From NCBI GenBank assembly GCA_964230555.1, contig CAXRIX010000066.1, positions 903-64,902 on the forward strand: a stretch of 64,000 nt of DNA, given 5' to 3'. The position numbers and the translations under genes are program-made. The notes under the pieces were generated by a model that was given only the letters and a program-made list of their open reading frames with translations, searched no databases and had not been told where the DNA came from. This stretch comes from Bdellovibrionales bacterium. GTDB lineage: Bacteria > Bdellovibrionota > Bdellovibrionia > Bdellovibrionales > JAGQZY01. This document shows, piece by piece, positions 1 to 64,000 of the stretch. Each line of letters opens with the position of its first letter. Within the stretch, counting starts at the first letter, position 1.

Positions 1-430
1 TCGGATGTTTGCTGAGATCGGAGATTTTTTTTATCCCAAGCTCTTTGGCTTCCTTCGTTTTCATTACCACCGTGTAGGAGTTGTCGAAACCTAAAGGACT
101 TAGCATTTTGAGGCCAAATGTCTCTAGCTTCTTATTGATCTTATCGAAGCCTCGCTCTCCGGTTTTGAGGATGGCCACTGACAGGGTGCCGGTGTAGTCA
201 GGGTAGACATCAATTTCTCCAGCTTTAAGGGCATTGTAGGCTACCATAGTGCCCCCCATGCCAAAGCGTCTGTCCACATTGTATCCATTGTTCTCTAGAA
301 CCTGAGAGAAAATTTCGGCGACGATATAATTCTCAGTAAACTTTTTAGAACTCACCACCATGGTCTCTTGGCCGTAGCAGGATACACTGGTGAAAAAAAA
401 GAGGGCAAGAGTCAAAAGTCTACAGCGCAT
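1..430 (-). CDS. Osmoprotectant (glycine betaine/choline type) ABC transporter substrate-binding protein, N-terminal part; the 3' end lies beyond the window
   Basis: Not in the ORF track because it runs off the window. Minus-strand translation from ATG at 430 gives MRCRLLTLALFFFTSVSCYGQETMVVSSKKFTENYIVAEIFSQVLENNGYNVDRRFGMGGT..DVYPDYTGT. That is a signal/lipobox-like N-terminus followed by OpuBC/OsmX-like motifs. It overlaps the upstream ATPase stop by 11 nt. Confidence 0.7.
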   Translation of the reverse strand, partial: MRCRLLTLALFFFTSVSCYGQETMVVSSKKFTENYIVAEIFSQVLENNGYNVDRRFGMGGTMVAYNALKAGEIDVYPDYTGTLSVAILKTGERGFDKINKKLETFGLKMLSPLGFDNSYTVVMKTKEAKELGIKKISDLSKHP

Positions 431-1532
431 TCAAGCCCTCTTCGCTAAACACGCCAATCAAGCGATGCTGGTCATTGACCACAGGCATCGCCGAGCGCTT
501 AGATCGTAAAAGCTGACTCATTCCGTCCAATATATGATTAGTCGAAACAAGATATTCACTGTGTTTATCTTCACCCAATTGTTGCATCGATAGAAATTTT
601 TGATTTTCAATCCAATAATGAGCTTTCTGATTCTTGTTTTTTAAAAAATCACTGGCCGCTTCAAGACTTTCAAATTTTTTGACTTCGTTGGATTCGATAT
701 TTTTAATTTCATAAATGTCACCTGTTTTTTCCGTGGTGTAGACCTGCGTATGAACTACAGAATACAGGTAGATTTCTTTAAGTAAATTACCCGGCGAGTG
801 AGACTGAATGAATTCCTCAACAAATGGGCTTGCCGGAGACAATAAGAAATTACTCGGCTTGCCTTTTTGTTCAATCTTACCTTGATTCAATAAGACAATT
901 TCATCAGCCATACTGAAAGCTTCTGAAAGGTCATGGGTAACAAGCACAATGGTCAATTGCAGCTTATGCTGCAAACTCAGAAACTCTTTTTGCAGTTCGG
1001 ATCGCGTGATCGGATCCAATGCACTAAAGGGCTCATCCATCAGCATGATTTTTGGATTCATAAAAAGTGCACGGGCAATACCGACTCGTTGTTGTTGGCC
1101 ACCACTGATTTCACGTGGTTTTTTTGATAAAAAAGACTTTTCGTAGGGGAGGTCCATCAATTCACAAAGTTCCTGCACTCGTTCGTTGATTTCAGATTTT
1201 GACCAACCTTGTTTAGAGGCAATGATTGTTAAATTTTCAAGCAAAGTCATATGCGGAAACAGCCCACTGCCCTGTATGGAGTAACCCATAGTGCGACGAA
1301 TTTTTTCGGCCTGTGAAAAATCAAGCTTCTCACCTTCAAGGACAACCTCTCCGGAGGCGGGAGTGAGTAAGCCGTTTATCAATCGTAAGGTTGTTGTCTT
1401 GCCACTGCCGGAACTGCCCACCAGGCAATAAACTTTGCCCCTCTCAATGGAAAGATTAAAGTTGTGAAGAATGGACTTTGAGCCATAAGAGAAAGAAAGG
1501 TCTTTCATCTGAATGGCCAGGGCATCTGACAT
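420..1532 (-). CDS. ABC transporter ATP-binding protein with C-terminal CBS-like domain (OpuCA/ProV-like)
   Basis: Walker A GSSGSGKTT, signature SGGQQQRVGIARAL, Walker B IMLMDEPFSALD, and a C-terminal CBS-like tail (AMPVVNDQHRLIGVFSE). Start trimmed to MSDALAIQMKDLSF (ATG 1532). The longer ORF to 1697 would overlap the upstream gene. Confidence 0.85.
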   Translation of the reverse strand: MSDALAIQMKDLSFSYGSKSILHNFNLSIERGKVYCLVGSSGSGKTTTLRLINGLLTPASGEVVLEGEKLDFSQAEKIRRTMGYSIQGSGLFPHMTLLENLTIIASKQGWSKSEINERVQELCELMDLPYEKSFLSKKPREISGGQQQRVGIARALFMNPKIMLMDEPFSALDPITRSELQKEFLSLQHKLQLTIVLVTHDLSEAFSMADEIVLLNQGKIEQKGKPSNFLLSPASPFVEEFIQSHSPGNLLKEIYLYSVVHTQVYTTEKTGDIYEIKNIESNEVKKFESLEAASDFLKNKNQKAHYWIENQKFLSMQQLGEDKHSEYLVSTNHILDGMSQLLRSKRSAMPVVNDQHRLIGVFSEEGLNAL

Positions 1533-1573
1533 CCGACGAAAAAACCATTTTTTATCAGCGATGGCAAGAATTC

Positions 1574-2608
1574 TTAGGAGTTTTTTACCTGCGAGTAGAT
1601 CATGAGTTCGGCCCCTTGGCGCCAGCCCGGTGAGTGTTGTAGACGGGTCCAATACAAGAAGTTGAAACGCGACTGCAGTTTCTCTCGTAGCTCCCACTCG
1701 CTGCTACCAAAATAAGGTCCATTTCTCTTCGGAACTACGAAAAAAATACCCAAAAGATGTCCGGTTTCAGTGAGGACACGTTTCCATAACTTGATTAATT
1801 GATCTCGGGAATCCGGCGAGATCGCACAATAAAACGTATGTTCAAAAACCACATCAAAGGCACTATGAAAGCGTTCGTCAATGGACAAGACATCCGCCTT
1901 TTCGAACTTCAAGTTTTCAATGTGTCCATACAGCTCTTTGGCTTTTGCGATCGCCTCATCGCTGATATCGATCGCGGTGACGATGTGGCCTTGCTGGGCA
2001 AAAAGAGCGGCGTCATGCCCATATCCGCACCCAGGCACCAAAATTCGGCATTTGTGAAGTTTAAGCTGTTGCAGAATGCTTTTCAATTCCGGGTGGGGCT
2101 CGTTGAGGTTCCAGGGCGGAGAGGGATCCTCTTGGTAGCGTCCTTTCCAGAACGGAGCCTGATTGAACTCCTCAGAGGTCATGTAATAATTGGGTGTGGC
2201 GACAGTTTTGCCTTGAATCTGCAAACTGTCGTCATTGAATTCTTCGGCTAAGTTGAAGAGTTCGGCTTGTGCTGGGCGCGATAAAACGAAAGGAATCCCT
2301 TTTTTTGTTTTACCATGAAAGCGATCCCATTCGTCGACACAAAGTGAATCCCACTCGACCTCACACAGGTGCTGATAAGGCATTTGCACACTCAATATTC
2401 TGTTTTCTAGATGCACTTGGCGAGCGACAAAGGGTTTATCAAAGGGTTCAACAATGACATCGTGACCCTCGTAATTCATGTGGGTGACACCGAATTCATC
2501 GACCGTCATGGCGTCGAGCATGCGGCGACCAACAAGTTCATCGTCGACACGAATTCCTTTGTCGACGAGAAAATAGCCCTCTTCATCAATGGCTATTGTT
2601 TTTGCCAC
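1574..2608 (-). CDS. SAM-dependent methyltransferase, TPMT/thiol-halide methyltransferase-like, with an extra ~150 aa N-terminal domain
   Basis: The C-terminal half has SAM motif I (ILVPGCGYGHDAALFA) and TPMT-like FDVVFEHTFYCAI. The N-terminal half (IDEEGYFLVDKGIRV..VIVEPFDKPFVARQV) tentatively resembles DUF1285. Confidence 0.7.
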   Translation of the reverse strand: MAKTIAIDEEGYFLVDKGIRVDDELVGRRMLDAMTVDEFGVTHMNYEGHDVIVEPFDKPFVARQVHLENRILSVQMPYQHLCEVEWDSLCVDEWDRFHGKTKKGIPFVLSRPAQAELFNLAEEFNDDSLQIQGKTVATPNYYMTSEEFNQAPFWKGRYQEDPSPPWNLNEPHPELKSILQQLKLHKCRILVPGCGYGHDAALFAQQGHIVTAIDISDEAIAKAKELYGHIENLKFEKADVLSIDERFHSAFDVVFEHTFYCAISPDSRDQLIKLWKRVLTETGHLLGIFFVVPKRNGPYFGSSEWELREKLQSRFNFLYWTRLQHSPGWRQGAELMIYSQVKNS

Positions 2609-2613
2609 AAAAT

Positions 2614-3123
2614 TTACGAATTGGAGTCTTCTTCGGAAGACTCATCGGGTTGGGAGTTCTCAGCCTCAGCATCGTCAGTCTCGGAATTTTCTTCGTTAAC
2701 AGAGTCCTCGGAATCAACGGCTTCGACACCGTCTTCAGAGATTTCAAAGGGCTCCATGAACTCAACCTTAACGTCACCCGCTTTTTCGATCTGAGCCGTC
2801 CATTTCTTTCCATCTTCTGAGGTAATTAAAAAAGTTCCTTTACGGTAAACTTTTTCCATTTCGCCATCCGAGTTGGGCTCCATGTAGGAAAAACTGAAAT
2901 GGGCTTTCATTTTGCGCCCTTTTTCAATCACTTCGGTATCAATTTTTGAGAAATCAATTTCTGAAGCATTGGGATTATGATTTTGTACGGCTTGAGTCAT
3001 GTATTGAGTGATCAAACTGTTCATTTTGTTCATTTGATCGATTGTCAGATGCTTAGTTCTTTGCGCAAACCAAGCTGTAAATCCAATGAACACAACAACG
3101 ACAATTAAACTGATATATTTCAT
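2614..3123 (-). CDS. Hypothetical membrane-anchored protein with a highly acidic C-terminal tail
   Basis: 169 aa ORF with an N-terminal TM/signal anchor (MKYISLIVVVVFIGFTAWF) and a C-terminal D/E/S-rich tail. Its stop is 5 nt upstream of the next gene start, so it heads the operon. Confidence 0.6.
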   Translation of the reverse strand: MKYISLIVVVVFIGFTAWFAQRTKHLTIDQMNKMNSLITQYMTQAVQNHNPNASEIDFSKIDTEVIEKGRKMKAHFSFSYMEPNSDGEMEKVYRKGTFLITSEDGKKWTAQIEKAGDVKVEFMEPFEISEDGVEAVDSEDSVNEENSETDDAEAENSQPDESSEEDSNS

Positions 3124-3304
3124 GATTACCTCGTTTGGAGTCCTTCATTGTGCCTTGATTTTGTCTTTGAGTAAAAGGGGGATAAATCGAGTCCATGGCT
3201 TTTGCTGCGCCGCAACGATAACGCAGCTCTAAAATTTATCAGGGCCTGCGGCGTAAGTTGTTAAAGATAAAGAATTTGTCTATGTTCCTCCTACTGGAGA
3301 ACAA

Positions 3305-4912
3305 ATGCCTGCACTACACAGCCAATTGGACAAGAATTCAGAGGATTTTAAGAAAAACAAAGCCTTTATGGGTGGTTTGCTTGAAGAGTTTAAAACGCGA
3401 TTGCAAACCGTGAAATTGGGCGGTGGCGAAAAATCATTGGAGCGTCACCGGTCCCGGGGCAAGTTGCCCGCCCGCGAGCGCATCCAAAAGTTAGTCGATC
3501 CAGAATCTTCGTTCTTAGAGTTTTCGAGCCTGGCAGCTTGGGATCTTTATGAGGGAGCGGCGCCGGGGGCCGGAGTGGTCACGGGCATTGGACTGATTAA
3601 AGGTGTTGAATGCATTATTGTCGCCAACGATGCCACGGTTAAGGGTGGAACGTATTTCCCAATGACAGTGAAAAAACATTTAAGGGCACAAGAAATCGCT
3701 ATGGAAAACGGACTGCCCTGTCTTTATCTGGTGGATAGCGGAGGCGCCTTTTTACCGATGCAGGATGAAGTGTTTCCCGATCGTGACCACTTTGGCAGGA
3801 TCTTTTACAATCAAGCGCGAATGTCAGCTCTCGGTATTCCTCAGCTGTCAATTGTGATGGGAAGTTGCACGGCTGGTGGGGCCTATGTCCCGGCCATGAG
3901 TGACGAAAACATTATCGTCAAAGGCAATGGTACGATCTTTCTAGGTGGACCTCCACTTGTGAAGGCGGCCACCGGAGAAGAGGTGACCGCCGAAGAGCTG
4001 GGCGGCGCGGCTGTTCACTCCTACACGTCCGGAGTCACCGATCATTTTGCTGAGAATGATGAGGACGCTTTGCGCCTGGCCCGCGATATAGTCGCTAGCC
4101 TCAATCATCAACCGCAACAGCACCTGAAGTTCAAGGCCCCTGAAGAGCCGTTGTTTCCTGTCGAAGATCTGATGGGGATTATTCCCGAAGACACGCGCGT
4201 ACAATTCGATGTACGAGAAGTGATTGCTCGTATCGTTGACGGTAGCGAAATGCATGAGTTCAAAAAAGGTTACGGAACCAGCTTGGTGACTGGGTTTGCT
4301 CACATCTACGGCATTCCCGTTGGTATCATTGCTAATAACGGTGTTTTATTCAGCGAATCGGCCCAAAAGGCGGCCCATTTTATTGAGCTGTGTGAACAAC
4401 GTCGAATTCCCCTCGTCTTTTTGCAAAACATCACCGGGTTTATGGTGGGTAAAAAATACGAACATGAAGGGATTGCAAAACATGGAGCCAAAATGGTGAT
4501 GGCGGTTAGTAACGCCTCGGTGCCGAAGTTCACGGTGGTGATCGGTGGCTCCTATGGTGCCGGAAATTACGGTATGTGTGGTCGAGCCTACCAACCCCGT
4601 CAGCTGTGGATGTGGCCGAATGCTAAAATTTCGGTCATGGGTGGTGAGCAGGCGGCCAACGTTCTTTGCACTGTGAAAATGGACCAGTTAAAAAATAAAG
4701 GCCAGGAAATGTCGGCCGAGCAACAAGACGAATTTAAAAAGCCGATTCTTGAAAAGTACGGTCGAGAGAGTTCCGCTTACTATTCCACAGCCCGTCTTTG
4801 GGATGACGGAATCATCGACCCCAAAGACACTCGGCAGGTTTTAGCCCTCGGCCTTAAGGCTTCATTAAACAAAAAATGGGAAGAGCCTAAGCAAGGCGTT
4901 TTTAGGATGTGA
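3305..4912 (+). CDS. liuB: Methylcrotonoyl-CoA carboxylase beta (carboxyltransferase) subunit
   Basis: 535 aa. Near-colinear motifs with LiuB/MccB: [81 protein letters not shown] lies upstream. Confidence 0.9.
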
Positions 4913-4916
4913 TGCC

Positions 4917-5693
4917 ATGAAAACAATAGAACTCAACATTGAAAACAATATTGCTAGCCTCACCCTGAATCGCCCTGATGTGCGCAATGCATTTAATGAC
5001 GAGATGATCTCTGAAATGACGCAAGCATTTTCAAGTCTACAGGAAAAAGGCGATGTTCGTTGTGTCTTCTTAAAGGGGGCTGGAAAAAGCTTTAGTGCCG
5101 GTGGCGACCTTGGCTGGATGAAGTCCATGGTCGATTACACTGAAGAAGAGAATATCAAAGATTCTGAAAAACTTTATGAAATGTACGAGGCTTTAAGGGC
5201 TGTGCCAGTGCCGGTTGTTACTCTGGTGCATGGACATGCCATGGGCGGCGCTCTTGGTTTGATTGCAGCCAGTGACATTGTTTTAGCGGTGGATGAGACC
5301 CAGTTTTGCTTCAGTGAGGTTCGCTTGGGACTGGCGCCAGCAGTGATCAGCGCATTTGTAAAAGATAAAATTTTGCCGCGTGATATGTCGCGATACTTTC
5401 TCAGTGCAGAGGTTTTTGGTCCGGAAGCCGCCCAGCAAATGGGACTCATCCATGAATTTGGCAGTGAAAAGGCCATGCAAGACCAGTCGGAAAAAATTCT
5501 GAAGAAAATTATTAATAATGGACCGGTCGCAGTCAGAGAAACAAAAAAGTTAATTTCTGACCTTAAGACTTCTAGCGATATTAAATCTCAGACCACAAAG
5601 GTGATTGCGAAATTGCGAGTTGGGAAAGAGGGACAAGAAGGACTGAAGGCTTTTTTTGAAAAACGTAAACCCCGATGGACGGAGGCTCCGTGA
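4917..5693 (+). CDS. liuC: Enoyl-CoA hydratase family, likely methylglutaconyl-CoA hydratase
   Basis: Crotonase-fold motifs (LTLNRPDVRNAF, FSAGGDLGWM, GHAMGGALGLIAASD). Sits between the MCCase subunits in a liu-type cluster. Confidence 0.85.
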   Translation: MKTIELNIENNIASLTLNRPDVRNAFNDEMISEMTQAFSSLQEKGDVRCVFLKGAGKSFSAGGDLGWMKSMVDYTEEENIKDSEKLYEMYEALRAVPVPVVTLVHGHAMGGALGLIAASDIVLAVDETQFCFSEVRLGLAPAVISAFVKDKILPRDMSRYFLSAEVFGPEAAQQMGLIHEFGSEKAMQDQSEKILKKIINNGPVAVRETKKLISDLKTSSDIKSQTTKVIAKLRVGKEGQEGLKAFFEKRKPRWTEAP

Positions 5694-7165
5694 GCGATAT
5701 TAAATCCTTGGCCATAGCCAATAGAGGAGAAGTGGCTGTACGAATCATCCGCGCCTGTCAGGAATTGGGTGTCGAGTCTGTTCTTCTTCACTCAAAAGCG
5801 GATATCAATACCCGTGCTTATCGCATGAGTGATCGACAAATTTGTATCGGTGATTCAGCGGTGGGAGAAAGCTATCTTTCAATCGAAAAAAATGTTGATG
5901 GTGTTTTGGCGTCCGGTGCTGATGCTGTCCATCCTGGCTTTGGGTTCCTTTCGGAAAATGCGAATTTTGCGCAAGCCTTGAAGGATAATAATATTCAATT
6001 TGTTGGGCCCAGCCCCGAAGCGATTCGGAAAATGGGCGACAAGATTGAAGCTAAAAAAATTATTGAGGCTGCCAACATACCAACAGTTCCTGGATACAAT
6101 GGCGATGATCAAAGTCTTGCGACCTTGAAAAAAGAAGCCGAAAAGATTGGCTTTCCGGTGATTGTCAAAGCCGCCGCCGGTGGCGGTGGGCGTGGAATGA
6201 AAGTCATCCAAAAAGCCAGTGAGGCTGAAGAGATGATTGATGCGGCCAAGCGAGAAGGCCTGAGTGCCTTTGGGAGTGAACAAGTATTCTTAGAAAAATA
6301 TCTGGATAAGGCCAAGCATATTGAGGTGCAGATATTTGGAGACCTCAGTGGCAATGTCGTCCATCTCTTTGAAAGAGAGTGTTCGGTTCAAAGACGTCAT
6401 CAAAAAATTGTTGAAGAAGCGGTTAGTGGCTCCATTTCAACCGATATCCGCCAAGGTATGACCGAAGCTGCGGTAAAGCTGGCAAAGGCGGTCAACTATG
6501 TAGGCGCTGGAACTGTGGAGTTTCTGGTGCAAGACGACGCCTTCTACTTTTTAGAGATGAACACTCGATTGCAAGTCGAGCATCCCGTAACCGAACTGGT
6601 TCTTGGTGTCGATCTTGTGAAGGCGCAAATACTCAACCAAATGAATCGTTTTTCCTGCTGGAACCAAGATCTTTTGGTACCACGTGGACATTCAATTGAA
6701 TGTCGCCTGTACGCAGAAGACCCTTTTAGTCAGGGTATTCCCTCGACTGGACTTATTGGGTTTCAACAATGGCCTGATGGCCCTGGCCGTCGATTTGATT
6801 TTGGTTATGAGGCCGGCGACGAAGTCACTCCCTTTTACGATTCAATGATGGCCAAGGTGATTGTTTGGGATGAAACGCGCCCGCGAGCCATTAAAAAGAT
6901 GTTAAAGACTTTAGATGACATCGTTCTGTTTGGGGTCAAATCCAATATTCCATTCTTAAAACAGATCTTACAACATCCTGAGTTTGTTGATGGCTCGTTC
7001 AACACCCAATTTATCAATCAGCATTTCGCGCAAGGGGCTCATCCTCTTGAGAATCAAGAAGAGTTAGAAAAAATTGGCGAACTTTGTTTTGATTCACTAG
7101 GTGAAGTGACCCAGGTTGCTGGGGCTCAGCCTTCACCGTTTTCTCGAAAGTGGAGCAATGTATGA
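5690..7165 (+). CDS. liuD: Biotin carboxylase subunit (N-terminal ~490 aa equivalent of the MCCase alpha chain)
   Basis: IANRGEVAVRIIRAC, ATP-grasp VIVKAAAGGGGRGMKV, EMNTRLQVEHPVTE. Start set to GTG 5690 (VSDIKSLAIANRGE), which overlaps the liuC stop as GTGA. The ORF track ATG at 5675 is an alternative. Confidence 0.9.
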   Translation: MSDIKSLAIANRGEVAVRIIRACQELGVESVLLHSKADINTRAYRMSDRQICIGDSAVGESYLSIEKNVDGVLASGADAVHPGFGFLSENANFAQALKDNNIQFVGPSPEAIRKMGDKIEAKKIIEAANIPTVPGYNGDDQSLATLKKEAEKIGFPVIVKAAAGGGGRGMKVIQKASEAEEMIDAAKREGLSAFGSEQVFLEKYLDKAKHIEVQIFGDLSGNVVHLFERECSVQRRHQKIVEEAVSGSISTDIRQGMTEAAVKLAKAVNYVGAGTVEFLVQDDAFYFLEMNTRLQVEHPVTELVLGVDLVKAQILNQMNRFSCWNQDLLVPRGHSIECRLYAEDPFSQGIPSTGLIGFQQWPDGPGRRFDFGYEAGDEVTPFYDSMMAKVIVWDETRPRAIKKMLKTLDDIVLFGVKSNIPFLKQILQHPEFVDGSFNTQFINQHFAQGAHPLENQEELEKIGELCFDSLGEVTQVAGAQPSPFSRKWSNV

Positions 7166-7542
7166 AAAAGTTGAATTTGACGATCGATGGTGAAGAGGTC
7201 GAAGTCTTAGCCCAAAAAATGGCCGGTAAAGTTTGGCTACACTATAAGGGGCAGACCTTTGCTTACACTCCAAAACAAAATCAAAAGCAGGGTCCTGCCG
7301 GAGGCGCAAACCAAGATCCCTCACAAATCGTCGCACCGATGCCTGGAAAAATTATTAAAATCTTCGTTGCAGAAGGAGACTCGGTGGCTGAAGGCGAAAC
7401 GGTTGTCGCCATGGAAGCGATGAAAATGGAATACAATTTAAAAGCAATGCAAAACATGAAATTAAAGTCTATCAAGTGTTCTGAAGGCGCCCAAGTGGGC
7501 CTTAGTGACCTGTTGGTGGAACTTGAGGAAGAGGATGCCTAA
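7162..7542 (+). CDS. Biotin carboxyl carrier (biotinyl/lipoyl domain) protein, the separate C-terminal part of MCCase alpha
   Basis: Biotinylation motif VVAMEAMKMEYNL. ATG 7162 overlaps the biotin carboxylase stop as ATGA (7162-7165). The track start at 7150 is GTG. Confidence 0.8.
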   Translation: MKKLNLTIDGEEVEVLAQKMAGKVWLHYKGQTFAYTPKQNQKQGPAGGANQDPSQIVAPMPGKIIKIFVAEGDSVAEGETVVAMEAMKMEYNLKAMQNMKLKSIKCSEGAQVGLSDLLVELEEEDA

Positions 7543-8440
7543 AGTCACTTTAGTAGAAATGGGATTGCGTGACGGACTTCAAAACGAAGCTGTTCACCTC
7601 TCGACCAACCAGCGATTTCAATTGCTGAAAAGATTTAGTGATGCTGGACTAAAACGAGTCGAGCTGGGTTCATTTGTTAGTCCCAAATGGGTGCCACAAA
7701 TGGCTGAAACGGGAAGTCTGGTAAAACGAGCTTTAAAAGCCAGAAAGCAAAACAGTCTGCATCAAAAGATGCAGTTTTCGGCCTTAGTTCCCAATATGAA
7801 AGGATTCGAAAATGCCCTAGCCTCAGGAATTGGCGAAATTTCGATTTTTGGTGCCGCCTCGGAAACTTTTTCCCAAAAAAATATCAATACGTCTATCAAG
7901 CAGAGCTTAAAAAACTTTGAAGAGGTTGTTAATGCGGCCAAGCAGGAGAAAAAGAAAGTACGAGCTTACTTGTCGACAGTTTTTGCTTGCCCGTATGAGG
8001 GAAAAGTTTCTGAATCCAAGGTTATCAAATTGATCGAAAAGTATTTGGCTATGGGCGTGTATGAGATTTCTTTGGGCGACACCATAGGGGTCGCTAGTCC
8101 CAAGCAAGTAAGAAGTTTGCTTAAGAAGCTTTCAGGTGTCACCCATCCTGGTCGGGTGGCAATGCACTTTCACGACACCCGAGGAACGGCGATTGCTAAT
8201 ATTTTAGCAAGTTTGGACTTGGGTTACCGAACCTTCGACACCAGCATTGGCGGCCTGGGGGGATGTCCGTATGCCCCCGGAGCGGCGGGTAATGTCGCCA
8301 CAGAAGACGTTGTATACATGCTTCATGAGATGGGATTGTCGACGGGCACCGATCTGCAAAAGTTAATCAAGACAACTTTATGGATGAATAAACAAGTGGG
8401 GCGCCAACTTCCCTCGAAGTTAAGTCTCACAGGTGCTTAG
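7535..8440 (+). CDS. liuE: Hydroxymethylglutaryl-CoA lyase
   Basis: VTLVEMGLRDGLQNE, HFHDTRGTAIANILASL, GGLGGCPYAPGAAGNVATEDV. Start trimmed to MPKVTLVE (ATG 7535), overlapping the BCCP gene stop by 8 nt. Confidence 0.9.
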   Translation: MPKVTLVEMGLRDGLQNEAVHLSTNQRFQLLKRFSDAGLKRVELGSFVSPKWVPQMAETGSLVKRALKARKQNSLHQKMQFSALVPNMKGFENALASGIGEISIFGAASETFSQKNINTSIKQSLKNFEEVVNAAKQEKKKVRAYLSTVFACPYEGKVSESKVIKLIEKYLAMGVYEISLGDTIGVASPKQVRSLLKKLSGVTHPGRVAMHFHDTRGTAIANILASLDLGYRTFDTSIGGLGGCPYAPGAAGNVATEDVVYMLHEMGLSTGTDLQKLIKTTLWMNKQVGRQLPSKLSLTGA

Positions 8441-8572
8441 GCAAGAATTTCATTCTGTTTTAGTATCTGACAACGTTGATTTTGGCGTTCTCTGATTTAA
8501 ATGTGTCATTTTCAGTCTTCAGTTGGACAAGCTTTCTATCTATCCTAAAATAACGATATCAAAGGGGCTTTT

Positions 8573-9865
8573 ATGTTTTTTTTAAAAACGGTCGTAGGGG
8601 TCAGTTTGTTTTTTCTCATACTGGGATGTACGGGGGGAAATCAAAATGAGCAAGTCAACAAGCCAAGCGCTTCCAAAGCGAAGGGGGAACCAATGTCTTT
8701 TAAATTTGACCAGGAACTTTTTTCTGATCCCTTTAAAAACGAAAAATCACAATCGGCTCGCACTTTATTAAAAGAACTGATGAGTGAGAAAGAAAATAAG
8801 GTTTTTTCACCTCTTTCTTTAGAGGCGGTTTTGACTTTGTTGGCTGCGGGAGCCAACGGACAATCCCTAGAAGATTTAAAATCCTTTTTGCAACTGGAGT
8901 CAGAAAAGCCGGTCGATCATCTACAGTATATGGAGGCGAGCTTTGACTATATGATGAATGGTCGACCTCGCAGCGCTGGAGACCACGCCCCGGAAGTCTC
9001 CCTCGGTTTCGGTATAGCGGCCAGTCAACAGCATCCCATTGATGCGGAGGCTGTTGAGGCTTTGCAGAAGCAGGTGGATGTTTATCTTAAAAGTTTTGAT
9101 TTTAAGAACAATGCTGACCAAGCAACAAAAGAAATCAATCAATGGGTGGCTGAAAAAACAAATCAGAAAATTAAGAAATTGTTGGCCCAAATTCAGCCGG
9201 AAACGGCGATGATTCTTCTTAATACTCTTTATTTCAAAAGCCCTTGGCTGGAGCCTTTTAAAGAAGGGCAAACCAAGCCTATGGACTTTACCACTGAAAG
9301 CGGTGAAAAAATAAAAGTTTCAATGATGAATCGAGGTTCGTTTTACAGTTACGTTGATCATTCTGTTTTTCAAGGTGTGAGTATTCCGCTGAATGTTTCG
9401 GATATGCAATTTTGGTTTCTTCGGCCCAAAACGACGGTCGCTGAGCTGATAGATCATTTGTCGAGTCACGATTTAAAAAGTCAATTGAGCCGCCCCAAAC
9501 ATCAGGACATTGATCTTTCTTTACCTAAATTTAAAATTGAGACCAAACTTAAGCTGATTGAAGTATTAAAGCGCCATGGGCTTGAGATTTTGACGCGATC
9601 ACCGAATTTAGAAATCAATGGTTTCTTTGCTGAAAAGAAAGACTTTATTGTTTCAGAGGCGATTCAGGGCAACTATTTTGCCATTGATGAAAAAGGTGTA
9701 GAGGCGGCATCGGCAACGGCTCTTGGGATGCGAGCCGGTTCGGCGCCTCCAAAGGATGGGCCAATTGAGCTTAAATTTGACAAGCCCTTTGTCTTTCTCA
9801 TGTATCAGCTCAGTACGGGTCGAATTGCCTTTGCTGGACAAGTATACATGCCAGAGACTCCCTAG
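8573..9865 (+). CDS. Serpin-family protease inhibitor, predicted lipoprotein
   Basis: Lipobox FFLILGC. Serpin core FSPLSLEAVLTLLAAGANGQS. Hinge/reactive-centre loop EKGVEAASATALGMRAGS followed by FKFDKPFVFLMY-like strand s5B motifs. Confidence 0.85.
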   Translation: MFFLKTVVGVSLFFLILGCTGGNQNEQVNKPSASKAKGEPMSFKFDQELFSDPFKNEKSQSARTLLKELMSEKENKVFSPLSLEAVLTLLAAGANGQSLEDLKSFLQLESEKPVDHLQYMEASFDYMMNGRPRSAGDHAPEVSLGFGIAASQQHPIDAEAVEALQKQVDVYLKSFDFKNNADQATKEINQWVAEKTNQKIKKLLAQIQPETAMILLNTLYFKSPWLEPFKEGQTKPMDFTTESGEKIKVSMMNRGSFYSYVDHSVFQGVSIPLNVSDMQFWFLRPKTTVAELIDHLSSHDLKSQLSRPKHQDIDLSLPKFKIETKLKLIEVLKRHGLEILTRSPNLEINGFFAEKKDFIVSEAIQGNYFAIDEKGVEAASATALGMRAGSAPPKDGPIELKFDKPFVFLMYQLSTGRIAFAGQVYMPETP

Positions 9866-9902
9866 CCGAACAGACCAGAAAATTGAAAGAGTGGGGTCAT
9901 CT

Positions 9903-10256
9903 TTAGAAGCTGATCCCTTTAGGCTGATTTTTTTCATCAACAAGAATAACTTGTTGCTCGAACGTTTCAGCCTCTTCAGTGGTCATTTGAGCGTAAGACA
10001 CGATAATAACAATGTCGCCCCTATGGACATGGCGAGCCGCTGCTCCGTTTAGACAAATTTGACCTTGCTCTCCCGGAATCACGTAGGTGGAAAAGCGAGC
10101 ACCATTGTTACAGTTATAGATTTCGACTTTCTCATTCACCATCAAATCAGCCATTTCAATGAGGTTCTTGTCGATTGTGATGGAGCCTTCATATTCAAGA
10201 TCTGCATCAGTGACGGTGGCGCGGTGAATTTTCGATTTCATGATTGTTCTCAACAT
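9903..10256 (-). CDS. panD: Aspartate 1-decarboxylase
   Basis: [29 protein letters not shown] contains the Gly-Ser self-processing site. AAGGAG lies 6 nt upstream of ATG 10256. The track start at 10262 is TTG. Confidence 0.9.
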
Positions 10257-10266
10257 TTTCAACTCC

Positions 10267-11046
10267 TTAATTGTTCAGCTTCAGGCTTAAATACAGTCCT
10301 TTGAGGGCGAGATCCGGAATAATTTTATCGAAGAGCTGTTTTTGCTCAAACATACTGGAAAACCCCCCAGTTCCGATCAGCAGGGGGCGGCTCTGTTCGT
10401 CGTCCCATTTTTCCTGGCTTCGGATTTCTTCGCACAAACCCTCGACCATCTTCAATTGACCATAGAACAAGCCGGATTGAATACTTTCTACAGTCGAGCG
10501 GCCGATGACGCTCTCCGGTTCTTTGATTTCCACACTCGGGAGTTTCGCCGTTTGAGTTTCTAGAGCTTGCATACTCATTCGAATTCCGGGAAGGATCGAT
10601 CCACCAAGGTACTCTTTATTCTTATTGATGACACAAACGGTTGTCGCAGTTCCGAAATCCACAATAATGATATTTTTCTGTGGAAAAAGATGGGCACAAG
10701 CCAAGCTGTTGGCAATGCGATCCGCACCAACTTCTAAGGGGTTGCGATACTTAATTTTTAAACCGGTTTTGACCCCTGCCTGGAGGACAAACGGCGAGTT
10801 ATTAAAGTATTTGCGGCAGGCGTTTTTCAAAGAATGCAGAACATCCGGAACCACCGTACAGATTGAGATATGTCGAATCTCTTTCGGGTTGATACCGTTT
10901 TCTCGTAAAACAGAAATCAGAAACAATCCGAACTCGTCAGAGGAGCTGCGAGAGGCCGAGGTTTTTCGAAACTGCATTAAGAGTTCATCGTTGTTAAAAA
11001 CACCACCATGCATTTGGGTATTACCCACATCAAGACATAAGATCAC
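10267..11046 (-). CDS. coaX: Type III pantothenate kinase
   Basis: [16 protein letters not shown] and [10 protein letters not shown] (ASKHA phosphate motifs). Start set to GTG 11046, preceded by AAGGGAGG. The longer track ORF to 11085 would overlap coaBC by 56 nt. Confidence 0.85.
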
Positions 11047-12271
11047 GTGATACCTCCCTTTTCTCACCATCCAATTGATTGGCAATATGCATGGCCAGTT
11101 GGTCTATGGACGCGAGTTCTGTTTGATTGCCTTCTCGCGAGGTCATTAAGAACTTTCGCATACCAACTTTAATATCGTTCATGTCATTGTGGATGACATA
11201 ATCAACAGAATTTTCAGTAAACAGACTAAATATCGCTTTGGCTTGTTCTTCCTTACTTTCAGTCGAAGTCAACTTGAAGCCAACCACTGTGGTTTTATCG
11301 CCGAAAAGATCTTTCAGGCGTGGTAGAATTTTTTCGTTCCGTTTCAATTGAATCGAAATATTGTCATACTGTGAGCTCATTTTTTCTCGGCTCGGTGTTA
11401 TTTCTCCGTCCGGAGTTTGAATATTAGCGATTGAATAATCACTGATAGCGGCAGCGTGCAGAATCATATCAAAGGCATTGGATTGAGCCAGGGCTTTTAA
11501 AGTGTTGTAAATATCACTGAACGTTTCGTAAGTGTCAATTTTCACATCGGACTGTGGTTTTTGAGCATATTTATTTGTCAGCAACAAAACTTGAAAACCT
11601 TGGGCGTGCAGGTAGTCGGCCAAAGAGGCGCCGGTGGTGCCCGTGCTCATATTAGTGAGGGTTCGAACACCATCAATAGTCTCGCGGGTGCCGCCGGCGG
11701 TAATAAGTATGCGCTTGGCCGGTTTATTGGAGCTGCCAAGAGACTTCAATAATGACTGAGCGGCCTTTTCGGGTTCAATCAATCGGCCGGCTCCAATCTC
11801 TCCACAGGCTAAGACACCATTTTCGGTATCAAGAATTTCACAGTTCATTTTTTTTAATTGTTTCAAGGATTTTTTGGTGATGGGGTTTTCCAGCATGCGA
11901 GTGTTCATCGCCGGTGCGACGATAAATGGTTTTGTAAAATCATAAGCCAAAAAATAAGAATGAATGAGATCGTGGCCAACACCATTTGCCAGACTATTGA
12001 TGGTTTGGGCGGTGCCTGGAAAAAGAATTGTGGCGTCACACCAAACTCCAAGATCAATATGGGCCATCTGTTGGTCACCGGAAAAGTCGTCGATGTAAAC
12101 AGGGTTTCCCGACAAGGCTTGCAGAGTTGTCGGTCCAATAAATTTCGTAGCCGTCTGGCTCATAATGACCTTTACCTGGTGGCCTGATTTTTTAAGATGA
12201 GACACAAGCTCACAGCTCTTGTAGGCTGCGATGGAGCCGGTTACGGCGACGACAATTTTATATTTTGACAT
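11030..12271 (-). CDS. coaBC: Bifunctional phosphopantothenoylcysteine decarboxylase / phosphopantothenate-cysteine ligase
   Basis: 413 aa. N-terminal flavoprotein IVVAVTGSIAAYKSCELV..PAMNTRM. C-terminal CoaB ILITAGGTRETIDGVRTLTNMSTG..AAAISDY. Confidence 0.9.
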   Translation of the reverse strand: MSKYKIVVAVTGSIAAYKSCELVSHLKKSGHQVKVIMSQTATKFIGPTTLQALSGNPVYIDDFSGDQQMAHIDLGVWCDATILFPGTAQTINSLANGVGHDLIHSYFLAYDFTKPFIVAPAMNTRMLENPITKKSLKQLKKMNCEILDTENGVLACGEIGAGRLIEPEKAAQSLLKSLGSSNKPAKRILITAGGTRETIDGVRTLTNMSTGTTGASLADYLHAQGFQVLLLTNKYAQKPQSDVKIDTYETFSDIYNTLKALAQSNAFDMILHAAAISDYSIANIQTPDGEITPSREKMSSQYDNISIQLKRNEKILPRLKDLFGDKTTVVGFKLTSTESKEEQAKAIFSLFTENSVDYVIHNDMNDIKVGMRKFLMTSREGNQTELASIDQLAMHIANQLDGEKREVSRDLMS

Positions 12272-13013
12272 TGTCTATTAACCTCACTGAACCGATTCGC
12301 ACAGCGGCAAATCGTCGATTGTTTGTTTCTTTTAAGTAATCCACTTCAATGGAGCTATCTTCCAAATTTTTTTTCAATTCTTGAAGATCAGAGCCCATTT
12401 TCAGTTGTTGGGCAAAAAAGGTGGCCTTTTTTAGCTCATTCTCATTTAACTTCTTATTTCGAGAGCTTAATGCCAAGCCCTCAGAGTTGCGGGTGGTGGG
12501 GCATCCAACAATTTTGGTGTTTAAGAAAAAGGATTGCACCATTCCTTGAATCAGCGAAAGTTGCTGGTAGTCCTTCTCACCGAAATAAGCCTGTGTCGGC
12601 TCAACAATATTCAGTAGCTTTAAAACAACGGTGAGAACCCCATCAAAATGGCCGGGTCGGTCTTTTCCGCAAAGATCTTTGCTTTCCAAGGTCTCGTGGA
12701 CGCGGTATCGATACTGCTGTGGATACATCTCCTGGTAATTCGGTAAAAACACAGAGTCGACCCCGGCCAATTTTAGTTTTTTTAAATCGTCTTCAAGACT
12801 CGTCGGATAGTTCTTAAAATCATCAACATCATTAAACTGTGTCTCGTTAAGGTAAATGCTGACGACAGCGATTTCGTTTTCATCTCGACATTTTTTTATC
12901 AACGAAAGGTGGCCGTCGTGTAATGCGCCCATGGTTGGAACAAACCCGATCTTCTTATCTTGCAGGTTTCGCCGGATCGATTTCATATCTTTGACAGTGG
13001 TGATTTGTCTCAT
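12258..13013 (-). CDS. panC: Pantoate-beta-alanine ligase
   Basis: IGFVPTMGALHDGHLSLI (HIGH-like motif) and YFGEKDYQQL. ATGA overlap with the panB stop. Confidence 0.9.
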   Translation of the reverse strand: MRQITTVKDMKSIRRNLQDKKIGFVPTMGALHDGHLSLIKKCRDENEIAVVSIYLNETQFNDVDDFKNYPTSLEDDLKKLKLAGVDSVFLPNYQEMYPQQYRYRVHETLESKDLCGKDRPGHFDGVLTVVLKLLNIVEPTQAYFGEKDYQQLSLIQGMVQSFFLNTKIVGCPTTRNSEGLALSSRNKKLNENELKKATFFAQQLKMGSDLQELKKNLEDSSIEVDYLKETNNRRFAAVRIGSVRLIDNVKI

Positions 13014-13801
13014 TGAAAAGTTTCCTCATCTTTCGGAAAATTTGTCGACTGAACCGATTCGGTGAAGCTAGTCAGAGCCTTGTTCATCCAATCGTGCCCT
13101 TGCGCGAATTGTCGCACAAACTTGGGTTTAAAATCGGCATTGAAACCCAACAGATCATGCAGAACCAGAACTTGTCCATCAACGGCGGGCCCAGCACCGA
13201 TTCCAATTGTTGGGATACTAAGGCTATCGGTGATCTCGCGAGCCAACTCTGAAGGCACGCATTCCAGAACGATCGCCGAACAACCCGCCGCTTGTAGCTT
13301 TTTCGAGTGTTGTAGAATTTTTTGATAAGACTGCGAGTCACGACCTTGCACTTTGTATCCACCGAATTGATGCACAAACTGGGGCGTCAGGCCGACGTGC
13401 CCAATCATGGGGACCCCCGATTCGGCAATCCATTGAACCACGTTTTCTTGACCGGGAGCCGTTTCCATCTTTAAGGCTTGGGCGCCGGCTTTCATTAAGC
13501 GATCCACGCTTTTCATAAGGTGGGAGCGGCTGCTTCGGTGGGCCAGAAACGGAAGGTCCGAGATGATAAGCTTCCCGGTTTGGGCCCGAGCAACGGCGGA
13601 GGTGTGAGTCGCCATCATATCGACAGTGGCGTGTATGGTGCTGTCATAGCCATGCATGACCATCGAAACACTGTCACCCACCAAAAGGGCGTCGACAGGT
13701 GTGCCTTTTAAAATATTGGCCGACCAGTAGTCATAGCAGGTCACGAGGCTTATTTTTTCGCCTTTTTCTTTGAAACGTTTAAGTTCGGTGACACTTTTCA
13801 T
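13010..13801 (-). CDS. panB: 3-methyl-2-oxobutanoate hydroxymethyltransferase
   Basis: ISLVTCYDYWSA, LLVGDSVSMVMHGYDST, GHVGLTPQ, LECVP. Confidence 0.9.
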   Translation of the reverse strand: MKSVTELKRFKEKGEKISLVTCYDYWSANILKGTPVDALLVGDSVSMVMHGYDSTIHATVDMMATHTSAVARAQTGKLIISDLPFLAHRSSRSHLMKSVDRLMKAGAQALKMETAPGQENVVQWIAESGVPMIGHVGLTPQFVHQFGGYKVQGRDSQSYQKILQHSKKLQAAGCSAIVLECVPSELAREITDSLSIPTIGIGAGPAVDGQVLVLHDLLGFNADFKPKFVRQFAQGHDWMNKALTSFTESVQSTNFPKDEETFQ

Positions 13802-13803
13802 AT

Positions 13804-14517
13804 TTATCGTCCTGAAGTGTGGCTGAGTTTTTCAAACTCGCTGTAAAGGTTGTGAAGAGGTTTGTTTTTTAGAGCTTCTTGATTTTTTAAGATTGTTTTT
13901 TTGTCATGTCGGTACCAGGGGCCGGTCCAGCGTCCCGGTTGGTCGTCCAAAATATTTTTTGACACCTGCTTTAAATAAGGATCGAGAGCTTTCTGCGGCA
14001 GTCCTAGCTTTTCCACTTCTTTTGCAATCAAGTCCCAAAGCAAAGTTGTGCCATTACCACTAAGAACACAAAGGCTGTGATAAAGGGCTTTTTGATCTTC
14101 TTTAATTTTTGAGTAGGAATTAACAAAGGATGGGAAGAGGGATCGAAACAGTGACTCGTCATCAGTACCAACAAAGTGTATGCTTTGATAGTCATTTAAA
14201 CTGTAGAGTTGTTCACTAAAAGTCATCAGGGGATGGAATCCCAATATTTCCGGGTGGGAAAAAGTTCCCGAGAAATGCACAAAGCAGGAACTATTTTGTT
14301 GATGAGTTTCAAAAAAATCAGTCAGCTGATCATCGCTGATGCAGAGTAAACAGACACCTTGTTGTTTGATGAGTTTTTGAAGATCCGCAGTTGAATGCTG
14401 ACGACGATTCCAAGACTGGAACGGAACGTCCAGACAATGGAAGTAATGCGCTAGGTGTTGAGCCAAGCGTCCTCCTCCAATGAGGAGATAGGATGGATTT
14501 GTGGGTACCTGTCTCAT
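13804..14517 (-). CDS. Rossmann-like + DUF2520-like protein; candidate alternative (PanG-type) ketopantoate reductase
   Basis: N-terminal dinucleotide fold YLLIGGGRLAQHLA. C-terminal ALYHSLCVLSGNG..WTGPWYRHD resembles DUF2520. First gene of the pan/coa operon, ending 2 nt before panB. ATG 14517 is preceded by AAGGA. Confidence 0.55.
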   Translation of the reverse strand: MRQVPTNPSYLLIGGGRLAQHLAHYFHCLDVPFQSWNRRQHSTADLQKLIKQQGVCLLCISDDQLTDFFETHQQNSSCFVHFSGTFSHPEILGFHPLMTFSEQLYSLNDYQSIHFVGTDDESLFRSLFPSFVNSYSKIKEDQKALYHSLCVLSGNGTTLLWDLIAKEVEKLGLPQKALDPYLKQVSKNILDDQPGRWTGPWYRHDKKTILKNQEALKNKPLHNLYSEFEKLSHTSGR

Positions 14518-14623
14518 GATCAAGTCCTTATTTCCCGAGGAAATTAAGAAGTTGCTGAGTTTCCTACAATGCGCGGCGTATAATGAAGGCCGTTGTTGCT
14601 TTTAAATCGATTTGAGCCAAGAA

Positions 14624-15127
14624 ATGACTATGCGAAAAGTGAACGTGGCATTGGTTATTGGCGGATTGTTTATTTCGGGTGTTTTAGTATTTCTAATGAT
14701 CGATGGAGTTCGTCTGAAGGAACGGCAAATAGTCAAATGGTCCAATGTCGCGACTCCGACAGAGGCGGGTCGTAAAATGGGGCGCTTCCTTTATCCCTTA
14801 ATTAAACAGAAAAACAAAATTTTTATTTCTGGACAGGGAGATTTTAGCCAAGCCTTTTTTCAGGGTTTTGCTGCTGAAGCTAAAAAAAATTGGTCACAGG
14901 CCGAGGTCTATCGACAGAACAAAAATCAATCCGGATTTGTTATTAAAATGATCAGCCTTGATGCTGGCGACTTTAAAGAACTTTGTAAAAAAGGCGAGCC
15001 ATCAGCTTGCTTGGCACAAAAGTCATTAAAAAAGTTTAACAGTAAGAATCGCAGCCAAGGCGTTTATTGGATCAATATGTTTCGACTTTCTGAGGAGTCT
15101 GCGGCATTATTTTACATAAAAATATAA
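14624..15127 (+). CDS. Hypothetical membrane-anchored protein
   Basis: ORF 14612-15127 with one N-terminal TM (VALVIGGLFISGVLVFLMI). Start uncertain: TTG 14612, ATG 14624 or ATG 14630. Confidence 0.5.
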   Translation: MTMRKVNVALVIGGLFISGVLVFLMIDGVRLKERQIVKWSNVATPTEAGRKMGRFLYPLIKQKNKIFISGQGDFSQAFFQGFAAEAKKNWSQAEVYRQNKNQSGFVIKMISLDAGDFKELCKKGEPSACLAQKSLKKFNSKNRSQGVYWINMFRLSEESAALFYIKI

Positions 15128-15139
15128 AGAGGAGTGGAG

Positions 15140-15697
15140 ATGAAACGGTGGATTGCTTATATCGGCTTGCTTGGTTTATTCGGTTGTGCTCATGGCAAAA
15201 TTGGAATGGTTACCAAGCCTTTGGATCACAGTAAAATTTTAAAGTCAGCTCCTCTCTATGTTTTTCCTGTAACCACAAAAGATATACGGTTCAGTGGTGA
15301 CAAGGCCGATGAGACACCTCGCCTCAATGAGGAAAAGGCAACCATCAATGATCGTTTTCATAAGATGATAGTCACGGAGCTGCAAAAGAAAGGTTACAAT
15401 GCCAAGCCCGCTAAGACTGTTGCCGATCAGGGTTTTGGGTTAAAGGGCAACGTCAGTCGTTTTGATCACGGATCCGGAGCCGCACGTGCTTTGGTGGGCA
15501 TGGGGGCCGGTTCATCAAATATGTACACCGACTTTAAAGTTTACGATATGTCGACAAAACAAGTTTTGGCAGAGTTTGAAGTGATCGCTACTTCTGGCGG
15601 ACGCGGCGGACTTTCAGCAATGTCCAGCTTTATGGAGGCTCATCTGACTGATGGTTCAGAACAGGCCGCCAAATACATCGCTGGTGAAAAAGACTAA
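15140..15697 (+). CDS. Lipoprotein of unknown function (possibly DUF4410-like)
   Basis: MKRWIAYIGLLGLFGCAHG contains a lipobox. Gly-rich GSGAARALVGMGAGSS segment. AAGAGGAG lies 5 nt upstream of ATG 15140. Confidence 0.6.
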   Translation: MKRWIAYIGLLGLFGCAHGKIGMVTKPLDHSKILKSAPLYVFPVTTKDIRFSGDKADETPRLNEEKATINDRFHKMIVTELQKKGYNAKPAKTVADQGFGLKGNVSRFDHGSGAARALVGMGAGSSNMYTDFKVYDMSTKQVLAEFEVIATSGGRGGLSAMSSFMEAHLTDGSEQAAKYIAGEKD

Positions 15698-15700
15698 CCT

Positions 15701-17104
15701 TTACGAGTCAGGATCGTCGATAATCAAAGACAAGGCTTGCTCGTGAGCAAGGGGTCTTCGATAGGATCGATAATACGTTCTCGGCGATGCCGCCAATAAA
15801 TCAGCCAATTTTGGCATATAAATATCGGCAAAACGATCAACCTGATTGGCAAAATAACTTTCTTCGTTTCCAGCCCGCATCACTTCGCCCCATGTAGGAT
15901 TAAAAGCGGCTTGTGTGTTTTTTATCAACGGGGCAATTTGATTATCAATCTGTGCAATCGCCGTTTGTACTTCCGAAATCTTGTCACCATTATCAACGTT
16001 GGTTTCAATTTCTTGGGAGACTAAGTCAACGAGTTGGTCTTCCAGGGGCGTTTTTTGGCGCATAAGCTCTCGAATTTTGTCCTGCGAAGGCTTCACTTTC
16101 TGCATTTTCTCGATCTCTTCGCCAAGCTCTTCGACAACTAAGGCTGTCCTCCAAGCGCAGTCTTTCTTTAAACGAACGATGTCACCATAGATATGGTCAC
16201 CAATGTACAAAATATCATCGCCGCCGATTTTCAGACTTTTCTCAAAAAGGTCAGCACAGCCCCCTTGGTAGATACCTGGGACCAAGTCGGCGTCGTAGTT
16301 GGTCATGGAGCCGTCTTCGGGATTCACTTTTAAAAAATTCAATTTATCAAAAAAGAAGCGGGGTTTTCTAGCAAGTGTGATTGTGTAGTCAAAAAGGTCC
16401 ATCCAAGAATCGTGGTTCTTTAGAAAGGGATTGATCGCATAATCCAGTAAAGCCTTAGTGTAGTGAAAATCCGAGTTGGTGAGAATAAAGATTTTTTTGC
16501 CATGCTTTTTGTAGCGTTCCAGTCCCTCAGCAACAGCCGGCTCCTGAATAATGTAATCCCCCAGATTTTTTCGGACGATGCTTTTTAACGAGTCGTCACG
16601 GTGGGACATGTCCATAACTTCGACGATATCTTTTAGCACGACTGAATAGTCCGGGTAGGCACCAAGGTTTTTATCTTTTAAGTCTACCAGTTGTCCAAAC
16701 AGGATAGCCACTGAGATCGAGAAGGAGGTGTCGATTGAGGAAAAGTCATCAGAGCCCAGATCGACGTAAGTCCCTTGATAATCACGCTGCTGTTGGTGAA
16801 AGGAGATTTTCTCGGTTCCATGCAGTGTACCACGGATGGCACCATGGCGACTGACCTTCAGCAAGTTACCTTTGGTGGAGTCAATCACCAGCCCTCGAAT
16901 CACGGTACTGAAATCAATCTTTAATTTCAAAATTTCGGCCGGGTAGCCCTTTTCGTTGACGAGTTTTTGTAACATCCCATCATAAGCTAAGGATTCAAAG
17001 GCGACAGTGTTGTATCGAACCAAGGTGTGGTCCATGTCCAAACCAATATACTTAATTTTTCTGAGATTGAGAGTTCTGTTGACGAAGACTTTACGATTGA
17101 TCAA
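15701..17104 (-). CDS. HAD-IG family 5'-nucleotidase (cytosolic nucleotidase II-like)
   Basis: VFVNRTLNLRKIKYIGLDMDHTLVRY carries the DMDHT catalytic motif, as in NT5C2-type enzymes. Also ILTNSDFHYT and YIGDHIYGDI. Confidence 0.8.
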   Translation of the reverse strand: MINRKVFVNRTLNLRKIKYIGLDMDHTLVRYNTVAFESLAYDGMLQKLVNEKGYPAEILKLKIDFSTVIRGLVIDSTKGNLLKVSRHGAIRGTLHGTEKISFHQQQRDYQGTYVDLGSDDFSSIDTSFSISVAILFGQLVDLKDKNLGAYPDYSVVLKDIVEVMDMSHRDDSLKSIVRKNLGDYIIQEPAVAEGLERYKKHGKKIFILTNSDFHYTKALLDYAINPFLKNHDSWMDLFDYTITLARKPRFFFDKLNFLKVNPEDGSMTNYDADLVPGIYQGGCADLFEKSLKIGGDDILYIGDHIYGDIVRLKKDCAWRTALVVEELGEEIEKMQKVKPSQDKIRELMRQKTPLEDQLVDLVSQEIETNVDNGDKISEVQTAIAQIDNQIAPLIKNTQAAFNPTWGEVMRAGNEESYFANQVDRFADIYMPKLADLLAASPRTYYRSYRRPLAHEQALSLIIDDPDS

Positions 17105-17478
17105 GAGTTTTTACCTTCAGTTGTGAGGCCCATTTCATTCCACAGTAGCATGCCACCTTTCATATTAAAAACAGACTCAAATCCCTGGTCTTTGGCTATG
17201 GCGGTTGCATTAGCAGATCGGCGTCCACTGCGACAGATAAAAACAACAGTTTTGTCTTTTGGGATGTCATCAATATGGTCCATCAAAGTATCAAGAGTTA
17301 CTAACTTTGAATTGGGAATATGACCCAGCTCTCCGGTGTACTCTTCTTGAGTTCGGACATCGACGATCGTTAAATTATTGGACTTCGCATTCACCTCATC
17401 GGGTGATACGTCCTCGACGATATTCAGTTCAGGGTTTTGCTCGGCGGTCGAAAATGAAACAAAATTTGACACAATCAC
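17101..17478 (-). CDS. Single-domain rhodanese (sulfurtransferase)
   Basis: IVDVRTQEEYTGELGHIPNS and active-site loop FICRSGRRS. 4-nt overlap with the downstream nucleotidase gene. Confidence 0.8.
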   Translation of the reverse strand: MIVSNFVSFSTAEQNPELNIVEDVSPDEVNAKSNNLTIVDVRTQEEYTGELGHIPNSKLVTLDTLMDHIDDIPKDKTVVFICRSGRRSANATAIAKDQGFESVFNMKGGMLLWNEMGLTTEGKNS

Positions 17479-17560
17479 TCCTTATTCAATGGGTTATGGT
17501 CTCACCTTCATGGCCTTGAGGTTGGCGCGGACTCATAACTCGGTCTATCATTTTAGTGAA

Positions 17561-17580
17561 GGGATAGGGAAAAGGGAAGG
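17561..17580 (+). other. G-tract run GGGATAGGGAAAAGGGAAGG (G4-like, imperfect) in the leader of the Pif1-like gene
   Basis: Read directly: GGG 17561-63, GGG 17567-69, GGG 17574-76, GG 17579-80. Confidence 0.4.
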
Positions 17581-17599
17581 AAAGTGTTAGATTCCTTCC
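17575..17599 (+). promoter_or_regulatory. Possible 5'-leader hairpin abutting the helicase start codon
   Basis: GGAAGG (17575-80) and CCTTCC (17594-99) form a 6-bp stem with a 13-nt loop. The right arm ends 1 nt before ATG 17600. Confidence 0.3.
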
Positions 17600-18847
17600 A
17601 TGGAATTAACGCCTTGCCAAAGTCGAGCACTGGAAACCCTACAGAACGGAGACAATGTCTTTGTGACAGGAGAGGCAGGGACCGGCAAAAGCTTTCTGAT
17701 TCATCGTTATTTATTGAGATACGCTCCAAAAGCCACTTTGCTGGCAAGCACGGGTGCTGCTGCAGTGCTCATTGGAGGTCGGACTTTTCACAGCTTCTTC
17801 GGTCTCGGTATTCTGGAAGGCGGTAAGGAGCGCACGGTCGAAAAGGCTATGAAAAATGGCAAACTTTTGAAGCGACTGCGCGAGGCCTCCGAAATCATTA
17901 TTGATGAGGTCTCGATGCTTCCGGGACTGGTGCTTGATACCGCGGAAGCTATCGCCCGAATGGCTCGCCAATCCGATGAACCCTGGGGCGGTTTGCGTAT
18001 CGTGGCGGTTGGTGACTTTGCGCAATTGCCGCCGGTTGATCGCAGCCAGCAAAAAAGGGATTGGGCCTTCACCCATCCCATATGGCAAAAAACCGATTTT
18101 ATTAATGAATGTTTAAAAACTCCTGTACGATTTGTTGATCAAACTTTTTACTCGGTACTGAATGACATCCGCATGGGTCATTTCGATCAACGAGCTCAGG
18201 AGCTTCTTGAAAGTCGTACGGGCATTGCCGCACCGGCGGATATTACACATCTCTACCCGTGGCGCAAAATGGTGCAGAAGTTTAATGGTGATCGCCTCAG
18301 TGAAATTGACAATCCTACCGAGAAAATCAAGTCGGTTTATAGTGGGCAACAACGGGCGATCGATACATTAAAGCGTCAAGCACCAGTGCCAGAGGTCTTG
18401 GAACTGAAAGAAGAAGCCTATGTCATGCTACAACAAAACGATCCTCGCCAGCGCTGGGTGAATGGAAGTTGTGGGTGGATTCGCGATATCGGTAAAGAAA
18501 AATTGACCATTGAATTGGTGAACGGAAAAACCGTCAAAGTTATGAAGGCTGCATTTTCGGTGGTCGATCCCGATGGGAACACCTTGGCTGAAGTGGTTAA
18601 CTTTCCAGTGCAGCTGGCGTACGCCACCACAATTCATAAATCCCAGGGACAGACTTTTGAGCGAGCCGTGATGCACTTAAAAGGCTTGTGGGAGCCGGGG
18701 CAGGCCTATGTGGCCCTCAGTCGGTTGCGCTCTCTTGATGGCTTGTACCTTATGGATTGGGGGCAAGGCAGTTTTCGAGTCGATCCCGAAGTCTCAAGGT
18801 TTTACAAGCAATTTCAGGAAGTTAGAGAGCTTTCCCCGACATTATAA
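17600..18847 (+). CDS. pif1: Pif1/RecD-family SF1B DNA helicase
   Basis: Walker A VTGEAGTGKSFL, IIIDEVSM, VGDFAQLPPV, ATTIHKSQGQTF, YVALSRLRSLDGL. 415 aa, the size of compact bacterial Pif1 proteins. Confidence 0.85.
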   Translation: MELTPCQSRALETLQNGDNVFVTGEAGTGKSFLIHRYLLRYAPKATLLASTGAAAVLIGGRTFHSFFGLGILEGGKERTVEKAMKNGKLLKRLREASEIIIDEVSMLPGLVLDTAEAIARMARQSDEPWGGLRIVAVGDFAQLPPVDRSQQKRDWAFTHPIWQKTDFINECLKTPVRFVDQTFYSVLNDIRMGHFDQRAQELLESRTGIAAPADITHLYPWRKMVQKFNGDRLSEIDNPTEKIKSVYSGQQRAIDTLKRQAPVPEVLELKEEAYVMLQQNDPRQRWVNGSCGWIRDIGKEKLTIELVNGKTVKVMKAAFSVVDPDGNTLAEVVNFPVQLAYATTIHKSQGQTFERAVMHLKGLWEPGQAYVALSRLRSLDGLYLMDWGQGSFRVDPEVSRFYKQFQEVRELSPTL

Positions 18848-18905
18848 GGACTTGTCTTTGGTCCCCATCTATGTAAAAAAATCCTATAACTTTTAGGAGG
18901 TCCCT

Positions 18906-19940
18906 ATGTCTGAGAATCCAGTAGGTTTAGATGGAATGGAATTTATTGAATACGCTGGTCCCGATGCGAGCTTATTTAAGAAATTGTTTAAAAAAATCGG
19001 CATGACTCCCATTGCAAAACACAAATCGAAGAATGTGACTTTGTTTCGGCAAAACGATGTGAACTTTCTGCTTAATGAAGAGCCAGGTTGTTTCGCAACA
19101 GAATTTGCAAAATCACACGGTCCCAGTGTGGCCTCAACGGGGTTTCGAGTGAAAGACTCGCAAAAAGCTTTTCAAGCGGCCGTTGAGCGTGGTGCGAAGC
19201 CTTTTGAAACTGAAGAATCAAAAACATTACCGTGGCCGACGATTTATGGGATTGGCGACTCGCTGGTTTATTTTATTGATAAGTATGGTGACAAGGGCAA
19301 TCCTTACGACGATCAATTCGATTACACCACAGAGGATATCCACCCGAAGGGTTACGGTTTTCTTTTGATCGATCATATGACCAATAATGTTCCTAAAGGC
19401 GAACTCGACAAATGGGCCAAGTTTTATGAGGACGTTTTCAACTTTCGTGAAATACGATTTTTCGATATCAAAGGAAGTGCCACTGGGCTCCTGTCACGTG
19501 CCATGCGTTCGCCGTGCGGAAAAATCACAATTCCCATCAATGAGCCGACTGATGATAAATCGCAAATACAAGAATATTTGAATGAGTATAAAGGCTCTGG
19601 CATTCAGCACATTGCTTTGTTGACTGATGACATTTGTTCTTCGGTCGCCAGTGTCAAAGAAGGTGGTATCCCAACTTTGGATGTTCCGGATACATATTAT
19701 GAAGTTTTACAGGATCGAGTGCCAAATATAACTGAAGACTTTAATACTTTAAAAACTCTTCGATTGTTGGCCGATGGTGATGAAGAAGGATATCTTCTGC
19801 AAATTTTTTCTGAAAATGTGATTGGGCCTGTATTTTACGAATTCATCCAACGTAAAAATCACTGGGGATTTGGAGAGGGTAACTTTCAAGCTCTTTTCGA
19901 AGCCATTGAAAGAGATCAAAAACGTCGAGGCGTTTTGTAA
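18906..19940 (+). CDS. hppD: 4-hydroxyphenylpyruvate dioxygenase
   Basis: MEFIEYAG, IDHMTNNV, GSGIQHIALLTDDI, FYEFIQRKNHWGFGEGNFQALFEAIE. Confidence 0.9.
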   Translation: MSENPVGLDGMEFIEYAGPDASLFKKLFKKIGMTPIAKHKSKNVTLFRQNDVNFLLNEEPGCFATEFAKSHGPSVASTGFRVKDSQKAFQAAVERGAKPFETEESKTLPWPTIYGIGDSLVYFIDKYGDKGNPYDDQFDYTTEDIHPKGYGFLLIDHMTNNVPKGELDKWAKFYEDVFNFREIRFFDIKGSATGLLSRAMRSPCGKITIPINEPTDDKSQIQEYLNEYKGSGIQHIALLTDDICSSVASVKEGGIPTLDVPDTYYEVLQDRVPNITEDFNTLKTLRLLADGDEEGYLLQIFSENVIGPVFYEFIQRKNHWGFGEGNFQALFEAIERDQKRRGVL

Positions 19941-19943
19941 CCC

Positions 19944-21059
19944 ATGTATCAAATTGGACAAGCGATCAGCCCCGATCAAGCCATGAGATTTGCAATCGAA
20001 ACGGCCAAGATGGGTCGGGGGTTCGTCTCTCCGAATCCGCTGGTTGGTTGTGTGATTGTCGATAAGGATCACAACTTTCTCGCCGCGGGAGCCCACCTTC
20101 GTTACGGTGGGGCGCATGCTGAAATCAACGCCATCCGTTCATTGCAAGATGCCAGCCGAATTCAAGGTGGGACTTTATATGTCACACTGGAACCTTGTTC
20201 GCATCACGGAAAAACGCCTCCTTGCACTGAGGCCATTTTAAAAGCTCAAATTCAAAAAGTCTGTTTTGGAGTGTTGGATCCGAATCCCCAAGTCGCTGGG
20301 CGGGGAGTCGAAAGACTGCGCTCGCAAGGGCTAGAAGTTGAACATTTTAAACGCTATGAAAGGGACTGCTTAGAAATTTGTGAGCAGTTTATTTATCATA
20401 TACAAAATCAAAGGCCCTACGTTGCGATGAAAGTGGGAGCCAGCTTAGATGGAAAGATTGCTCTACAGTCAGGAGAAAGCCAGTGGATCACCGGTGAAGA
20501 GGCTCGTACCCACGGCCGTCAGCTCAGGGCTCATTATGATGCCACTCTGATTGGTGCCGGCACTCTTGAATATGACAATCCAACTTTAGATTTTCGAGGC
20601 ACGGGCTTTGAGGGGCAGAAGAAAAATAAAATCGTTTTGCTGGATCCTAAAGGTAAGGCCGCTGACAGTTTTAAGAGTACAAAAATCTATCAAACTCACG
20701 GACCAAAAAATATTTATGTTTTAACTCGTCCCGACCATGTGGAAAAATGGTCAAAAAACTTAAACCCGGTTGTGCGCTGGGAGGCCACGCCCCAAGGGTG
20801 GGAACAGGCCCTCAAAAATCTTTATCAAAAAGGATTAGCCTCTTTGTATGTTGAGGGAGGATCGTACGTTTTTGGTCAGTTTTTAACTTATCGGTTGATG
20901 CAAAAACTCTATCTTTTTCAATCCTCGAAAATTATGGGGGACGGAGTCAGTTGGACTCGTTATTTCGAAAACAAAACAATGACTGATGTTCCGCAGCTGC
21001 AAAATTGGCAATCGATTCCTTTGGGAGTCGATCGCCTGAATATTGCCTATTGGAAATAA
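19944..21059 (+). CDS. ribD: Bifunctional riboflavin biosynthesis deaminase/reductase
   Basis: Deaminase zinc motifs GGAHAEINAI and LEPCSHHGKTPPC. Reductase half VAMKVGASLDGKIA. Starts 3 nt after the hppD stop. Confidence 0.9.
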   Translation: MYQIGQAISPDQAMRFAIETAKMGRGFVSPNPLVGCVIVDKDHNFLAAGAHLRYGGAHAEINAIRSLQDASRIQGGTLYVTLEPCSHHGKTPPCTEAILKAQIQKVCFGVLDPNPQVAGRGVERLRSQGLEVEHFKRYERDCLEICEQFIYHIQNQRPYVAMKVGASLDGKIALQSGESQWITGEEARTHGRQLRAHYDATLIGAGTLEYDNPTLDFRGTGFEGQKKNKIVLLDPKGKAADSFKSTKIYQTHGPKNIYVLTRPDHVEKWSKNLNPVVRWEATPQGWEQALKNLYQKGLASLYVEGGSYVFGQFLTYRLMQKLYLFQSSKIMGDGVSWTRYFENKTMTDVPQLQNWQSIPLGVDRLNIAYWK

Positions 21060-23128
21060 CTAGGATCAAAGCGACGATTTAAAATACGGTTACGGATTTT
21101 AATCAACTCGTTGAAGACTTCGGGACGATTGGTGAGTCCTTTTTCATAAACTGACTTTTGGTCCTCTTGATTTTCAATCGACATTCGATAGTACACATAG
21201 TCTTCGAAGTGCAGATGGTATATTTCCGTTGCTCGAAAGATCAAGCGAGAAAGAATTCCAGAGCCAACAGCATAAAACAAAGGGTCTTCCTGTAGGGCCA
21301 CCAGTAGGCGCCACTGCTGTTCAAAGTTTTTCTGAGAAGTGTAGGTGAAAATGGCTGGAATGTAATCTTTGATTAAAGCAATGCTTCTGGCATTCGCCTC
21401 CCGTATGCAATTTTGTCTATCAAACTGAGTGGTTGCCTTGTTACAGTCAATCACACTGTTCGCATGGGATTTTTCTGGGATATCGATACTTCCGTAGTCC
21501 CGATCAGTGATTCTATTTCTGGCTTGGTCGTCAAAGACACGATTGAGAAAAACATCGATCACATTTTGAATCTCAAAGTACGTCAAGCGAGTGGCCAACT
21601 GAAGTGCTTCCTTCGAGATGACAAGGTCCATATTGAGATAGACTTCGTCACCAACATAACGAGGCAGTTGGTTCTCGACGAATCCGCGAACACCCGGCCC
21701 AATGACATTGAAGTCTTTGTCTTTCTCAGGTCCATGAACCATACCTGGTAACATCTTGTAAATCCGTCCTGATATTTGGGCGAGATCACTTTCGACAAAT
21801 AGACTGCCTTGTTTAAAGTTGTTGTCGGTTTCTTCATATGAAAAATTCAGTTCTATAAAATCTCGGGTCGAGAAATTTGGGTTCAATTCATATAGGATAT
21901 TGGCCTCACCTCGTCTGTCCTCTTCGTTCCCAAAGGCCAACCAGCCACCGAATGTCTCATCGAAATTGGATGTGGCGATTCGATAAAACTGGTTGTAGTT
22001 GGTTCTGGGATCCACGGTGAGGCTGATATTTTGCTCCACAAAGCTGGTGCGTTCTCCAGTCTTGATCAGGCGAATGTCAATACGCCCACCTCTTGATTCG
22101 TTAGAAAAATTAGTCTGTGACTTCACGATTCTACGGACTCGGGCCTGATCTTCAGGCAAATGGGAGTCGGCCGCAGAAATAGCTTCGGTTTCGGTTAAGT
22201 GCATCGTCAACGTGTCGCGGACGCCAGCATTTCCACCGGTCAATGGCGAGACCACTCGTCCGACATCCATCAATTGCCAATTTCGGTAGTACATAAACTG
22301 ATTGTAAGCTGCGGCGGCCTGCGGATTGCTGAGATCAAATAGGTATTCAATTGCAAAGACGGTTCCTTTGGCCTTGTCTGAGATATCTAAATGGAAGAAA
22401 TTATTTGGGATGATTTTGTCGGCCAATGTATTGAGAACAGGAATGTCAAAAACCTCAAGAGCAAAGCTTCGGTGGAGACCGCCACCAATGTTACGAGTCA
22501 TCTGCTTAAGACTTGAAGCTCGCACATAGACTTTATCTTGTCCGCGTTTATAAATCTCAATCTGGAAATCACCGTAAAAAACCCGTTTGTAGCCGGCGCG
22601 AATACTGGCGAGCCCTAGCTCTTGCGCTGCGCCCGCGTTGGCGGTGATAGCTGTTCGTAGTTGATAACGAAAATAATCTTTGTCGCTGAGAGAGCGAGCC
22701 CGTTCGGCCGTGATGGGCACTCGACGAGCTGTAACCAATTGCTGATTGTCAAAAATATAAGGAGGGTGGTGAAGGATGTTAAAAGCCTCACCTTGGGAAT
22801 CAAATTGGCGAATGAATTCTCCGCTTAGCCCGGTTGTGGTGGAACCACCAACACTAACAACGCCCACCGGAATTTGGTGACCGAGGCGAAATCGAAAAGA
22901 CAAAGGCTCTGACCGAGAATAGGTCTCTCTATCTTCGTTGGGAAACACCCGAATACCACTTTCGCCTCGTAGTGACACGTAGTCGCCCACCCCAAAACTG
23001 AACAGATCGAGATCCAGGCGGACGTCTTGGGTGCGAATTTTCTCCCGTACTCTTTCACCAATGGATTCGGCGTTAGCGAGAGACAGAGTTAAAAATAAAG
23101 AGAAAACCGTTAGGGTCAGAGCTTTCAT
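21047..23128 (-). CDS. Exported protein of unknown function (~693 aa)
   Basis: Signal peptide MKALTLTVFSLFLTLSLANA. No motif I recognise. GAAAGG lies 7 nt upstream of ATG 23128. Third gene of the exported trio. Its 3' end overlaps the ribD 3' end by 13 nt (convergent). Confidence 0.7.
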   Translation of the reverse strand: MKALTLTVFSLFLTLSLANAESIGERVREKIRTQDVRLDLDLFSFGVGDYVSLRGESGIRVFPNEDRETYSRSEPLSFRFRLGHQIPVGVVSVGGSTTTGLSGEFIRQFDSQGEAFNILHHPPYIFDNQQLVTARRVPITAERARSLSDKDYFRYQLRTAITANAGAAQELGLASIRAGYKRVFYGDFQIEIYKRGQDKVYVRASSLKQMTRNIGGGLHRSFALEVFDIPVLNTLADKIIPNNFFHLDISDKAKGTVFAIEYLFDLSNPQAAAAYNQFMYYRNWQLMDVGRVVSPLTGGNAGVRDTLTMHLTETEAISAADSHLPEDQARVRRIVKSQTNFSNESRGGRIDIRLIKTGERTSFVEQNISLTVDPRTNYNQFYRIATSNFDETFGGWLAFGNEEDRRGEANILYELNPNFSTRDFIELNFSYEETDNNFKQGSLFVESDLAQISGRIYKMLPGMVHGPEKDKDFNVIGPGVRGFVENQLPRYVGDEVYLNMDLVISKEALQLATRLTYFEIQNVIDVFLNRVFDDQARNRITDRDYGSIDIPEKSHANSVIDCNKATTQFDRQNCIREANARSIALIKDYIPAIFTYTSQKNFEQQWRLLVALQEDPLFYAVGSGILSRLIFRATEIYHLHFEDYVYYRMSIENQEDQKSVYEKGLTNRPEVFNELIKIRNRILNRRFDPSYFQ

Positions 23129-23191
23129 TATTGAACCTTTCAAGTCTTAAGGCAGTTCACCGATGGGCTCACTGCCTGGCTAGTTAATAAT

Positions 23192-25348
23192 TTAATTATA
23201 GTCTTCAGCCATTCGTTCAGGCTTTGAGCTAAATGTTTCAGGGCGATTGGCTCGATCAACGGGCCAAGTCTCTGAAATAAAATTTCGAATGCGCTGGGAA
23301 TGATAACTGTCGTTGCAAGAGTACAGTGGCGTAAAATCCTGACTGGCGACTTCAGGGTCACCGCCAATCGCAAAGGCCTTGTCGCCCCGTTCTGGATCGT
23401 TAAGGTTTCGCGATTGGGTGGTTAAGCTGACTCCCAAAAGTCTTTGAATATCAATGAAGCGATCCAAGTTCATTCCAGAAGATTCTTTAAATGTTTTTAA
23501 ATCATCCTCTTCATTCATAGTGAACTGATGGACGAAGACTTTGGGCTCGGTAAACGCACATTGGATAGCGTGATCGACTCGTCCCGCTTGAGCTTTATCG
23601 GTAATATAGGCAGAAAGTTCGGCAAGAAACTCCAGTTCTTCCTGCTTTTTGGGTTTCGGGTTGCGGGCAAATAGAACCGGAGCATCATTGTCGTCAAGAA
23701 GCTGGGCCATCCCAAATTCGGGATTTTCTGCCATAAGTTCATAATCAGTTGTGATTTCTCTGACGTACGACTCGTTTCCGTAGATCACTTTGCTATCGAC
23801 AACCACAAGGTTGATATCTTTTTCCCAAACATCAACAACGAGGTTTTTGTAGGGATCCATCCCATCAAACTTTTTGGTAACAATCAGTGAGCCCATAGCT
23901 TTTGGAGCAATGGTAGCGACGCCACCTTCCGACTCATTATTTTCCCAGGGATCACCACTGGTTCCTTGCCAGTGATTGATCATTTTTGCTGGATTTTCGG
24001 TGACCATCTTAAAGAGAGCACGGTAAACCGAACCTTCGGCACCCGGCATTTTAGCAACGGCTTCAGTAAGATTTTGAGTTTGTAAATATTCGATAGCCAC
24101 TTTCAACTCTTCCAATGGGCCCTTCGAGCCTGTCGGTAACCAGTCAGAGCCGAGTGCTAGCATCACACCTTTTTCTACAGCCATTTTGATATCAAGGGTT
24201 TGGCTATAGAGAAGTAAATTTGAAAAAGGCGACCAAATCAGGCCCATTTGCTTGGCGGCCATATCTTCAAGTCCTTGCTCTGAAATACCCACACCGTGAA
24301 CAAAGTTAACACCCTTTTTGTTCATTCCCAGGAGTTTGACGATTTCATATTCTTTTTGGTTGTACGGATCATCGCGTCGGCCTTCGGCAAGGTGGGCAAT
24401 AATCGCAGAACCGTTACCACTGGCGATTTCCTCCGCGTACTGGCGTTTACTAGCGATCGATTTATGGACCCAATAGATATAGCGAATAAATTTATCTGGT
24501 AGTTCTTCTAAAGGGACCTTCTTGGTACAGGCGGCTTCTAGTTTGTCACGATCACGTAGGACATCGATCCCTTCATCAGACAATACGTCGGTGGCGGTGT
24601 AGGGGCGACCGAGCAATTTGTCAGCATGGCAGTATTCATTAATCACTTGCGCCATAGCCTGTTCGTAAGAGGCACCCTGATCAATGATGGGTTTCAAGGT
24701 TTTCCAAACAAAGACCATGTCGTTAGGAATCACCAAATCTGTAGGGGCCTGCACATTGTCTTTTTTTGAGCGCGGAAAGGCGCCACTGCCTTCGACCTGA
24801 TGGATGGCAAAATTATCAACACAGTAGGAGGGGCCTTGCAAATAAGTGGTTCCAACCACCATGGCTTGCAGTTCCGACCAACGGAAGGCAGCACAACTAA
24901 TGGGAGTTCCGTAGCCGATCCATGGATTCATATTATTACTAACCGCCTTTTTGTAATTGCCCCAGGCTCGCCATTCAAAGCGGTTGGCAAACTGCCCGTG
25001 GGCTTCTTTCCAAATTGCCAGGTTGTTTTGTTTGGTGTGATTATGCAGATCAATCAGACCGGGGTAGATAACATCAAATTGGCCAGTGGTGGTGTCTTGT
25101 AGAGAAATAAAAATGCTATCAGACTTATCTTTAAGAGCTCTGATCTTCGCCGTCTCTGTCTCGATGCTTTCGATCATTCCAGTGTCCTGGTTAAGAACAA
25201 CGGCGGCGTGCTCATAGCCCGTTCCATTGGAGTCGTGCCCGACATACTGATCGGCGAGGTCCCCCTCTAAAACAATGAATTTTCCCTGAGCGAGGGTCGC
25301 AAGAATCTGACTTAAAATAAGGATTAATAGTAAAGGCTTCAAACTCAT
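23192..25348 (-). CDS. Exported metal-dependent amidohydrolase (ATZ/TRZ / nucleobase-deaminase-like motif set)
   Basis: Signal peptide MSLKPLLLILILSQILATLAQG. Amidohydrolase motif order: LIDLHNHT (HxH), IIAHLAEG, NFVHGVG, LALGSDW. AAGGAG RBS. Confidence 0.7.
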   Translation of the reverse strand: MSLKPLLLILILSQILATLAQGKFIVLEGDLADQYVGHDSNGTGYEHAAVVLNQDTGMIESIETETAKIRALKDKSDSIFISLQDTTTGQFDVIYPGLIDLHNHTKQNNLAIWKEAHGQFANRFEWRAWGNYKKAVSNNMNPWIGYGTPISCAAFRWSELQAMVVGTTYLQGPSYCVDNFAIHQVEGSGAFPRSKKDNVQAPTDLVIPNDMVFVWKTLKPIIDQGASYEQAMAQVINEYCHADKLLGRPYTATDVLSDEGIDVLRDRDKLEAACTKKVPLEELPDKFIRYIYWVHKSIASKRQYAEEIASGNGSAIIAHLAEGRRDDPYNQKEYEIVKLLGMNKKGVNFVHGVGISEQGLEDMAAKQMGLIWSPFSNLLLYSQTLDIKMAVEKGVMLALGSDWLPTGSKGPLEELKVAIEYLQTQNLTEAVAKMPGAEGSVYRALFKMVTENPAKMINHWQGTSGDPWENNESEGGVATIAPKAMGSLIVTKKFDGMDPYKNLVVDVWEKDINLVVVDSKVIYGNESYVREITTDYELMAENPEFGMAQLLDDNDAPVLFARNPKPKKQEELEFLAELSAYITDKAQAGRVDHAIQCAFTEPKVFVHQFTMNEEDDLKTFKESSGMNLDRFIDIQRLLGVSLTTQSRNLNDPERGDKAFAIGGDPEVASQDFTPLYSCNDSYHSQRIRNFISETWPVDRANRPETFSSKPERMAEDYN

Positions 25349-25358
25349 AATACTCTCC

Positions 25359-26339
25359 TTACCAAGTCTCGTTAATGTGACTCATGAGCTTTTGTAAAAC
25401 ATCAAAACCCACTTCAAGGCGCATGGCGACCTCGAAGGCTTCTTCAGCACCATCGATAGCCCCAGTTTCCGGCAGATCGACGGTTTCAAGTGTCGCCACG
25501 ACCGATTTATAAGTTTCATTTTCTGGATTGGTGAGCGAAGAAAACTTCGCTTTAGCTGTCGACAAATTCTCGGCAGTGATTGAGGTGTCAGCCACATTTT
25601 CAACTGTCGACAGAAAATCATTGAGTTGGGTTTTGTTCGAATCCGTTTCCACGTAAGATAGATAAGGGCGCATTCCTTTGGCAATGGTGCCCATGATAGA
25701 AAGAGTCATTGTTTTCTGTTGAAGTTTAAGTTGCTCTTCGCTTCCTGGATGCGCCACTAAAAGAGCCTTATAACGATCGGCATAATGTTTGATATAGCGC
25801 CAAGTTTTGTTGAATTTTTGGCTGGCTTCGAGTCCGGCTGTTTCTTCTATGGAGCCGATGATAATCGAACTTTTTAAGATGGGTTGAATTGTGGTTTCCA
25901 AAATCTCGGCGGTTGCAACATACTGAGCGAAATATTGAATCACAGCCTTGGTATCAGGATTTTGCAAGTTGGCAGCCGAAACAGTTTGGCCGGCTTCGAT
26001 TGGCAGCCAGTAGTTGGGATTTTCACTGTCCATAAATTTAGAAGTTACACTTTGGGCCTTTTTAAAGGCTGGTAAGGTCGATAGACTGGCAAACTCGGCC
26101 ATGTGGTAATACGGATTGCCTTTGAACGGCAGAAAATCCAACATGTACAAAATCAGCATCCGACTTTGAATAATTTTGTAGCGCAAAGTTTGGCTGGCGA
26201 TATCCTCTTCACTAATCTTCGCCATCGCTTCGGCCCGACCGACACTGGCATCTTTACTGTAAGCGGCAACGGAAATGAGTAAGCTAATGAAAATTAGCGA
26301 CAATCGTTTGGGCCAAAAACTTGCCAAGATGGAACTCAT
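25359..26339 (-). CDS. Exported, apparently helical protein of unknown function
   Basis: Signal peptide-like N-terminus (RLSLIFISLLISVAAYS). AAGGAG lies 5 nt upstream of the ATG. Ends 10 nt upstream of the amidohydrolase gene. Confidence 0.65.
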   Translation of the reverse strand: MSSILASFWPKRLSLIFISLLISVAAYSKDASVGRAEAMAKISEEDIASQTLRYKIIQSRMLILYMLDFLPFKGNPYYHMAEFASLSTLPAFKKAQSVTSKFMDSENPNYWLPIEAGQTVSAANLQNPDTKAVIQYFAQYVATAEILETTIQPILKSSIIIGSIEETAGLEASQKFNKTWRYIKHYADRYKALLVAHPGSEEQLKLQQKTMTLSIMGTIAKGMRPYLSYVETDSNKTQLNDFLSTVENVADTSITAENLSTAKAKFSSLTNPENETYKSVVATLETVDLPETGAIDGAEEAFEVAMRLEVGFDVLQKLMSHINETW

Positions 26340-26538
26340 TCATACTCCTTAAAATTGTTTTGAAACTCAGTTTTGATATGTTCGAAATCTAACACTTTTC
26401 GATGGAATTTCGGTACTTTACTGATTGTTTTGCAAAACTTTCAGGAGTGTAAATTGTTTCTGTAAAAGAACTAAACAGTCAGATCAATGGACGACGAAAT
26501 CTTAACACAAAAACAACCTAAGAAGCTGCTGAGGGGCT

Positions 26539-26919
26539 CTAGGACTGATTCTGCTCCAGTTGATTTTCCCAATAATCAAAAAGGGAAATCAACTTTGGCG
26601 CCAGGTCTTTGCCTTTTTTTGAGAGGACGATTGTGCGCTTTCGACCATCTTCTTGATCCAGCCCGATTCGAACAAGTTTCGATTGTTGCAGAGCCCGTAA
26701 ACAATGGCTTATTTGATGTTTGGGGAGGCTGAGGGTGAGGCCCAACAAAGAGGGGTGGACCGGTTCATTTTTTTCGAAAAAAAGCGCCAGTAAAATAAGG
26801 GCTTCGTTGATATTCACGCTGCAGCTTTTAAGCTCTTTTCGAAGCGGGGTAAAATAGTTTTGATAGTCTTGGTGGGCTTTCACTAAGGAGCTACGGTCCA
26901 TAAACTCTTGGAATTTCAT
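26539..26919 (-). CDS. MarR-like winged-helix transcriptional regulator
   Basis: 126 aa. EALILLALF..LSLPKHQISHCLRALQQSKLVRIGLDQEDGRKRTIVLSKKG fits an HTH plus wing (DxxDxRxxxxxLTxxG pattern). Divergent from bioB. Confidence 0.55.
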   Translation of the reverse strand: MKFQEFMDRSSLVKAHQDYQNYFTPLRKELKSCSVNINEALILLALFFEKNEPVHPSLLGLTLSLPKHQISHCLRALQQSKLVRIGLDQEDGRKRTIVLSKKGKDLAPKLISLFDYWENQLEQNQS

Positions 26920-26954
26920 GGCTTCCTTCTAGCTTACTTTGTTGCTAAAAACAA

Positions 26955-26973
26955 TAGTTGTAGATTGCAACTA
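26955..26973. promoter_or_regulatory. Palindrome TAGTTG-N7-CAACTA in the MarR-like/bioB divergent intergenic region (candidate operator)
   Basis: Read directly: TAGTTG 26955-60 and CAACTA 26968-73. An adjacent TTGTT-N6-AACAA lies at 26939-26954. Confidence 0.35.
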
Positions 26974-27020
26974 AAAGCCAGAGAACACCCTGAAATTATT
27001 GAAGATTACCTTGTCAATTG

Positions 27021-27034
27021 GCCAAGCCCTTGGC
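27021..27034. promoter_or_regulatory. Palindrome GCCAAG-CC-CTTGGC 12 nt upstream of the bioB start
   Basis: Read directly: GCCAAG 27021-26 and CTTGGC 27029-34. Could be an operator or a 5'-UTR hairpin. Confidence 0.3.
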
Positions 27035-27045
27035 AAATACAGGGC

Positions 27046-27987
27046 ATGGAAAAAGCACAATTATCACCGACTCTAGACATCTATCGCCAACCCTTTATGG
27101 ATTTGCTTTTTAAAGCTCATACGATCCATCGGGAAAATCACAACCTTAACCACATTCAAAAGTGCTCGCTGCTGTCGATAAAAACCGGCGGTTGTCCTGA
27201 AAACTGTTCCTATTGTCCACAATCGGCCCATTACAAGACCAATTTAAAAAGTGAAAGTCTAATGGACATGCAAGAGGTGGCCAAGTCGATCAGTGATGCC
27301 AAAGCCCAAGGCGCCGAAAGGTTTTGTATGGGTGCGGCTTGGCGGGAAGTCCGTGATGGAAAGCAGTTCGACCAAGTCATCGAAATGGTAAAGATGGTAA
27401 AAGCCAACGACATGGAAGCCTGCGTGACATTAGGAATGCTGTCAAAGGAACAAGCACAAAAACTTAAAGACGCCGGCCTGGATGCCTACAATCACAATCT
27501 TGATAGCAGTCGTGAATTCTACGACAAAATTATTCAAACCCGCACTTATGATGATCGATTGAACACAATTGCCAATGTGAGTGCCGCTGGAATATCGGTT
27601 TGCAGTGGGGGAATTCTTGGTATGGGTGAAAGCGACAAAGATCGATGTGCGATGTTGGTGGAACTGGCGAATCTCGAGCCGCAACCCGAATCGGTACCGA
27701 TTAATTTGCTTATTCCAGTGGAGGGCACACCTCTTGAAAAGCAAGAGCCGGTTGAGCCTCTTGAGCTTATTCGCACCATTGCCACAGCTCGTATTCTTAT
27801 GCCTAAATCTCGCATTCGATTGTCCGCCGGTCGTAAGGACATGAGCCGAGAGACGCAAACGCTGGCCTACTTTGCTGGAGCCAGCTCCATATTCTTGGGT
27901 GATAAACTACTAACACGAGACAATCCTGAGGTTTTGGCTGACGAAAAATTATTTAGTGATCTCGGTATGCAAAACCAAATGCAGTGA
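27046..27987 (+). CDS. bioB: Biotin synthase
   Basis: Radical-SAM CxxxCxxC in LLSIKTGGCPENCSYCPQS. N-terminus MEKAQLSPTLDIYRQPFMDLLFKAHTIHRENH aligns with the E. coli BioB N-terminus, so the track start at 26908 was trimmed. Confidence 0.9.
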   Translation: MEKAQLSPTLDIYRQPFMDLLFKAHTIHRENHNLNHIQKCSLLSIKTGGCPENCSYCPQSAHYKTNLKSESLMDMQEVAKSISDAKAQGAERFCMGAAWREVRDGKQFDQVIEMVKMVKANDMEACVTLGMLSKEQAQKLKDAGLDAYNHNLDSSREFYDKIIQTRTYDDRLNTIANVSAAGISVCSGGILGMGESDKDRCAMLVELANLEPQPESVPINLLIPVEGTPLEKQEPVEPLELIRTIATARILMPKSRIRLSAGRKDMSRETQTLAYFAGASSIFLGDKLLTRDNPEVLADEKLFSDLGMQNQMQ

Positions 27988-29144
27988 GGCCTATGACGTT
28001 TAATGAGCTCTACGAAAAATCGAAAGAGAGTTGGATAGCGACTGATTCTTACCGCAAGTTAAAAACACCAACTGGGATAGATTTCTGTTCCAATGATTAC
28101 TTGGGCCTTTCGGCCTCTCAAGAACTAAACCAGCGAATCGTCGAACGAATGAAAATTCTGGGACTTGGTTCGACCGGCTCTCGCCTCTTGTGTGGGCAAA
28201 GTCATTTAACGGAAAAGCTTGAAGAGGAATTGGCAGAATTTTCAGGAATGGATCGCAGCTTGTTTTTTTCATCCGGCTATCAAGCCAACTTGGCTTTATT
28301 TTCCAGCCTTTTAAAAAATGAGGCCGTGGTTTTTTCTGATGAACGCATCCACGCCTCGATAATTGACGGCATTCGACTTTCCCGATGCGAAAAATATATT
28401 TGGTCGCATAATGATCTTGAACATCTTCGAATGCTTTTAAAGCAAAAAGTTGATCCGAGACGATTAAATATCGTTGTTGTTGAAAGCATTTATTCGATGA
28501 CTGGTCATTTTGCACCCTTACCGGAGCTTGTTGAGATTTGTGAGGAGATGGGTGCTTATCTAATTGTTGACGAGGCTCATGCGACCGGTCTGTATGGACA
28601 TGGGGGCTCTGGTCTCTGTGATCATTATAAATTGAACGATCGAATTTTTGCAAAAATTCACACGGCTGGTAAAGCCTTAGGTGTGAGCGGTGCTTGGATT
28701 GCGGGGGCTGATTCGCTTATCGACTTAGTCGTTAACACGGCAAGACCTTTTATCTACTCAACCGCTCCTGCGCAGTATCAGCAGGTGGCCTGCGAAGAGG
28801 CGATGCAATGGGTGACCAAGAACTTTCAGACCTTGCAAGCGACCTTTCAAGAGAGAGTTCTCGGTTTTCAAAACTTTTTAAAACAAAGGCTGGTGTCGAC
28901 GCAGTTCAGTGCCAGTGGGTGGGGAAGTCCCGTTACGGCATGGGTTCTTGGCGAAAACAAAAAAGCTTTGAGTGCAATGAATTATCTTAGTGAAAAAGGT
29001 TTTGAGGTGCGAGCCATACGGCCGCCATCGGTGCCAATAAATGAATCCCTCCTTCGAATCACGGTTCCATTAAATCGAACTGAAACCGAAGTTACCGATT
29101 TTCAAAAGGCCATCGAACTGTGTTTGCTGGAGCTTGAAACATGA
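27984..29144 (+). CDS. bioF: 8-amino-7-oxononanoate synthase
   Basis: FCSNDYLGL, DEAHATGLYG, and PLP-lysine region HTAGKALG. GTGA overlap with the bioB stop. ATG 27993 is an alternative start. Confidence 0.9.
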   Translation: MRPMTFNELYEKSKESWIATDSYRKLKTPTGIDFCSNDYLGLSASQELNQRIVERMKILGLGSTGSRLLCGQSHLTEKLEEELAEFSGMDRSLFFSSGYQANLALFSSLLKNEAVVFSDERIHASIIDGIRLSRCEKYIWSHNDLEHLRMLLKQKVDPRRLNIVVVESIYSMTGHFAPLPELVEICEEMGAYLIVDEAHATGLYGHGGSGLCDHYKLNDRIFAKIHTAGKALGVSGAWIAGADSLIDLVVNTARPFIYSTAPAQYQQVACEEAMQWVTKNFQTLQATFQERVLGFQNFLKQRLVSTQFSASGWGSPVTAWVLGENKKALSAMNYLSEKGFEVRAIRPPSVPINESLLRITVPLNRTETEVTDFQKAIELCLLELET

Positions 29145-31078
29145 GTTTGTTTGTCACCGGAACTGATACCGACATTGGAAAGACCTTTGCATCAACAATT
29201 TTGTTGAAAGCCTTCAGCCGTCAAACCTCAGTTTCCTATTTCAAGCCGATCCAATCGGGAGAACCCACTGACTTTTCCACAATTCAATCGGCTGTGCCCA
29301 ACGCAAAGATTAAAGCCTCGACGTATTTTCTAAAAACTCCAGCCTCTCCAGATCGAGCCGCGGCTATAGAATCGAAAACACTGTCAGTGGAAACAGTGAA
29401 GAATGATTGGTTGAATCGAGATGAGTCCTTCCACATTGTCGAGGGTGCCGGGGGCCTTTGTGTGCCAATCAATGATCAACATCAGATGATCGATTTGATC
29501 AAAGAATTAGAGATTCCAGTGCTTTTAGTAGCTTCAACCCGCTTGGGTACAATCAATCATACCTTGCTATCAGCCCAGGCGATGAAGGCCAAGGGACTTG
29601 CGATCGAAGGAATAATACTCAATGGCAAGGAAGATCCGGGGCTCAAGGAGCTTATACAGGAAAAAACCGGTTTGAAGGTCATCCTTGAAATCCCAGAGTT
29701 CAAAAATCCCAGCAACCAGAGCATCGAGGCCTGGATTGAAACTCAAAACGACCTACAATCTTTTGTCACTCAAATGGTGAAAAAGTCTGTTGATGAAGTC
29801 ACAGATGTTTCGGATTGGGGGACTCGGGATAAAGACTTTGTTTGGCATCCCTTCACCCAGCATGGCATTGTTAAAAATCATCCGATTGTGGATTCCGCCA
29901 AGGGAGCCTACCTGACTGTTGACGGGCGTCGAGTTATTGATGGAATTTCCTCGTGGTGGGTGAATTTGCTGGGACATTGCCGTCCCGAGATCTCACAAGC
30001 CATCAATCAACAGTCGCAAGCCCTAGAGCATGTGATTTTTGCCGGTTTTTCTCATCGTCCTGGCATTGAACTCAGCGAATCTTTAATTCGGAAGGCACAG
30101 AGCCAGGGAGCTCGGGTTAACAAAGCCTTTTTTTCAGACAATGGATCAACGGCTGTCGAAGTGGCTTTGAAAATGGCCTATCAATATCATCGCCAGACTG
30201 GTCAAACCCAGAAAACTCGCTTTCTTGCGTTTCGGGGCTCCTATCATGGTGATACTTTAGGAGCCATGTCCGTAGGGGAGCGCCAGGGATTTAATGATGT
30301 CTTTCGTCCACTGATGTTTGATGTCGACTTTGTTGATCCCTTTAATACTGCGGCCGTCGAACAAGCCTTTGCCAACAGTGGCGATAGGTACGCGGCCGCG
30401 ATTTTTGAACCCATGGTGCAAGGGGCCTCGGGTATGCGGATGTACCCGACGGAAACTTTGGACGTTTTAGAAGAGTGTTGCAATCAGCATGATGTTTTTA
30501 AAATTTGTGATGAAGTGTTCACAGGGTTTTATCGGACGGGGCGGTTTTTTGGATTTGAGCACAGTCGAATAAAACCAGACTTTCTGTGTTTGTCAAAAGG
30601 ACTGACCGGTGGGTTCTTGCCGTTGGCAGTCACATTAACAAGTGACAGTTTGTACAGGCAGTTCCATAGCGACGACATGAGGCAGGCCTTTCTTCACGGT
30701 CATTCTTACACAGCAAACCCGATCGCCTGTGCCGCGGCCTTGGCGACCTTAAAACTTCTGCAGACAGAATCGGTCCAGACCAGGATTCGAGAAATTGAAT
30801 TATGGACTCAGCAGAACGTGGCTGAGCTGATGGAGACGGGGCGATTTTTTCGTGGCCGAACGTTGGGTACCATTGGTGCGGTGGAAGTTTCTGATGAAGA
30901 CCCAAACTATTTTAAAGGCGACTTTTCCTACAAGTTCAATCAGGCCGCTTTAAAACGAGGGGTTCTATTACGTCCTCTTGGGGGGACGCTTTACAGTGTG
31001 CCGCCCTATTGTATAGAGAAAATCGAGTTAGAAAAAATTTATCACACAATGTACGAAGTTCTGAAACAGGAGTTTTAA
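29141..31078 (+). CDS. Fused dethiobiotin synthetase (N-terminal, ~aa 1-215) / adenosylmethionine-8-amino-7-oxononanoate aminotransferase (C-terminal)
   Basis: BioD P-loop LFVTGTDTDIGKTF and VEGAGGLCVP, then BioA FVWHPFTQH, SDNGSTAVEVALKMA, CDEVFTGFYRTG, LSKGLTGG. One uninterrupted 645-aa frame. Confidence 0.85.
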   Translation: MSLFVTGTDTDIGKTFASTILLKAFSRQTSVSYFKPIQSGEPTDFSTIQSAVPNAKIKASTYFLKTPASPDRAAAIESKTLSVETVKNDWLNRDESFHIVEGAGGLCVPINDQHQMIDLIKELEIPVLLVASTRLGTINHTLLSAQAMKAKGLAIEGIILNGKEDPGLKELIQEKTGLKVILEIPEFKNPSNQSIEAWIETQNDLQSFVTQMVKKSVDEVTDVSDWGTRDKDFVWHPFTQHGIVKNHPIVDSAKGAYLTVDGRRVIDGISSWWVNLLGHCRPEISQAINQQSQALEHVIFAGFSHRPGIELSESLIRKAQSQGARVNKAFFSDNGSTAVEVALKMAYQYHRQTGQTQKTRFLAFRGSYHGDTLGAMSVGERQGFNDVFRPLMFDVDFVDPFNTAAVEQAFANSGDRYAAAIFEPMVQGASGMRMYPTETLDVLEECCNQHDVFKICDEVFTGFYRTGRFFGFEHSRIKPDFLCLSKGLTGGFLPLAVTLTSDSLYRQFHSDDMRQAFLHGHSYTANPIACAAALATLKLLQTESVQTRIREIELWTQQNVAELMETGRFFRGRTLGTIGAVEVSDEDPNYFKGDFSYKFNQAALKRGVLLRPLGGTLYSVPPYCIEKIELEKIYHTMYEVLKQEF

Positions 31079-31705
31079 ATGACAGATTGGAAGCAAATAC
31101 TTATTGAGTTGGTTAAAGAGCCTCAGCAACACGCTCGATTTTTAAATACCATCAGTTTGATGGAGTATATGGGTGCTCGTAAGATCATGAAAAGTCAGAA
31201 AGAAAGCGTTATCGACCGCGAGGTTCTGGCGCATATGACTGAAGAGATTCGTCACGCTCAGATTTTCAAGAAAATGGCTTTAAAACTTAGTGAAGGACAT
31301 TTAAAGACTTACGATGATGAGTATCTACTGGCGGGGGCTGCGGGACGAGCCTATATTCAATCGGTGGACCAATCAGTGGCAGCCGCTTTAAATGGTGAAG
31401 ACTCTCACTACAATTACCTTCTTTCAACACTCTTAATTGAAGAGCGCGCCAACACAGTTTATCCCTTTTATGCCGATTTGATGGAGCCCCTTGGCTTTGC
31501 GTCTTATATTAAAACGATTTTGCGAGAAGAGGAGCACCACCTGGAGCAAATCCAAACCGAATTGCAGAAAAATGAAAAATTGACGTCACAAAAGCTTGCG
31601 GCCTTACGAATGATAGAACAGAAGGCCTTTAATTTCTTAATGATTTCGGCCTATGAGGAGTTCAAAGGAGACTCCGATTGGATTGAAAAAGACGCCTATT
31701 TATAA
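31079..31705 (+). CDS. Ferritin-like diiron-carboxylate protein of unknown function, last gene of the biotin operon
   Basis: The ATG immediately follows the bioDA TAA stop. Ligand pattern E29, E56-x-x-H59 (TEEIRH), E121/E122 (LIEERA), E150/151-x-x-H153/154 (REEEHH), with ~27-30 aa spacing as in four-helix-bundle diiron enzymes. Confidence 0.55.
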   Translation: MTDWKQILIELVKEPQQHARFLNTISLMEYMGARKIMKSQKESVIDREVLAHMTEEIRHAQIFKKMALKLSEGHLKTYDDEYLLAGAAGRAYIQSVDQSVAAALNGEDSHYNYLLSTLLIEERANTVYPFYADLMEPLGFASYIKTILREEEHHLEQIQTELQKNEKLTSQKLAALRMIEQKAFNFLMISAYEEFKGDSDWIEKDAYL

Positions 31706-31760
31706 CAGTTTGGCTTTGGGCTAAAGATTTGTTAAAATAGGCTTGAACAAAAGGATGCCG

Positions 31761-32849
31761 ATGAACCGTGTTTTGATTCTGACTATTTTTCTAAGCTTTT
31801 CCAGCCCGCTTTGGTCGGCCCTAGCCGGCGAACAAAAGGCCACCTTTGCTGGTGGCTGCTTCTGGTGTATGGAGCCGCCGTTTGAAAAACTAAAAGGTGT
31901 TGGTCCTGTTGTTTCAGGCTACATGGGTGGTGATGTAAAAGATCCAACTTATAAACAGGTCTCCTCGGGAACGACCGGTCACCTTGAAGTGGTGCAGGTG
32001 ACCTATGACCCAAGTAAGATTTCTTACGAAGATTTATTGCAAGTGTTTTGGAGGCAAATTAATCCCACGGATGCCGGAGGACAGTTTGTTGATCGGGGGG
32101 AGCAGTATACAACCGCGATCTTCTATCACTCTAAAAATCAAAAAGAGATTGCAGAGAAGTCGAAACAGAAAATGGATGCGAGCCAGCGGTTTAAAAAGCC
32201 AATAGTGACGCCAGTCCGTGAAGCCAAAGAGTTTTATGCAGCCGAACAGTACCACCAAGATTTTTATAAAAATAGCATATTAAAGTACAAATATTACCGA
32301 TACCGCTCAGGTCGTGACGATTACTTAGACGAAACCTGGGGAGACGATCGAGATTACAAACCAAAAGGTAAAAAGAAGGCGACCATGTCAAAATACAGCA
32401 GACCATCAGATGAAAAAATAAAAGAAATGTTAAATAAAATACAATACAAAGTGACACAGAAAGACGGTACCGAACGGGCCTTTAAAAACGAGTATTGGGA
32501 TAACAAACAAGAAGGCATTTATGTCGATGTTGTCAGTGGAGAGCCGCTGTTCAGCTCGACCCATAAATACAAGTCCGGCACCGGCTGGCCTTCATTTTTT
32601 AAACCGATTGAAGAACAAAATATCGTTGAGAAAGAGGATCGAGGTTTATTTTCTGTAAGAACTGAGGTGCGATCGAAGCATGGTGATTCACACTTAGGTC
32701 ATGTTTTTGAGGATGGACCGCAGCCGACTGGTCTTCGATATTGTATCAACTCAGCGGCCCTTCGCTTTGTCCCTCGCGAGAAGATGGAAGAAGAGGGTTA
32801 TGGCGAGTACTTAACTCTTTTTACGAAGCAGGCTTCTGCCACAAAATAA
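31761..32849 (+). CDS. msrAB: Exported fused methionine sulfoxide reductase MsrA-MsrB
   Basis: Signal peptide [22 protein letters not shown]. MsrA motif GGCFWCME. MsrB motifs GTGWPSF and RYCINSAAL. Start could also be 31743 (TTG) or 31755 (ATG). Confidence 0.9.
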
Positions 32850-32956
32850 TTGACCTTTCTATCGGCCTTCTTCAAAATTTGAGGGTCCCCTGCAAGAATT
32901 AAGCGTCATATTGCGTTCCTGCACAGGGCAATCCACTTTTTATAAGGAGAAGGTCT

Positions 32957-33595
32957 GTGAAGTATTTAGTGATTTCTTTAATTACCCTATCGTTAGCAAT
33001 GCTTGGCTGTGAGTCTGCCGGAAAGAAAACCGCTGTCGGCACCGGTGTCGGAGCAGCAGCAGGCGCAGCCGTCGGAGCCGTGTTGGGACATCAAATGGGC
33101 AAACGAGGCAAAGGGGCCGCTATTGGCGCTGCTATTGGCGCCGGTGTTGGTGGGGCTTATGGTTACAAGCTTGATAAGCAAGCCAAAGAGCTGGAAAAAA
33201 TTGCTGAAACCAAGCGAACAGAAAATGGAATTATCACTAAGTTAAAAGGCGACATCCTTTTTTCCACTGGGTCTCCGGCCGTTCAGTCACAGGCCAAACA
33301 AAGTGTTACCAAAATATCGAATATCCTAAAAAAGTACCCTGAAAATAGAATCACTGTTGTTGGTCATACCGACAGTACGGGGAGCGACTCCACCAACCAA
33401 GAGCTGTCGGAAAAGCGAGCCCGTGCGGTCAAATCAATCATGGTGGCGCAAGGCGTACCAGCCCAACACGTTGAAGTTGTCGGAGCCGGTGAAAGTAGTC
33501 CCGTAGCGGACAATTCAACCAAAGAGGGACGCGCTCAGAATCGACGAGTGGAGCTTCAAATCACCATGGAAAAGACTGAAGAAGAGGGCGCTTAG
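32957..33595 (+). CDS. OmpA-family lipoprotein with N-terminal glycine-zipper region
   Basis: Lipobox LAMLGC. Gly/Ala zipper GTGVGAAAGAAVGAVLG. OmpA C-terminal domain VVGHTDSTGS..NQELSEKRA..NRRVEL. AAGGAG lies 7 nt upstream of GTG 32957. Confidence 0.8.
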   Translation: MKYLVISLITLSLAMLGCESAGKKTAVGTGVGAAAGAAVGAVLGHQMGKRGKGAAIGAAIGAGVGGAYGYKLDKQAKELEKIAETKRTENGIITKLKGDILFSTGSPAVQSQAKQSVTKISNILKKYPENRITVVGHTDSTGSDSTNQELSEKRARAVKSIMVAQGVPAQHVEVVGAGESSPVADNSTKEGRAQNRRVELQITMEKTEEEGA

Positions 33596-33625
33596 ATTTT
33601 ACGCCTTTTCATTTTATTTGGACTT

Positions 33626-34366
33626 TTGATTTTGGGTTTCGTGGGTTTTATTGCCTACAAAGAAAGTTCACGAGACCCAGTTTTCAAAATTCAATCCTCG
33701 CAACAAAGTTCACCTTTAGACCACAGTCAGTTACGTCCTATTCCGCCAGAGCAATACGCCTATGCCAATGTCCAGCAGGCCCATGATCACGGTGAGCCGA
33801 TTGATCTAAGCAAGGAAAATGCTGAAGTCAGTCGTTATATTCAAAGTCTCAACAACCAATCCCGGCTCAGTTTTTTGATTGTTCCCGGTTTTATACCTCC
33901 CTTTGGCGAAGCCATGAGCCTTAATGCGACAATGAAGAAAAGACTCAATTGGGCGGTGAAGCTCATGCAAGAAGGAGAGGCTTCGGTTATTCTTGTCAGC
34001 GGTGGCAATGTTAAGCCAGAAGGAACCCCTTTTAATGAAGCCTTAGAAATGAAAAAGCACCTGATGGCTTTTCACAAGGTTCCCGAACGTTTTATAGCCA
34101 TAGATCCTTACGCGCAAAATACGGTGACCAACTTACGGAATGCTGGTCGCTTTATGCTGGCCCACGACATAAAGCGAGCCAAAGTGGTAACGACTTTTGT
34201 CCAAAACATTTATGTTGGATTCCCGACTCTGACCTTGTTCCTTTGGCGGAGTCGTTGGTTATTGGGTTTTGAAGTCGGAAAGTTGAGCTACATCGACGAA
34301 AGGCAAACGGCCTTTAAGCCGTCTTTAAAGGTTTTTCAGAAAGGGCCATCAAAGGTTGATCCTTAG
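33626..34366 (+). CDS. DUF218 (YdcF/ElyC-like) domain protein
   Basis: FLIVPGF..ILVSGGNV..PYAQNTVTN fits the DUF218 pattern. Only TTG 33626 or GTG 33641 starts are available after the in-frame stop at 33593. Confidence 0.55.
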   Translation: MILGFVGFIAYKESSRDPVFKIQSSQQSSPLDHSQLRPIPPEQYAYANVQQAHDHGEPIDLSKENAEVSRYIQSLNNQSRLSFLIVPGFIPPFGEAMSLNATMKKRLNWAVKLMQEGEASVILVSGGNVKPEGTPFNEALEMKKHLMAFHKVPERFIAIDPYAQNTVTNLRNAGRFMLAHDIKRAKVVTTFVQNIYVGFPTLTLFLWRSRWLLGFEVGKLSYIDERQTAFKPSLKVFQKGPSKVDP

Positions 34367-34442
34367 AGCCTAAAGCCTTATAAAAACTGGCAATAATTCC
34401 GATAGGAACAAAGAACTTTTCACCCCATTGGTAAAGCAACCC

Positions 34443-36587
34443 ATGATTAGACAATTGCTCAAAAGACTTTTCATCAACCCCTTTGTGGCTTTGTTGATCT
34501 TGGGTATGGTGGGTGGCGTATTTTACCTGTTTTTCGAAGAGGTGGATTTAACACCTCAGATGACTTCGTCATTCTTTTTTTCAAAAGAAAGCAAAATCTA
34601 TAAAGATGATGCTCTAATTTATAAGAAGTTTTTAGTTGGTGATTCGGTTATTTTGACTTTGCCCTCTCCGGATATCACAACACCTCATTATCTGCGTCTG
34701 ATTGAGCTGTTAAGTAATGACTTACAAAAAGTTAAAGGTGTGAAGTCGGTGCAAAGTATCACCCATGGACCTCCGGATATAACGGCAGCCATGCAGAATC
34801 CAATGTGGGTTCGATTTATAGATACGAAGACAAAAAAGAACTCACTGATCATTTGTTTTATTGATGATAAACAAGTGACCCAGGTTGTGAACGCTATAAA
34901 AAAGATTGTTCATAAAAAGCCATATCGCTCTGAACGCATCTACATTTCAGGAATACCCTACATTATCGAAGAAATCCGGCAGATGCTCAGTCACGATATG
35001 AAGCAGTTTATTATGGGAGCCACTTTGGTGAGTTCGGCGGTGGTCTTTCTCATCTTTTTCTCGTTCGTAGTGACAATCGGAGCCATGGCAGCGGCACTGA
35101 CTGCAGCGGCGCTGACACTTTTAATTCAGCATTATTTGGGCATTCCGGTTGGAATCTTAACAGCCAATCTTGGTGCGATTGTTTATGTCCTGACCACTTC
35201 ACATATCGTCTTTCTGACTTCGAATTGGCGGCAAGATCGGCACGAAAATAGAAAGTTGCGTTTGGCTTCGACGATAGCAACCACCTTACCTGCGTCATTT
35301 TGGGCGGCGGCAACAACAGTTTTTGGGTTTGCCAGTCTGATATTTGTTGAAGCCAAACCTTTGCAGCAGTTGGGAATAGGCGGAACCATTGGTACTATTG
35401 CGTCTTTGCTTATGGCTTACCTCCTGTTTCCCATTTTCTTAAGATTTTCAAAGTTAGGAAAAAAACGAAAGGATGAGGAAAAGCCGAAATTTTTTCTGCC
35501 ATGGCCTCTTCCTTTTGGACTGTTGGTGGCGACTGTTCTGGTTGCAGGTTCTGGATACCTGTTTTGGGTTGGTTATAAAAAAGGAATTAACACAGACCCC
35601 TCTTTGCTGACCTATTTTAAAGAGAAACAAGATATTTACAAAGGAATCAAAGAGGTAGACCGCTATGGAGGCAGCAATCCTTTGAATTTTGTTATTAGCG
35701 ATCGTAAAGGCAATAAGCTGAAGAGTTCTGATGTTTACAAGCGAATGATGGCACTGCAGAAGGATCTTGAATCTCACCCGGCGGTGGGTTCGGTTCTTTC
35801 GTTACCCGTTTTGATGGCCGAGACTCAAGAGAATTGGATCGCGCGTCTGCTTCCCTGGGGCAGTGTTCTAAGTATTTTGTCACGCCGAGAATATGACAAG
35901 GTGGCGCGTGGATTTATAACTGAAGACTCCGACCAAGCTCTTTACTTGATCCGTATGCGAGAGACTGGGCGAACCCTGAATAGGAAAGACATCGTCAACC
36001 AGCTTATGGCGAAGCCACGAAAACATGATTTTAGACTCGATATTGTTGGCGGCAGCTACTACATGCAGGGGGAATTGGCTTACAAAATACGTGAGAGTAT
36101 GAAGCAGGGGATCAGTGCTTTGGTGGTCTTGTTTCTAGTCATCATCTTTTTATTGTCACTGTCGCCCTTTATTACATTCTTTGGGGGGCTTTCTATTGTG
36201 GCGGCCGCCTCGGCTTTTATAGGAGCTATCGGATATTTTGGGGTACCTGTGGACATCATTTCGTCACCGTCAGTCAATATCGTCCTTGGGCTGGCCGTTG
36301 ATGGTTTGATCCATATTATTTTGGCGGCACGACGACTGTCCGAGGCGAAAGGTCATAGGACAGATGGCGATGGCTGGGTTTGGGCTGTGAAAAGCCAAGG
36401 GCCTGCTGTTTTAATTTCGAGCCTTGTGATTGCTGCTGGTTTTAGTGTTTTTTATCTCTCCAATTTTCCTCCAAGCCAGAGGTTTGGACTTGAGATTGTG
36501 TTTGGAACACTGCTGGCCATGATTATGACCTTATTGGTCTTCCCTCATCTGAACTTACTTTTTAGAAAGAAGGATAAAACAAAGTAG
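34443..36587 (+). CDS. MMPL/RND-superfamily membrane transporter
   Basis: ~714 aa with two blocks of multiple TM helices separated by soluble loops, the typical MMPL/SSD arrangement. Start set to ATG 34443 (MIRQLLKRL). Confidence 0.7.
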   Translation: MIRQLLKRLFINPFVALLILGMVGGVFYLFFEEVDLTPQMTSSFFFSKESKIYKDDALIYKKFLVGDSVILTLPSPDITTPHYLRLIELLSNDLQKVKGVKSVQSITHGPPDITAAMQNPMWVRFIDTKTKKNSLIICFIDDKQVTQVVNAIKKIVHKKPYRSERIYISGIPYIIEEIRQMLSHDMKQFIMGATLVSSAVVFLIFFSFVVTIGAMAAALTAAALTLLIQHYLGIPVGILTANLGAIVYVLTTSHIVFLTSNWRQDRHENRKLRLASTIATTLPASFWAAATTVFGFASLIFVEAKPLQQLGIGGTIGTIASLLMAYLLFPIFLRFSKLGKKRKDEEKPKFFLPWPLPFGLLVATVLVAGSGYLFWVGYKKGINTDPSLLTYFKEKQDIYKGIKEVDRYGGSNPLNFVISDRKGNKLKSSDVYKRMMALQKDLESHPAVGSVLSLPVLMAETQENWIARLLPWGSVLSILSRREYDKVARGFITEDSDQALYLIRMRETGRTLNRKDIVNQLMAKPRKHDFRLDIVGGSYYMQGELAYKIRESMKQGISALVVLFLVIIFLLSLSPFITFFGGLSIVAAASAFIGAIGYFGVPVDIISSPSVNIVLGLAVDGLIHIILAARRLSEAKGHRTDGDGWVWAVKSQGPAVLISSLVIAAGFSVFYLSNFPPSQRFGLEIVFGTLLAMIMTLLVFPHLNLLFRKKDKTK

Positions 36588-36604
36588 GGAGCGTTGGCTC
36601 CCTA
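36585..36604. terminator. 8-bp stem / 4-nt loop hairpin between convergent genes (candidate bidirectional terminator)
   Basis: TAGGGAGC-gttg-GCTCCCTA read directly. It includes the MMPL stop codon and lies 10 nt from the YceI stop. No clear U-tract. Confidence 0.4.
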
Positions 36605-36614
36605 GATTCAAGCG

Positions 36615-37229
36615 TTAGATTTTTTTGGTTTTTAATTCGAGGCTGAGTTCAATAGAGTCTTTTATCACTTTATCTTTAGCGATTTTCACAGCTTTTTTAA
36701 GAAGATTGGATTCTGAGTTGTAAGTGACCCCATACTTCGCTCGGTTAATGGAAATATCGCCGGTTGCGACCAATATTTGTCCTTTTTTCGCTTTTTGGGT
36801 GTCAACTTTAATTTCGAAGGACTCCTGATGAGTTTCCCCTCTGAGGGTCAGGTTTCCAGTGACTTTATGCAGGTTGCTCCGGGTTTTCTCAACTTTGGTG
36901 ATTTTAAAGTTGGCTTCAGGGTGTTTTTTTATGTGGAAAAAGTCTTCAGAGTCGAGATGATTTTCTAGTTTGGTTTTGTACTTGCCTGAAAGGTCCTTGT
37001 TTTCGATGGACTTCATATCGATAACAATGGTGCCACCAATCAGTTCATTTTTTTCGTTTAGGTTAATGGTGCCCTTTTTAATTTTGACAGATCCTGTGTG
37101 ATCTCCCGCGCCAGGCAGCTTTTTCGCGCCTTTCCATTGGACTTGACTGGACGTTGTGTCGAGTGGAACTTGCTTGGCCTGGGCCATAGTAGCGGTAAAG
37201 AAAATTAGAGAGAAAACAAATGCTTTCAT
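36615..37229 (-). CDS. YceI-family periplasmic (polyisoprenoid-binding-like) protein
   Basis: Signal peptide MKAFVFSLIFFTATMAQA. YceI-like VQWKGAKK..GTIVIDMKSI..LTLRGETH. AAAGGAG lies 5 nt upstream of ATG 37229. Confidence 0.8.
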   Translation of the reverse strand: MKAFVFSLIFFTATMAQAKQVPLDTTSSQVQWKGAKKLPGAGDHTGSVKIKKGTINLNEKNELIGGTIVIDMKSIENKDLSGKYKTKLENHLDSEDFFHIKKHPEANFKITKVEKTRSNLHKVTGNLTLRGETHQESFEIKVDTQKAKKGQILVATGDISINRAKYGVTYNSESNLLKKAVKIAKDKVIKDSIELSLELKTKKI

Positions 37230-37400
37230 GGGCGCTCCTTTCACAGGGTTACAGTTTTCACATACTAGACATAAACAAGAACCAGAGGAAGGACTAATTC
37301 CAAACTATTGTGCAAAGCGCATATAGCGATTTTTCGGGTAGAAACATCTATACTGTCTATGTGTAGCGATCGCTAGACTCAATCTATAACGACAAAGGAT

Positions 37401-40184
37401 GTGCCTGTGGTTGGCGGAATGACCTTTAAAACATTTACCCTTAAAAATGGCCTGCAAGGACTAGCCATCAGTGACCCACGATTTGTGAAATCATCGGCGG
37501 CGTTGGCTGTCATGGCGGGCTCGATGCAAAACCCCAAAGACCATCTGGGATTGGCTCACTTTTTAGAGCATATGCTGTTTTTAGGTACCGAAGACTATCC
37601 AACGGTTGGCGATTACGAAAACTTTTTGAATAAAAATGGTGGTGGACACAATGCTTACACATCCATCGATCACACCAACTATTTTTTTGATTGTGTGCAT
37701 CCAGCCTTTGAAGGGGCCTTACAAAGATTTTCAAGGTTTTTTGTCAATCCCACGTTTGACGACCAGTATGTGGAAAGAGAAAAAAATGCCGTCCACAGTG
37801 AACACGAAAAGAATCTAAAAGATGACCATCGTCGTGAGTATCGCTTTTTGCAGATGACAACCGACCCCAACCATCCTTTTTCATTGTTTGCCACAGGGGA
37901 TAAAAACACCTTGGCGGCCGCCGACCGGCAAGTGGTGATGGATTTCTATAAAAAGAATTATTCAGCCAATTTGATGAGGCTTGTGCTGATGAGCCCAGCC
38001 GAAGGCAGTCAATTGCAAGAATTGGCTGAGAAGTATTTCGAAGATGTCCCCAACCTAAACATTGAAAAACCCAAGTTTGATGACAAACTCTTTGTTCACG
38101 GAGAAACCCCTAAAATTCATCAGGTTGAAACCATAAGAGATCACGATTATCTAAAGATCAGTTTCGATATGCCCGATGACTTACCATTTTGGGAGTCTAA
38201 GCCCACCCAATTCTTAGCGCATATACTTGGGGAAGAGGGTGAAGGCTCACTTTTAACTTATTTAAAAAAGAAGGGCTTGGCATTAGGCCTTGAAACCTCC
38301 ACGTGGTGGAAGATGTTTCATATCCGAGTGCACCTGACCGATCAAGGAAAGGCCAACTACCCAGAGATTATCAAGGCCTGCTTTTCTTATATTAAGCTAT
38401 TGAAAAAAGAAGGATTAAAACAATACATTTTTGATGAGCGCAAAATTATGGCCGAGGTCGACCTCAACAACATGGAGCCAAAGAGCTCGATGTCCCGCGC
38501 CAGTCAATTCAGTGCCTCTATGCTCTATTATCCTGTCGATAGTTTTCTTAAGCGCTTCTATCTTTACCATGAATACAGACCCAAAGAGTTCGACACGTTT
38601 TTGGGCTATTTAACCACTGACAATATGCAAGTGACTCTTTTTTCCAACCAGCCAGTAAAGGGGGAGATGGAGCCGTATTACGGGATTGCCTATCGCACTA
38701 CCGATATGGAGAAGAGCTTGATTGATGAGATAAACTCTCAAGGAATCCTATCGGAATTTGTTTATCCTGAACCCAACCCCTATGTTCCGACAAACATGGA
38801 TTTGATTAAACCTCCAAAAATCTACGAACCAGAAAAAGAGGTTTTTCGTGGTTGGACCACTATGTTTTCGCAAGTCGATACCGACCTAGGAATTCCAAAA
38901 GGGTCGATTTCGCTGTCGTTTATTTCAGATGTTATCAACGGCGACCCAAGGAACTACCTTTTGGCGAAGCTATTTGTGGCTCTAAAAAAAGAGGAACTCA
39001 ATGAGTGGGGCTATCCGGTGCGACAGGCCGGATTGCACTTCAATATCTCTCACGGGTACAACACGATTACTTTGGACACCAGTGGTTATTCGCATCATCT
39101 TGACGATCTGCTTGGTAATTTGATTGTTGACCGAAAGTTCGGCCGACGTTTAGACCATGTCGAAGTTGAGGATGCCACCTTTGAAGAGATTCGCAAAAAA
39201 ATTAAAAAGGCGGTTTTGAACAAGTCTCATGATGCGGCCTACCAGCAGCTTATCTATGAGATGGGCCAATTCTTTTCGACAGGGGCTGTGCACCATCAAG
39301 ATTACATTCGTTTTATTGATGAAGTTTCGCTTTCCCAGATCAATGCCTTTGCTCGAAAATTTTTCAGTGAGGTATCGATCCGCAGTTATTGTTATGGGAA
39401 TATCGATAAGGACAAAATAAAGCCAGTGATTGAAGGCTTTTTTCACGAACTGCAGGCCTGCGGCTTTGTGGCCGAAGAGGTGGAAGTCTTTGAAAACAAA
39501 TTTTTAGAGCTTCCCCAGGAACGCTATGCACGCGTCTTTACTGGTCCCAACAACAATAACGGGCAAGTGACTCTTTATAAAACCAGTGAATGGACCATAG
39601 AGAATCAAGCCTATGTTGATTTAATTGGGAAATTGATCGAACAGCCTTATTTTACGGAGCTGCGAACCCAGCAACAGTTGGGTTATGTGGTTGCTGCTTT
39701 TTCGACCAATAACAATGGTTTTTGTGGGCTTGGAACGCTTATTCAATCTCAAAGTCACACCGCAATGGATTGTTTTAACAGGTCTCATAAATTTCTGTCG
39801 GAGTTTACAACAGCTCTTAAAAGCAATCTGCTTGAAGAGGATGTTGAATTGGTGAAGCAGTCTTTGATTTCTGAAATCACCCAGGTGCCGAACTCCTTGC
39901 GTGAAAGACTGGGCAAGTTCACATCGATGGCGGGAACCTACCATGGAGACTTCCAGTTCTATGACAAGTTGGCGAAGACCCTTCGCGAAATCAATGGGGA
40001 AAAATTAAAGGCCTTTATGGAGGATCGATTAAAGCTCGATGAGAGCGTTATCACCTTTCTCTACAACGGCTCTGATCAGGGTGGCGATGAGGCTCCAGAA
40101 GGTTTTAAGAAAATCGAAGATTATCAATCGGTTATGAATTCTTGGAAACGTATTCAGCCTTATAAAAAAAGCCGTGAGATGTAG
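37401..40184 (+). CDS. M16A insulinase/pitrilysin-like zinc metallopeptidase
   Basis: Inverted zinc motif HFLEHMLFLGT (HxxEH) with downstream E in EREKNAVHSEHE. ~920 aa four-domain size. Start uncertain (GTG 37401 or ATG 37419). No obvious signal peptide. Confidence 0.85.
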   Translation: MPVVGGMTFKTFTLKNGLQGLAISDPRFVKSSAALAVMAGSMQNPKDHLGLAHFLEHMLFLGTEDYPTVGDYENFLNKNGGGHNAYTSIDHTNYFFDCVHPAFEGALQRFSRFFVNPTFDDQYVEREKNAVHSEHEKNLKDDHRREYRFLQMTTDPNHPFSLFATGDKNTLAAADRQVVMDFYKKNYSANLMRLVLMSPAEGSQLQELAEKYFEDVPNLNIEKPKFDDKLFVHGETPKIHQVETIRDHDYLKISFDMPDDLPFWESKPTQFLAHILGEEGEGSLLTYLKKKGLALGLETSTWWKMFHIRVHLTDQGKANYPEIIKACFSYIKLLKKEGLKQYIFDERKIMAEVDLNNMEPKSSMSRASQFSASMLYYPVDSFLKRFYLYHEYRPKEFDTFLGYLTTDNMQVTLFSNQPVKGEMEPYYGIAYRTTDMEKSLIDEINSQGILSEFVYPEPNPYVPTNMDLIKPPKIYEPEKEVFRGWTTMFSQVDTDLGIPKGSISLSFISDVINGDPRNYLLAKLFVALKKEELNEWGYPVRQAGLHFNISHGYNTITLDTSGYSHHLDDLLGNLIVDRKFGRRLDHVEVEDATFEEIRKKIKKAVLNKSHDAAYQQLIYEMGQFFSTGAVHHQDYIRFIDEVSLSQINAFARKFFSEVSIRSYCYGNIDKDKIKPVIEGFFHELQACGFVAEEVEVFENKFLELPQERYARVFTGPNNNNGQVTLYKTSEWTIENQAYVDLIGKLIEQPYFTELRTQQQLGYVVAAFSTNNNGFCGLGTLIQSQSHTAMDCFNRSHKFLSEFTTALKSNLLEEDVELVKQSLISEITQVPNSLRERLGKFTSMAGTYHGDFQFYDKLAKTLREINGEKLKAFMEDRLKLDESVITFLYNGSDQGGDEAPEGFKKIEDYQSVMNSWKRIQPYKKSREM

Positions 40185-40203
40185 CTTCTGCTCATTTTAT
40201 ACA

Positions 40204-40260
40204 CATTAGGCGGTCTATAAAGCTGATTAGTTTTAATGATTTAAGCCCATTAGACGGTCT
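40204..40260. repeat. 13-nt direct repeat CATTAG[G/A]CGGTCT, two copies 44 nt apart, in a convergent intergenic region
   Basis: Read directly: 40204-40216 and 40248-40260, with 1 mismatch. Confidence 0.4.
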
Positions 40261-40311
40261 TATCCACAACCTTTTCCACGGCGTTAATCGCGCCGCGTAA
40301 TGGCTGCTGAT

Positions 40312-40725
40312 CTACTTCTTTTGAATGCTGAAGCCGACTTTTTTGATCCCAGAGCCTTTAATGGCGTCGATGATGGTGGTCAGGCCATCGAGTGTCACAT
40401 CTTTATCAGCCGTTAAGACAACCGAGGATTTGCTGTTCTTTTCGGCCTCTAAGCTCACCGTTGATTTCAGTTGGTCCAAGCTGACCTTGTTGCCGTCCAA
40501 ATAAAGCTCTCCGGTTTTACTGATAACAACCTCGATATTCTTGGGAGCTTCTTTGGTTTCTCCTGAGGAGGCTTGTGGTAAGTCGACATCAATGGTGGGC
40601 TTTAGGACCAAGGGCGCTGTCACCATAAAAATAATGAGGACCACAAGTATGATATCGACCAATGGTACGACATTGATTTCAGCTATGGGTTGATCTTGGT
40701 CACTATTGTAGGAGCCGCCGGCCAT
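40312..40725 (-). CDS. ExbD/TolR-family protein
   Basis: INVVPLVDIILVVLIIFMV is the characteristic TM with the conserved Asp. 137 aa. Confidence 0.85.
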   Translation of the reverse strand: MAGGSYNSDQDQPIAEINVVPLVDIILVVLIIFMVTAPLVLKPTIDVDLPQASSGETKEAPKNIEVVISKTGELYLDGNKVSLDQLKSTVSLEAEKNSKSSVVLTADKDVTLDGLTTIIDAIKGSGIKKVGFSIQKK

Positions 40726-40728
40726 GTC

Positions 40729-41358
40729 TTATCCTTTTGTTCGTTTTGCGTATGCGATACAAAGCTCTCTGGCGACATCAATCGACTGTAAGCTTTGGCG
40801 AACCAATTTTTGAAAGTAGTTGTAGGCAATGACGGCCGGGATCGCGACAAAGAGACCGACCGCTGTAGCGACAAGGGCATGCGCAATACCAGCCATAACA
40901 ACGTCATTGCCTCCGCCGGTGTTGCCGGCTAAGTCACTGAACGCCTTCATGATTCCTAGAACCGTACCAAGAAGACCGACAAACGGGGCATTGGATCCGA
41001 CGGTTGCTAAAAAATTCAGGTTTCTCTCTAGCTTGGGTCGCTCGATCATATGAAATGAGTTGAAAACCTCAGCCAGCCCTTGTGGACCGGAAGTTTTGAT
41101 ATGGCGCAGGCCGTAAGATAAAGCGCGTCCAGGAAGACTGTCTTTATCCTTTGCGAGATCTTCCAGTTCATCCAGTGACTGACTCTGTAGCAAATCTTGA
41201 GCTTTATTTCGAAACTCAGTATTTCGTCGGTAAACAGAATGGAGGGTTAAAAATCTTTCGATAATCATTCCAATACTCAAAACACTGGTGAGCAAAAGAA
41301 TCCAAAGTAGAATTTCGGCACTGCCTTGTGAGAGGACGAAAAATTTATCGACAAGCAT
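40729..41358 (-). CDS. MotA/TolQ/ExbB-family proton channel protein
   Basis: NAPFVGLLGTVLGIMKAF and AHALVATAVGLFVAIPAVIAYN. Stop is 3 nt before the ExbD-like gene start. Confidence 0.85.
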   Translation of the reverse strand: MLVDKFFVLSQGSAEILLWILLLTSVLSIGMIIERFLTLHSVYRRNTEFRNKAQDLLQSQSLDELEDLAKDKDSLPGRALSYGLRHIKTSGPQGLAEVFNSFHMIERPKLERNLNFLATVGSNAPFVGLLGTVLGIMKAFSDLAGNTGGGNDVVMAGIAHALVATAVGLFVAIPAVIAYNYFQKLVRQSLQSIDVARELCIAYAKRTKG

Positions 41359-41469
41359 TGGATCTCCTTTTAGAAGGGCGTCGACCCATTTGAAGGGCCA
41401 TTATCTATATAATGCGTTTACCACTGATACTCCATCTATTACAATAGAGATACCTGGGGAGGTCAAGAA

Positions 41470-43263
41470 ATGGCGGTTTTTCACCACCAAAGAGCGGTCC
41501 TAATGATTGTCGTCGGGCTATTGCTGGGCTCCTGTTCGCCATTCACCTCCAAAAAACCACCGGTCGTTCTAATCCTTTTAGAATCTTTCTCTGAGCAAGA
41601 CTATTTGTGTGCCGACTCTCGGAAGATGGATGAGCTGAGCAATTTGCAAGAAGTCTGCGATGATTTTCTTCGCTACACCCATGTTTACGCACCAACAACT
41701 TTGACTCAATCCAATATTAGCTCAATCCTGACTGGCTTGCCTTTGAGCAAGCACAACGTGACCCACAATGGTTCCGTCGGAATATCAAATCGAATTCAAA
41801 CCTTAGCAGAAAGTGCAATCAACTCAAAAATGCGAACAGCCTTTTTTTCCGGTGGCGTACCGCTTTTAAAAAAATTCGGGATTGGCCAAGGCTTCGAAGA
41901 GTTCCACGAACCTTTCCAGGGGCGAGACCCGAAATTTTTTAAAAGTTTCTCTCAGTCGGTTCGCGCCTCCATGCGGTGGCTTGATGATGAAGTTCAAAAA
42001 GGATCTTTTTTTCTCACATTCTACGCTCCAGATCTTCTTTACAAAAACCGTGTCACTCAAGATGGACTTGATAACGAACGACCAATCAGTCGAGCCTCCA
42101 GTGTTCTTGAGATCCATGAAACTATTGATGAGTTGATTGGCGAGTTGAAGGCGCGCAAGAAATGGAAAAAAAGTCATTTCATTGTGGTCGGACTCTCCGG
42201 CCCCGATCATTCGTTACGACCTTACAACCCGTTAAGTGGTCAGTACTTGCATGTTCCTTTGCAAATCAAATTATCGTCATTGGTGAAAACTAATATGGGG
42301 GAGCTCACATCTGAAATTTTGTCTTTCGCAAAGCTTGGGCGTTGGCTGCAGAAGTTAATCCAGCACAAACCTCAGCAGGGTGATCTTATTCTCTCGCCGG
42401 AGCCATCTGACATTTTTATTCCACAGCAGAACACCTGGAGTTTGTGGCGGGGGCTTAGTAATTGGGCCACTCAAGGATTGCGAAGAAAGCATTATCTGTT
42501 TGTGTTCAACCCTGATCTAAATGTTTTCGATACATTTTATGATAAGAAGGAGTATGAACCTGTTCTGCAAGATGAAGGCAAATTACTGGCCGAGAAATTT
42601 GATGTCATCAAGCAGATGAAGTCGTTTTTCCCTCAGTTCTGCCATGAATCATTGGGACGTCAATCTTGCCCTCCTAAAACTTTAAAGAAATCTAAAATCA
42701 AACAGCTGACTCAACTTTATCGTTGGCACGAACAATCCTGGATGATTGACCAACCTGTGGACCGGTTTCAAGAACGAATGGACGAGGCTTTTGCAAGAAA
42801 GCATTCTATCGTGATCCGTTGGTTGGCTTACCGTGCTCTTTATGAGCGACGTTGGGTGGATCTTTTTGAGTTGGGTAAGAAGGCGAAAAACCCAGAGTGG
42901 AAGCTGATTTCAGAGCTGAACTTACGGGAAACCCCAGGCCAGTCACCACAACGCTGTCTTCGATATTTTGTCGGAGAGAAGAAAAATGTCCGCGAGTTTT
43001 ATCAACACTGCCAAGACTCGGGTTTAAGGCGGGTGGTTGAAGGGATCAATCGGTTACGCAATAAAAAACGTCCGGCCGAAGGGTTTTGGACGCAAGTGAA
43101 CACGATTCGAAGTCGCCGCCAAGCCAAACGCTTAAACCTTGCAATGCTGTTTATCAATGATATCCACGAGCCTTTTGATTTCGCTCCGACCCTCTCGGAA
43201 CTCTACTTCTTTTTACCAGATAATGTCGAGTTTCTTGAATTAATCGATGTCGATAAATCCTAA
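41470..43263 (+). CDS. Lipoprotein with alkaline-phosphatase-superfamily (sulfatase/LtaS-like) N-terminal domain and a long helical C-terminal region
   Basis: Lipobox LLLGSC. VVLILLESFSE resembles the LtaS/EptA metal-site strand. TTLTQSNISSILTGLPLSKHNV stands where sulfatases have CxPSR..LTG..HG. Confidence 0.45.
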   Translation: MAVFHHQRAVLMIVVGLLLGSCSPFTSKKPPVVLILLESFSEQDYLCADSRKMDELSNLQEVCDDFLRYTHVYAPTTLTQSNISSILTGLPLSKHNVTHNGSVGISNRIQTLAESAINSKMRTAFFSGGVPLLKKFGIGQGFEEFHEPFQGRDPKFFKSFSQSVRASMRWLDDEVQKGSFFLTFYAPDLLYKNRVTQDGLDNERPISRASSVLEIHETIDELIGELKARKKWKKSHFIVVGLSGPDHSLRPYNPLSGQYLHVPLQIKLSSLVKTNMGELTSEILSFAKLGRWLQKLIQHKPQQGDLILSPEPSDIFIPQQNTWSLWRGLSNWATQGLRRKHYLFVFNPDLNVFDTFYDKKEYEPVLQDEGKLLAEKFDVIKQMKSFFPQFCHESLGRQSCPPKTLKKSKIKQLTQLYRWHEQSWMIDQPVDRFQERMDEAFARKHSIVIRWLAYRALYERRWVDLFELGKKAKNPEWKLISELNLRETPGQSPQRCLRYFVGEKKNVREFYQHCQDSGLRRVVEGINRLRNKKRPAEGFWTQVNTIRSRRQAKRLNLAMLFINDIHEPFDFAPTLSELYFFLPDNVEFLELIDVDKS

Positions 43264-43932
43264 CCAAAAAGGCACCTCTTGATTTTCTTTGGCTAGAGTT
43301 TTTGCGATCTCTTCAGAGTTGAAGCGATCTCGATTCAGTTCAAAAAACTGATTGGGCAAATAGGTCCGACTGATTAAAGCTAATTTATCAGTATCCTTTA
43401 AATAGACATTTCCATACTGAATAGGAGGGTGTTGTCCAAGTCCCAAAAGCTGATTCGGTAAAGGGTCTAATACTGAGTTTTTTAATGTTAAGACATTCAA
43501 GTCAATGGCTTGCGAAAGAGGGATGCTGCCCATGTTCTTCCGGTTAATGACCAGAGATGGTTGCCCGCAACTGACGTAGATCCACTGCGGACCATCTTGA
43601 ACCGCAGCAAAAACTTCAAAACCTGAAGTGTACTCTTCTTTATTGAATTCATTAAAGATCTTTTCACTGGCCATGATAACAGCCATACGCAAAATGTTAC
43701 CCATTTGCTGTAGATTTTCTTTGCGAGCATAGGGCACGGTTAGTTCCGTGTCTTCAAAGGCCATAGTAACAAAACTTTTTACCGACTGAATCACCTTGTC
43801 GGCTATGTCCGGTTGTCCCCAAGGTGTCACACAGAGTAAGAGGTTGTTTGATTTCTCGAAATCAACAACCACTGGAGGGCGGAACTTCTTTCCACCATAA
43901 GATCTTTCTGAAATTTTAATATTTAAAGCCAT
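43240..43932 (-). CDS. Hypothetical protein, possibly a degenerate PP2C-fold (pseudo)phosphatase
   Basis: LLLCVTPWGQPDIADKV, FAAVQDGPQWIYVSCGQPSLVI and LKDTDKLALISRTYL resemble PP2C strand patterns but lack the DGxGG/GDS/SDG acidic residues. ATG 43932 overlaps the upstream stop by 17 nt. Confidence 0.55.
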   Translation of the reverse strand: MALNIKISERSYGGKKFRPPVVVDFEKSNNLLLCVTPWGQPDIADKVIQSVKSFVTMAFEDTELTVPYARKENLQQMGNILRMAVIMASEKIFNEFNKEEYTSGFEVFAAVQDGPQWIYVSCGQPSLVINRKNMGSIPLSQAIDLNVLTLKNSVLDPLPNQLLGLGQHPPIQYGNVYLKDTDKLALISRTYLPNQFFELNRDRFNSEEIAKTLAKENQEVPFWLGFIDID

Positions 43933-45871
43933 ATTGTTTGAGCTTCCGTTTTGCCTTGATGTAGTATTCGCCGTCTTCAATATCTGTCTTAATAATTTCT
44001 TCCCACTTCAATTTACTGGCTTCCAGGTTTCCGAAGCGTTCCTCGATAACACTGTCCATATATATAGTTTTCATTCTATTCGAGAGTTCTTTTTCCATTT
44101 GATAAAGAAAAGCAGAGATCTTTGGATCAAAGGGGTCTACATCGGCGGCCTTTCGTGTTAAGCGAATCGCCTCGCGAATCTGCTCATTTGAATATTTTTG
44201 CTGAGCCTCGTTCAGTAAAGTGGCTTTTTTTGTTTTGATATGCCATTCGATACTAGCCAGTTTCCTTTTTGACTTTTTAACCAGATTTTTTGGGTCTGGA
44301 AGTCCAGAGTGAATATGGTTTTCATAGGCTTCAATAGCCTCTTGCCATTTCTGTTTGCGATGCAGATTATAAGCGCGATCATAGAGTTCTTTTCCACGAA
44401 GAATCTTTTCTTTGCGTTCAGCGGCCATTTTTTCGCGAATTTTTCTTTCTTCGGAGCGAGCTTCAACTTCCGTCACCAACTGGGCAATACGTGGGTTGTT
44501 GGGGTCGAGATTGGCCGCTGGCACCAGACAGGCCTTAACTCCGTCCACATCCTCTGATGTTGCATATTCTTGTTCGCATTGAGAAATCGCCGAATGAACG
44601 CGTTTTTCAAGCTCTTCTTGCTCCCGCCTCTGTTGTTCGCGCAAAGCTTTTTGGCGTTCGTTATCGCGAGCGATAATACAATCTTCTTCCATCTTTTTCG
44701 AGTCTTTGTACACCGGAATGATTGTATGTAATTTTTCGAGCTGGATTAAAGCCAACTCATAGTCTCGGTTAAGATAAAGTTGACTGGCTAACTTGTAGGT
44801 TTGAGAAACAATTTTTTGTTCGGCAGGGGAAAGTTGGTGAAAAGGGTCGGCTGAGGCTTGCTTTTTCTCCTCTTCTTTCGGCATCAGAAACTCGCTGCCG
44901 ACAGCAAGAAGCACAAAAGCGGCCGCTGCAATCATCATGATCTTTTTCTTTTTCTTTTCTTTCTGATTAGCCGCTGAGTCATTATCGATCTCCTCGGCGC
45001 TGCCGGAACCATCTTCAGGTTCGTCTAATGAAACCATCGCCACATCTTGATCAAAAAAGACCAAGGGGTTTTTATACATATTTAAAGGAATATTACTGAC
45101 TTTTCTTTTAAAAGCTTTATCACGAAGCTCAAATTGCATCGACGTTGCTCCCACAGTGATGATGTCACCACTCAGGAGTCTTGTTGGCTTTTTGGATACC
45201 AGTTTTTGACCGTTGAGCTCTGTACCTTGCTTGCTTCCTAAGTCGACAAGGAAAAATCCTTTATCTGTCTTACTGACTTCAAAGTGACTCGGTGAAGCAC
45301 TGGGTTCTCTGAGATAGACCGAAGCTCCCTCATCGCCTCCAATCACCCAAAGGTTACCCTCAAGCCTGAAATATTCAGATTTCATACCATCGCGACCAAT
45401 GATTTTTATGTAGGGTAAGCCCGAAAAGTTTTGAATGGCGGTTTTTTCGTCATCGTCTACTTCTTCTTCGTTGGTTGGAGTGTTGTCTTGGAACGATTCC
45501 ATCGCCTGCACACTATCGGAGTGGCCGTCCAAGCTGCTCTCGGCCATGGCGTTGAATTGGTTTTGACTCTGAGAGCTTTCCCCAGATTCGAATTTAAATG
45601 TATAGGGGTCGAGTAAAAAGTCTCCACTTCCTTCAAGAGTGAAATCTTTGCGTTCTTCGCCGCCGAATTCAATAAGTTTGATTTCGGAAAGTACATTCAC
45701 TCTCCAATCGCCGGACTCGTCCTCGACAACTTCGAAATGCTCGCGCGAGATACCGGGAAGTTTCTCAAGACGAATGGCGCAACCTTCTTTACGACCAATA
45801 GTGTAGGACTGTCCTTGTTGAAGCTCAATCTGTTGTAATAAAACACCGTCTCTGAAGGCTGCTAATTTCAT
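43916..45871 (-). CDS. Membrane protein with two N-terminal FHA domains, one TM helix and a TPR/coiled-coil C-terminal region
   Basis: FHA1: YTIGRKEGCAIRL..ISREHFEV. FHA2: WVIGGDEGASVYL..SPSHFEV..LVDLGSKQGTELNGQKL. KKKKK plus TM IMMIAAAAFVLLAV. ATGA overlap with the upstream gene. Confidence 0.8.
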   Translation of the reverse strand: MKLAAFRDGVLLQQIELQQGQSYTIGRKEGCAIRLEKLPGISREHFEVVEDESGDWRVNVLSEIKLIEFGGEERKDFTLEGSGDFLLDPYTFKFESGESSQSQNQFNAMAESSLDGHSDSVQAMESFQDNTPTNEEEVDDDEKTAIQNFSGLPYIKIIGRDGMKSEYFRLEGNLWVIGGDEGASVYLREPSASPSHFEVSKTDKGFFLVDLGSKQGTELNGQKLVSKKPTRLLSGDIITVGATSMQFELRDKAFKRKVSNIPLNMYKNPLVFFDQDVAMVSLDEPEDGSGSAEEIDNDSAANQKEKKKKKIMMIAAAAFVLLAVGSEFLMPKEEEKKQASADPFHQLSPAEQKIVSQTYKLASQLYLNRDYELALIQLEKLHTIIPVYKDSKKMEEDCIIARDNERQKALREQQRREQEELEKRVHSAISQCEQEYATSEDVDGVKACLVPAANLDPNNPRIAQLVTEVEARSEERKIREKMAAERKEKILRGKELYDRAYNLHRKQKWQEAIEAYENHIHSGLPDPKNLVKKSKRKLASIEWHIKTKKATLLNEAQQKYSNEQIREAIRLTRKAADVDPFDPKISAFLYQMEKELSNRMKTIYMDSVIEERFGNLEASKLKWEEIIKTDIEDGEYYIKAKRKLKQYGFKY

Positions 45872-46809
45872 TGATAGCCCCCTGCCTTTAATAAATTGCA
45901 CTCATCAAATTGCGCCTTTGCTAACTTATATTTCTTTGAATTCACATTGTTGATTAGAACCAAAGCTTTTTGAAATTCGGCTGCACAGCGGTTGTACATT
46001 AACTTGGCCTTATATTTTTGCCCATCTCGCAGATGGGTGTCGATCAAGTCGGCTCGCTTTTTTCGTGCCGTTTTCGAGTAAAGTTGGGCTCGGGTATGAT
46101 CAGGTTCAGTGGCGATGGTTGTGCCGAAAGAGTCCAGGGCCCGGCCGTACCGACCATTTTGAAAGTCTCTGAATCCCGAGATAAAATGGCGTTCAACACT
46201 GTAAATGTATTTATCGTCTTTGGCGAGAATGCTCGGTTGGTTCTCAGCTTTCTCTTTGATTAAGGCCATTCGCTCTTTCGACTCTTCAATTTGTTTTTGT
46301 AAGTCGGCGTTGGTCGCCAACTTCTCTTCGGGGAGTTCCTCTGGCGGATCTTCCAAAAGAAACAGGCCACCGGCTAGCACCAAAATTGCAATCATAAACA
46401 TGCGAAATCGCTTTTGACCTTGCTTTTTTTCTAGTTCTTCGTCAGTTGCCGGTTTCGCACTAGCCAGCTGTGGCTGTGCTTTTTCATTGGCTTTGGTTTC
46501 AAATATCATGGTTGTTTGACCAAAGCTGATTTTGTCGCCGGGACGCAAGATCGTTTTTCCGCAAGGCTTGCCATTGATCAAGGTGGTTTTACGTGAACTA
46601 ATATCCTCACACATCACATTGTTATTAAAAGTGATAACAAGCTGTTTGCGACTGGTTTTTGGGTCACTTAAAGAGATCTGACAACGAGGATCACGACCAA
46701 CGACAATCTTTGGTGGTTGTAAACGGTAAGCCTTACCAGCATCAGGGCCGCTTTGGACCTTGATTAGGAAATCGATGGCTTTGAAAATATTCCGTTTAGC
46801 TGCTGTCAC
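45868..46809 (-). CDS. FHA-domain membrane protein with TPR-like C-terminal region
   Basis: IVVGRDPRCQISLSDPKTSRKQLVI..TTLINGKP..GDKISFGQTTMIFE. TM FRMFMIAILVLAGGLFLL. The GTG start overlaps the upstream stop (GTGA). Confidence 0.8.
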   Translation of the reverse strand: MTAAKRNIFKAIDFLIKVQSGPDAGKAYRLQPPKIVVGRDPRCQISLSDPKTSRKQLVITFNNNVMCEDISSRKTTLINGKPCGKTILRPGDKISFGQTTMIFETKANEKAQPQLASAKPATDEELEKKQGQKRFRMFMIAILVLAGGLFLLEDPPEELPEEKLATNADLQKQIEESKERMALIKEKAENQPSILAKDDKYIYSVERHFISGFRDFQNGRYGRALDSFGTTIATEPDHTRAQLYSKTARKKRADLIDTHLRDGQKYKAKLMYNRCAAEFQKALVLINNVNSKKYKLAKAQFDECNLLKAGGYQ

Positions 46810-48440
46810 TCTTCGTAATTCTCCTCGTCATCGTAAACTTCTGAAAAACAGACCACATAGTAGCTAATATTGCCCATTTCTTGGATCGACTTAATAGAAA
46901 CCTCAAAATTTAAACCCGATGCTGAGGGCAGGGGGTTGGTGTGTTTTTGGTTGGGATTATCGACAGCTTTTTGCAGCAAATCCTTAAGGTTCTCGACCAG
47001 TGAGGAATCTGTTAAGTCGTCGAGGTACTTGTCTCGAATTTCATCATCATCAAAAAGTGGGTGCCCGTTGATGTAATCGTTATGCGCGATAATCATCTCG
47101 TTTTCAGGAGAAATGGCGAGCGAAGCGACTGGGAACATTTCAACCAGTTCTGAAGCCTCCATCGTTTTATCACCAATGCCAACGGACATCTGGTTGTCAT
47201 CCTCTTGCGACATTCGAGACAGTGCACTGTTGATGTTTGAGACCAATTTTTTAAATATTGGCGTCGGCGTTTTAACTTCGATATTGTTGGTACCATCTTT
47301 CAAGGCATTATTAATCTCTTCGTTAAGATCATAAAGTGGCTTAGTGATCACTTTATAGAGAAAGAAGTAAAGTACCGCACCTGCGAGCATGGTAATGAGA
47401 AGAATCTGAATCATGAGGCTTAATGTTCTGGGCACGTCCAATGCCACACGATCTAAATTGTATAAGACGACAGCATAAGCCGCCGGCGAAGGTTCACCAG
47501 TGAGCGGGTTAGTATAAAGGATCGGACGACTAACGCCAATTCTGTTATCGAGAACCTCGGAGTAGCTATTGGGCTTTTTGCGAGCTCGTTGAACAAACGG
47601 AATCGTTGAATACTTGCCACGCTGCTTGACTGGTGCAATGATATGTCCATCCAAAGCATCGACAATAAAAGCTTGATCAACACCCGCTTCGTTACGCACT
47701 GAGCGCACATTAATGCTGATTTCATTTTTACTGATTACAAAATCTCGGTTTTCCTGGACTAAGATTTTTGCTAAAGAGTCGGCCCGGCGAGTACTTTCGT
47801 CAATGACAAAGTCTCGCGAGACTTTAATGACGGGGATAACCGATAGAGCCGTTACCAGAAGCACAAAGAAAATAACAAAGGACATGACCACATACTTGAG
47901 GTCGAATTTATAGGAATACTCATAAACGCCTGGTAGTGCTACTTCTTCAACATAGTACTCAAATTTTTCCTGAATCGATAATTCGGGTTTCTGTTCTTGC
48001 TCGTTGTCTGTCTTAATATTGGAGGCTAACACCTGGACATCGTTGGATTGTGGTTCAATCATTCCGAATTCTTGGGCGACCAGAGCGTTGTTGCCTGAGG
48101 TCTGAGTTGTTGGCCTAGGTGTGTCCATGTCGGGCAAAATCGAGACGTAGTCTGGTAATTGAATAACATCAAAAATAACTTCTCCGAGAGCGAACTTATC
48201 GCCGGCGCGAAGAGCTTTGTTTTGAACTTTCACTCCATTGACCACAATCCCGTTGCTTGAGCGATTGTCGGAGAGGATAATTTTATCTTCGGTGACCATC
48301 ACCTTAGCGTGCAGCTTAGAGATTGAGGCACTCTTGATCTGTAAGGTCGATTGTGGGGAGCGTCCCAAACTGTGGCTACCTTCTTTAAGTTGAAATATTT
48401 TACCCGCTTGGGGGCCATTTAAAACCTTAATCGCCCACAT
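46806..48440 (-). CDS. FHA-domain sensor-like membrane protein (FHA, TM, periplasmic Cache/PDC-like, TM, HAMP-like, PAS-like)
   Basis: FHA: HSLGRSPQSTLQIKSASISKLHAKV..SSNGIVVNGVKV. Two TM helices flank a ~150 aa loop (AFIVDALDGHIIAP). HAMP-like ITKPLYDLNEEINNALKDG..LVSNINSALSRM. Confidence 0.8.
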   Translation of the reverse strand: MWAIKVLNGPQAGKIFQLKEGSHSLGRSPQSTLQIKSASISKLHAKVMVTEDKIILSDNRSSNGIVVNGVKVQNKALRAGDKFALGEVIFDVIQLPDYVSILPDMDTPRPTTQTSGNNALVAQEFGMIEPQSNDVQVLASNIKTDNEQEQKPELSIQEKFEYYVEEVALPGVYEYSYKFDLKYVVMSFVIFFVLLVTALSVIPVIKVSRDFVIDESTRRADSLAKILVQENRDFVISKNEISINVRSVRNEAGVDQAFIVDALDGHIIAPVKQRGKYSTIPFVQRARKKPNSYSEVLDNRIGVSRPILYTNPLTGEPSPAAYAVVLYNLDRVALDVPRTLSLMIQILLITMLAGAVLYFFLYKVITKPLYDLNEEINNALKDGTNNIEVKTPTPIFKKLVSNINSALSRMSQEDDNQMSVGIGDKTMEASELVEMFPVASLAISPENEMIIAHNDYINGHPLFDDDEIRDKYLDDLTDSSLVENLKDLLQKAVDNPNQKHTNPLPSASGLNFEVSIKSIQEMGNISYYVVCFSEVYDDEENYEE

Positions 48441-48774
48441 AGAGTGTATCTCCTAGCTGAATATCATTTCGACTGATGAAACCTTCTGTGACTTCAAGGA
48501 CTGATCTTGCCGTAAGGACTGGGGCTGGCATTCGCCAAGGCCTAAGATGCGGTTGAAGTTTCTTAACTTTCATCTCTTTGTCGAGATAAATGACGTCGAT
48601 TGGAATCGACATAAAGCAAGTGTGTATCCAATTGCTTTTCGGGAACCAAATGCCCTCATCTTCGGGAAGAGTCTTTCTTCCTATTAAGCCCTGAGCTCGT
48701 AAACGAAAGCTATCGGCGATCGTTAACTTTGGCACTAGAGTTGTATTTTTTGTTCGGTTCAACATGGCCTTCAT
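48427..48774 (-). CDS. DUF192-domain protein
   Basis: RLRAQGLIGRKTLPEDEGIWF..SIPIDVIYLDKEMKV..SVLEVTEGF fits the DUF192 pattern. No signal peptide. Starts immediately after the TadC-like stop. Confidence 0.7.
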   Translation of the reverse strand: MKAMLNRTKNTTLVPKLTIADSFRLRAQGLIGRKTLPEDEGIWFPKSNWIHTCFMSIPIDVIYLDKEMKVKKLQPHLRPWRMPAPVLTARSVLEVTEGFISRNDIQLGDTLYVGD

Positions 48775-49674
48775 TTACTGGCCTCCATAAACAAATTGCA
48801 ATCCAACCGGGGCAAAGACCATTATAAAAACGGCGGGAATAATAAAAATCATCATTGGTATTAGAATGGCTTGTGAAGCGCGGGCACCGGCTTTCTCGGC
48901 ACGCACAAAGCGCTCCAGTCGCATTTGTTCGGATTGTTCTTTTAAAACATCACCAATACTAGCACCAGTGGCGTCGGCGTCGGTGAGAACGTTCACAAAG
49001 CTAGTGACCTCGGCGATATCCAAGCGTCGCGACATCGACTTAAGCGCCTGTTCACGTGTGCTTCCAAGACGTGTATCACGCAAAACTTTATCAAATTCCT
49101 TGGCCAGTAAACTGTCTTCAGCGGCATCCGAAATTTTCTGGATGGCTCCCATAAAATCGGCACCGGCCTGAGTTGATAATGCCAGCAAATCAACAAAGAA
49201 TGGCAAGTCGACAATAATAGCTTGGTAGCGCACCTGCCTTTGTTTGTTGGCGTGAAAGTCAGGAATCATCCAGCCAATCGGAACGGCAGCGACAATAACA
49301 ATCCAAGGGTATCCCAGTTGGAGTGAAAGGTTTAAGATCGCGACAAAGGCGGGAAAGAAAAGCCCCCAAAGCATTTTAAGGCCAATGAACTCATCAACAT
49401 TGAGCTCATTTTCAAGGCCTCCTGTCATAATTTTGTATTCAATATTTTTGCGAAAATTTTTATTCTGTATACGTTTGGCATATTTGATGGTCAGTTGGTG
49501 CACCAGCGGTCGAGACATGTTGATAATCGGTGACTCGGACTTATCAGGTTGGTCGCCTGTCGCCCAAGACAAAGCTTTGTTGTCTTCATTGACTGAAAAA
49601 ATTGTGTAGACTGTCCACAGAACTGAAAAGCCAGCCAACAAGATTCCCAAATAAAGCAATAAATCACTTCCCAT
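48775..49674 (-). CDS. Type II secretion system F-domain protein (TadB/TadC-like pilus/secretion platform)
   Basis: N-terminal TM, central TMs, T2SS-F core VDLPFFVDLLALSTQAGADFMGAIQ..GSTREQALKSMSRRL..ATGASIGDVL, and a C-terminal TM. Confidence 0.8.
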   Translation of the reverse strand: MGSDLLLYLGILLAGFSVLWTVYTIFSVNEDNKALSWATGDQPDKSESPIINMSRPLVHQLTIKYAKRIQNKNFRKNIEYKIMTGGLENELNVDEFIGLKMLWGLFFPAFVAILNLSLQLGYPWIVIVAAVPIGWMIPDFHANKQRQVRYQAIIVDLPFFVDLLALSTQAGADFMGAIQKISDAAEDSLLAKEFDKVLRDTRLGSTREQALKSMSRRLDIAEVTSFVNVLTDADATGASIGDVLKEQSEQMRLERFVRAEKAGARASQAILIPMMIFIIPAVFIMVFAPVGLQFVYGGQ

Positions 49675-49702
49675 TTTTCAACCTTTTCTTTAAAAAGTCC
49701 CC

Positions 49703-50302
49703 ATGCGAGAACTCATACTCACTTCAACATCACCCCGCAGACGAATGATCCTTGAGGAAGAAGGTTTTGAGTTCCACACTTTCCCAATAGAAGTATCGGA
49801 AATTCTTAATAAAAACCTGAATTTAACGGAGCAAATTTCGGATTGCGCTCGGCAAAAGGTCGAGGTCGCCAAAAATAGCCCTAAGTTACCGAAATCAAAT
49901 AACATTTTATTGCTTGGTGCAGACACAGTGGTGGTTTTTAATGGCCAAATTCTCGGTAAACCAAAAAACGAACAACACTCTATTGATATTTTAAACCAGC
50001 TCTCCGGCCAGGTCCATCAGGTGATTACAGGCTTTTGTCTGTTCGATCTCAGAACAAAACGTCTCATTTTAGGGCACGAATTGACCACTGTTGAGTTTGT
50101 GAATTTACGCCAACAGGATATTTTGGATTATGTGCGATCCGGAGATCCTCGAGACAAGGCCGGATCTTATGGCATTCAAGGCGAGGCAAAAAAGTTCGTT
50201 AAAGAATATCGAGGTTCACTTAATAATGTTATAGGTCTTCCTATTGAAAAAATAAAAAAGGTCATGCAGGAAAATGCTTGGGACATTAAAAGAAAATCTT
50301 AA
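49703..50302 (+). CDS. maf: Maf-family nucleoside triphosphate pyrophosphatase
   Basis: LILTSTSPRRRMIL, GADTVVVFNGQILGKP, KAGSYGIQG. Confidence 0.9.
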   Translation: MRELILTSTSPRRRMILEEEGFEFHTFPIEVSEILNKNLNLTEQISDCARQKVEVAKNSPKLPKSNNILLLGADTVVVFNGQILGKPKNEQHSIDILNQLSGQVHQVITGFCLFDLRTKRLILGHELTTVEFVNLRQQDILDYVRSGDPRDKAGSYGIQGEAKKFVKEYRGSLNNVIGLPIEKIKKVMQENAWDIKRKS

Positions 50303-50960
50303 TACTATTCAAAAGCGAATCGCTTCCGAATTGAAATTGCAAGACAGCTTGCAAAAGCCGACGATTCTAGCGGTTTCCAAGCGACAGTCGGTCGAGAAAA
50401 TCAAAGCCCTTGCCGACATGGGGATAGAAGATTTCGGCGAAAACTATTTGCAAGAAGCTTTGGATAAAAAGCAAGAGCTAAAAGACTTGCCTATACGCTG
50501 GCATTTTATCGGGCAGCTCCAGCGAAAAAAAATAAAAGACATCGTCGGTGAATTTTACCTTATTCAGACTGTTGCGCGTAAAGTAGAGTTAGAAAAAATT
50601 GCGCAAGTGGCGGCCGAGAAAGCCTGCACCCAGAACGTTTTAATCCAGGTGAATATTGCCAGTGAAGACAGCAAGCAGGGAGTGCTCACTTCTGATTTGG
50701 CGGAACTGGTAGAAGCGGCGATCAAAACACCGCGGGTCAACTTGCAAGGCTTGATGTTTTTTCCGCCTCTTACCGATAATGAGTCTGAAGCTTTAGTGTG
50801 GTTCGAAAAGTGCGCACAGGTTTTTAAAAACTGTCAGAAGCACAACCCAGAAAATTTTCAGACTCTTTCCATGGGAACCAGTCAGGATTTCCCACTGGCT
50901 CTTCGCAAAGGCGCTACACTCTTGCGTTTGGGAGAAGTCTTACTCGGTCCGCGTGACTAA
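50274..50960 (+). CDS. yggS: YggS-family PLP-binding (PLP homeostasis) protein
   Basis: ILAVSKRQS (PLP lysine), FGENYLQE, WHFIGQLQRKK, SMGTSQDF. Confidence 0.9.
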   Translation: MLGTLKENLNTIQKRIASELKLQDSLQKPTILAVSKRQSVEKIKALADMGIEDFGENYLQEALDKKQELKDLPIRWHFIGQLQRKKIKDIVGEFYLIQTVARKVELEKIAQVAAEKACTQNVLIQVNIASEDSKQGVLTSDLAELVEAAIKTPRVNLQGLMFFPPLTDNESEALVWFEKCAQVFKNCQKHNPENFQTLSMGTSQDFPLALRKGATLLRLGEVLLGPRD

Positions 50961-51095
50961 TTTCGAGTTATTTATTGCTATTTCCGTGAGTTCATACCAC
51001 TATAGTGGAGTCTGTAGGGGCAGGTATGGAGTCGTTAGTCATTCGACTGGGGAATAAGCTTCATAATCTCTTCAATAAAACCTGAGGGGTGGTCG

Positions 51096-51926
51096 ATGAA
51101 CTTTTCGTTGCAAGATAAAAAAGTCGGTTTCATTGGACTGGGAAATATGGGGCAAGCCATACTGACAGCGCTGATAACAAGTAAAACACTTAAGCCTGAG
51201 CAAGTTTTTGTTAACAATCGCACGCCGGGTAAAGTTCAAAAAATGGTCAGTCGGTTTCAGGTGAATCCTGTCGAGACGACCGAAGAATTGGTTGAAAAAT
51301 CAGACATTATTATTTTGGCGACTAAGCCCCAGGACTTACTGGATCTTCTGGAGCCTTTACGCAAAACCTTCACCACAGACAAGGTGGTCATTAGTTTAGC
51401 AGCTGGAATCCAAATCCCAACTCTTCGCAAATACATTCAAGAGGCCGAACTGGTCCGCGTGATGCCTAACACGCCCATTTTTATTTGCCGGGCCGTGGTT
51501 TCGTTTTGCTTGGAAAAACCGAATCTTGTCATCGAAAATTTGGTTAAAAATCTGTTTTCTCCTCTTGGGTATGTGGTGATGACTGAAGAGGGTGAAGCTT
51601 TTTCGGCGCTGATGGTTGCATCGGCCAGTGGCACTGGTTTTTTATTGGAGATGATGAAATATTGGCAGGATTGGATAGAAGAAAACGGCATCGAGCCAGA
51701 AGTTGCTAGAAAAGTTGTCATAGAGACTTTTTTAGGCACAGCAAAGCTGGCTGCGGAAAGTCCGGATGTCAGTTTTGACCAGCAAACAGTGAGGGTTGCG
51801 TCAAAAAAAGGGGTCACAGCAGCAGGATTAGCATCAATGCGTGAGCTTGAACTTGAAGGAATCCTAAGAATGAGTTTTAATAAAGCCCTGATGCGGGACC
51901 ACGAACTCGCTAAGGAAAATTCATAG
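51096..51926 (+). CDS. proC: Pyrroline-5-carboxylate reductase
   Basis: VGFIGLGNMGQAI, ILATKPQD, VRVMPNTP, SKKGVTAAGL. Confidence 0.9.
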   Translation: MNFSLQDKKVGFIGLGNMGQAILTALITSKTLKPEQVFVNNRTPGKVQKMVSRFQVNPVETTEELVEKSDIIILATKPQDLLDLLEPLRKTFTTDKVVISLAAGIQIPTLRKYIQEAELVRVMPNTPIFICRAVVSFCLEKPNLVIENLVKNLFSPLGYVVMTEEGEAFSALMVASASGTGFLLEMMKYWQDWIEENGIEPEVARKVVIETFLGTAKLAAESPDVSFDQQTVRVASKKGVTAAGLASMRELELEGILRMSFNKALMRDHELAKENS

Positions 51927-51952
51927 CGAAAATAATGACCAGGGAGGGAATT

Positions 51953-52468
51953 ATGAGAATCGCACCCATCGATATTGCCAATAAAACCTTTGGGCGCAAG
52001 ATATACGGTCTTGATACTGAAGAGGTCCACGACTTCCTTCGTGACGTTGCCGATGAATTTGAAACCCTGACTCGCCAACATGAACAGCTTGTAGAAAAAC
52101 AAAAAACTTTAGAGACTTCGGTAAAAGATCATCAAGAGCGCGAAGAAACTTTAAAGCAGACTTTGCAAGCCGCTTCTCAGATGTCAGAGAGAATGAAGGC
52201 TGAGGCACAACGCGAGGCCGACTTGATCATCCGTGAGGCTAGGCAGCGCTCCGATATAATTATTAAAGAGGCTCGTGAGTCTTTGCGAAATATGTATCAG
52301 GACGTCAACGATCTTAAAAAATCTAGAATGCAGTTTGAAGCCGGTCTTAAATCTTTAGTGAAGGCACACTTGGCGATGATTGATCAAGGCCATGCAGTCG
52401 TCCCTGACCCAGAAATCGGTGAGCCTGACCTTGAAATTCCGATGCCGGAAAAACCTGCAGAGATCTGA
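51953..52468 (+). CDS. divIVA: DivIVA-domain protein
   Basis: MRIAPIDIANKTFGRKIYGLDTEEVHDFLRDVADEF is the canonical DivIVA N-terminus, followed by coiled coil. AGGGAGGGA RBS precedes ATG 51953. Confidence 0.85.
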   Translation: MRIAPIDIANKTFGRKIYGLDTEEVHDFLRDVADEFETLTRQHEQLVEKQKTLETSVKDHQEREETLKQTLQAASQMSERMKAEAQREADLIIREARQRSDIIIKEARESLRNMYQDVNDLKKSRMQFEAGLKSLVKAHLAMIDQGHAVVPDPEIGEPDLEIPMPEKPAEI

Positions 52469-52495
52469 TCCTATTCCAGTATTCCTTGTCCAGAT

Positions 52496-52514
52496 GCTCC
52501 CAAATCTCGGGAGC
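52496..52514 (+). terminator. Weak candidate terminator hairpin after divIVA
   Basis: GCTCCC-aaatctc-GGGAGC followed by TCTTGCT. Short stem and poor U-tract. Confidence 0.3.
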
Positions 52515-52552
52515 TCTTGCTAAATCCTTAGACTGAAGGCAGAGTCATTTCC

Positions 52553-53770
52553 ATGGATGCCAAGCAGAAAAGAGCTTTGAAGCTCATCTTTTTCACCGTT
52601 TTTCTAGATCTCGTTGGGTTTGGGATCATCTTACCCTTGATCCCTTATCTGGCTCGACAGTTTTCAGCCACTCCGTTGGAAATCGGATTGCTGATGGCGG
52701 TTTATTCATTCATGCAGTTTTTGTTCTCACCGATGTGGGGACGATTGAGTGATAGGTTTGGTCGACGTCCGATTATTCTGATCAGTCTTTTTGGGGCTGT
52801 TTTTGCCTACACCTTTTTTGCATTTGCGGAACATCTAATTTATCTCTTTATAGCACGCGCATTGGCCGGCTTTTTTGCTGCTAACATATCAGCCGCTCAA
52901 GCCTACATTGCTGATGTCACACCTCGTGATCAGAGGTCGATTGGAATGGGACTGATCGGTGCCGCGTTTGGTCTGGGATTTATTATGGGACCAGCCATAG
53001 CAGGTTTGACTGGCCCCATCGGCGAGGCCTTGGGCAGTGAGCCTCCTTTTGGAATCCAGTTTTCCGCCTTGGTGGCTGGTGGGCTCAATTTAATAAATCT
53101 CGTTCTTGCTTATTTCATGTTGCCGGAAACTCTCACTCAACCCAAGAAATCTTCAAGTCGGGTGGGGCGTTGGGAGTCCATGACCTTTATTTTTAAACAA
53201 CCTCTTTTGCGATCGTTGTTCATGATCTTTTTTCTTATGAGTTTGGCCATGGCTTTGATGGAGGTGATGGTTTTTCCGTTCGTGCAAGATCGGTTTGGGT
53301 GGGACTATAAAGTCGCCTCGATCAGCTTTGCTTATGTCGGTGTCATTATGGTGCTGACGCAAGGGTATTTCATTCGCAAATGGATTCCTAAATTTGGAGA
53401 AAAGAGAGTCCTTTCCTTTGGCTTGGTGGCCATGGCTTTGTCATTTATCGGGATTGGTCTCAGTTACTCGATTCTGGTGCTGGCTTTTGTGATGACCCTG
53501 TTGGCCATCGGTAACGGCTGCATGCGCCCGCCCATAGTTGGCTTGGCCTCGATCATCACCGATGATGAAGAGCAGGGCTATGTCTTGGGAGTGATGAACT
53601 CCATGGGGGCGATTGGGCGAATTGTCGGTCCTGTGCTTGGGGGATGGTTGTACCAGGAGTTTTCTCAAGGAGCGCCTTTCTTCACATCCGGTGGAATGGC
53701 GGTCTTTGGAATCTTGCTATTTATGTTGATTGTCTCTCGATTACCAAATCCACAGAAGCAGGTGGCTTAG
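52553..53770 (+). CDS. MFS transporter (DHA1 / Tet-like family)
   Basis: 12-TM pattern. MFS motif A GRLSDRFGRRPII. 405 aa. Confidence 0.85.
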   Translation: MDAKQKRALKLIFFTVFLDLVGFGIILPLIPYLARQFSATPLEIGLLMAVYSFMQFLFSPMWGRLSDRFGRRPIILISLFGAVFAYTFFAFAEHLIYLFIARALAGFFAANISAAQAYIADVTPRDQRSIGMGLIGAAFGLGFIMGPAIAGLTGPIGEALGSEPPFGIQFSALVAGGLNLINLVLAYFMLPETLTQPKKSSSRVGRWESMTFIFKQPLLRSLFMIFFLMSLAMALMEVMVFPFVQDRFGWDYKVASISFAYVGVIMVLTQGYFIRKWIPKFGEKRVLSFGLVAMALSFIGIGLSYSILVLAFVMTLLAIGNGCMRPPIVGLASIITDDEEQGYVLGVMNSMGAIGRIVGPVLGGWLYQEFSQGAPFFTSGGMAVFGILLFMLIVSRLPNPQKQVA

Positions 53771-54123
53771 TCGTTGATTTCATAAAAACGCCAAGAGACA
53801 TCCGATATCGGCCCGTTTTCTCCCATGGCAGAATAAGACTTCCATTCGGCTTTGAGTCTGGCCCCTTTTTTGATCAGAGTTTTGCCTTGGCTGACCTTGG
53901 CAAGGGGGATACGGCCTCGATTGATTTTTCCCTGACAAGCCAAAGTCTTTTTTTCAGCGTTGAAGCCGGGTGACACAATGGTTTCGACCACGTCGACTCG
54001 GAGTTGTTTCTGACCGACAGCTAAAACCTTGATTTTATACTCGCAAATTTCAAAGCTTGAGGCCTTGGCGGTGGGGCTCCAAATGACTAAAATTAACAAT
54101 AAAATCGAGAAAACAACCTTCAT
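53767..54123 (-). CDS. Small exported protein of unknown function
   Basis: Signal peptide MKVVFSILLLILVIWSPTAKA. Start uncertain (GTG 54150 or ATG 54123). Its 3' end overlaps the MFS gene stop by 4 nt. Confidence 0.5.
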   Translation of the reverse strand: MKVVFSILLLILVIWSPTAKASSFEICEYKIKVLAVGQKQLRVDVVETIVSPGFNAEKKTLACQGKINRGRIPLAKVSQGKTLIKKGARLKAEWKSYSAMGENGPISDVSWRFYEIND

Positions 54124-54202
54124 TTGGTTAGTATAACCTAAAATTCTCACATATGCATTGTGAGGGCTTGGGCTCCCCCCTAATTTATGCTAAATAATCG
54201 GG

Positions 54203-56884
54203 ATGTCTGAGAATTTAAGTGATCGCTACAATCCCAATGATGTTGAAGACCGTATTTATAAATACTGGGAAGACCAGAATTATTTTGCGGCCGAGGACCA
54301 ATCCACGAAACGACCTTACAGTGTCATTTTACCACCCCCGAATGTGACCGGATTTTTGCATATGGGCCATGCCTTGGATCACACCATTCAGGATGTCTTG
54401 GTTCGGTGGAAGAGAATGCAGGGTTTCAATGCCATGTGGCTGCCGGGCTCGGATCACGCCGGTATCGCCACCCAGGCCGTCGTTGAAAAAGATTTACGCA
54501 AGCAAGGAAAAGATCGCTTAGAGATGGGCCGAGAAGCCTTTTTAGATGAAGTTTGGAAATGGAAGCAAACTTACGGCGATCGAATTTACTCGCAAATGAA
54601 ACGCCTGGGGGATTCGGTCGATTGGAAGCGAGAGACTTTCACATTGGATGCCGGTGTTTCTAAAGCGGTTCGCAAAGTGTTCGTACATTTGTATAAAAAA
54701 GGATGGCTTTATCAGGGTAAAAAGCTGGTGAACTGGTCTCCGCCTTTGCAATCAGCGATTTCTGACTTGGAAGTGGTTCATAAAGACACCAAAGGAAGCC
54801 TGTATCACTTGGCCTATCCGGTGGATGGAACAGATAAGACATTAATTATCGCCACCACCCGACCCGAAACTTATTTAGGAGATAGTGCAGTTTGTGTGCA
54901 TCCTGATGATGAGCGCTACCAAAAACTCATTGGCAAAACCATCACTCTTCCCGTGATTAATCGTCAAATTCCAATTATCGCTGACGAATACGTCGATCGC
55001 GAATTTGGTACTGGAGCATTAAAGGTGACGCCGGCCCATGATTTTAATGATTATGAACTGGGTAAGAAACATAACCTGGATTTCATAAACATTTTAAATG
55101 TTGATGGCACTCTGAATGAAAATTGTGGTCCCTGGCAAGGCTTAAAAACTCAAGAGGCTCGTAAAAAAATTGTTGAAGAGTTTGAAGACAAAAACATCAT
55201 TGTCAAAATCGAACCCCATCAACATGCGGTTGGCTACTGCGACCGTACAGGTGCCATCGTTGAGCCCTTTTTAAGTAAGCAGTGGTTTGTAAAAACCAAA
55301 GACTTATCAACGCCGGCTCGCCACGTTGTCGAAAATGAAACTATCCAATTTGTTCCGGAGCAGTGGACCAAAACCTATCTACATTGGATGAACATCATCG
55401 AAGATTGGTGTGTGTCGCGCCAGCTTTGGTGGGGGCACAGGATTCCAGCCTGGTATTGCGATGATTGTGATCAAGTGACGGTGTCGGAAGACGACCCCAG
55501 TCAGTGCGAAGGCTGTGGTGGAAAGAATATTCATCAAGATGAAGATGTTTTGGACACATGGTTCAGTTCGGGTCTTTGGCCTTTTAGTACCATGGGCTGG
55601 CCTCAGGATACAGAGGCTCAAAAAACCTTTTACCCAACATCTGTTTTAGTAACCGGTCACGACATCATCTTCTTTTGGGTGGCTCGAATGATCATGATGG
55701 GTCTTGAGATGAAAGGGGATGTACCGTTTCGAAAAGTTTATATTCATGGACTGATCCGTGATTCTCAAGGCCGAAAAATGTCGAAAAGTTTAGGCAACTC
55801 CATTGATCCGGTGGAAATGATCGAAGAGTATGGCGCCGACGCTCTTCGATTCACTCTGATGTCACAAATGGCAACAGGCAAGGACCTTAAGTTTTCGGTG
55901 CAAAGACTTGAAGGCTATCGCAATTTTATGAATAAAATTTGGAACGCCACACGCTTTTCGCTTTCTAATATGGAAGGCTTCAAGGCGCCTGCCGAAGGGA
56001 CTGAGGCCACGGTCAGTCTGTCGCAGTTGACGACGGCCGATCAATGGTTGATTTACCAAACAGGCTTGGTTGAAAAAGAAGTGAACCAATATCTTGAGGA
56101 AATGCGCTTTTCCGATGCGGCCAATCGAATCTATTCTTTCACTTGGCATGAGTTCTGCGATTGGTACTTAGAGTTTTCTAAGCCTGTGCTTTATGGAGAA
56201 GACCTTAAGCAAAAGCAAGTCACTCAATTGGTGTTGGCTCAAACACTCAATCGAATCGTTCGGTTGCTGCATCCGTTTGCGCCGTTTATTTCTGAGGAAA
56301 TTTATCAGAAGCTTCCTATAAAAGGCGAGGCTTGTATTGTTGATCATTACCCCGAATACGATAAGGACAAAACTTGGTTGGGGCTTGGTAGTGAAGAGGC
56401 TTCATTTGAAATGGAACTTGTGAAAGAGGTGATCACAGCCATCCGCAATATTCGTGGGGAAAACAAGATTAAGCCTGGTGAAAAATTTGATGTTTGGTTG
56501 ACTCCTAAAGACGATAAGTCACAAAAAATCCTAGGTAATAACAAATCCGAGATCATTCGTTTGGCGACTCTCAAAGAGTGCTCAATTTCAGAAAGATCGT
56601 CCCTTAAAAAATGTGCGGTGGCGCCGATTCGTCTTGGCGACTCAGAGGTCGACGTTGTCATTCCTTTGGAGGGTCTTGTCGATTTGGACAAAGAGGTCTC
56701 GCGTCTTAAAAAATTGATTGAAAAGCAAGAAAAGGACATTCAGAAAATCAACGGCAAGTTAAATAACGAGCGCTTCTTAGCCAATGCCCCCGAAGATGTA
56801 GTGGAGGCTGATAAGCAACTTTTGGCTAGCATTACTTCAAAAGTCGATGAGATGCGACAGTCTCTGTTGAGACTGTCGGAATAA
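54203..56884 (+). CDS. valS: Valine-tRNA ligase
   Basis: PPPNVTGFLHMGHAL (HIGH), KMSKSLGN (KMSKS), and a C-terminal coiled coil. 893 aa. Confidence 0.95.
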   Translation: MSENLSDRYNPNDVEDRIYKYWEDQNYFAAEDQSTKRPYSVILPPPNVTGFLHMGHALDHTIQDVLVRWKRMQGFNAMWLPGSDHAGIATQAVVEKDLRKQGKDRLEMGREAFLDEVWKWKQTYGDRIYSQMKRLGDSVDWKRETFTLDAGVSKAVRKVFVHLYKKGWLYQGKKLVNWSPPLQSAISDLEVVHKDTKGSLYHLAYPVDGTDKTLIIATTRPETYLGDSAVCVHPDDERYQKLIGKTITLPVINRQIPIIADEYVDREFGTGALKVTPAHDFNDYELGKKHNLDFINILNVDGTLNENCGPWQGLKTQEARKKIVEEFEDKNIIVKIEPHQHAVGYCDRTGAIVEPFLSKQWFVKTKDLSTPARHVVENETIQFVPEQWTKTYLHWMNIIEDWCVSRQLWWGHRIPAWYCDDCDQVTVSEDDPSQCEGCGGKNIHQDEDVLDTWFSSGLWPFSTMGWPQDTEAQKTFYPTSVLVTGHDIIFFWVARMIMMGLEMKGDVPFRKVYIHGLIRDSQGRKMSKSLGNSIDPVEMIEEYGADALRFTLMSQMATGKDLKFSVQRLEGYRNFMNKIWNATRFSLSNMEGFKAPAEGTEATVSLSQLTTADQWLIYQTGLVEKEVNQYLEEMRFSDAANRIYSFTWHEFCDWYLEFSKPVLYGEDLKQKQVTQLVLAQTLNRIVRLLHPFAPFISEEIYQKLPIKGEACIVDHYPEYDKDKTWLGLGSEEASFEMELVKEVITAIRNIRGENKIKPGEKFDVWLTPKDDKSQKILGNNKSEIIRLATLKECSISERSSLKKCAVAPIRLGDSEVDVVIPLEGLVDLDKEVSRLKKLIEKQEKDIQKINGKLNNERFLANAPEDVVEADKQLLASITSKVDEMRQSLLRLSE

Positions 56885-56894
56885 CACGAATGAC

Positions 56895-57377
56895 TTAGTT
56901 GAAATCTTGGTCGGTGGGCGTGTTCATCACAATCAATTGGTGAAGTTCACCTTCGACTCCAAGAGTTCTAGCAATCGCTGTGTATTGTTTACGGCTTTGT
57001 AAGACCTTCGCACGAAAACATCCATTAATTTCAAACATCGCATCGCTGTCGATGCCCAGTCGATTAAGGCCAAGAACCAACTCGGTGAGAGCTTTCTTTT
57101 CTAAGTCATTGCGGGTGTTCTTGCCGTCATCACAGACAAAGCGGTAGGCCTTACCCTGAGCCAGTTCAAAGGCTCTTCTCTCAGGTGTGTTCTCATCCTG
57201 AATTAAATGTTTTTTATGAAACTCTTGCTTGTCGATGAAATCTTCCTGTTTTTCACTGATTTCAGTCAAAAGATTCTCTGCGACTTCACAAGACCCACAG
57301 TTTTGAGTTTTCTGTGACCAGGCCGCACAACTGAGGATAATAAAAATTCCTAATAATAATTGAGCTAAGTTTTTCAT
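56895..57377 (-). CDS. Small lipoprotein of unknown function (candidate immunity/partner protein of the upstream gene)
   Basis: MKNLAQLLLGIFIILSCAAW is lipobox-like. ATGA overlap (57374-57377) with the upstream Cys-rich gene. Confidence 0.6.
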   Translation of the reverse strand: MKNLAQLLLGIFIILSCAAWSQKTQNCGSCEVAENLLTEISEKQEDFIDKQEFHKKHLIQDENTPERRAFELAQGKAYRFVCDDGKNTRNDLEKKALTELVLGLNRLGIDSDAMFEINGCFRAKVLQSRKQYTAIARTLGVEGELHQLIVMNTPTDQDFN

Positions 57378-58207
57378 CTTGCCGTTCCTCCTCCGCGCCA
57401 GACATAACAGCCGCGCAGTTGTCGACGATTACTTCCAAGGCGTTGATCGATGGGGAGTGAAGATTGAACTCCTGCGTGCCACATACCATCGGTTCCTAAA
57501 AATTCAATGTGTCCATGTCGATCTCCACCACTGTAGTTGGGATTACCTTGTCGGTAACCTCGGTAAACTCGAATCACACCAGGACGATTACAGGCTGACA
57601 TATCAAGATCAAAACCTTTGTTTTCAAGACACCCGAAGTAGTCGTAGGCGCTACCACCACAATGAAACTGTCGGTCGCCCACGCGTTGTCCGAACTCACG
57701 AGCCATACAAGCTAAGGCTGTTCGAACGCCGACGGCACAGTAACCGGCACCACTGCTGCGGCCGCGACTGCGAGCGTAGCTGTAAGCCTGGCCGCGCCCA
57801 TAGCCAGCGCATCGGGTGAGAGCGGCAGCGTATTGACACGCCCCCGGTCCTCTTGTCATGGGGTAAGTGCCCCTTGCCGGAGCGATGGCTGCTTCTCTTT
57901 CTTCGTCAATATCGGGAAGAGCCGGTAAGTTTTCACATCGGCGCCACGAATTGTTGCTGAGGTCGTTACGATCGGGGCGACAATAGCCTGCAGAAAACTG
58001 ACGCATTAAAAATCGACAGTTGTATTGAACTCGGCTATGGCAGCAGTATCGGGAAACACGAGAACCACAGGTGCCATCATCAAAGCGTACGTTAGGATCA
58101 ATATCATTACTTCTCATAAAAAATGGAAGTGTGGTTTCGGCCAGCGCTGGGCTGGTCAAAGCCAGGAATCCGAACATCATTAATATAGATATAAGTATTT
58201 TTCTCAT
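57374..58207 (-). CDS. Sec-exported Cys-rich protein, possibly a papain-fold (CHAP/NlpC-P60/Tae4-like) amidase
   Basis: Signal peptide MRKILISILMMFGFLALTSPALA. 14 Cys. Candidate nucleophile in GYCAVGVRTAL (C157) and GVIRVYRG..GHIEFLG (H233), in the order typical of papain-like cell-wall amidases. Visibly GC-richer than its flanks. Confidence 0.4.
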   Translation of the reverse strand: MRKILISILMMFGFLALTSPALAETTLPFFMRSNDIDPNVRFDDGTCGSRVSRYCCHSRVQYNCRFLMRQFSAGYCRPDRNDLSNNSWRRCENLPALPDIDEEREAAIAPARGTYPMTRGPGACQYAAALTRCAGYGRGQAYSYARSRGRSSGAGYCAVGVRTALACMAREFGQRVGDRQFHCGGSAYDYFGCLENKGFDLDMSACNRPGVIRVYRGYRQGNPNYSGGDRHGHIEFLGTDGMWHAGVQSSLPIDQRLGSNRRQLRGCYVWRGGGTAR

Positions 58208-58479
58208 AAAACCTTCCTGTTCCTATGTAGAGCAAGGTCTATTCCGTCTCAGATCGAAACAATCTCAGTTTGAGACCCCAAACCGCTGTCATTTTCAAGA
58301 GGACTGGAAAATTGTTGGCCAGCTGTCAAAGTCTTCCGAGGCCTTAAACCAACGGAATATTCAGGTTTTAGGGTCAATGACTCATTATGAGTAAGCGATA
58401 AGTCCATTATTTTCAGTAGCTTAGGAATTAAGCATAAAAAACTACGATCATGTATAGACATATATAAATATATATCATA

Positions 58480-58493
58480 GTATATTTATATAC
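58480..58493. promoter_or_regulatory. Perfect palindrome GTATAT-TT-ATATAC inside a ~45-nt AT-only block upstream of pspC
   Basis: Read directly. It lies in the 354-nt divergent intergenic region, 69 nt upstream of the pspC ATG. Confidence 0.3.
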
Positions 58494-58561
58494 AGCGATA
58501 GGGTTAAAACGTCGCTGAAACATCAAACGGGCGCCAAACAGGGTGTCGAAGGAGAACAAAA

Positions 58562-58945
58562 ATGAAATCAATGCGTTTACGAAATCAATGGACTCGCTCC
58601 AGCGACGGATGGGTGGCTGGTGTTTGTCAGGGACTTGGTGAACGACTCGATCTCAACCCAGCCATGGTTCGTCTTGTCTGGTTTTTGAGTGTTCTATTTT
58701 TTGGCGTAGGACTTTTACTTTATTTTGTCTGCGCATTCGTTATGCCAGTCGAGGGTAATGAAGAAAGCGCTTTGCAACCCAAGCTGTTGGGTGTTTGTTA
58801 CCGTCTTTCTGAAAAACTCGATATCGATGTTGTACCTGTTCGTATTTTCACCGTGTTTGCCTTTCTTGGTTCCGCAGGCGTGGTTTTGCTTGCCTATTTG
58901 TTGCTGCACATTTTGCTTCCTCGCGAAAGTCGTTTTCAAGAATAA
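58562..58945 (+). CDS. pspC: PspC-domain membrane protein (two PspC-like repeats)
   Basis: RSSDGWVAGVCQGLGERLDLNPAMVRLVWFL plus TM, then a second copy LLGVCYRLSEKLDIDVVPVRIFTVFAFL plus TM. Confidence 0.8.
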   Translation: MKSMRLRNQWTRSSDGWVAGVCQGLGERLDLNPAMVRLVWFLSVLFFGVGLLLYFVCAFVMPVEGNEESALQPKLLGVCYRLSEKLDIDVVPVRIFTVFAFLGSAGVVLLAYLLLHILLPRESRFQE

Positions 58946-59086
58946 ACCAAGTTGTACGTGAGCTCGCATCTTTAAATAGAGATTGCGAGCCTTCCGAATA
59001 TTTTAAATTTGGACGTTCATAGTAAAGGCTCTTGCAGCCGGTCGGCGTCCTTACATTCTTAAAGCAATTAAACTAAAGGAGTTATT

Positions 59087-59812
59087 ATGAATATTTTCGA
59101 TCGTATTGGAGACGCTATCCGTTCCCTTTTTAAAAATGTATTTGCGAGTGGAACATCGGACCCTGCAGCTGCGGCTCGGGCGATGATTAGTAAGCAGAAG
59201 CGCAGTCAAAAGCGACTGAAAGACAGTTTGACGGATCTTATTTTTCAACGCAAGAAGTTTGAGGCCCAGTTAGAAAAACTTGAAAACAGAAGATTGGGAA
59301 TGAAGCAAGATATTGAAGTTGCAGCCTATCAGGACCGTGACGATTTAGCGATCCGCTTAATGGAAGAGCTCGATTTAATGGTCAAAGAGATTGAAGAAAC
59401 TCAAACCAACCTGCAGCTTGTTGAAAATGAAATTGAGACGGCTAAACAGGTTGAGATCGAACTTAATAGACAAGTGGAAAAATCGGAATCTCAATTGGCG
59501 ATTTTGGTCTCACGAAGTCAATCGGTGCAAATGCGCGAGGATTTGCAAAACCAATTCTCTAAAATTCATGATGAGATCAGTCACCTGAAACCCGGCCTGA
59601 ATGTAGTTGAAGAGAGTATTTTAAAGTTAGAATCACGCCTAGAAAATCTCCAAGGTCCCAACGAGGACTGGAAAAAAGAGGTCATGAAAATGCGTAAGCA
59701 ACGAACCGATCACTTTCGTCGTGGTCGCCTTCAACAACTGAAGCAGCAACTTAAGGGACGACAGTTAAGCGGACAGGTGATTGTACCTGAAGTTGTCAGA
59801 ACCACTCATTAA
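59087..59812 (+). CDS. pspA: PspA/IM30-family protein
   Basis: MNIFDRIGDAIRSLFKN N-terminal amphipathic helix, followed by ~200 aa coiled coil colinear with PspA. Confidence 0.85.
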   Translation: MNIFDRIGDAIRSLFKNVFASGTSDPAAAARAMISKQKRSQKRLKDSLTDLIFQRKKFEAQLEKLENRRLGMKQDIEVAAYQDRDDLAIRLMEELDLMVKEIEETQTNLQLVENEIETAKQVEIELNRQVEKSESQLAILVSRSQSVQMREDLQNQFSKIHDEISHLKPGLNVVEESILKLESRLENLQGPNEDWKKEVMKMRKQRTDHFRRGRLQQLKQQLKGRQLSGQVIVPEVVRTTH

Positions 59813-59828
59813 GGCAAAGGAGATTATA

Positions 59829-60344
59829 ATGTCGAAACGGAAATTAAGAGATCTGACAGCGGTGTTTTTTGTGGGCCTTTTTCTAATGACCTGGGAGCCA
59901 GTTTTTATCTGGCTCTTGGTTGGCGGGCTGGTGCTACTGCAGCCGGACTCTCGTGAAGATTCGAATGAAGAAAAAACGTCATCAAAAAACCTTCTGCAAT
60001 TGATTCGAGAGGACGCTCGGCGATTTGGGGTGAAAATGCCCCAGCGTCAATCGCGTCGAAGCCTTTTGCTGCAAATATACGGTCAGTATGAAGAAGCAAA
60101 ACGGCAATATCCCCATTTGAAGTGTGAATACCGCGAGGTGATTAACGAAATGTGGACCTCATTGGCAGCAGATGCCAATCCTCATCATTGGAATCAGGTT
60201 CTAACATCAGTGATTGCTGACTGGCCGACCCGGGGAACAACGGCTCCTTCACAGGGTGTGAAAGAAAAACTACAAAGGGTTAAAGAGTTGAGTCAGCAGT
60301 GGGATGAGGCTAAAAGAGAGGCTATGGGAGGTGCCAATGTTTAG
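59829..60344 (+). CDS. Membrane-anchored protein of unknown function in the psp cluster
   Basis: AAGGAG lies 7 nt upstream of ATG 59829. Two short TM segments (TAVFFVGLFLM, FIWLLVGGLVLL), then a charged soluble domain. Confidence 0.6.
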   Translation: MSKRKLRDLTAVFFVGLFLMTWEPVFIWLLVGGLVLLQPDSREDSNEEKTSSKNLLQLIREDARRFGVKMPQRQSRRSLLLQIYGQYEEAKRQYPHLKCEYREVINEMWTSLAADANPHHWNQVLTSVIADWPTRGTTAPSQGVKEKLQRVKELSQQWDEAKREAMGGANV

Positions 60345-61119
60345 ACAACACTGGGACGAATTCGAAAAAAATGTCAGCAGCATCGCCGATGATTTCAAGG
60401 GATTGATTTTTGACAAATTCAAGCAGTCGAAAACAAAAGTTGAAAAAATCGTAACCTCTGACCCAAATCAAGCCAAAGAAGCCTTTGTGAAATGGGGGAA
60501 AGAGTATGTCGACAAGGTGAAGGTCAAGGCTGAAAGTGAAAAGGCACAAAAAGCCAAAGAGAATTTTTTCACTTTATTGCGCAACCTTGGTGTCAACGAA
60601 GCGGTTATTATCGAAACCTTTCAGCAGAACAAAAAGGAGCTTCTTGATCCCTTAATTGGAGAAACGGTGGCTATTGTCGCGTTGGTGTTGGGTTGGAGTC
60701 AGAAAGATAAAGAGGCTTTCTCGCAAGCCCTAGGAGAAATTGGTGTGGCCGGTGTTTTTGCTGCCAAACCCTTTCTTTGCTTAATTGCGATTTGTGGATT
60801 GGCCTATGGTTACCAGGAAAACTTTCATCCCGAAGCTTTTAAAAAAGGTGGTGTTCTTGGGTTGGCTGGGATCACGGCGGTGGCATTGTCACCCGGTGGC
60901 TTTGTTGGTTTACTTTCAGCCATTGTGACGATTCTTTATCTTAATAAACGGCTACAGGTCGATCGTCCGATTGAGGCGCAATTAAAAGAGTTGTTTCAAC
61001 ATATTAAAAATGGTGGATTTTTTAAAGAGGTGCGTGGAGCCTGGAGGAACTTTGAGAGCTTTCTCTCCAAACTCTTTCAACGCCCACAGGACGATGCTAT
61101 AATGAACCCCAATCCCTAG
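60337..61119 (+). CDS. Membrane protein of unknown function in the psp cluster
   Basis: GGGAGG lies 5 nt upstream of ATG 60337, and the gene overlaps the previous stop by 8 nt. Charged helical N-terminus, then 3-4 Gly/Ala-rich TM helices. Confidence 0.6.
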   Translation: MFRQHWDEFEKNVSSIADDFKGLIFDKFKQSKTKVEKIVTSDPNQAKEAFVKWGKEYVDKVKVKAESEKAQKAKENFFTLLRNLGVNEAVIIETFQQNKKELLDPLIGETVAIVALVLGWSQKDKEAFSQALGEIGVAGVFAAKPFLCLIAICGLAYGYQENFHPEAFKKGGVLGLAGITAVALSPGGFVGLLSAIVTILYLNKRLQVDRPIEAQLKELFQHIKNGGFFKEVRGAWRNFESFLSKLFQRPQDDAIMNPNP

Positions 61120-61138
61120 ACAGCGATTTGGGAGGGGT

Positions 61139-61849
61139 ATGCGTCGACTGATATTTTTTGCTTTATTTTTTTCAAGCTCTGGATTGTTGGCGCAAAATCT
61201 GGCGAGCACTCCGGTTTTACCTTGGTCGGCCCACTTTATGCGGGCTGGGTCAGATCAATGGCAACAACAGGATTTAACCGAAACAATGTCTGCTTCGGCA
61301 GCCAGCCTTTACAGTCAGGCTGCTGAGTTGAAATTAAAAAATGATTTACGATGCGGCAACAATTCTTCCATTTTTGATACCAGCCTTCCAAGTTTAGAAA
61401 ACAAAAAGGTGACCACTCGGTTTCGTTTCGACCCCGTGTCTCGGTCTATGACTTTGGATGTTTTTGTAAAAGAGGCCGGACAGTATCGTGAGGTTTTGCG
61501 AAGCTCTTACTCTGTGTACCGAGGCGAAGAGAACTTAGGAAGACTTCAGCAGGTTTCAATGCTGAATGTACAAAATCAACAGACCAGTCGTATGGGGTTT
61601 CTCAATCGTCCTTTTCTGACGACAGTGGCCCAGGCTCTAGGAGCGGGTGATACCCCGGTCGAAACCAACAGTCCTTTTGCGCGCGATTGGATTAAGCTTT
61701 TGCAAAATGCGGAAAGAGGGTACGTGTGTTGTTTCAATCAAAACTGTCGTGACCACTTACAAAATGTACCATTGCAACCGACGCCACAGCCAGACGTTGA
61801 ACCCGGTGAAATTCGGCGGGCTGAATCCGGTGAACGCTCCGCCACATGA
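61139..61849 (+). CDS. Exported protein of unknown function
   Basis: Signal peptide MRRLIFFALFFSSSGLLAQ. GGGAGGGG RBS. Confidence 0.6.
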   Translation: MRRLIFFALFFSSSGLLAQNLASTPVLPWSAHFMRAGSDQWQQQDLTETMSASAASLYSQAAELKLKNDLRCGNNSSIFDTSLPSLENKKVTTRFRFDPVSRSMTLDVFVKEAGQYREVLRSSYSVYRGEENLGRLQQVSMLNVQNQQTSRMGFLNRPFLTTVAQALGAGDTPVETNSPFARDWIKLLQNAERGYVCCFNQNCRDHLQNVPLQPTPQPDVEPGEIRRAESGERSAT

Positions 61850-61879
61850 AGCCCAGAGTCAGTCCGAAGAATCTTAGGG

Positions 61880-62581
61880 TTATCGAACTTGGGCTTTGTA
61901 GATATAAGCCACACCAAAGCTAAGGGGCGTGACTTTGACGTTGCTGTAAAGTCCGGTGGTCATGACTTCATCAGCAAAATCTTGTCCGCATGGGAAGACT
62001 TGCGAGGAGTCATTCAGGTATTGATAGGCTTCGGGCTTTCCAGAAACCCAGCCGCCAATTTTCGGTAAAACTTTTTGCGAGTAAAAATTGTAGGCCTGTT
62101 TGATGCCAGGGGTTTTAATTTGGCCGAACTCAAGGATCATCACGTGGCCGCCCGGCTTAGTGACCCGGGCCATTTCGCAATAGGCTTTCGTTCGATCTTC
62201 AACGTTGCGAATTCCAAAGGAAATGCTACAGGCATTAAAGGAGTTGTCTTCAAAAGGCAGTTGAGTCACGTCCGCCAGTTTGAATTCGACGTCGAGATTT
62301 TTGGCTTTGGCTTTATCAGGGGCTTCATCAAGCATTTCTTGGCAGAAATCGGTGCCCACCACCTGTCCGGTTTCGCCCACTTGTTTTTTAAAAAGAAGGG
62401 CGAGATCACCCGTGCCCGTGGCACAATCTAAAACCGAGTCACCTTGTGATACAGGGGTCATTCCAACAAGTTTCTGTTTCCACAAATGGTGAATACCTAG
62501 GCTTAAAACAGAATTGGCTCGGTCATAGGATCCGGCAATTTCTGAAAACATATTTTTAATGGTTTGTTCGCGCTTATCCAT
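61880..62581 (-). CDS. ubiE: Demethylmenaquinone / ubiquinone C-methyltransferase
   Basis: MFSEIAGSYDRANSVLSLGIHHLWK, VLDCATGTGDLA, FGIRNV. Confidence 0.9.
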   Translation of the reverse strand: MDKREQTIKNMFSEIAGSYDRANSVLSLGIHHLWKQKLVGMTPVSQGDSVLDCATGTGDLALLFKKQVGETGQVVGTDFCQEMLDEAPDKAKAKNLDVEFKLADVTQLPFEDNSFNACSISFGIRNVEDRTKAYCEMARVTKPGGHVMILEFGQIKTPGIKQAYNFYSQKVLPKIGGWVSGKPEAYQYLNDSSQVFPCGQDFADEVMTTGLYSNVKVTPLSFGVAYIYKAQVR

Positions 62582-63362
62582 GGTTGAGCTTTCGGTTCAC
62601 AACGCCCAAGAAGGGCTCCAATTGATCGATCAAGCCGGCAAACGCGTCGAAATCCAAGGCTTGGAAGCCATCGCTTAAGGCCTTTTCGGGGTTGGGGTGA
62701 ACTTCGACAATGATTCCATCGGCACCACAAGCGATGGCCGCTTTTGACATCGCCGGAATCAATTCAGGGCGTCCCGTTCCGTGCGAAGGGTCGACAATGA
62801 CTGGAAAATCGTGGTGCGCTTTCAGGTAAGCCACTCCACCCAAATCAAGAGTGTTACGCATTGGACCTTCAAAAGAACGAATGCCACGTTCGCAAAGGAT
62901 GACCTGATCGTTACCTGAGGAAACCAGGTAATCCGCCGCTTTAACCCATTCTTTGATAAGAGCGGAAAAGCCACGTTTCAACATGACGGGTACATTGAGT
63001 TTTCCAAGCTCTTTTAAGAGCTCATAATTGTACATGTTTCGGCTTCCCACTTGAAAGCAGTCCACAACGGGCATCAAGGTGTCAATTTGGCGAGGATCGG
63101 TGATTTCAGCAATAAAAGGCGCTTTGACCGAATCCTTCATCTTCTTTACGAATTGAAAAGCCTGCTCTCCCAGGCCCTGGAAGGCATCGGGCTGGGTCCG
63201 CATCTTAAAAATGCCGCCGCGCACCATGGAGGCGCCTTTATCCATTACAAATTGTGCTGTGGACAGAAATTGCTCTTCAGATTCAATTGAGCAAGGCCCG
63301 GCAATCACGGTAAAAGTGTTATTTCCAACTGCAAGTGGTCCAATATTAACAACGCGATCCAT
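62574..63362 (-). CDS. 3-deoxy-7-phosphoheptulonate (DAHP) synthase, type I-beta, catalytic core only
   Basis: VIAGPCSIESEEQ, VRGGIFKMRTQPDAFQGLGE, VDPSHGTG. 262 aa with no N- or C-terminal regulatory extension. KDO8P synthase was considered and is less likely. Confidence 0.75.
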   Translation of the reverse strand: MDRVVNIGPLAVGNNTFTVIAGPCSIESEEQFLSTAQFVMDKGASMVRGGIFKMRTQPDAFQGLGEQAFQFVKKMKDSVKAPFIAEITDPRQIDTLMPVVDCFQVGSRNMYNYELLKELGKLNVPVMLKRGFSALIKEWVKAADYLVSSGNDQVILCERGIRSFEGPMRNTLDLGGVAYLKAHHDFPVIVDPSHGTGRPELIPAMSKAAIACGADGIIVEVHPNPEKALSDGFQALDFDAFAGLIDQLEPFLGVVNRKLNHG

Positions 63363-63488
63363 TTTCTACCCTTTGTCGGCGCCACCTTATCAAAAAAATG
63401 CCTAACTTCCTAGAGTTTCCCCTCTGTGGGGGCGAATTTCCTAAGATCAAATCTATTCATTTTTGAAGAACTGTGAAATAAAGCAAGG

Positions 63489-64000: not shown

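Follow-up and report, generated by a model that had tools for sequence, protein, structure and literature searches.

The question raised by this locus is where the pimeloyl moiety of biotin comes from in a bacterium whose biotin operon holds bioB, bioF and a bioD-bioA fusion, and whether the small gene at the end of that operon may supply it. The gene lies in a 64,000-nucleotide stretch of a Bdellovibrionales genome assembly (GCA_964230555.1 CAXRIX010000066.1:903-64902), which was analysed as a whole and is referred to hereafter as the window. Its 208-aa product had been proposed, in a preliminary description made from the DNA alone, to be a diiron oxygenase that forms a pimeloyl thioester in the manner of the P450 BioI. 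The proposed activity is the one published for BioE, and the window protein was found, by way of Bacteroidota relatives, to be a full-length homologue of that family; the gene is called bioE-like here. What did not survive was the novelty of a "non-canonical" enzyme, since this route has already been described as the fourth pimeloyl route, BioE (PMC12704756, PMC12915131).

The genes and the signal that make up the locus are the following, in window coordinates:

26539-26919, minus strand: MarR/winged-helix-like gene, 126 aa, with weak MarR_2, HTH_27 and HxlR matches
26908-27987, plus strand: bioB (biotin synthase), TIGR00433 at 398 bits (cut-off 225)
27984-29144, plus strand: bioF (8-amino-7-oxononanoate synthase), TIGR00858 at 344 bits (E 7e-103), under the model cut-off of 426 yet the top-scoring family; Aminotran_1_2
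29141-31078, plus strand: bioD-bioA fusion, 645 aa, AAA_26 at residues 2-188 and Aminotran_3 at 248-640; TIGR00508 at 498 bits, above cut-off
31068-31072, plus strand: AGGAG ribosome-binding site of the bioE-like gene, read from the sequence, within the last codons of bioD-bioA
31079-31705, plus strand: bioE-like gene, ORF of 208 aa, predicted ferritin-like diiron oxygenase

In this pathway, BioF is the enzyme that consumes the pimeloyl thioester, bioD encodes dethiobiotin synthetase and bioA encodes DAPA aminotransferase. The bioE-like gene directly follows the fusion gene, as had been stated for it: the stop codon TAA of bioD-bioA (31076-31078) abuts the ATG (31079-31081), the AGGAG motif is placed 6 nt before this start, and the window reads ...AGGAGTTTTAAATG... 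at the ORF. The abutment of the two genes is compatible with translational coupling. The fusion is in the order D-then-A; single ORFs of 649-655 aa also cover both functions in two related loci (L074, 5466-7433; L075, 5199-7148), and bioD and bioA are separate (~220 and ~430 aa) in L076-L079, so the fusion is lineage-specific. Downstream of the bioE-like gene, positions 31743-32849 encode an MsrA-MsrB fusion (methionine sulfoxide reductase) whose N-terminus carries a hydrophobic segment resembling a signal peptide; the closest relatives (L001-L006, L010 and L024) keep this gene in the same place, and it probably has its own promoter. A promoter and terminator scan of positions 26300-33000 gave counts equal to the shuffled expectation.

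At the other end of the operon, the mechanical bioB ORF starts with TTG at 26908 and overlaps the start of the MarR-like gene. Because the BioB family match begins only at residue 53, the true start is more probably the ATG at 27046 (residue M47), and a spacer of ~126 nt (26920-27045) then lies between bioB and the divergent MarR-like gene. In 12 related loci (L001, L002, L004-L006, L008, L009, L025, L028, L032, L045 and L049) a MarR-like homologue is likewise placed divergent from bioB, and no MocR-type BioL (GntR plus aminotransferase) adjoins the bio operon of the window. The MarR-like gene may be a candidate regulator of the biotin operon in place of BioL. Unregulated BioE is harmful and BioL is needed (PMC12915131); the BioL partner is nevertheless frequent rather than universal, being absent from Chlamydia, and is not a defining feature of BioE (PMC12915131).

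Relatives of the 208-aa protein were collected by a word-indexed search, which returned 91 proteins (nearly all unnamed or "hypothetical", a few "rubrerythrin"), and by a profile search run exhaustively against 1.84 billion cluster representatives, which gave 716 at E <= 0.001 and 276 at E <= 1e-30. Pfam and NCBIfam scans assigned the protein to no family at threshold, and the only matches were weak ones to BP28CT and COQ7, the latter (PF03232) scoring 11.3 bits against a cut-off of 23.5, with an E-value of 0.27 and one helix covered. The Pfam model PF11266 (Ald_deCOase) gave no match at E up to 1. The diiron ligand pattern noticed at the outset was recovered in the alignments: E29, E56, H59, E121, E151 and H154 were invariant in 39 aligned relatives, and across 62 more distant members each of these six positions was either invariant or conserved to 90% or more. 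The last ligand pair had been left ambiguous as E150/151xxH153/154; the motif itself is real, and within the local sequence R149-E150-E151-E152-H153-H154 it was resolved to E151xxH154. E55, E150, the G32-x-R34-K35 motif, Y78, Y92, Y113 and Y128 were also invariant in the 39 relatives, in which R90 was mostly R or K. Judged by this conservation, the predicted ligand pattern is real, far from chance and under strong selection.

The AlphaFold2 model obtained with the family alignment was all-helical, with seven helices (pLDDT 92.3, pTM 0.89). Foldseek against the PDB gave weak E-values throughout (at least 0.1), with chains of cyanobacterial aldehyde-deformylating oxygenase (cADO; 8fhc, 4kvq, 5ux2 and 5k53) at TM 0.55-0.64. 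The list mixed F-BAR proteins and de novo bundles with true matches, and the TM scores of the haem-oxygenase-like TenA and AetD were similar to those of cADO. The fold search alone fails to separate a ferritin-like from a haem-oxygenase-like assignment; the ligand pattern together with the sequence profile does separate them. When PDB sequences were searched with the single protein, only marginal bacterioferritin matches were obtained (E ~0.1); cADO was reached only with the family profile. A comparison with aldehyde-deformylating oxygenases had been suggested in the preliminary description; with that profile the top 17 matches were all enzymes of this type (decarbonylases; best E 6.9e-9), and designed diiron bundles and symerythrin ranked next. 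By profile and predicted model, the closest solved relatives of the 208-aa protein are the cyanobacterial aldehyde-deformylating oxygenases, as published for BioE, for which cADO was named the closest known structure (PMC12704756).

Two papers of December 2025, in PNAS (PMC12704756) and in Adv Sci (PMC12915131), deal with BioE. It is a non-haem diiron oxygenase with a ferritin-like fold, first described from Elizabethkingia meningoseptica and Chryseobacterium indologenes (PMC12704756), the characterised loci being BBD33_16475 and CEQ15_06550, respectively (PMC12704756, PMC12915131). Oxidative cleavage of long-chain acyl thioesters to a pimeloyl thioester was shown for Elizabethkingia, Chryseobacterium and Chlamydia psittaci (PMC12704756, PMC12915131), and BioE rescued delta-bioC, delta-bioH and delta-bioC/H mutants of E. 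coli only with O2 (PMC12704756). The C. psittaci enzyme (CpBioE) is a monomer and acyl-ACP-specific (PMC12915131). The essential ligands of the E. meningoseptica enzyme (EmBioE) are E26, E53, H56, E125, E155 and H158, and its phosphopantetheine-arm contacts are F24, R31, K32 and R87 (PMC12704756); each of the six diiron ligands is essential in both EmBioE and CpBioE (PMC12704756, PMC12915131). Flavobacteriaceae, Chitinophagaceae, Sphingobacteriaceae, Flectobacillaceae, Burkholderiaceae and Chlamydiaceae were reported as carriers (PMC12915131), in a distribution survey with thresholds of >40% identity and >85% coverage (PMC12915131).

The BioE membership of the window protein rests on a bridge through Bacteroidota homologues, and not on a direct alignment to EmBioE, CiBioE or CpBioE. 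A protein from Bacteroidota MAGs (P0225) and its nearest neighbours form a clade with invariant E26, E53, H56, E125, E155, H158, R31 and K32, and these residue numbers are the published EmBioE ligand and contact numbers. A search with this clade matched 4190 proteins; named Sphingobacterium, Pedobacter, Mucilaginibacter, Daejeonella and Chitinophaga proteins were among the matches listed and fall in families published as BioE carriers, and no Weeksellaceae protein was present in the best 120 of the 4190. In Sphingobacterium oryzagri, the locus of the homologue P0212 runs in the order MocR-type regulator (GntR plus aminotransferase, divergent), P0212, bioF, bioD, bioB and bioA, which is the arrangement bioL / bioEFD / bioBA published for BioE (PMC12704756). 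In a Bacteroidota MAG locus the homologue comes last, after bioB-bioF-bioD-bioA, like in the window. Comparison of the window family profile with the Bacteroidota clade by hhalign gave a probability of 100% and an E-value of 4.2e-53 over 198 aligned columns, and BLASTP of the window protein against P0212 gave 38% identity (E 1e-32). The identity of the window protein to the clade is ~30-38%, under the 40% threshold of PMC12915131. The following residues were paired by hhalign:

Window E29 with Bacteroidota clade E26
Window R34 with Bacteroidota clade R31
Window K35 with Bacteroidota clade K32
Window E56 with Bacteroidota clade E53
Window H59 with Bacteroidota clade H56
Window E121 with Bacteroidota clade E125
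Window E151 with Bacteroidota clade E155
Window H154 with Bacteroidota clade H158

Relative to the clade, the window protein lacks 7 residues in the loop that precedes the third ligand helix, and no other sizeable indel is present. R34, K35 and R90 are putative contacts of the carrier arm, a role carried over from R31, K32 and R87 of EmBioE. Y128 (invariant) and Y131 (nearly invariant) would correspond to the channel residues Y147/Y150 of CpBioE, a correspondence made by numbering offset and not by alignment.

One important point is whether another enzyme could provide the pimeloyl unit in this organism. The lack of pimeloyl-forming genes, which had been observed around the operon, extends to the whole genome (97% complete) as regards BioC, BioH, BioW and BioI: the best BioC match reached 60 bits against a cut-off of 185, the best BioH match 64 bits against 207, and neither BioW nor a P450 was found. 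The same observation is less clean for BioZ, as a second, divergent KAS III of 338 aa is encoded on another contig (C93, ~28000-32300; L082). FabH and FabD are encoded in the genome, so acyl-ACP would be available for the proposed reaction. The second KAS III was scored with the generic FabH subfamily model (252 bits, cut-off 249), and it is the sole candidate in the genome for a BioZ-like route, in which the pimeloyl unit would come from this enzyme and the diiron gene would be redundant or accessory. Against this stand its position, unlinked to bio genes, and its flanking genes, an acyl-CoA ligase, a FabG-like reductase and an alpha/beta hydrolase (the genome's best BioH score, although weak), which resemble, and probably are, a lipid or secondary-metabolite set. 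Such a route would also leave unexplained why the diiron gene and BioB occur together almost without exception, as described below, and we consider it highly improbable.

The distribution of the gene was surveyed in 251 evenly sampled Bdellovibrionota genomes, in which a bioE-like gene was counted at E <= 1e-10. BioC was found in 0 of the 251 genomes, BioB in 43 and the bioE-like gene in 42, and both of the latter were present in 36. Seven genomes initially appeared to have BioB only. One of them, G026, carries a bioE-like gene 3 kb downstream of bioB that is cut by the contig end and was recovered with a broader profile; three others are less than 80% complete. With G026 included, 37 of the 43 BioB-positive genomes have the gene. 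Six genomes showed the gene but not BioB, four of them through weak matches (G131, G152, G223 and G245) and the other two being fragmented or contaminated. Fisher's exact test on 36/2/7/206 gave p ~5e-34, a value that ignores phylogenetic non-independence. The preliminary description had expected support from co-occurrence with the bio genes and from anti-correlation with the other pimeloyl routes; co-occurrence with BioB was observed, as was the absence of BioC from the sample and of BioC, BioH, BioW and BioI from the window's own genome. Since BioC is absent from all 251 genomes and the gene is present in 37 of the 43 with BioB, BioE looks like the default biotin-starting route across Bdellovibrionota, or at least appears to be the usual one.

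The weak matches in G131 and G245 correspond to a protein of ~446 aa with two ferritin-like domains, which was rejected as BioE and regarded as a two-domain distant paralogue; similar partial matches in G152 and G223 lie in frames of 448-498 aa. In G131 the gene for the 446-aa two-domain protein (contig C1, 356574-357779; L092 1384-2724, minus strand) shows weak DUF455 and Ald_deCOase matches and adjoins an acyltransferase-domain gene. These 446-aa two-domain diiron proteins occur in complete, BioB-negative genomes of the same order.

Genomic linkage was scanned with one genome per GTDB species, which yielded 49 loci, and neighbouring genes were identified by tblastn with the Bio proteins of the window. 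The homologue was found beside bioB, bioF, bioD or bioA in 36 of the 49 loci, so that linkage to bio genes extends to other taxa; most copies directly follow bioB-bioF-bioD-bioA, and in L043, L046 and L049 the gene lies between bioD and bioA. Bio-linked homologues were also present in MAGs labelled "Gammaproteobacteria" or "Proteobacteria" (L030, L031, L035, L039, L040 and L042). The 13 unlinked copies were scattered among the linked ones in a maximum-likelihood tree and formed no separate deep clade. BioB is encoded in all 11 genomes with an unlinked homologue that were searched, and in those inspected the bioB-bioF-bioD-bioA cluster is ordinary and contains no further candidate for a pimeloyl gene.

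In two loci of one subclade, L019 (8308-10603) and L020 (8314-10594), the homologue is away from the bio operon and lies directly 3' of a DAHP-synthase-family gene and a UbiE/COQ5 methyltransferase gene, and L022 (993-3324) has the same pattern, known from its ORFs alone. This adjacency, together with the weak COQ7 match (E 0.27) and cADO as the nearest solved fold, would fit a hydroxylase of the quinone pathway or of other lipids, of the Coq7 or aldehyde-deformylating type, that neighbours the bio genes by chance. The ubiE-adjacent copies are, however, nested within the bio-linked copies in the tree, their genomes retain bioB-bioF-bioD-bioA at another site, in a cluster free of other pimeloyl genes, the gene is almost confined to BioB-positive genomes, and both the COQ7 and the Ald_deCOase Pfam models stay below their cut-offs. 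The Coq7-like identity prompted by the ubiE adjacency was rejected on the tree position and the co-occurrence with BioB, and a chance neighbour of this kind has in our estimation hardly any probability.

A 2Fe-2S ferredoxin of 133-147 aa (Pfam Fer2) is encoded divergently from bioB in L074 (9696-10139, plus strand) and L076 (9942-10343, plus strand), two loci in which bioE is unlinked; this protein may donate electrons to BioB or to the diiron oxygenase. A ferredoxin gene next to bioB in some relatives also bears on another reading, according to which the diiron protein has a different biotin-related task, as an iron or electron helper of the radical-SAM enzyme BioB or as an oxidase of a later intermediate, and pimelate comes from an unrecognised route. 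Operon linkage alone is silent on the step that is served, and auxiliary proteins of BioB are known, such as BsaP (cited in PMC12704756). This reading is nonetheless very unlikely, as the protein is homologous to the Bacteroidota BioE clade along its whole length and retains every ligand and carrier-contact residue, BioC, BioH, BioW and P450 are lacking from the genome, and BioC is absent from the 251 genomes of the phylum.

Taken together, the homology, the conservation of ligands and contacts, the fold, the operon linkage, the co-occurrence and the lack of BioC, BioH, BioW and P450 lead us to identify the 208-aa protein, with a probability of about 0.88, as a divergent Bdellovibrionota orthologue of BioE that would start biotin synthesis. 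The reaction, the chain-length range, the O2 dependence, the carrier preference and the electron donor are inferred from the published BioE enzymes. By analogy with them, the helical-bundle protein would bind two irons through E29, E56/H59, E121 and E151/H154, and a long-chain (C14-C18) acyl-ACP or acyl-CoA from fatty-acid synthesis would enter a hydrophobic tunnel while its carrier arm is held by R34, K35 and R90. With O2 and an external reductant, C7 and C8 would be oxidised and the C7-C8 bond cleaved, giving pimeloyl-ACP or pimeloyl-CoA and a free Cn-7 fatty acid. The pimeloyl thioester would then be converted into biotin by BioF, BioD-BioA and BioB of the same operon.

While the BioE route is known, what is new is a divergent member in Bdellovibrionota, a phylum absent from both papers. 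The text of PMC12915131 is silent on Bdellovibrio, Oligoflexia, Gammaproteobacteria, ferredoxin or MarR, and a literature search found no paper tying BioE to Bdellovibrio. The range of BioE, so far comprising Bacteroidota families, Burkholderiaceae and Chlamydiaceae, would be extended to Bdellovibrionota and to some uncultured Gammaproteobacteria, Myxococcota and Acidobacteriota MAGs. As no Pfam or NCBIfam model exists, the genes are labelled "hypothetical" or "rubrerythrin", and pathway reconstructions would class the genomes as pimelate-incomplete, a gap that a BioE family model would mend. The value of the finding lies mainly in annotation, in the distribution of the family and in a regulator that is possibly different, and the divergent clade offers natural variation for structure-function work on an unusual ten-electron C-C cleaving diiron enzyme. 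A bolder proposal, which we put forward tentatively and regard as doubtful, is that the Bdellovibrionota BioE is a distinct subfamily and the only pimeloyl route of a BioC-less phylum, under an undescribed regulator of the MarR family and, in some lineages, with a 2Fe-2S ferredoxin dedicated to electron supply. Biotin autonomy would be tied to the predatory lifestyle if the enzyme drew on acyl-CoA from prey and not on the cell's own acyl-ACP.

Among known systems, BioI (CYP107H1) of Bacillus subtilis is a functional analogue, for which the same oxidative C7-C8 cleavage of long-chain acyl-ACP to pimeloyl-ACP is proposed; it differs from the window protein in being a haem-thiolate P450 of unrelated fold. 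The cADO enzymes (PDB 4kvq, 5uwz, 5k53 and 8fhc) share the diiron ligand architecture with the window protein, and they have in common with the proposed enzyme a tunnel that binds a fatty chain and a C-C cleaving chemistry. Unlike it, they convert free aldehydes into alkanes and formate and have no linkage to bio genes. The BioE enzymes of Elizabethkingia, Chryseobacterium and C. psittaci come closest. The differences concern the distance from the first His to the third Glu (62 residues in the window protein, 69 in BioE as represented by the Bacteroidota clade), the position of the gene (last of bioB-bioF-bioDA in the window, first of bioEFD in the published loci), the neighbouring regulator (a MarR-like gene divergent from bioB against the MocR-type BioL) and the host, whose phylum, Bdellovibrionota, is outside the published BioE distribution. 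In common, both are proteins of ~200-210 aa with a ferritin-like diiron fold, predicted in the case of the window protein, and both have the same six-ligand pattern, with spacings of 27, 3, then 30, 3. They also share the Arg-Lys pair and the later Arg that in BioE contact the phosphopantetheine, as well as, by numbering offset, conserved aromatic or hydrophobic channel positions, and in both cases the gene is embedded in a bioF/D/A/B cluster of a host without BioC, BioH, BioW or BioI.

Follow-up and report, generated by a model that had tools for sequence, protein, structure and literature searches.

The tadC operon of Bdellovibrio bacteriovorus is the closest described system to the locus studied here. 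In strain HD100, Bd0470 (T2SS-F/TadC), Bd0471 (DUF192), Bd0472 to Bd0474 (FHA) and the hypothetical protein Bd0475 form one operon (PMC12034629), the equivalent in strain 109J being EP01_RS14000-14025. Each of the six genes is required for predation, with near-zero fitness W in predation Tn-seq (0.033, 0.015, 0.0021, 0.0025, 0.0036 and 0.023 from Bd0470 to Bd0475), and a PHYRE2 note in the same supplement labels Bd0475 phosphatase-like (PMC6561027 Data Set S4). The Bd0470::tn mutant does not attach to prey, whereas the Bd0474::tn mutant attaches without killing or rounding the prey, and both defects were complemented. TadC of B. bacteriovorus is essential and located at the invasive pole (bioRxiv 10.64898/2026.07.08.737194). 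An interaction of Bd0474 with Bd0075, a GYF-like TPR protein, has been confirmed by two-hybrid assay, and one between Bd0473 and Bd0475 has been predicted with an ipTM of 0.60 (PMC12034629).

A further parallel is the Kil apparatus of Myxococcus xanthus, a Tad-derived machine that likewise serves predation, in which KilH (TadC, MXAN_4650) adjoins MXAN_4649 (FHA, PrgH-like) and MXAN_4648 (FHA + TPR), while KilD also combines FHA with TPR. The listed orthologue of KilH is Bd0470, and the parallel with the FHA-rich Kil system drawn in the original prediction is supported. However, tadB (kilG), cpaB and pilins share the Kil cluster, the Kil ATPase has its own FHA domain, and DUF192 and PP2C-fold genes are not listed for it.

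In this study, the window, a stretch of 64,000 nucleotides from an uncultured Pseudobdellovibrionaceae relative of Bdellovibrio (contig CAXRIX010000066.1), was found to carry six minus-strand genes running from 49674 down to 43240, whose neighbours either abut (0-nt gap) or overlap by 4-17 nt. The six reading frames, their junction coordinates and their description as one tightly coupled unit all stand as originally given. The features are as follows.

48775..49674, minus strand: g1, inner-membrane platform protein of the TadC type (299 aa, with three TM segments and a single T2SSF domain)
48427..48774, minus strand: g2, DUF192 protein (115 aa, without signal peptide; 0-nt gap to g1)
46806..48440, minus strand: g3, FHA-sensor protein (544 aa; 14-nt overlap with g2)
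45868..46809, minus strand: g4, FHA, TM (135-153) and periplasmic helical/TPR-like part (313 aa; GTGA overlap)
43916..45871, minus strand: g5, two cytoplasmic FHA domains, TM (311-329) and periplasmic TPR (651 aa; ATGA overlap)
43240..43932, minus strand: g6, cytoplasmic protein of PPM/PP2C fold (230 aa, catalytic aspartates absent; 17-nt overlap)
43729..43752, minus strand: g6 loop D61-x-[E/D]-x-T65-[S/T]-P-[F/Y], from conservation among 145 representatives
49675..49702, no strand: intergenic region of 28 nt that separates the start codons of the divergent genes g1 and maf, from the sequence

The start of g5 was placed at the ATG at 45871, where the orthologue alignments begin (the longest ORF runs from a GTG at 45901), and that of g6 at the ATG where 83 homologues of 228-232 aa begin (longest ORF from a TTG at 43980). 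Hydrophobicity gave three TM segments for g1, two for g3, one each for g4 and g5 and none for g2 and g6, and profile searches placed four FHA domains in the three proteins g3, g4 and g5. A promoter scan of the operon returned nothing above chance, and the promoter, if any, can only be located within the coding sequence of maf. In agreement with the original prediction, neither a Tad ATPase nor a secretin, prepilin peptidase or Ser/Thr kinase was detected in a Pfam sweep of 40 other window ORFs with 150 aa or more, though small pilin genes may still be present.

The six-gene block is the orthologue of Bd0470-Bd0475 as judged from its synteny and domain content and from the protein lengths and flanking genes given in the papers, rather than from direct alignment to B. 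bacteriovorus sequences. The six products are identical in kind and order, and g1 to g6 correspond to Bd0470 to Bd0475 one to one: Bd0474 has the three-domain layout of g5 (two FHA + TPR), and Bd0475 is a hypothetical protein of about 228 aa with a phosphatase-like fold, as is seen in g6. The divergent neighbour is maf (Bd0469) in HD100 too, with yggS, proC and divIVA nearby (Bd0466 to Bd0464). On the other hand, Bd0473 has 386 aa against the 313 aa of g4, and between yggS and maf HD100 contains two further genes, Bd0467 and Bd0468, the latter for a peptidoglycan deacetylase. While it had been predicted that no described system has this exact gene set, the set has been published already (PMC12034629; PMC6561027), and the block, genuine and well conserved, is a known one. 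Added here to the published operon are the absence of catalytic aspartates across the g6 family, the conserved g6 loop, the FHA and WalK-like make-up of g3 and the partial degeneration of the other FHA pockets.

Conservation of the gene order, which the original prediction had proposed as a check, was observed in 15 of 16 related loci (L001-L014 and L016) at identities as low as about 30%. In these 15 loci the tight junctions recur as well as the order, thus the arrangement is not due to chance. Three of them (L002, L005 and L008) are contig-end fragments with 2, 5 and 4 genes, respectively, in unchanged order. In the remaining locus, L015 from Oligoflexia, the first five genes are present and g6 does not adjoin them, hence g6 may not be required, or its gene may be at another site.

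The domain calls made originally for g1 to g5 all passed profile searches. A T2SSF domain was found in g1 (1.1e-16, residues 160-287), with TM segments at 5-23, 96-114 and 269-287. This protein shows the highest conservation within the block (81-99% identity in L001-L012), and several of its 1659 homologues at E<=1e-10 carry the JGI name 'tight adherence protein C'. It had been called an orphan TadC, but in B. bacteriovorus the separately encoded counterpart serves the Tad machine as its TadC (bioRxiv 10.64898/2026.07.08.737194), and the proposed connection with the pilus and with prey contact is supported. The second protein, a cytoplasmic one, matches DUF192 (2.4e-20), and its orthologues from 14 loci likewise have no hydrophobic N-terminus, whereas a PSORT note gives Bd0471 a signal sequence. 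A DUF192 gene is also contained in Tad operons of Firmicutes (PMC12786226).

The three FHA proteins differ in how well their phosphothreonine pockets are kept. The g3 protein (Pfam FHA 3e-13) consists of a cytoplasmic FHA domain (1-95), a disordered linker, TM1 (184-202), a periplasmic alpha/beta domain, TM2 (342-360), HAMP-like helices and a C-terminal PAS-like domain, and the pocket residues GR, SxxH and NG are invariant among 31 homologues with identity as low as 29%. Foldseek comparison of its AF2 model (pLDDT 78.7) gave the WalK sensor model 9a5d_A as best match (389 columns, E 2.5e-12), the TM-alpha/beta-TM-HAMP-like-PAS-like half superposing with WalK-type sensor histidine kinases over these columns; FHA matches included GarA, OdhI, FhaA and DgcB, and YscD cytoplasmic domains were matched too. 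Unlike WalK, g3 ends after the PAS-like domain, lacks DHp and catalytic ATPase domains and has an FHA domain added N-terminally; it is a canonical phosphothreonine-binding FHA domain joined to a WalK-like sensor half without a kinase domain. No full-length g3 homologue outside Bdellovibrionota and Oligoflexia was found among 72 matches. The g4 protein (FHA 2e-13, weak TPR_2) shows the lowest conservation within the block (47-96% identity in L001-L012), and in the present lineage its pocket keeps the Arg and Ser but has Gln in place of His and Arg in place of Asn. In g5 (FHA 1.3e-20 over two stretches, TPR_2 4e-4), FHA1 retains GR and SRxH, whereas the phosphate-binding Arg of FHA2 is gone (GG) from the present lineage but retained in L013, L015 and L016. 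Only one of the four FHA domains thus has a fully canonical pocket, and the other three are partly or clearly degenerate in the present lineage. All three proteins match PF16697 (Yop-YscD_cpl) at 4e-13 to 7e-16, the latter for g3, and the best NCBIfam match of the FHA regions is FhaB/FipA, far under its cut-off. Matches to PF16697, TIGR02500 and NF033760 are confined to the FHA region, and NF033092 weakly matches g3 residues 190-389.

No significant Pfam or NCBIfam match was obtained for g6, and no Pfam model reached its gathering score. Its AlphaFold (AF2) model (pLDDT 86, pTM 0.87) matched only PPM/PP2C phosphatases in the PDB, including tPphA, PstP, PppA, RsbX and SpoIIE (E about 1e-10, probability 1.0) and the phosphatase-like domain of RssB (3f79), so the original PP2C-like call is correct as a fold. 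A search of PDB sequences with the g6 profile aligned tPphA (E 0.001) with D119 opposite Gln124 and D193 opposite Arg189, while the mapping of D18, D34 and D231 to Pro19, Thr36 and Pro221 relies on motif position and the order of strands rather than on a computed structural superposition. Across 145 representatives of the g6 family the metal-ligand positions hold Pro, Thr, Gln/His/Gly, Arg/His/Ser and Pro, and no conserved Asp for a binuclear metal site was found at the expected positions; the only near-invariant acidic residues, D61 and E106, are not opposite a metal ligand. Since the catalytic aspartates are absent from these approximately 145 representatives, g6 is, judged by its sequence, probably a pseudophosphatase. 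The PPM fold serves as a binding or adaptor module with lost metal ligands in the C-terminal domain of RssB and in TAB1 as well, but g6 is a stand-alone protein of 230 aa with its own family and signature (W38, D61, T65, N97, E106, G164 and F222-W223). This family has 479 representatives at E<=1e-3, and among the matches listed all are about 150-280 aa and most 210-235. The most conserved feature of g6 is the DxExT[S/T]P[F/Y] loop (D61 in 128, T65 in 141, P67 in 113 and F/Y68 in 122 of the 145 representatives), which sits in the coil connecting helices 43-60 and 76-96, within a block of lower confidence (pLDDT 67) and might be a phospho-acceptor or FHA-docking motif.

Taken as a whole, the block is probably the tadC operon of the Bdellovibrionota Tad (type IVc) pilus machine, with g2-g6 as an accessory module. 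The most likely role of this inner-membrane module is to link the Tad pilus motor to signals of prey contact and polarity. In such a mechanism, the Tad ATPase would work on a platform of which g1 is the TadC half, the remaining Tad parts would be encoded at other genome sites, and g2-g6 would be produced together with TadC. The sensor-like or TPR domains of g3, g4 and g5 would face the periplasm and their FHA domains the cytoplasm. Prey contact or envelope state may be sensed by the periplasmic domains (Cache/PAS-like in g3, TPR in g4 and g5), with the TPR of g5 as putative binder of Bd0075. GltG (FHA) and GltJ (GYF) are a pair comparable to Bd0474 (FHA) and Bd0075 (GYF-like). The FHA domains would then bind phosphothreonine made by a kinase encoded elsewhere, for which the predation-essential, PknG-like Bd3148 (attack-phase expression, W = 0.003) is a candidate. 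The putative dead phosphatase g6 could act as adaptor, and possibly be a phospho-target itself via its loop, and the Tad motor would be licensed or positioned at the invasive pole for post-attachment steps. Identity, conservation, domain anatomy, the absence of catalytic residues and the predation phenotypes come from the present analysis or the literature, signal flow and binding partners, including any contact of g2-g6 with TadC, are what we infer here, and the three partly or clearly degenerate FHA pockets weaken a purely phospho-dependent model.

Alternatively, g3, g4 and g5 might build a phospho-independent ring or cage round TadB/TadC, similar to SctD (YscD/PrgH), in which no kinase takes part, FHA domains are plain protein-protein modules holding the ATPase or polarity factors, and g6 is a structural adaptor. 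This is a possibility that we regard as rather unlikely. SctD, like GltG/GltJ, combines a cytoplasmic FHA-type domain, one TM segment and a periplasmic domain, and the shared PF16697 and YscD matches, the residues lost in g4 and in FHA2 of g5, the lack of a kinase among the other window ORFs swept and of catalytic aspartates in g6, and the severe predation phenotype common to all six mutants, as for structural parts, are in line with it. However, the periplasmic parts are TPR or Cache/PAS-like and not of the ring-building or TonB-C kind, and scores were far below the cut-offs (25-29 bits against 86 for TIGR02500). Moreover, the invariance of the g3 pocket argues that a phospho-ligand is still read, and the difference in attachment between the Bd0474 and tadC mutants points to a regulatory or later function and not to failure of the entire machine.

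It had also been suggested that FHA and PP2C modules read and erase phosphothreonine here, as in PpkA-PppA-Fha1 of type VI secretion and PknB-PstP-FhaA/FhaB of actinobacteria, where FHA genes are likewise linked to a PPM-fold gene and an envelope machine. A working phosphatase g6 finds some agreement in its fold, for which the best structural matches include PppA and PstP, in weak SpoIIE and PP2C Pfam matches of some family members (best 8e-5) and in the FHA proteins of the same operon, but erasing is unlikely because the family lacks the metal-binding aspartates, g6 itself stays below every Pfam gathering score, and reading is narrowed by the single fully canonical pocket. The present locus also has no kinase, and its FHA proteins, in contrast to those systems, span the membrane with periplasmic sensor or TPR domains; we consider such a switch very improbable. 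More improbable still is a module for division or morphogenesis that works with maf-yggS-proC-divIVA instead of the pilus, a role originally proposed from adjacency alone. FHA proteins regulate division in actinobacteria, and the divergent adjacency is retained in most loci, including L015 from Oligoflexia, with divIVA alone nearby in L013 and L016. However, divIVA, proC and yggS form a separate, constitutively expressed transcription unit in B. bacteriovorus, the first gene of the block codes for a pilus platform protein, and the six genes are still together and intact both in L010, where all four neighbours are gone, and in L011, where proC is the only one left.

At stake is the way in which obligate bacterial predators proceed from contact with prey to invasion, and the Tad machine has recently been put at the centre of this step. 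Six consecutive minus-strand ORFs (43240-49674), here termed g1 to g6, belong with the tadC-FHA operon already published for Bdellovibrio, and the system is thus known. While the original prediction knew of no system described with just this gene set, Bd0470-Bd0475 of B. bacteriovorus had been published with the same content, order and flanks: the annotation reads T2SS-F family, DUF192, FHA, FHA, FHA and hypothetical (PMC12034629), Bd0469 is maf, and Bd0466, Bd0465 and Bd0464 are yggS, proC and divIVA. Window positions 49703-52468 hold exactly this divergent Bd0469/Bd0466-Bd0464 neighbourhood. Bd0474 has two cytoplasmic FHA domains and an extracytoplasmic TPR domain, the same layout as g5, and g6 has 230 residues against 228 in Bd0475, whose PP2C resemblance is already recorded in the literature. 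Orthology to Bd0470-Bd0475 here means a multi-feature match to published descriptions, not sequence alignment, and no HD100 protein could be traced among the matches listed in homologue searches with g6, g1 and g3. What remains new is mechanistic detail, that is, the pseudophosphatase, its conserved Thr loop, the sensor-like FHA protein and the depth of conservation. The finding is real and biologically important though the system is known.

The operon is arranged as follows:

43240-49674, minus strand, six consecutive ORFs g1-g6
48775-49674, minus strand, g1 (TadC), stop one base ahead of the g2 start
48427-48774, minus strand, g2 (DUF192), 14-nt overlap with g3
46806-48440, minus strand, g3 (FHA membrane protein), GTGA common to g3 and g4
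45868-46809, minus strand, g4 (FHA membrane protein), ATGA common to g4 and g5 if g5 starts at ATG 45871
43916-45871, minus strand, g5 (FHA membrane protein), 17-nt overlap with g6 (PP2C-fold protein) if g6 starts at ATG 43932

Judged from homologous sequences, the ATG starts of g5 (45871) and g6 (43932) are the right ones: alignments of g5 orthologues begin at the first residue of the ATG version, and 83 g6 homologues have 228-232 aa and an N-terminus MA(L/I)N.... By hydrophobicity, g1 to g6 have 3, 0, 2, 1, 1 and 0 membrane segments. Scanning 42800-50400 yielded 17 promoter-like sites (11.8 +/- 3.3 expected) and nine terminator-like sites (9.3 expected), nothing usable in either case and no evidence of internal transcription units. 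Pfam profiles run over 40 further ORFs, each 150 aa or longer, turned up neither a Tad ATPase, secretin or prepilin peptidase nor a Ser/Thr kinase; what they identified were housekeeping genes, including leucine-catabolism-type carboxylases, pantothenate/biotin synthesis, ValRS, a serpin and an MMPL transporter. None of TadB, TadA ATPase, secretin and Flp pilins was seen among these ORFs of the 64-kb window, and neither they nor the operon encode a Hanks-type kinase. As a description (the six ORFs, their junctions, the domain calls and the lack of Tad ATPase, secretin, prepilin peptidase and kinase nearby), the original prediction was therefore correct by the ORF, Pfam and sweep results. A mobile or defence island was rejected, GC being flat at 0.42-0.48 across the window and the neighbours being housekeeping genes.

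In B. bacteriovorus, Bd0470 has been identified as the orthologue of KilH/CpaH (TadC), apart from the main tad cluster Bd0110-Bd0119 (Seef et al. 2021), where the partner Tad genes lie. Predation fitness (W) of transposon mutants of Bd0470 to Bd0475 was 0.033, 0.015, 0.0021, 0.0025, 0.0036 and 0.023 in the full Tn-seq screen, and 0.0006-0.064 in the mini screen (Duncan et al. 2019, PMC6561027 Data Set S4). The complemented mutants differ, in that tadC::tn does not attach, whereas Bd0474::tn attaches and neither kills nor rounds prey. A preprint of July 2026 (bioRxiv 10.64898/2026.07.08.737194) reports that core tad genes including tadC could not be deleted, that the invasive pole is where TadC is found together with the secretin, and that tadC lies apart from tadB, surrounded by genes for FHA and TPR proteins. 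An interaction of Bd0474 with Bd0075 through their periplasmic TPR domains has been confirmed by two-hybrid assay, and a Bd0473-Bd0475 contact has been predicted. Within the machine, the tadC operon is the part that is least understood: predation depends on all six genes, yet a role has been assigned to TadC alone.

The first two proteins are readily placed by profile. g1 matches PF00482 (T2SSF, GspF) at 1.1e-16 with 61.3 bits against a cut-off of 25.2 over residues 160-287; with 299 aa, a single T2SSF domain and three TM segments it is a half-size platform, unlike the two-domain PilC/GspF. g2 is a DUF192 protein (PF02643, 2.4e-20, 72.9 bits against a cut-off of 27) with a weak match to PDB 3m7a, and none of the 15 orthologues compared has a signal peptide. 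We found no functional study of DUF192 in the literature and one report of Tad linkage in Firmicutes, an independent description of DUF192 genes inside Tad operons of Erysipelotrichales (PMC12786226).

No Pfam PP2C, PP2C_2 or SpoIIE match at gathering score was obtained for g6, and Pfam and NCBIfam returned only noise (DUF2944, urate oxidase), thus the fold was needed to place the protein. Among 24 family members, weak Pfam matches were seen to SpoIIE (4), PP2C (3) and PP2C_2 (1), the best at 8e-5. The AlphaFold model (pLDDT 86, pTM 0.87) gave Foldseek matches at probability 1.0 and E 6e-11 to 1e-7 to tPphA, PstP, MspP, PppA, RsbX, SpoIIE and PPM1A, and the family profile reached tPphA, a PPM/PP2C phosphatase, by sequence at E 0.001. 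On the model, g6 has the PPM fold, and its original PP2C-like call is borne out as a fold. The accompanying idea of a PP2C protein erasing phospho-threonine is not, since the catalytic aspartates are missing at the expected positions in 145 representatives. In the HMMER alignment VGDSR and CSDGL of tPphA correspond to CGQPS and ISRTY of g6, so that D119 and D193, the residues mutated in PDB 2y09 and 2xzv, are replaced by Gln124 and Arg189. The expected metal-ligand positions are Pro19, Thr36, Gln124, Arg189 and Pro221 (three of the five assigned by motif order only); across the 145 representatives they are Pro, Thr, Gln/His/Gly, Arg/His/Ser and Pro, and none is Asp. Only two acidic residues are conserved in the family, neither aligned with a metal ligand. 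An active PP2C eraser is consequently unlikely, and from these substitutions g6 is very probably non-catalytic, not an enzyme.

An exhaustive search gave 479 family representatives, the matches listed having about 150-280 aa and most 210-235. Near-invariant in the 145 representatives are P19, W38, G39, D61, T65, N79, N97, E106, G123 and P125, together with P157-L158-P159, G164 and F222-W223. The most striking conserved element is D61-x-[E/D]-x-T65-[S/T]-P-[F/Y], modelled as a coil of lower confidence between two helices. The strict conservation of the Thr, its position in an exposed acidic loop and the co-encoded FHA domains mark this loop out as a candidate phospho-site or docking motif.

The FHA calls of the original prediction held in profile searches, PF00498 being above cut-off once in g3, once in g4 and twice in g5. 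Reading of phosphothreonine by these domains would be most plausible for g3, whose pocket (GR, SxxH, NG) is invariant in 31 sequences down to 29% identity, whereas the pockets of g4 and g5 lack residues in this lineage: g4 has Gln for His and Arg for Asn, the first FHA domain of g5 keeps GR and SRxH without the Asn, and the second has lost the Arg (GG) that distant relatives keep. The FHA domain of g3 matches GarA, OdhI, FhaA and DgcB structurally and is 30-32% identical to that of DgcB. In the model of g3, the FHA domain (1-95) is followed by a disordered linker and by TM1 with its long helix; beyond the periplasmic alpha/beta domain come TM2, HAMP-like helices and a C-terminal PAS-like domain, and a kinase core is absent. 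Structurally it is matched best by a WalK model, across 389 columns; in the predicted structure g3 looks like the sensor half of a histidine kinase with an FHA domain attached. By BLASTP, g4 and g5 are similar in their FHA domains only (28% over 92 aa), with no detectable paralogy of their periplasmic parts.

Conservation was surveyed in one genome per GTDB species with g6, through its closer homologue set, as the most specific marker. Twelve loci were obtained (L001-L012), all from Bdellovibrionales or Pseudobdellovibrionaceae metagenome-assembled genomes, the nearest being CAZPOV010000001.1 (94-99% identical at the amino-acid level); NCBI also has a protein 100% identical to g3. By tblastn with the six proteins and their neighbours, order and tight junctions are the same wherever the contig is long enough, so the gene order described in the prediction is indeed conserved in relatives. 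Four more distant loci were found through individual homologues; three (L013, L014, L016) keep all six genes, g6 being about 28-33% identical, and the Oligoflexia locus L015 keeps the first five without g6:

8762-14246 of L015, Oligoflexia MAG GCA_016715815.1, TadC, DUF192 and three FHA genes

The pseudophosphatase is either a later addition or, in L015, encoded elsewhere. An opposite-strand gene of 199 aa without Pfam match follows the fifth operon gene there. TadC is the best conserved of the six proteins (81-99% in L001-L012, 44-69% in the distant loci) and g4 the least, and the reading of tadC as a decayed remnant was thus rejected; a cell-division role for the operon, likewise unlikely, was dismissed alongside it. 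The flanking genes differ between loci: maf, yggS, proC and divIVA are missing from L010, L011 keeps proC alone, and both have all six genes without the sulfatase-like gene. The five-gene core reaching out to Oligoflexia and the TadC-FHA gene link common to the Kil system indicate that this accessory module of Tad machines is old and associated with predators. Kil cluster 2 of Myxococcus likewise links a TadC homologue to FHA and FHA/TPR genes, whereas T6SS and actinobacterial kinase-PP2C-FHA circuits resemble g1-g6 only in parts, two of their defining features, a kinase in the locus and a catalytic PP2C-fold protein, being missing.

In the best-supported reading, the predator's Tad pilus has g1 as its TadC platform subunit, and g2-g6 would form an accessory inner-membrane module synthesised together with it, presumably in fixed proportion. 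g3-g5 span the membrane with sensor or protein-interaction domains in the periplasm and FHA domains facing the motor; the FHA module would act as a coupling device that licenses or positions the motor after prey contact, which fits this topology and the attach-but-not-kill phenotype of Bd0474. The strictly conserved g3 pocket makes a phospho-input plausible. For the FHA-gated cyclase DgcB, a writer has been suggested before in Bd3148, a PknG-like, predation-essential attack-phase kinase, and annotated Ser/Thr kinases with very low W include Bd3148 (0.003) and Bd1804 (mini Tn-seq, about 0.0005; PMC6561027 Data Set S4); these two are the obvious candidates for trans-encoded writers. The catalytically dead g6 would then serve as adaptor or phospho-target.

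The main rival takes the FHA proteins as a phospho-independent, SctD-like scaffold, to which their PF16697 matches and degenerate pockets lend weight. No full-length match to T3SS SctD (YscD/PrgH) was found, TIGR02500 scoring 25-29 bits against a cut-off of 86, mainly in the FHA region, and the periplasmic parts are TPR or Cache/PAS-like, not SctD ring-building domains. We regard the scaffold as possible though rather doubtful; it is compatible with phospho-coupling and the two are not mutually exclusive. A more elaborate version of coupling, which we consider distinctly improbable, makes the Bd0475 family a dedicated pseudophosphatase switch of the pilus motor with a trans PknG-like kinase, g3 as FHA reader and a gated TadC/Tad ATPase. 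A Bd3148 counterpart, possibly the kinase that also serves DgcB, would phosphorylate the invariant Thr of the DxExT[S/T]P[F/Y] loop upon prey contact, the canonical FHA domain of WalK-like g3 would read the mark on g6, and the resulting complex, to which DUF192 and the two FHA-TPR proteins also belong, would act as a gate on TadC and the Tad ATPase in invasion. If true, the outcome would be a checkpoint of kinase, FHA reader and pseudophosphatase that differs from the PpkA-PppA-Fha1 circuit. What the present data offer is a narrowing of hypotheses, not a new system: an almost certainly non-catalytic "phosphatase", a strictly kept g3 pocket where others have drifted, and the apparent sensor-FHA graft in g3.

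Several features of the surroundings deserve mention. The divergent start codons of g1 and maf are 28 nt apart (49675-49702), so that the promoter of each has to lie inside the other gene, and 24 nt around the g6 stop (43240-43263) are shared with the 3' end of the convergent sulfatase-like ORF, leaving no space for an intergenic terminator. The maf-yggS-proC-divIVA block (49703-52468) divergently adjoins tadC even in L015, in L013 and L016 only divIVA remains close by, and STRING-based clustering groups maf with FHA genes (PMC12034629); polar localisation is one idea to explain so long-lived a linkage. In 12 of the 16 loci the operon has downstream of it, on the same strand, an ExbB/MotA-like and ExbD pair, which comes directly after g6 in L010, L011 and L013; in the window the convergent sulfatase-like gene (41470-43263) stands between. 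A functional link between this proton-driven stator pair and the tadC-FHA module is possible.

40312-41358 of the window, minus strand, ExbB/MotA-like and ExbD pair
10741-11778 of L010, ExbB/MotA-like and ExbD pair
10745-11613 of L011, ExbB/MotA-like and ExbD pair
10771-11876 of L013, ExbB/MotA-like and ExbD pair
21047-23143 (minus), 25359-26339 (minus), 57374-58207 (minus) and 60304-61849 (plus), ORFs of 698, 326, 277, 271 and 236 aa
8573-9865, plus strand, serpin of 430 aa (Pfam Serpin, 5e-74)

The five ORFs had no Pfam match at 1e-5, and the 698-aa ORF adjoins one of 718 aa with a weak amidohydrolase match only. The serpin, in a genome of a predatory lineage, adjoins a leucine-catabolism-like set of carboxyltransferase, enoyl-CoA hydratase, biotin carboxylase and HMG-CoA lyase.

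Follow-up and report, generated by a model that had tools for sequence, protein, structure and literature searches.

Two overlapping genes on the minus strand of the window (the whole 64,000-nt stretch of Bdellovibrionales DNA that we analysed) appear to encode a Sec-exported Tae3-like peptidoglycan amidase, here called A, and a co-translated periplasmic inhibitor of it, B, and we give this reading a probability of roughly one half. It is built on the structure of the two genes, on their conservation, on a homology to Tae3 in which the catalytic residues stand in register, on a coupling of the two genes that extends across the phylum, and on the absence of type VI secretion (T6SS). The substrate of A is probably peptidoglycan, B may bind A and inhibit it, and the pair could have a role in predation.

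Gene A (57374..58207, minus strand) is an open reading frame for a Cys-rich protein of 277 residues with a predicted Sec signal and a Tae3-like Cys-His amidase domain. An exported protein of this length, with 14 cysteines and a Sec signal, had already been described in the first-pass annotation, and the description holds. The N-terminus reads MRKILISILMMFGFLALTSPALA|ETT, in which residues 1-23 (58139..58207, minus strand) form a signal peptide that ends in an AxA signal-peptidase I site (..SPALA|ETT, read by eye), and the cysteines are residues 47, 55, 56, 64, 76, 91, 124, 133, 157, 167, 183, 193, 206 and 267. Next comes an N-terminal Cys-rich module (residues ~24-105; 57893..58138, minus strand), in which Cys 47, 55, 56, 64, 76 and 91 are invariant, as are E24 and T26 in the close family, and then the catalytic core (residues 118-272; 57392..57856, minus strand). 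Full-length homologues of A fall into eight clusters, all of them from Bdellovibrionales MAGs; the N-terminal module is found in the close family only, and relatives have SH3b or other N-termini in its place. In each of the seven close homologues the mature protein contains exactly 13 Cys, and since this number is odd, one thiol would be left free. The AF2 model of A has a mean pLDDT of 78, with values above 90 in the C-terminal domain and low-to-moderate confidence in the N-terminal module.

The core (residues ~118-272) defines an unnamed family that is present in about one fifth of the sampled Bdellovibrionota genomes (78/401), where it is commoner than canonical NlpC/P60 or CHAP domains, and an exhaustive search with the core gave 61 representatives. 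The first-pass annotation had pointed to a Cys...His arrangement, with C157 in GYCAVGVRTAL and H233 in GDRHGHIEFLG, and the conservation bears this out. The predicted nucleophile C157 (codon 57737..57739, minus strand) is kept in 87/87 family members and the predicted general base H233 (57509..57511, minus strand) in 85/87. The AF2 model has C157 opening helix 157-171 and H233 opening strand 233-237. E235 (57503..57505, minus strand), a family-specific acidic residue at position +2 from the His, and R262 are each kept in 84 of the 87. Position 244 is His in A and Asp in remote branches, and C206 and C267 of the core co-vary (65/1/0/21).

The family is unevenly spread. Full-length A occurs in 5 of 61 relatives and in 4 of the 13 genomes of the same genus, while a remote class of ~385-404 aa is present in most of the genomes sampled from the genus that was identified as Bdellovibrio. 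Culturable Bdellovibrio strains carry members too (WP_374075221.1, WP_413943320.1), and one divergent Bdellovibrio pair measures 228 aa for the enzyme and 133 aa for the partner. SH3_3 domains are carried by 9/57 family members, and also by those of loci L051 and L015; there is paralogue expansion, including one tandem A-A'-B arrangement (L030). No canonical NlpC/P60 or CHAP domain was found in the window's own genome.

Searched as single sequences, A and B had no match in Pfam, NCBIfam or PDB, as expected from the earlier statement that neither protein could be assigned to a named family. The core family likewise has no name in Pfam, NCBIfam or PHROGs, members named by their source are all called "hypothetical protein", and a Pfam scan of ~70 members gave no match. 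A metagenome locus scan yielded two loci only, a second word-indexed search found no further homologues, and tblastn gave no match for A among 50,697 phage records and nothing useful for A and P0028 among phages and plasmids. Several candidates were discarded along the way. P0040 (3621 aa) and P0046 (744 aa), which carry BppL_N and cadherin-like domains, entered the exhaustive search spuriously through repeat-amplified weak matches with no Cys aligned; matches to the "amidase" phrog_1794 fall on the SH3 module, outside the catalytic domain; and a member labelled Calothrix stands on a 3.2-kb contig of 60% GC, which is probably a binning artefact and no evidence of spread beyond the phylum.

What, then, is the core? 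A profile restricted to the core and spanning both branches of the family (A6), which was needed to reach Tae3, gave as its best match in the whole PDB the Tae3 chain 4HZ9_A (E=8.2e-5, 25.8 bits), with profile positions 16-119 aligned to chain residues 7-95. This entry is Tae3 with the catalytic dyad C23/H81 (PMC11796386), and the alignment places C23 and H81 in register with C157 and H233 of A. The same search also returned ribosomal protein S8, a spurious match at E=0.003, and for this reason A6 E-values near 1e-3 cannot be trusted and the Tae3 match must be read as only ~40-fold better than S8. A direct comparison of the HMM with the Tae3 segment gave 22.2 bits, and 500 shuffles gave at most 9.6 bits. 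These alignments show the core of A to be distantly homologous to a peptidoglycan amidase of the Tae family. The first-pass annotation had proposed an amidase of the CHAP, NlpC/P60 or Tae4 type; the Tae-family part of that proposal survives through 4HZ9_A, but the member concerned is Tae3, not Tae4.

A phage protein forms a bridge between the two. In a Foldseek search of A in BFVD, the second match was a 1159-aa protein of Campylobacter phage CP220 (probability 0.99), in which the segment ~740-860 scores E=5e-8 with the A HMM in a filter-free local HMM search, E=3e-10 with Tae3, and 23.7 bits with CHAP, where the gathering score is 26 bits. Searching the CP220 record with the A3 profile gave no match, unlike the filter-free search. 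The link to Tae3 emerged only by way of this intermediate and the core-only profile; the direct structural check came close to refuting the papain-like fold anticipated for A. Foldseek of the full-length model of A against PDB gave nothing significant, did not retrieve Tae3 and returned mostly superoxide dismutase noise, with RipB as the best relevant row at a probability of 0.20, and the full-length A3 profile gave only noise in PDB (an exoribonuclease). The model does place the Cys at a helix N-terminus and the His on a strand, and Foldseek of A gave three CHAP-annotated phage proteins at probabilities of 0.23-0.54. Two family members also have a weak match to phrog_38472 over their Cys-helix region.

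Comparisons with the named families of the superfamily were negative. The CHAP (PF05257) gathering score of 26 bits was reached by no member, the best being E=0.022 in 1/57, and CHAP had no match among ten remote members; when the A core was compared by hhalign with a CHAP profile built from 5 sequences, the result lacked significance (P=0.022). Against NlpC/P60, hhalign with 4 and then 22 sequences was not significant either (P=0.12, probability 0.3-0.5%), and the Pfam model PF00877 matched no family member. These hhalign comparisons have low power: CHAP against NlpC/P60, run as a positive control, gave only 23%. In YkuD L,D-transpeptidases and in sortases the His precedes the Cys in the sequence, and both layouts were rejected for A on this residue order.

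Gene B (56895..57377, minus strand) is an open reading frame for an exported protein of 160 residues that we consider a candidate inhibitor of A. Its AF2 model (pLDDT 84, pTM 0.74) is all-alpha, with six to seven helices. The motif C27-G-S-C30 (57288..57299, minus strand) lies at the start of the first mature helix (30-56), and both of its cysteines are invariant in the close family. Among the partners of the wider family, 30/38 belong to a single fast-evolving all-alpha family, and ~20/38 have a CxxC at the mature N-terminus, some of them without any other Cys; in one sub-branch LxxL replaces CxxC and the pairing with the enzyme is kept, and many remote partners have no Cys at all. A tight tie between the CxxC of B and the C206-C267 disulfide of A was considered and rejected because there is no co-variation: the partners at L051 and L056 have the CxxC, and their enzymes lack C206/C267. 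In PDB, the best 50 Foldseek matches to the B model were generic helical bundles with no Tai3 among them, and a B-family profile found no match in PDB, which includes the Tai3 chains of 4HZ9/4HZB. By Pfam, PDB profile and Foldseek, B shows no relationship to the ankyrin protein Bd3460, to Tai3 or to other known immunity proteins.

B had been annotated as a lipobox protein. It does carry I-L-S-C17, a sequence that satisfies PROSITE's relaxed rule (scored here as [LVI][ASTVI][GAS]C where the signal peptide ends), but the lipobox is not kept in close homologues. In L007 and L009 the lipobox Cys is absent (2/5) and AQA sites are present, and the -1 residue is I in L002 and T in L005, both of which fail the rule. 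The remote partners that we read have AxA-type sites and no lipobox, and B itself has an alternative cleavage site, A-W-S|Q. Because the lipobox is not conserved in the family, the label "lipoprotein" is doubtful.

The two genes are coupled by a stop/start overlap. The TGA of A and the ATG of B share an ATGA (57374..57377, minus strand), as the first-pass annotation had recognised, and a Shine-Dalgarno sequence for B, GGAGGAGGA (57386..57394, minus strand), lies within the 3' end of A with an 8-nt spacer to the ATG. A small signal-peptide ORF directly downstream of the enzyme gene is found at 38/40 non-redundant loci across the phylum, with an overlap or short gap of -47 to +21 nt kept in all 38; the signals of A and of the 38 partners (basic-hydrophobic-AxA) were scored by a heuristic and by eye. 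This recurrence of the order A then B goes far beyond chance. Among 61 related genomes, B occurs only in the five with full-length A, always adjoining it, and no orphan B genes were seen, a distribution that fits an obligate subunit as well as an immunity protein. B also evolves faster than A: pairs with ~68% identity in A keep ~43% in B, and at 47% in A the identity in B has fallen to 20%. In charge the two are opposite, with a median pI of 9.7 in the A core against 5.7 in B; the two loci with an acidic A show the reverse.

In the window, the pair is placed between valS and the psp envelope-stress cluster. The 354-nt divergent intergenic region between A and pspC-pspA (58208..58561) is AT-rich, with GC dropping to 0.36, and is a probable promoter region; it contains one sigma-70-like site on the minus strand (58507-58479), a number no higher than the chance expectation. 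Divergent synteny with PspC is also seen at L002, L005 and L009. TssC/VipB (PF05943) was found in 0/41 related genomes, including the window's own, with a positive E. coli control. Judging from this and from its signal peptide, A would enter the periplasm via Sec and not via a T6SS.

These features suggest how the pair might work. A would be a papain-fold (CHAP-superfamily) cysteine amidase, exported by Sec and remotely related to the T6SS effector Tae3, in which C157 at the helix N-terminus is the putative nucleophile and H233 at the start of a beta-strand the putative general base. H244 (Asp in remote branches), E235 or both may orient H233, and a carboxylate of the stem peptide is the probable ligand of R262. 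Most likely, A would cut stem peptides or cross-links of peptidoglycan. Tae3 representatives cleave the mDAP-D-Ala DD-cross-link (PMC3852654), and this bond is consequently our first guess for A. The N-terminal disulfide-rich module would occupy the place that SH3b wall-binding modules have in relatives. Sec would bring A into the producer's own periplasm, and the translational coupling of B to A would lead to near-equimolar synthesis of the two. B, as an exported acidic alpha-helical bundle, could then bind the basic A and block its active site until the enzyme is handed on, presumably to prey. An immunity role for B fits the coupling, the joint export, the faster divergence, the opposite charge and the helical bundle with conserved Cys.

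Other explanations of the same loci deserve consideration. B could be a helper rather than an inhibitor, that is, a periplasmic folding or redox partner that keeps C157 reduced or resolves wrong disulfides, or an activating subunit. DsbG reportedly plays such a part for single-Cys L,D-transpeptidases, which it is said to protect (an observation attributed to Depuydt et al. in 2009), and A must form six disulfides in an oxidising compartment and still keep one thiol free. B has its CxxC at the start of helix 30-56, and about 20 of the 38 partners share the motif; the strict co-occurrence of the two genes in the 61 genomes would also suit an obligate helper. Yet B is all-alpha, with no thioredoxin fold and no match to an oxidoreductase, and the sub-branch with LxxL in place of CxxC, in which pairing persists, suggests a packing or structural role for these positions. 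Many remote partners do without Cys, the CxxC is independent of the disulfide content of A (L051, L056), and fast divergence with opposite charge is more typical of a binder or inhibitor. We therefore regard a helper as rather unlikely. A similar judgement, a shade more sceptical, applies to the idea that the pair serves housekeeping, with A remodelling the producer's own sacculus under a regulatory subunit, as in MepS-NlpI or amidase-activator pairs, and with no attack on prey. The window's genome, lacking canonical NlpC/P60 and CHAP, could use A as its endopeptidase, the ~385-404-aa class looks core-like in Bdellovibrio, and the position between valS and the psp cluster is no obvious predation island. 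On the other side stand the patchy spread of full-length A (5/61 relatives, 4/13 in the genus) and of the domain (78/401), the offensive character of the homologues of A, which are a T6SS effector and a phage virion protein, and the paralogue expansion and tandem A-A'-B arrangement, which look like the diversification of an arsenal.

It is also conceivable, if improbable, that A does not act on peptidoglycan at all and is instead a papain-fold protease, transglutaminase, deamidase or acyltransferase for envelope or prey proteins, with B as an inhibitor or substrate adaptor. Many chemistries are possible on the papain fold, E235 and R262 are family-specific and not features of Tae3, and the similarity to Tae3 is so remote (~25 bits) that its specificity cannot be transferred to A. 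Nevertheless, relatives of A are fused to SH3b domains, its nearest kin (Tae3, the CHAP-annotated phage proteins and the trace of RipB) are all wall hydrolases, and the core has a basic pI, as wall-binding enzymes typically do.

Returning to the amidase-inhibitor reading, a broader proposal can be made tentatively, and we hold it to be possible but not the likelier outcome: that the pair belongs to an effector-inhibitor module of predatory Bdellovibrionota that spans the phylum and works independently of a T6SS. In this proposal a Tae3-like cysteine amidase lineage, which T6SS toxins and phage virion lysins share, has moved to Sec export, and a co-evolving helical inhibitor of a new family keeps it harmless while it is in the predator's periplasm. 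A bolder sub-case is that the CxxC of B might reversibly cap C157 by a mixed disulfide, which would make it a redox-releasable lock. Bd3460 is the sole self-protection protein characterised in predatory bacteria, and enzyme-inhibitor gene pairs have been proposed as a route to key predatory enzymes (PMC4686830). If the proposal is true, the A-B module would add a second system of self-protection with a much wider distribution than the ankyrin Bd3460, and the B family may constitute a new small family of candidate inhibitors for a cysteine wall hydrolase. The module links three settings of one catalytic domain, namely T6SS toxins, phage virion lysins and Sec-exported proteins of predators.

Among known systems, Tae3-Tai3 of Ralstonia pickettii (PDB 4HZ9/4HZB) has the catalytic domain that is homologous to the A core. 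Tae3 and A have in common G-x-C-x-[YR]-x-V-[RK], SA-[KI]-D, GF, GH and [WY]-x-S/H-D/x-[FY], and in both cases the gene for a periplasmic protein comes next after the enzyme gene. The differences are considerable, as Tae3 is a T6SS effector of ~120 aa without a signal peptide, whereas A has a Sec signal, extra N-terminal modules, extra disulfides and E235, where Tae3 has Ala; the distance from Cys to His is 76 residues in A and 58 in Tae3, and Tai3, the immunity protein of Tae3, has no similarity to B. The virion-associated lysin domain of CP220 (phrog_38472, "endolysin") joins the A family to Tae3. CHAP (PF05257) resembles A, as modelled, in having a Cys at a helix N-terminus followed by a His on a beta-strand, and NlpC/P60 (PF00877; MepS, RipB) has a like catalytic layout at the superfamily level, with hhalign aligning PGV.RVY and GH.E of A with GDL.FF and H.G.Y, but the DCSG motif of NlpC/P60 is absent from A. 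In B. bacteriovorus HD100, Bd2744 is reported to be a "CHAP domain" protein whose expression is induced in the exit phase (PMC12546842).

Two further systems are closer in kind than in sequence. In Tae4-Tai4 and Ssp-Rap (Salmonella, Enterobacter and Serratia), a papain-fold Cys-His-Asp amidase has a spacing of 11 from the His to the third residue (H126-D137 in Tae4), as A has from H233 to H244. The immunity proteins Tai4 and Rap are small Sec-exported all-alpha bundles that need a conserved disulfide (PMC3695027, PMC3852654), and B is like them as a small exported helical bundle with conserved Cys. Neither Tae4 and A nor Tai4/Rap and B show similarity by sequence or Foldseek, and Tae4 is delivered by a T6SS. 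In Bdellovibrio, Bd3460 shields the cell from its own Sec-exported DD-endopeptidases, which travel through the predator's periplasm, by covering their active site, and is encoded by an adjacent gene (PMC4686830). The proteins themselves differ: Bd3459 is a serine enzyme of the PBP4 type and its protector Bd3460 consists of ankyrin repeats, whereas A is a predicted cysteine papain-fold enzyme and B, its candidate inhibitor, a non-ankyrin helical bundle. Even so, Bd3459/Bd0816-Bd3460 of B. bacteriovorus follows the same logic in the same phylum, with an exported wall cutter next to a small protein that has a signal peptide.

Gene A (minus strand, 57374..58207) is an open reading frame for a 277-aa exported, cysteine-rich candidate enzyme, and gene B (minus strand, 56895..57377) is one for a small exported partner of 160 aa. 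The sequence reads ATGA at 57374-57377 (minus strand), where the TGA stop of A shares nucleotides with the ATG of B, and the Shine-Dalgarno sequence of B, GGAGGAGGA, lies inside gene A, 8 nt upstream of B's start. With signal peptides called by heuristic only, the N-terminus of A is a typical Sec signal (..TSPALA/ETT); the protein contains 14 cysteines, with C157 within GYCAVGVRTAL and H233 within GDRHGHIEFLG. Apart from the Shine-Dalgarno sequence, the first-pass annotation had described these features, and the open reading frames and the sequence agree with it. It had also placed neither protein in a named family, and single-sequence searches of Pfam, NCBIfam and the PDB were indeed empty for both A and B.

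Gene A has a GC content of 0.516, rising locally to 0.59 (57600-58050); that of gene B, which is probably co-transcribed with A, is 0.42, and that of the window is 0.449. Gene A also adjoins a 354-nt region with a GC content of about 0.36, and its own high value may reflect a composition rich in Arg, Gly, Ala and Cys rather than a foreign origin. A perfect 10-bp inverted repeat, CGACAGTCTC-AACA-GAGACTGTCG, is found at 56855-56878, 17 nt past the stop codon of B and within the final codons of the convergent valS (end 56884). One possibility is a terminator hairpin that serves both genes or works in both directions; the repeat has no T-run directly behind it and is absent from the list of the terminator scan. 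Upstream of A there are a divergent pspC-pspA cluster and two or three unannotated genes (58562-61119). The pspC-pspA synteny is retained beside A in three loci of relatives (L002, L005 and L009), and in another, L007, all that is left beside the pair is two unannotated genes of similar size (263 and 167 aa). A functional link between the psp envelope-stress system and the candidate enzyme may exist.

The A/B finding is real and conserved. Full-length resemblance to A is limited to eight protein clusters, all from Bdellovibrionales or Pseudobdellovibrionaceae MAGs, with identities to A of 44-52% (99% for the window's own cluster). Directly downstream of A, four independent homologous loci carry a B homologue that either overlaps the stop of A with its start or adjoins it; the flanking genes are different in one of the four, L007. 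Among 61 related genomes, full-length A occurs in five and B in exactly the same five, always adjoining A. The description of B as a lipoprotein is unsafe because conservation does not extend to the lipobox cysteine, C17: it is missing from two homologues, which carry AQA sites for signal peptidase I instead, and two further homologues have I or T at lipobox position -1. B looks like a soluble periplasmic protein family-wide. Four cysteines, C27, C30, C82 and C120, are invariant in its close family.

Exhaustive phmmer searching of 1.84 billion representatives yielded 61 relatives of A, which match only residues ~105-270 and have varied N-termini. Bacterial SH3 domains are present in 9 of 57 aligned members, and other members within Bdellovibrionota carry two. 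Across 87 non-redundant cores (residues 118-272 in A), C157 is found in 87, H233 in 85, E235 and R262 in 84 each, and G210 and G232 in 86 each. H244 is present in 55 of the 87; remote branches have an S-D pair there, with Asp two positions later in 20. C206 and C267 are both present in 65 cores, both absent in 21 and split in one, a co-variation that would fit a disulfide. There are exactly 13 mature cysteines in all seven close homologues, with an extra one, C124, in the window's A, and this odd count would be consistent with six disulfides and one free thiol, presumably C157.

In the AF2 model of A (mean pLDDT 78, above 90 over residues ~120-270), helix 157-171 begins with C157, and strand 233-237 begins with H233. 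This predicted layout, with a Cys at a helix start and a His on a strand, is the hallmark of papain-fold hydrolases. No PDB match of A was significant with Foldseek (RipB had probability 0.20). By hhalign, the A core was likewise not significantly similar to phylum-derived NlpC/P60 and CHAP profiles, although the His strand was in register in both alignments. In BFVD, the Foldseek matches included a "lysin domain" protein from a cyanophage (E=1.6e-3), three proteins annotated as CHAP and, at E=7.5e-3 and probability 0.99, a protein of 1159 aa from Campylobacter phage CP220. Residues ~740-860 of the CP220 protein (..STGSCAKYVRSYLMAAG..YGF..GDISI..YGHIAIWNG..WVSDF) align to the A-core HMM at 19 bits with Cys and His matched in position (E=5e-8, this being the one target specified beforehand). 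The same residues score 23.7 bits with Pfam CHAP, just below the 26-bit cut-off, and E=3e-10 with PDB 4HZ9_A. This structure is the T6SS amidase effector Tae3 of Ralstonia pickettii complexed with its immunity protein Tai3; Tae3 has the catalytic dyad C23/H81 and belongs with the CHAP amidases (PMC11796386, PMC6099711, PMC4832377).

On the Tae3 segment the A-core HMM reached 22.2 bits; the highest value among 500 shuffles was 9.6 bits. When a core alignment of 23 sequences from both branches was searched against the whole PDB, the top match was Tae3 (E=8.2e-5), with profile positions 16-119 aligned to chain residues 7-95, including both catalytic residues and a [WY]-x-S-D-[FY] motif. Ribosomal protein S8 matched over a shorter stretch in the same search (E=0.003), with repeated weak matches (E=0.003-0.4) over the ..L..aGFv.d...G.v.V.. 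segment of the profile. These are almost certainly chance resemblances, but they indicate that the profile is partly unspecific and that its E-values near 1e-3 are unreliable. The link to Tae3 draws on the direct match, the catalytic residues in register and the independent phage bridge combined, from which we consider homology of the A core to Tae3/CHAP probable (about 0.85). The resemblance to papain-type wall amidases noted in the first-pass annotation is supported, with Tae3 rather than Tae4 as the detectable relative.

A profile search located the domain in 78 of 401 Bdellovibrionota genomes (32 of 203 genera). Of 301 phylum genomes, 29 had canonical NlpC/P60 and 7 had CHAP; phylum-wide, the A-type Tae3-like domain is more frequent than either. 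Neither NlpC/P60 (PF00877) nor CHAP (PF05257) was found in the window's own genome, and CHAP had no match in the sampled genomes of the same order (Bdellovibrionales). Every source-named member is a "hypothetical protein", including some from Bdellovibrio and B. bacteriovorus. In one Bdellovibrionales MAG, an A-like/B-like pair is directly followed by a 300-aa exported two-repeat protein (L015:7047-7949, plus strand) with no match in Pfam, each repeat reading ..GKSAKD..(Q/R)GF(T/E)NLL..IP(I/Y)GS(V/I)(L/F)VLD..(K/Q)(R/-)HGHV(V/T)(I/V)KC..; the repeats appear to be the Tae3-like domain duplicated in tandem, perhaps in degenerate form.

The coupling to a partner extends across the phylum. We placed the A-domain ORF by HMM in each fetched locus and inspected the next same-strand ORF, which in 38 of 40 non-redundant loci encodes 127-207 aa with an N-terminal signal peptide (two of these ORFs are cut by a contig end). 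It starts -47 to +21 nt relative to A's stop, most commonly with a 1- or 4-nt overlap. In L030, one of two exceptions, a second A-like paralogue intervenes and the partner follows it: L030:89-2679 encodes two enzymes, the A-like P0020 and then the divergent paralogue P0070 (..GGICAYGVRTT..GHVTVKGDDG..), followed by a single partner with CxxC. This contig is labelled Calothrix, probably a binning artefact given its GC content of 60%. All-against-all phmmer joined 30 of the 38 partners into one connected family. Divergence is faster for B than for A: taken over identical genome pairs, A identities of 60-80% correspond to a mean of 43% for B, and those of 40-60% to a mean of 20%, with the two still correlated (Spearman 0.30, p=1e-13). 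The median pI is 9.7 (basic) for the A core and 5.7 (acidic) for B, and in the two loci with an acidic A, B is basic. The window's B is modelled with confidence as a six- to seven-helix bundle (pLDDT 84, pTM 0.74); neither sequence searches of the PDB nor the 50 best Foldseek matches there gave a relative, and Tai3 was not among the hits.

The TssC/VipB sheath gene was found in 0 of 41 related genomes, the window's own among them, with a positive E. coli control. Together with the Sec signal, this indicates that the Tae3-like domain of A reaches the periplasm by the general secretory pathway. We propose that A is a Sec-exported cysteine amidase in which C157 would be the nucleophile and H233 the general base, while the third catalytic residue would be E235 and/or H244, the latter replaced by Asp in remote branches. 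Disulfides would probably stabilise it, and its N-terminal module, where relatives have SH3b, probably targets peptidoglycan. Since Tae2 and Tae3 representatives cleave the mDAP-D-Ala DD-cross-link (PMC3852654), this would be the first candidate bond; at such an evolutionary distance, the bond specificity of Tae3 is not confidently transferable to A, which might even act on something other than peptidoglycan.

As for B, it could be a folding or redox helper, given that A is a cysteine enzyme in an oxidising compartment. In about 20 partners a CxxC lies close to where cleavage is predicted, at most a few residues away; in one sub-branch LxxL takes its place, and many remote partners contain no cysteine. 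The SCO1/SenC family comprises thiol-disulfide/copper chaperones, and in a single case, noted for the partner's CxxC, a remote A/B pair (L029:2952-3956) lies directly downstream of a gene of this family. The pair could also be a housekeeping remodelling enzyme with its regulatory subunit. Nevertheless, because A crosses the producer's own periplasm, the translationally coupled B is best explained as a stoichiometric inhibitor that would bind A, and an immunity function is the best-supported, if unproven, reading; the pair might then serve in predation.

These results add a previously unnamed Sec-dependent branch to the Tae3/CHAP lineage, together with the new partner family paired with it in predatory bacteria. 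A differs from the Tae3 family proper in one defining feature, T6SS delivery. In B. bacteriovorus HD100, Bd2744 is reported as a "CHAP domain" protein, uncharacterised and not flagged with a secretion signal, whose expression rises more than 4-fold when the predator exits its prey (log2FC 2.48; PMC12546842). Bd2744 may belong to the A family, as canonical CHAP was not detected in the sampled genomes of the genus Bdellovibrio. B resembles in kind the immunity proteins Tai4/Rap of other T6SS pairs, which are small alpha-helical bundles, exported by Sec and dependent on a disulfide, and inhibit the effector by steric occlusion of its active site (PMC3695027, PMC3852654). Bd3460 offers a precedent within Bdellovibrionota for the proposed inhibitor role of B: it covers the active sites of two Sec-exported DD-endopeptidases, Bd3459 and Bd0816 (PMC4686830).
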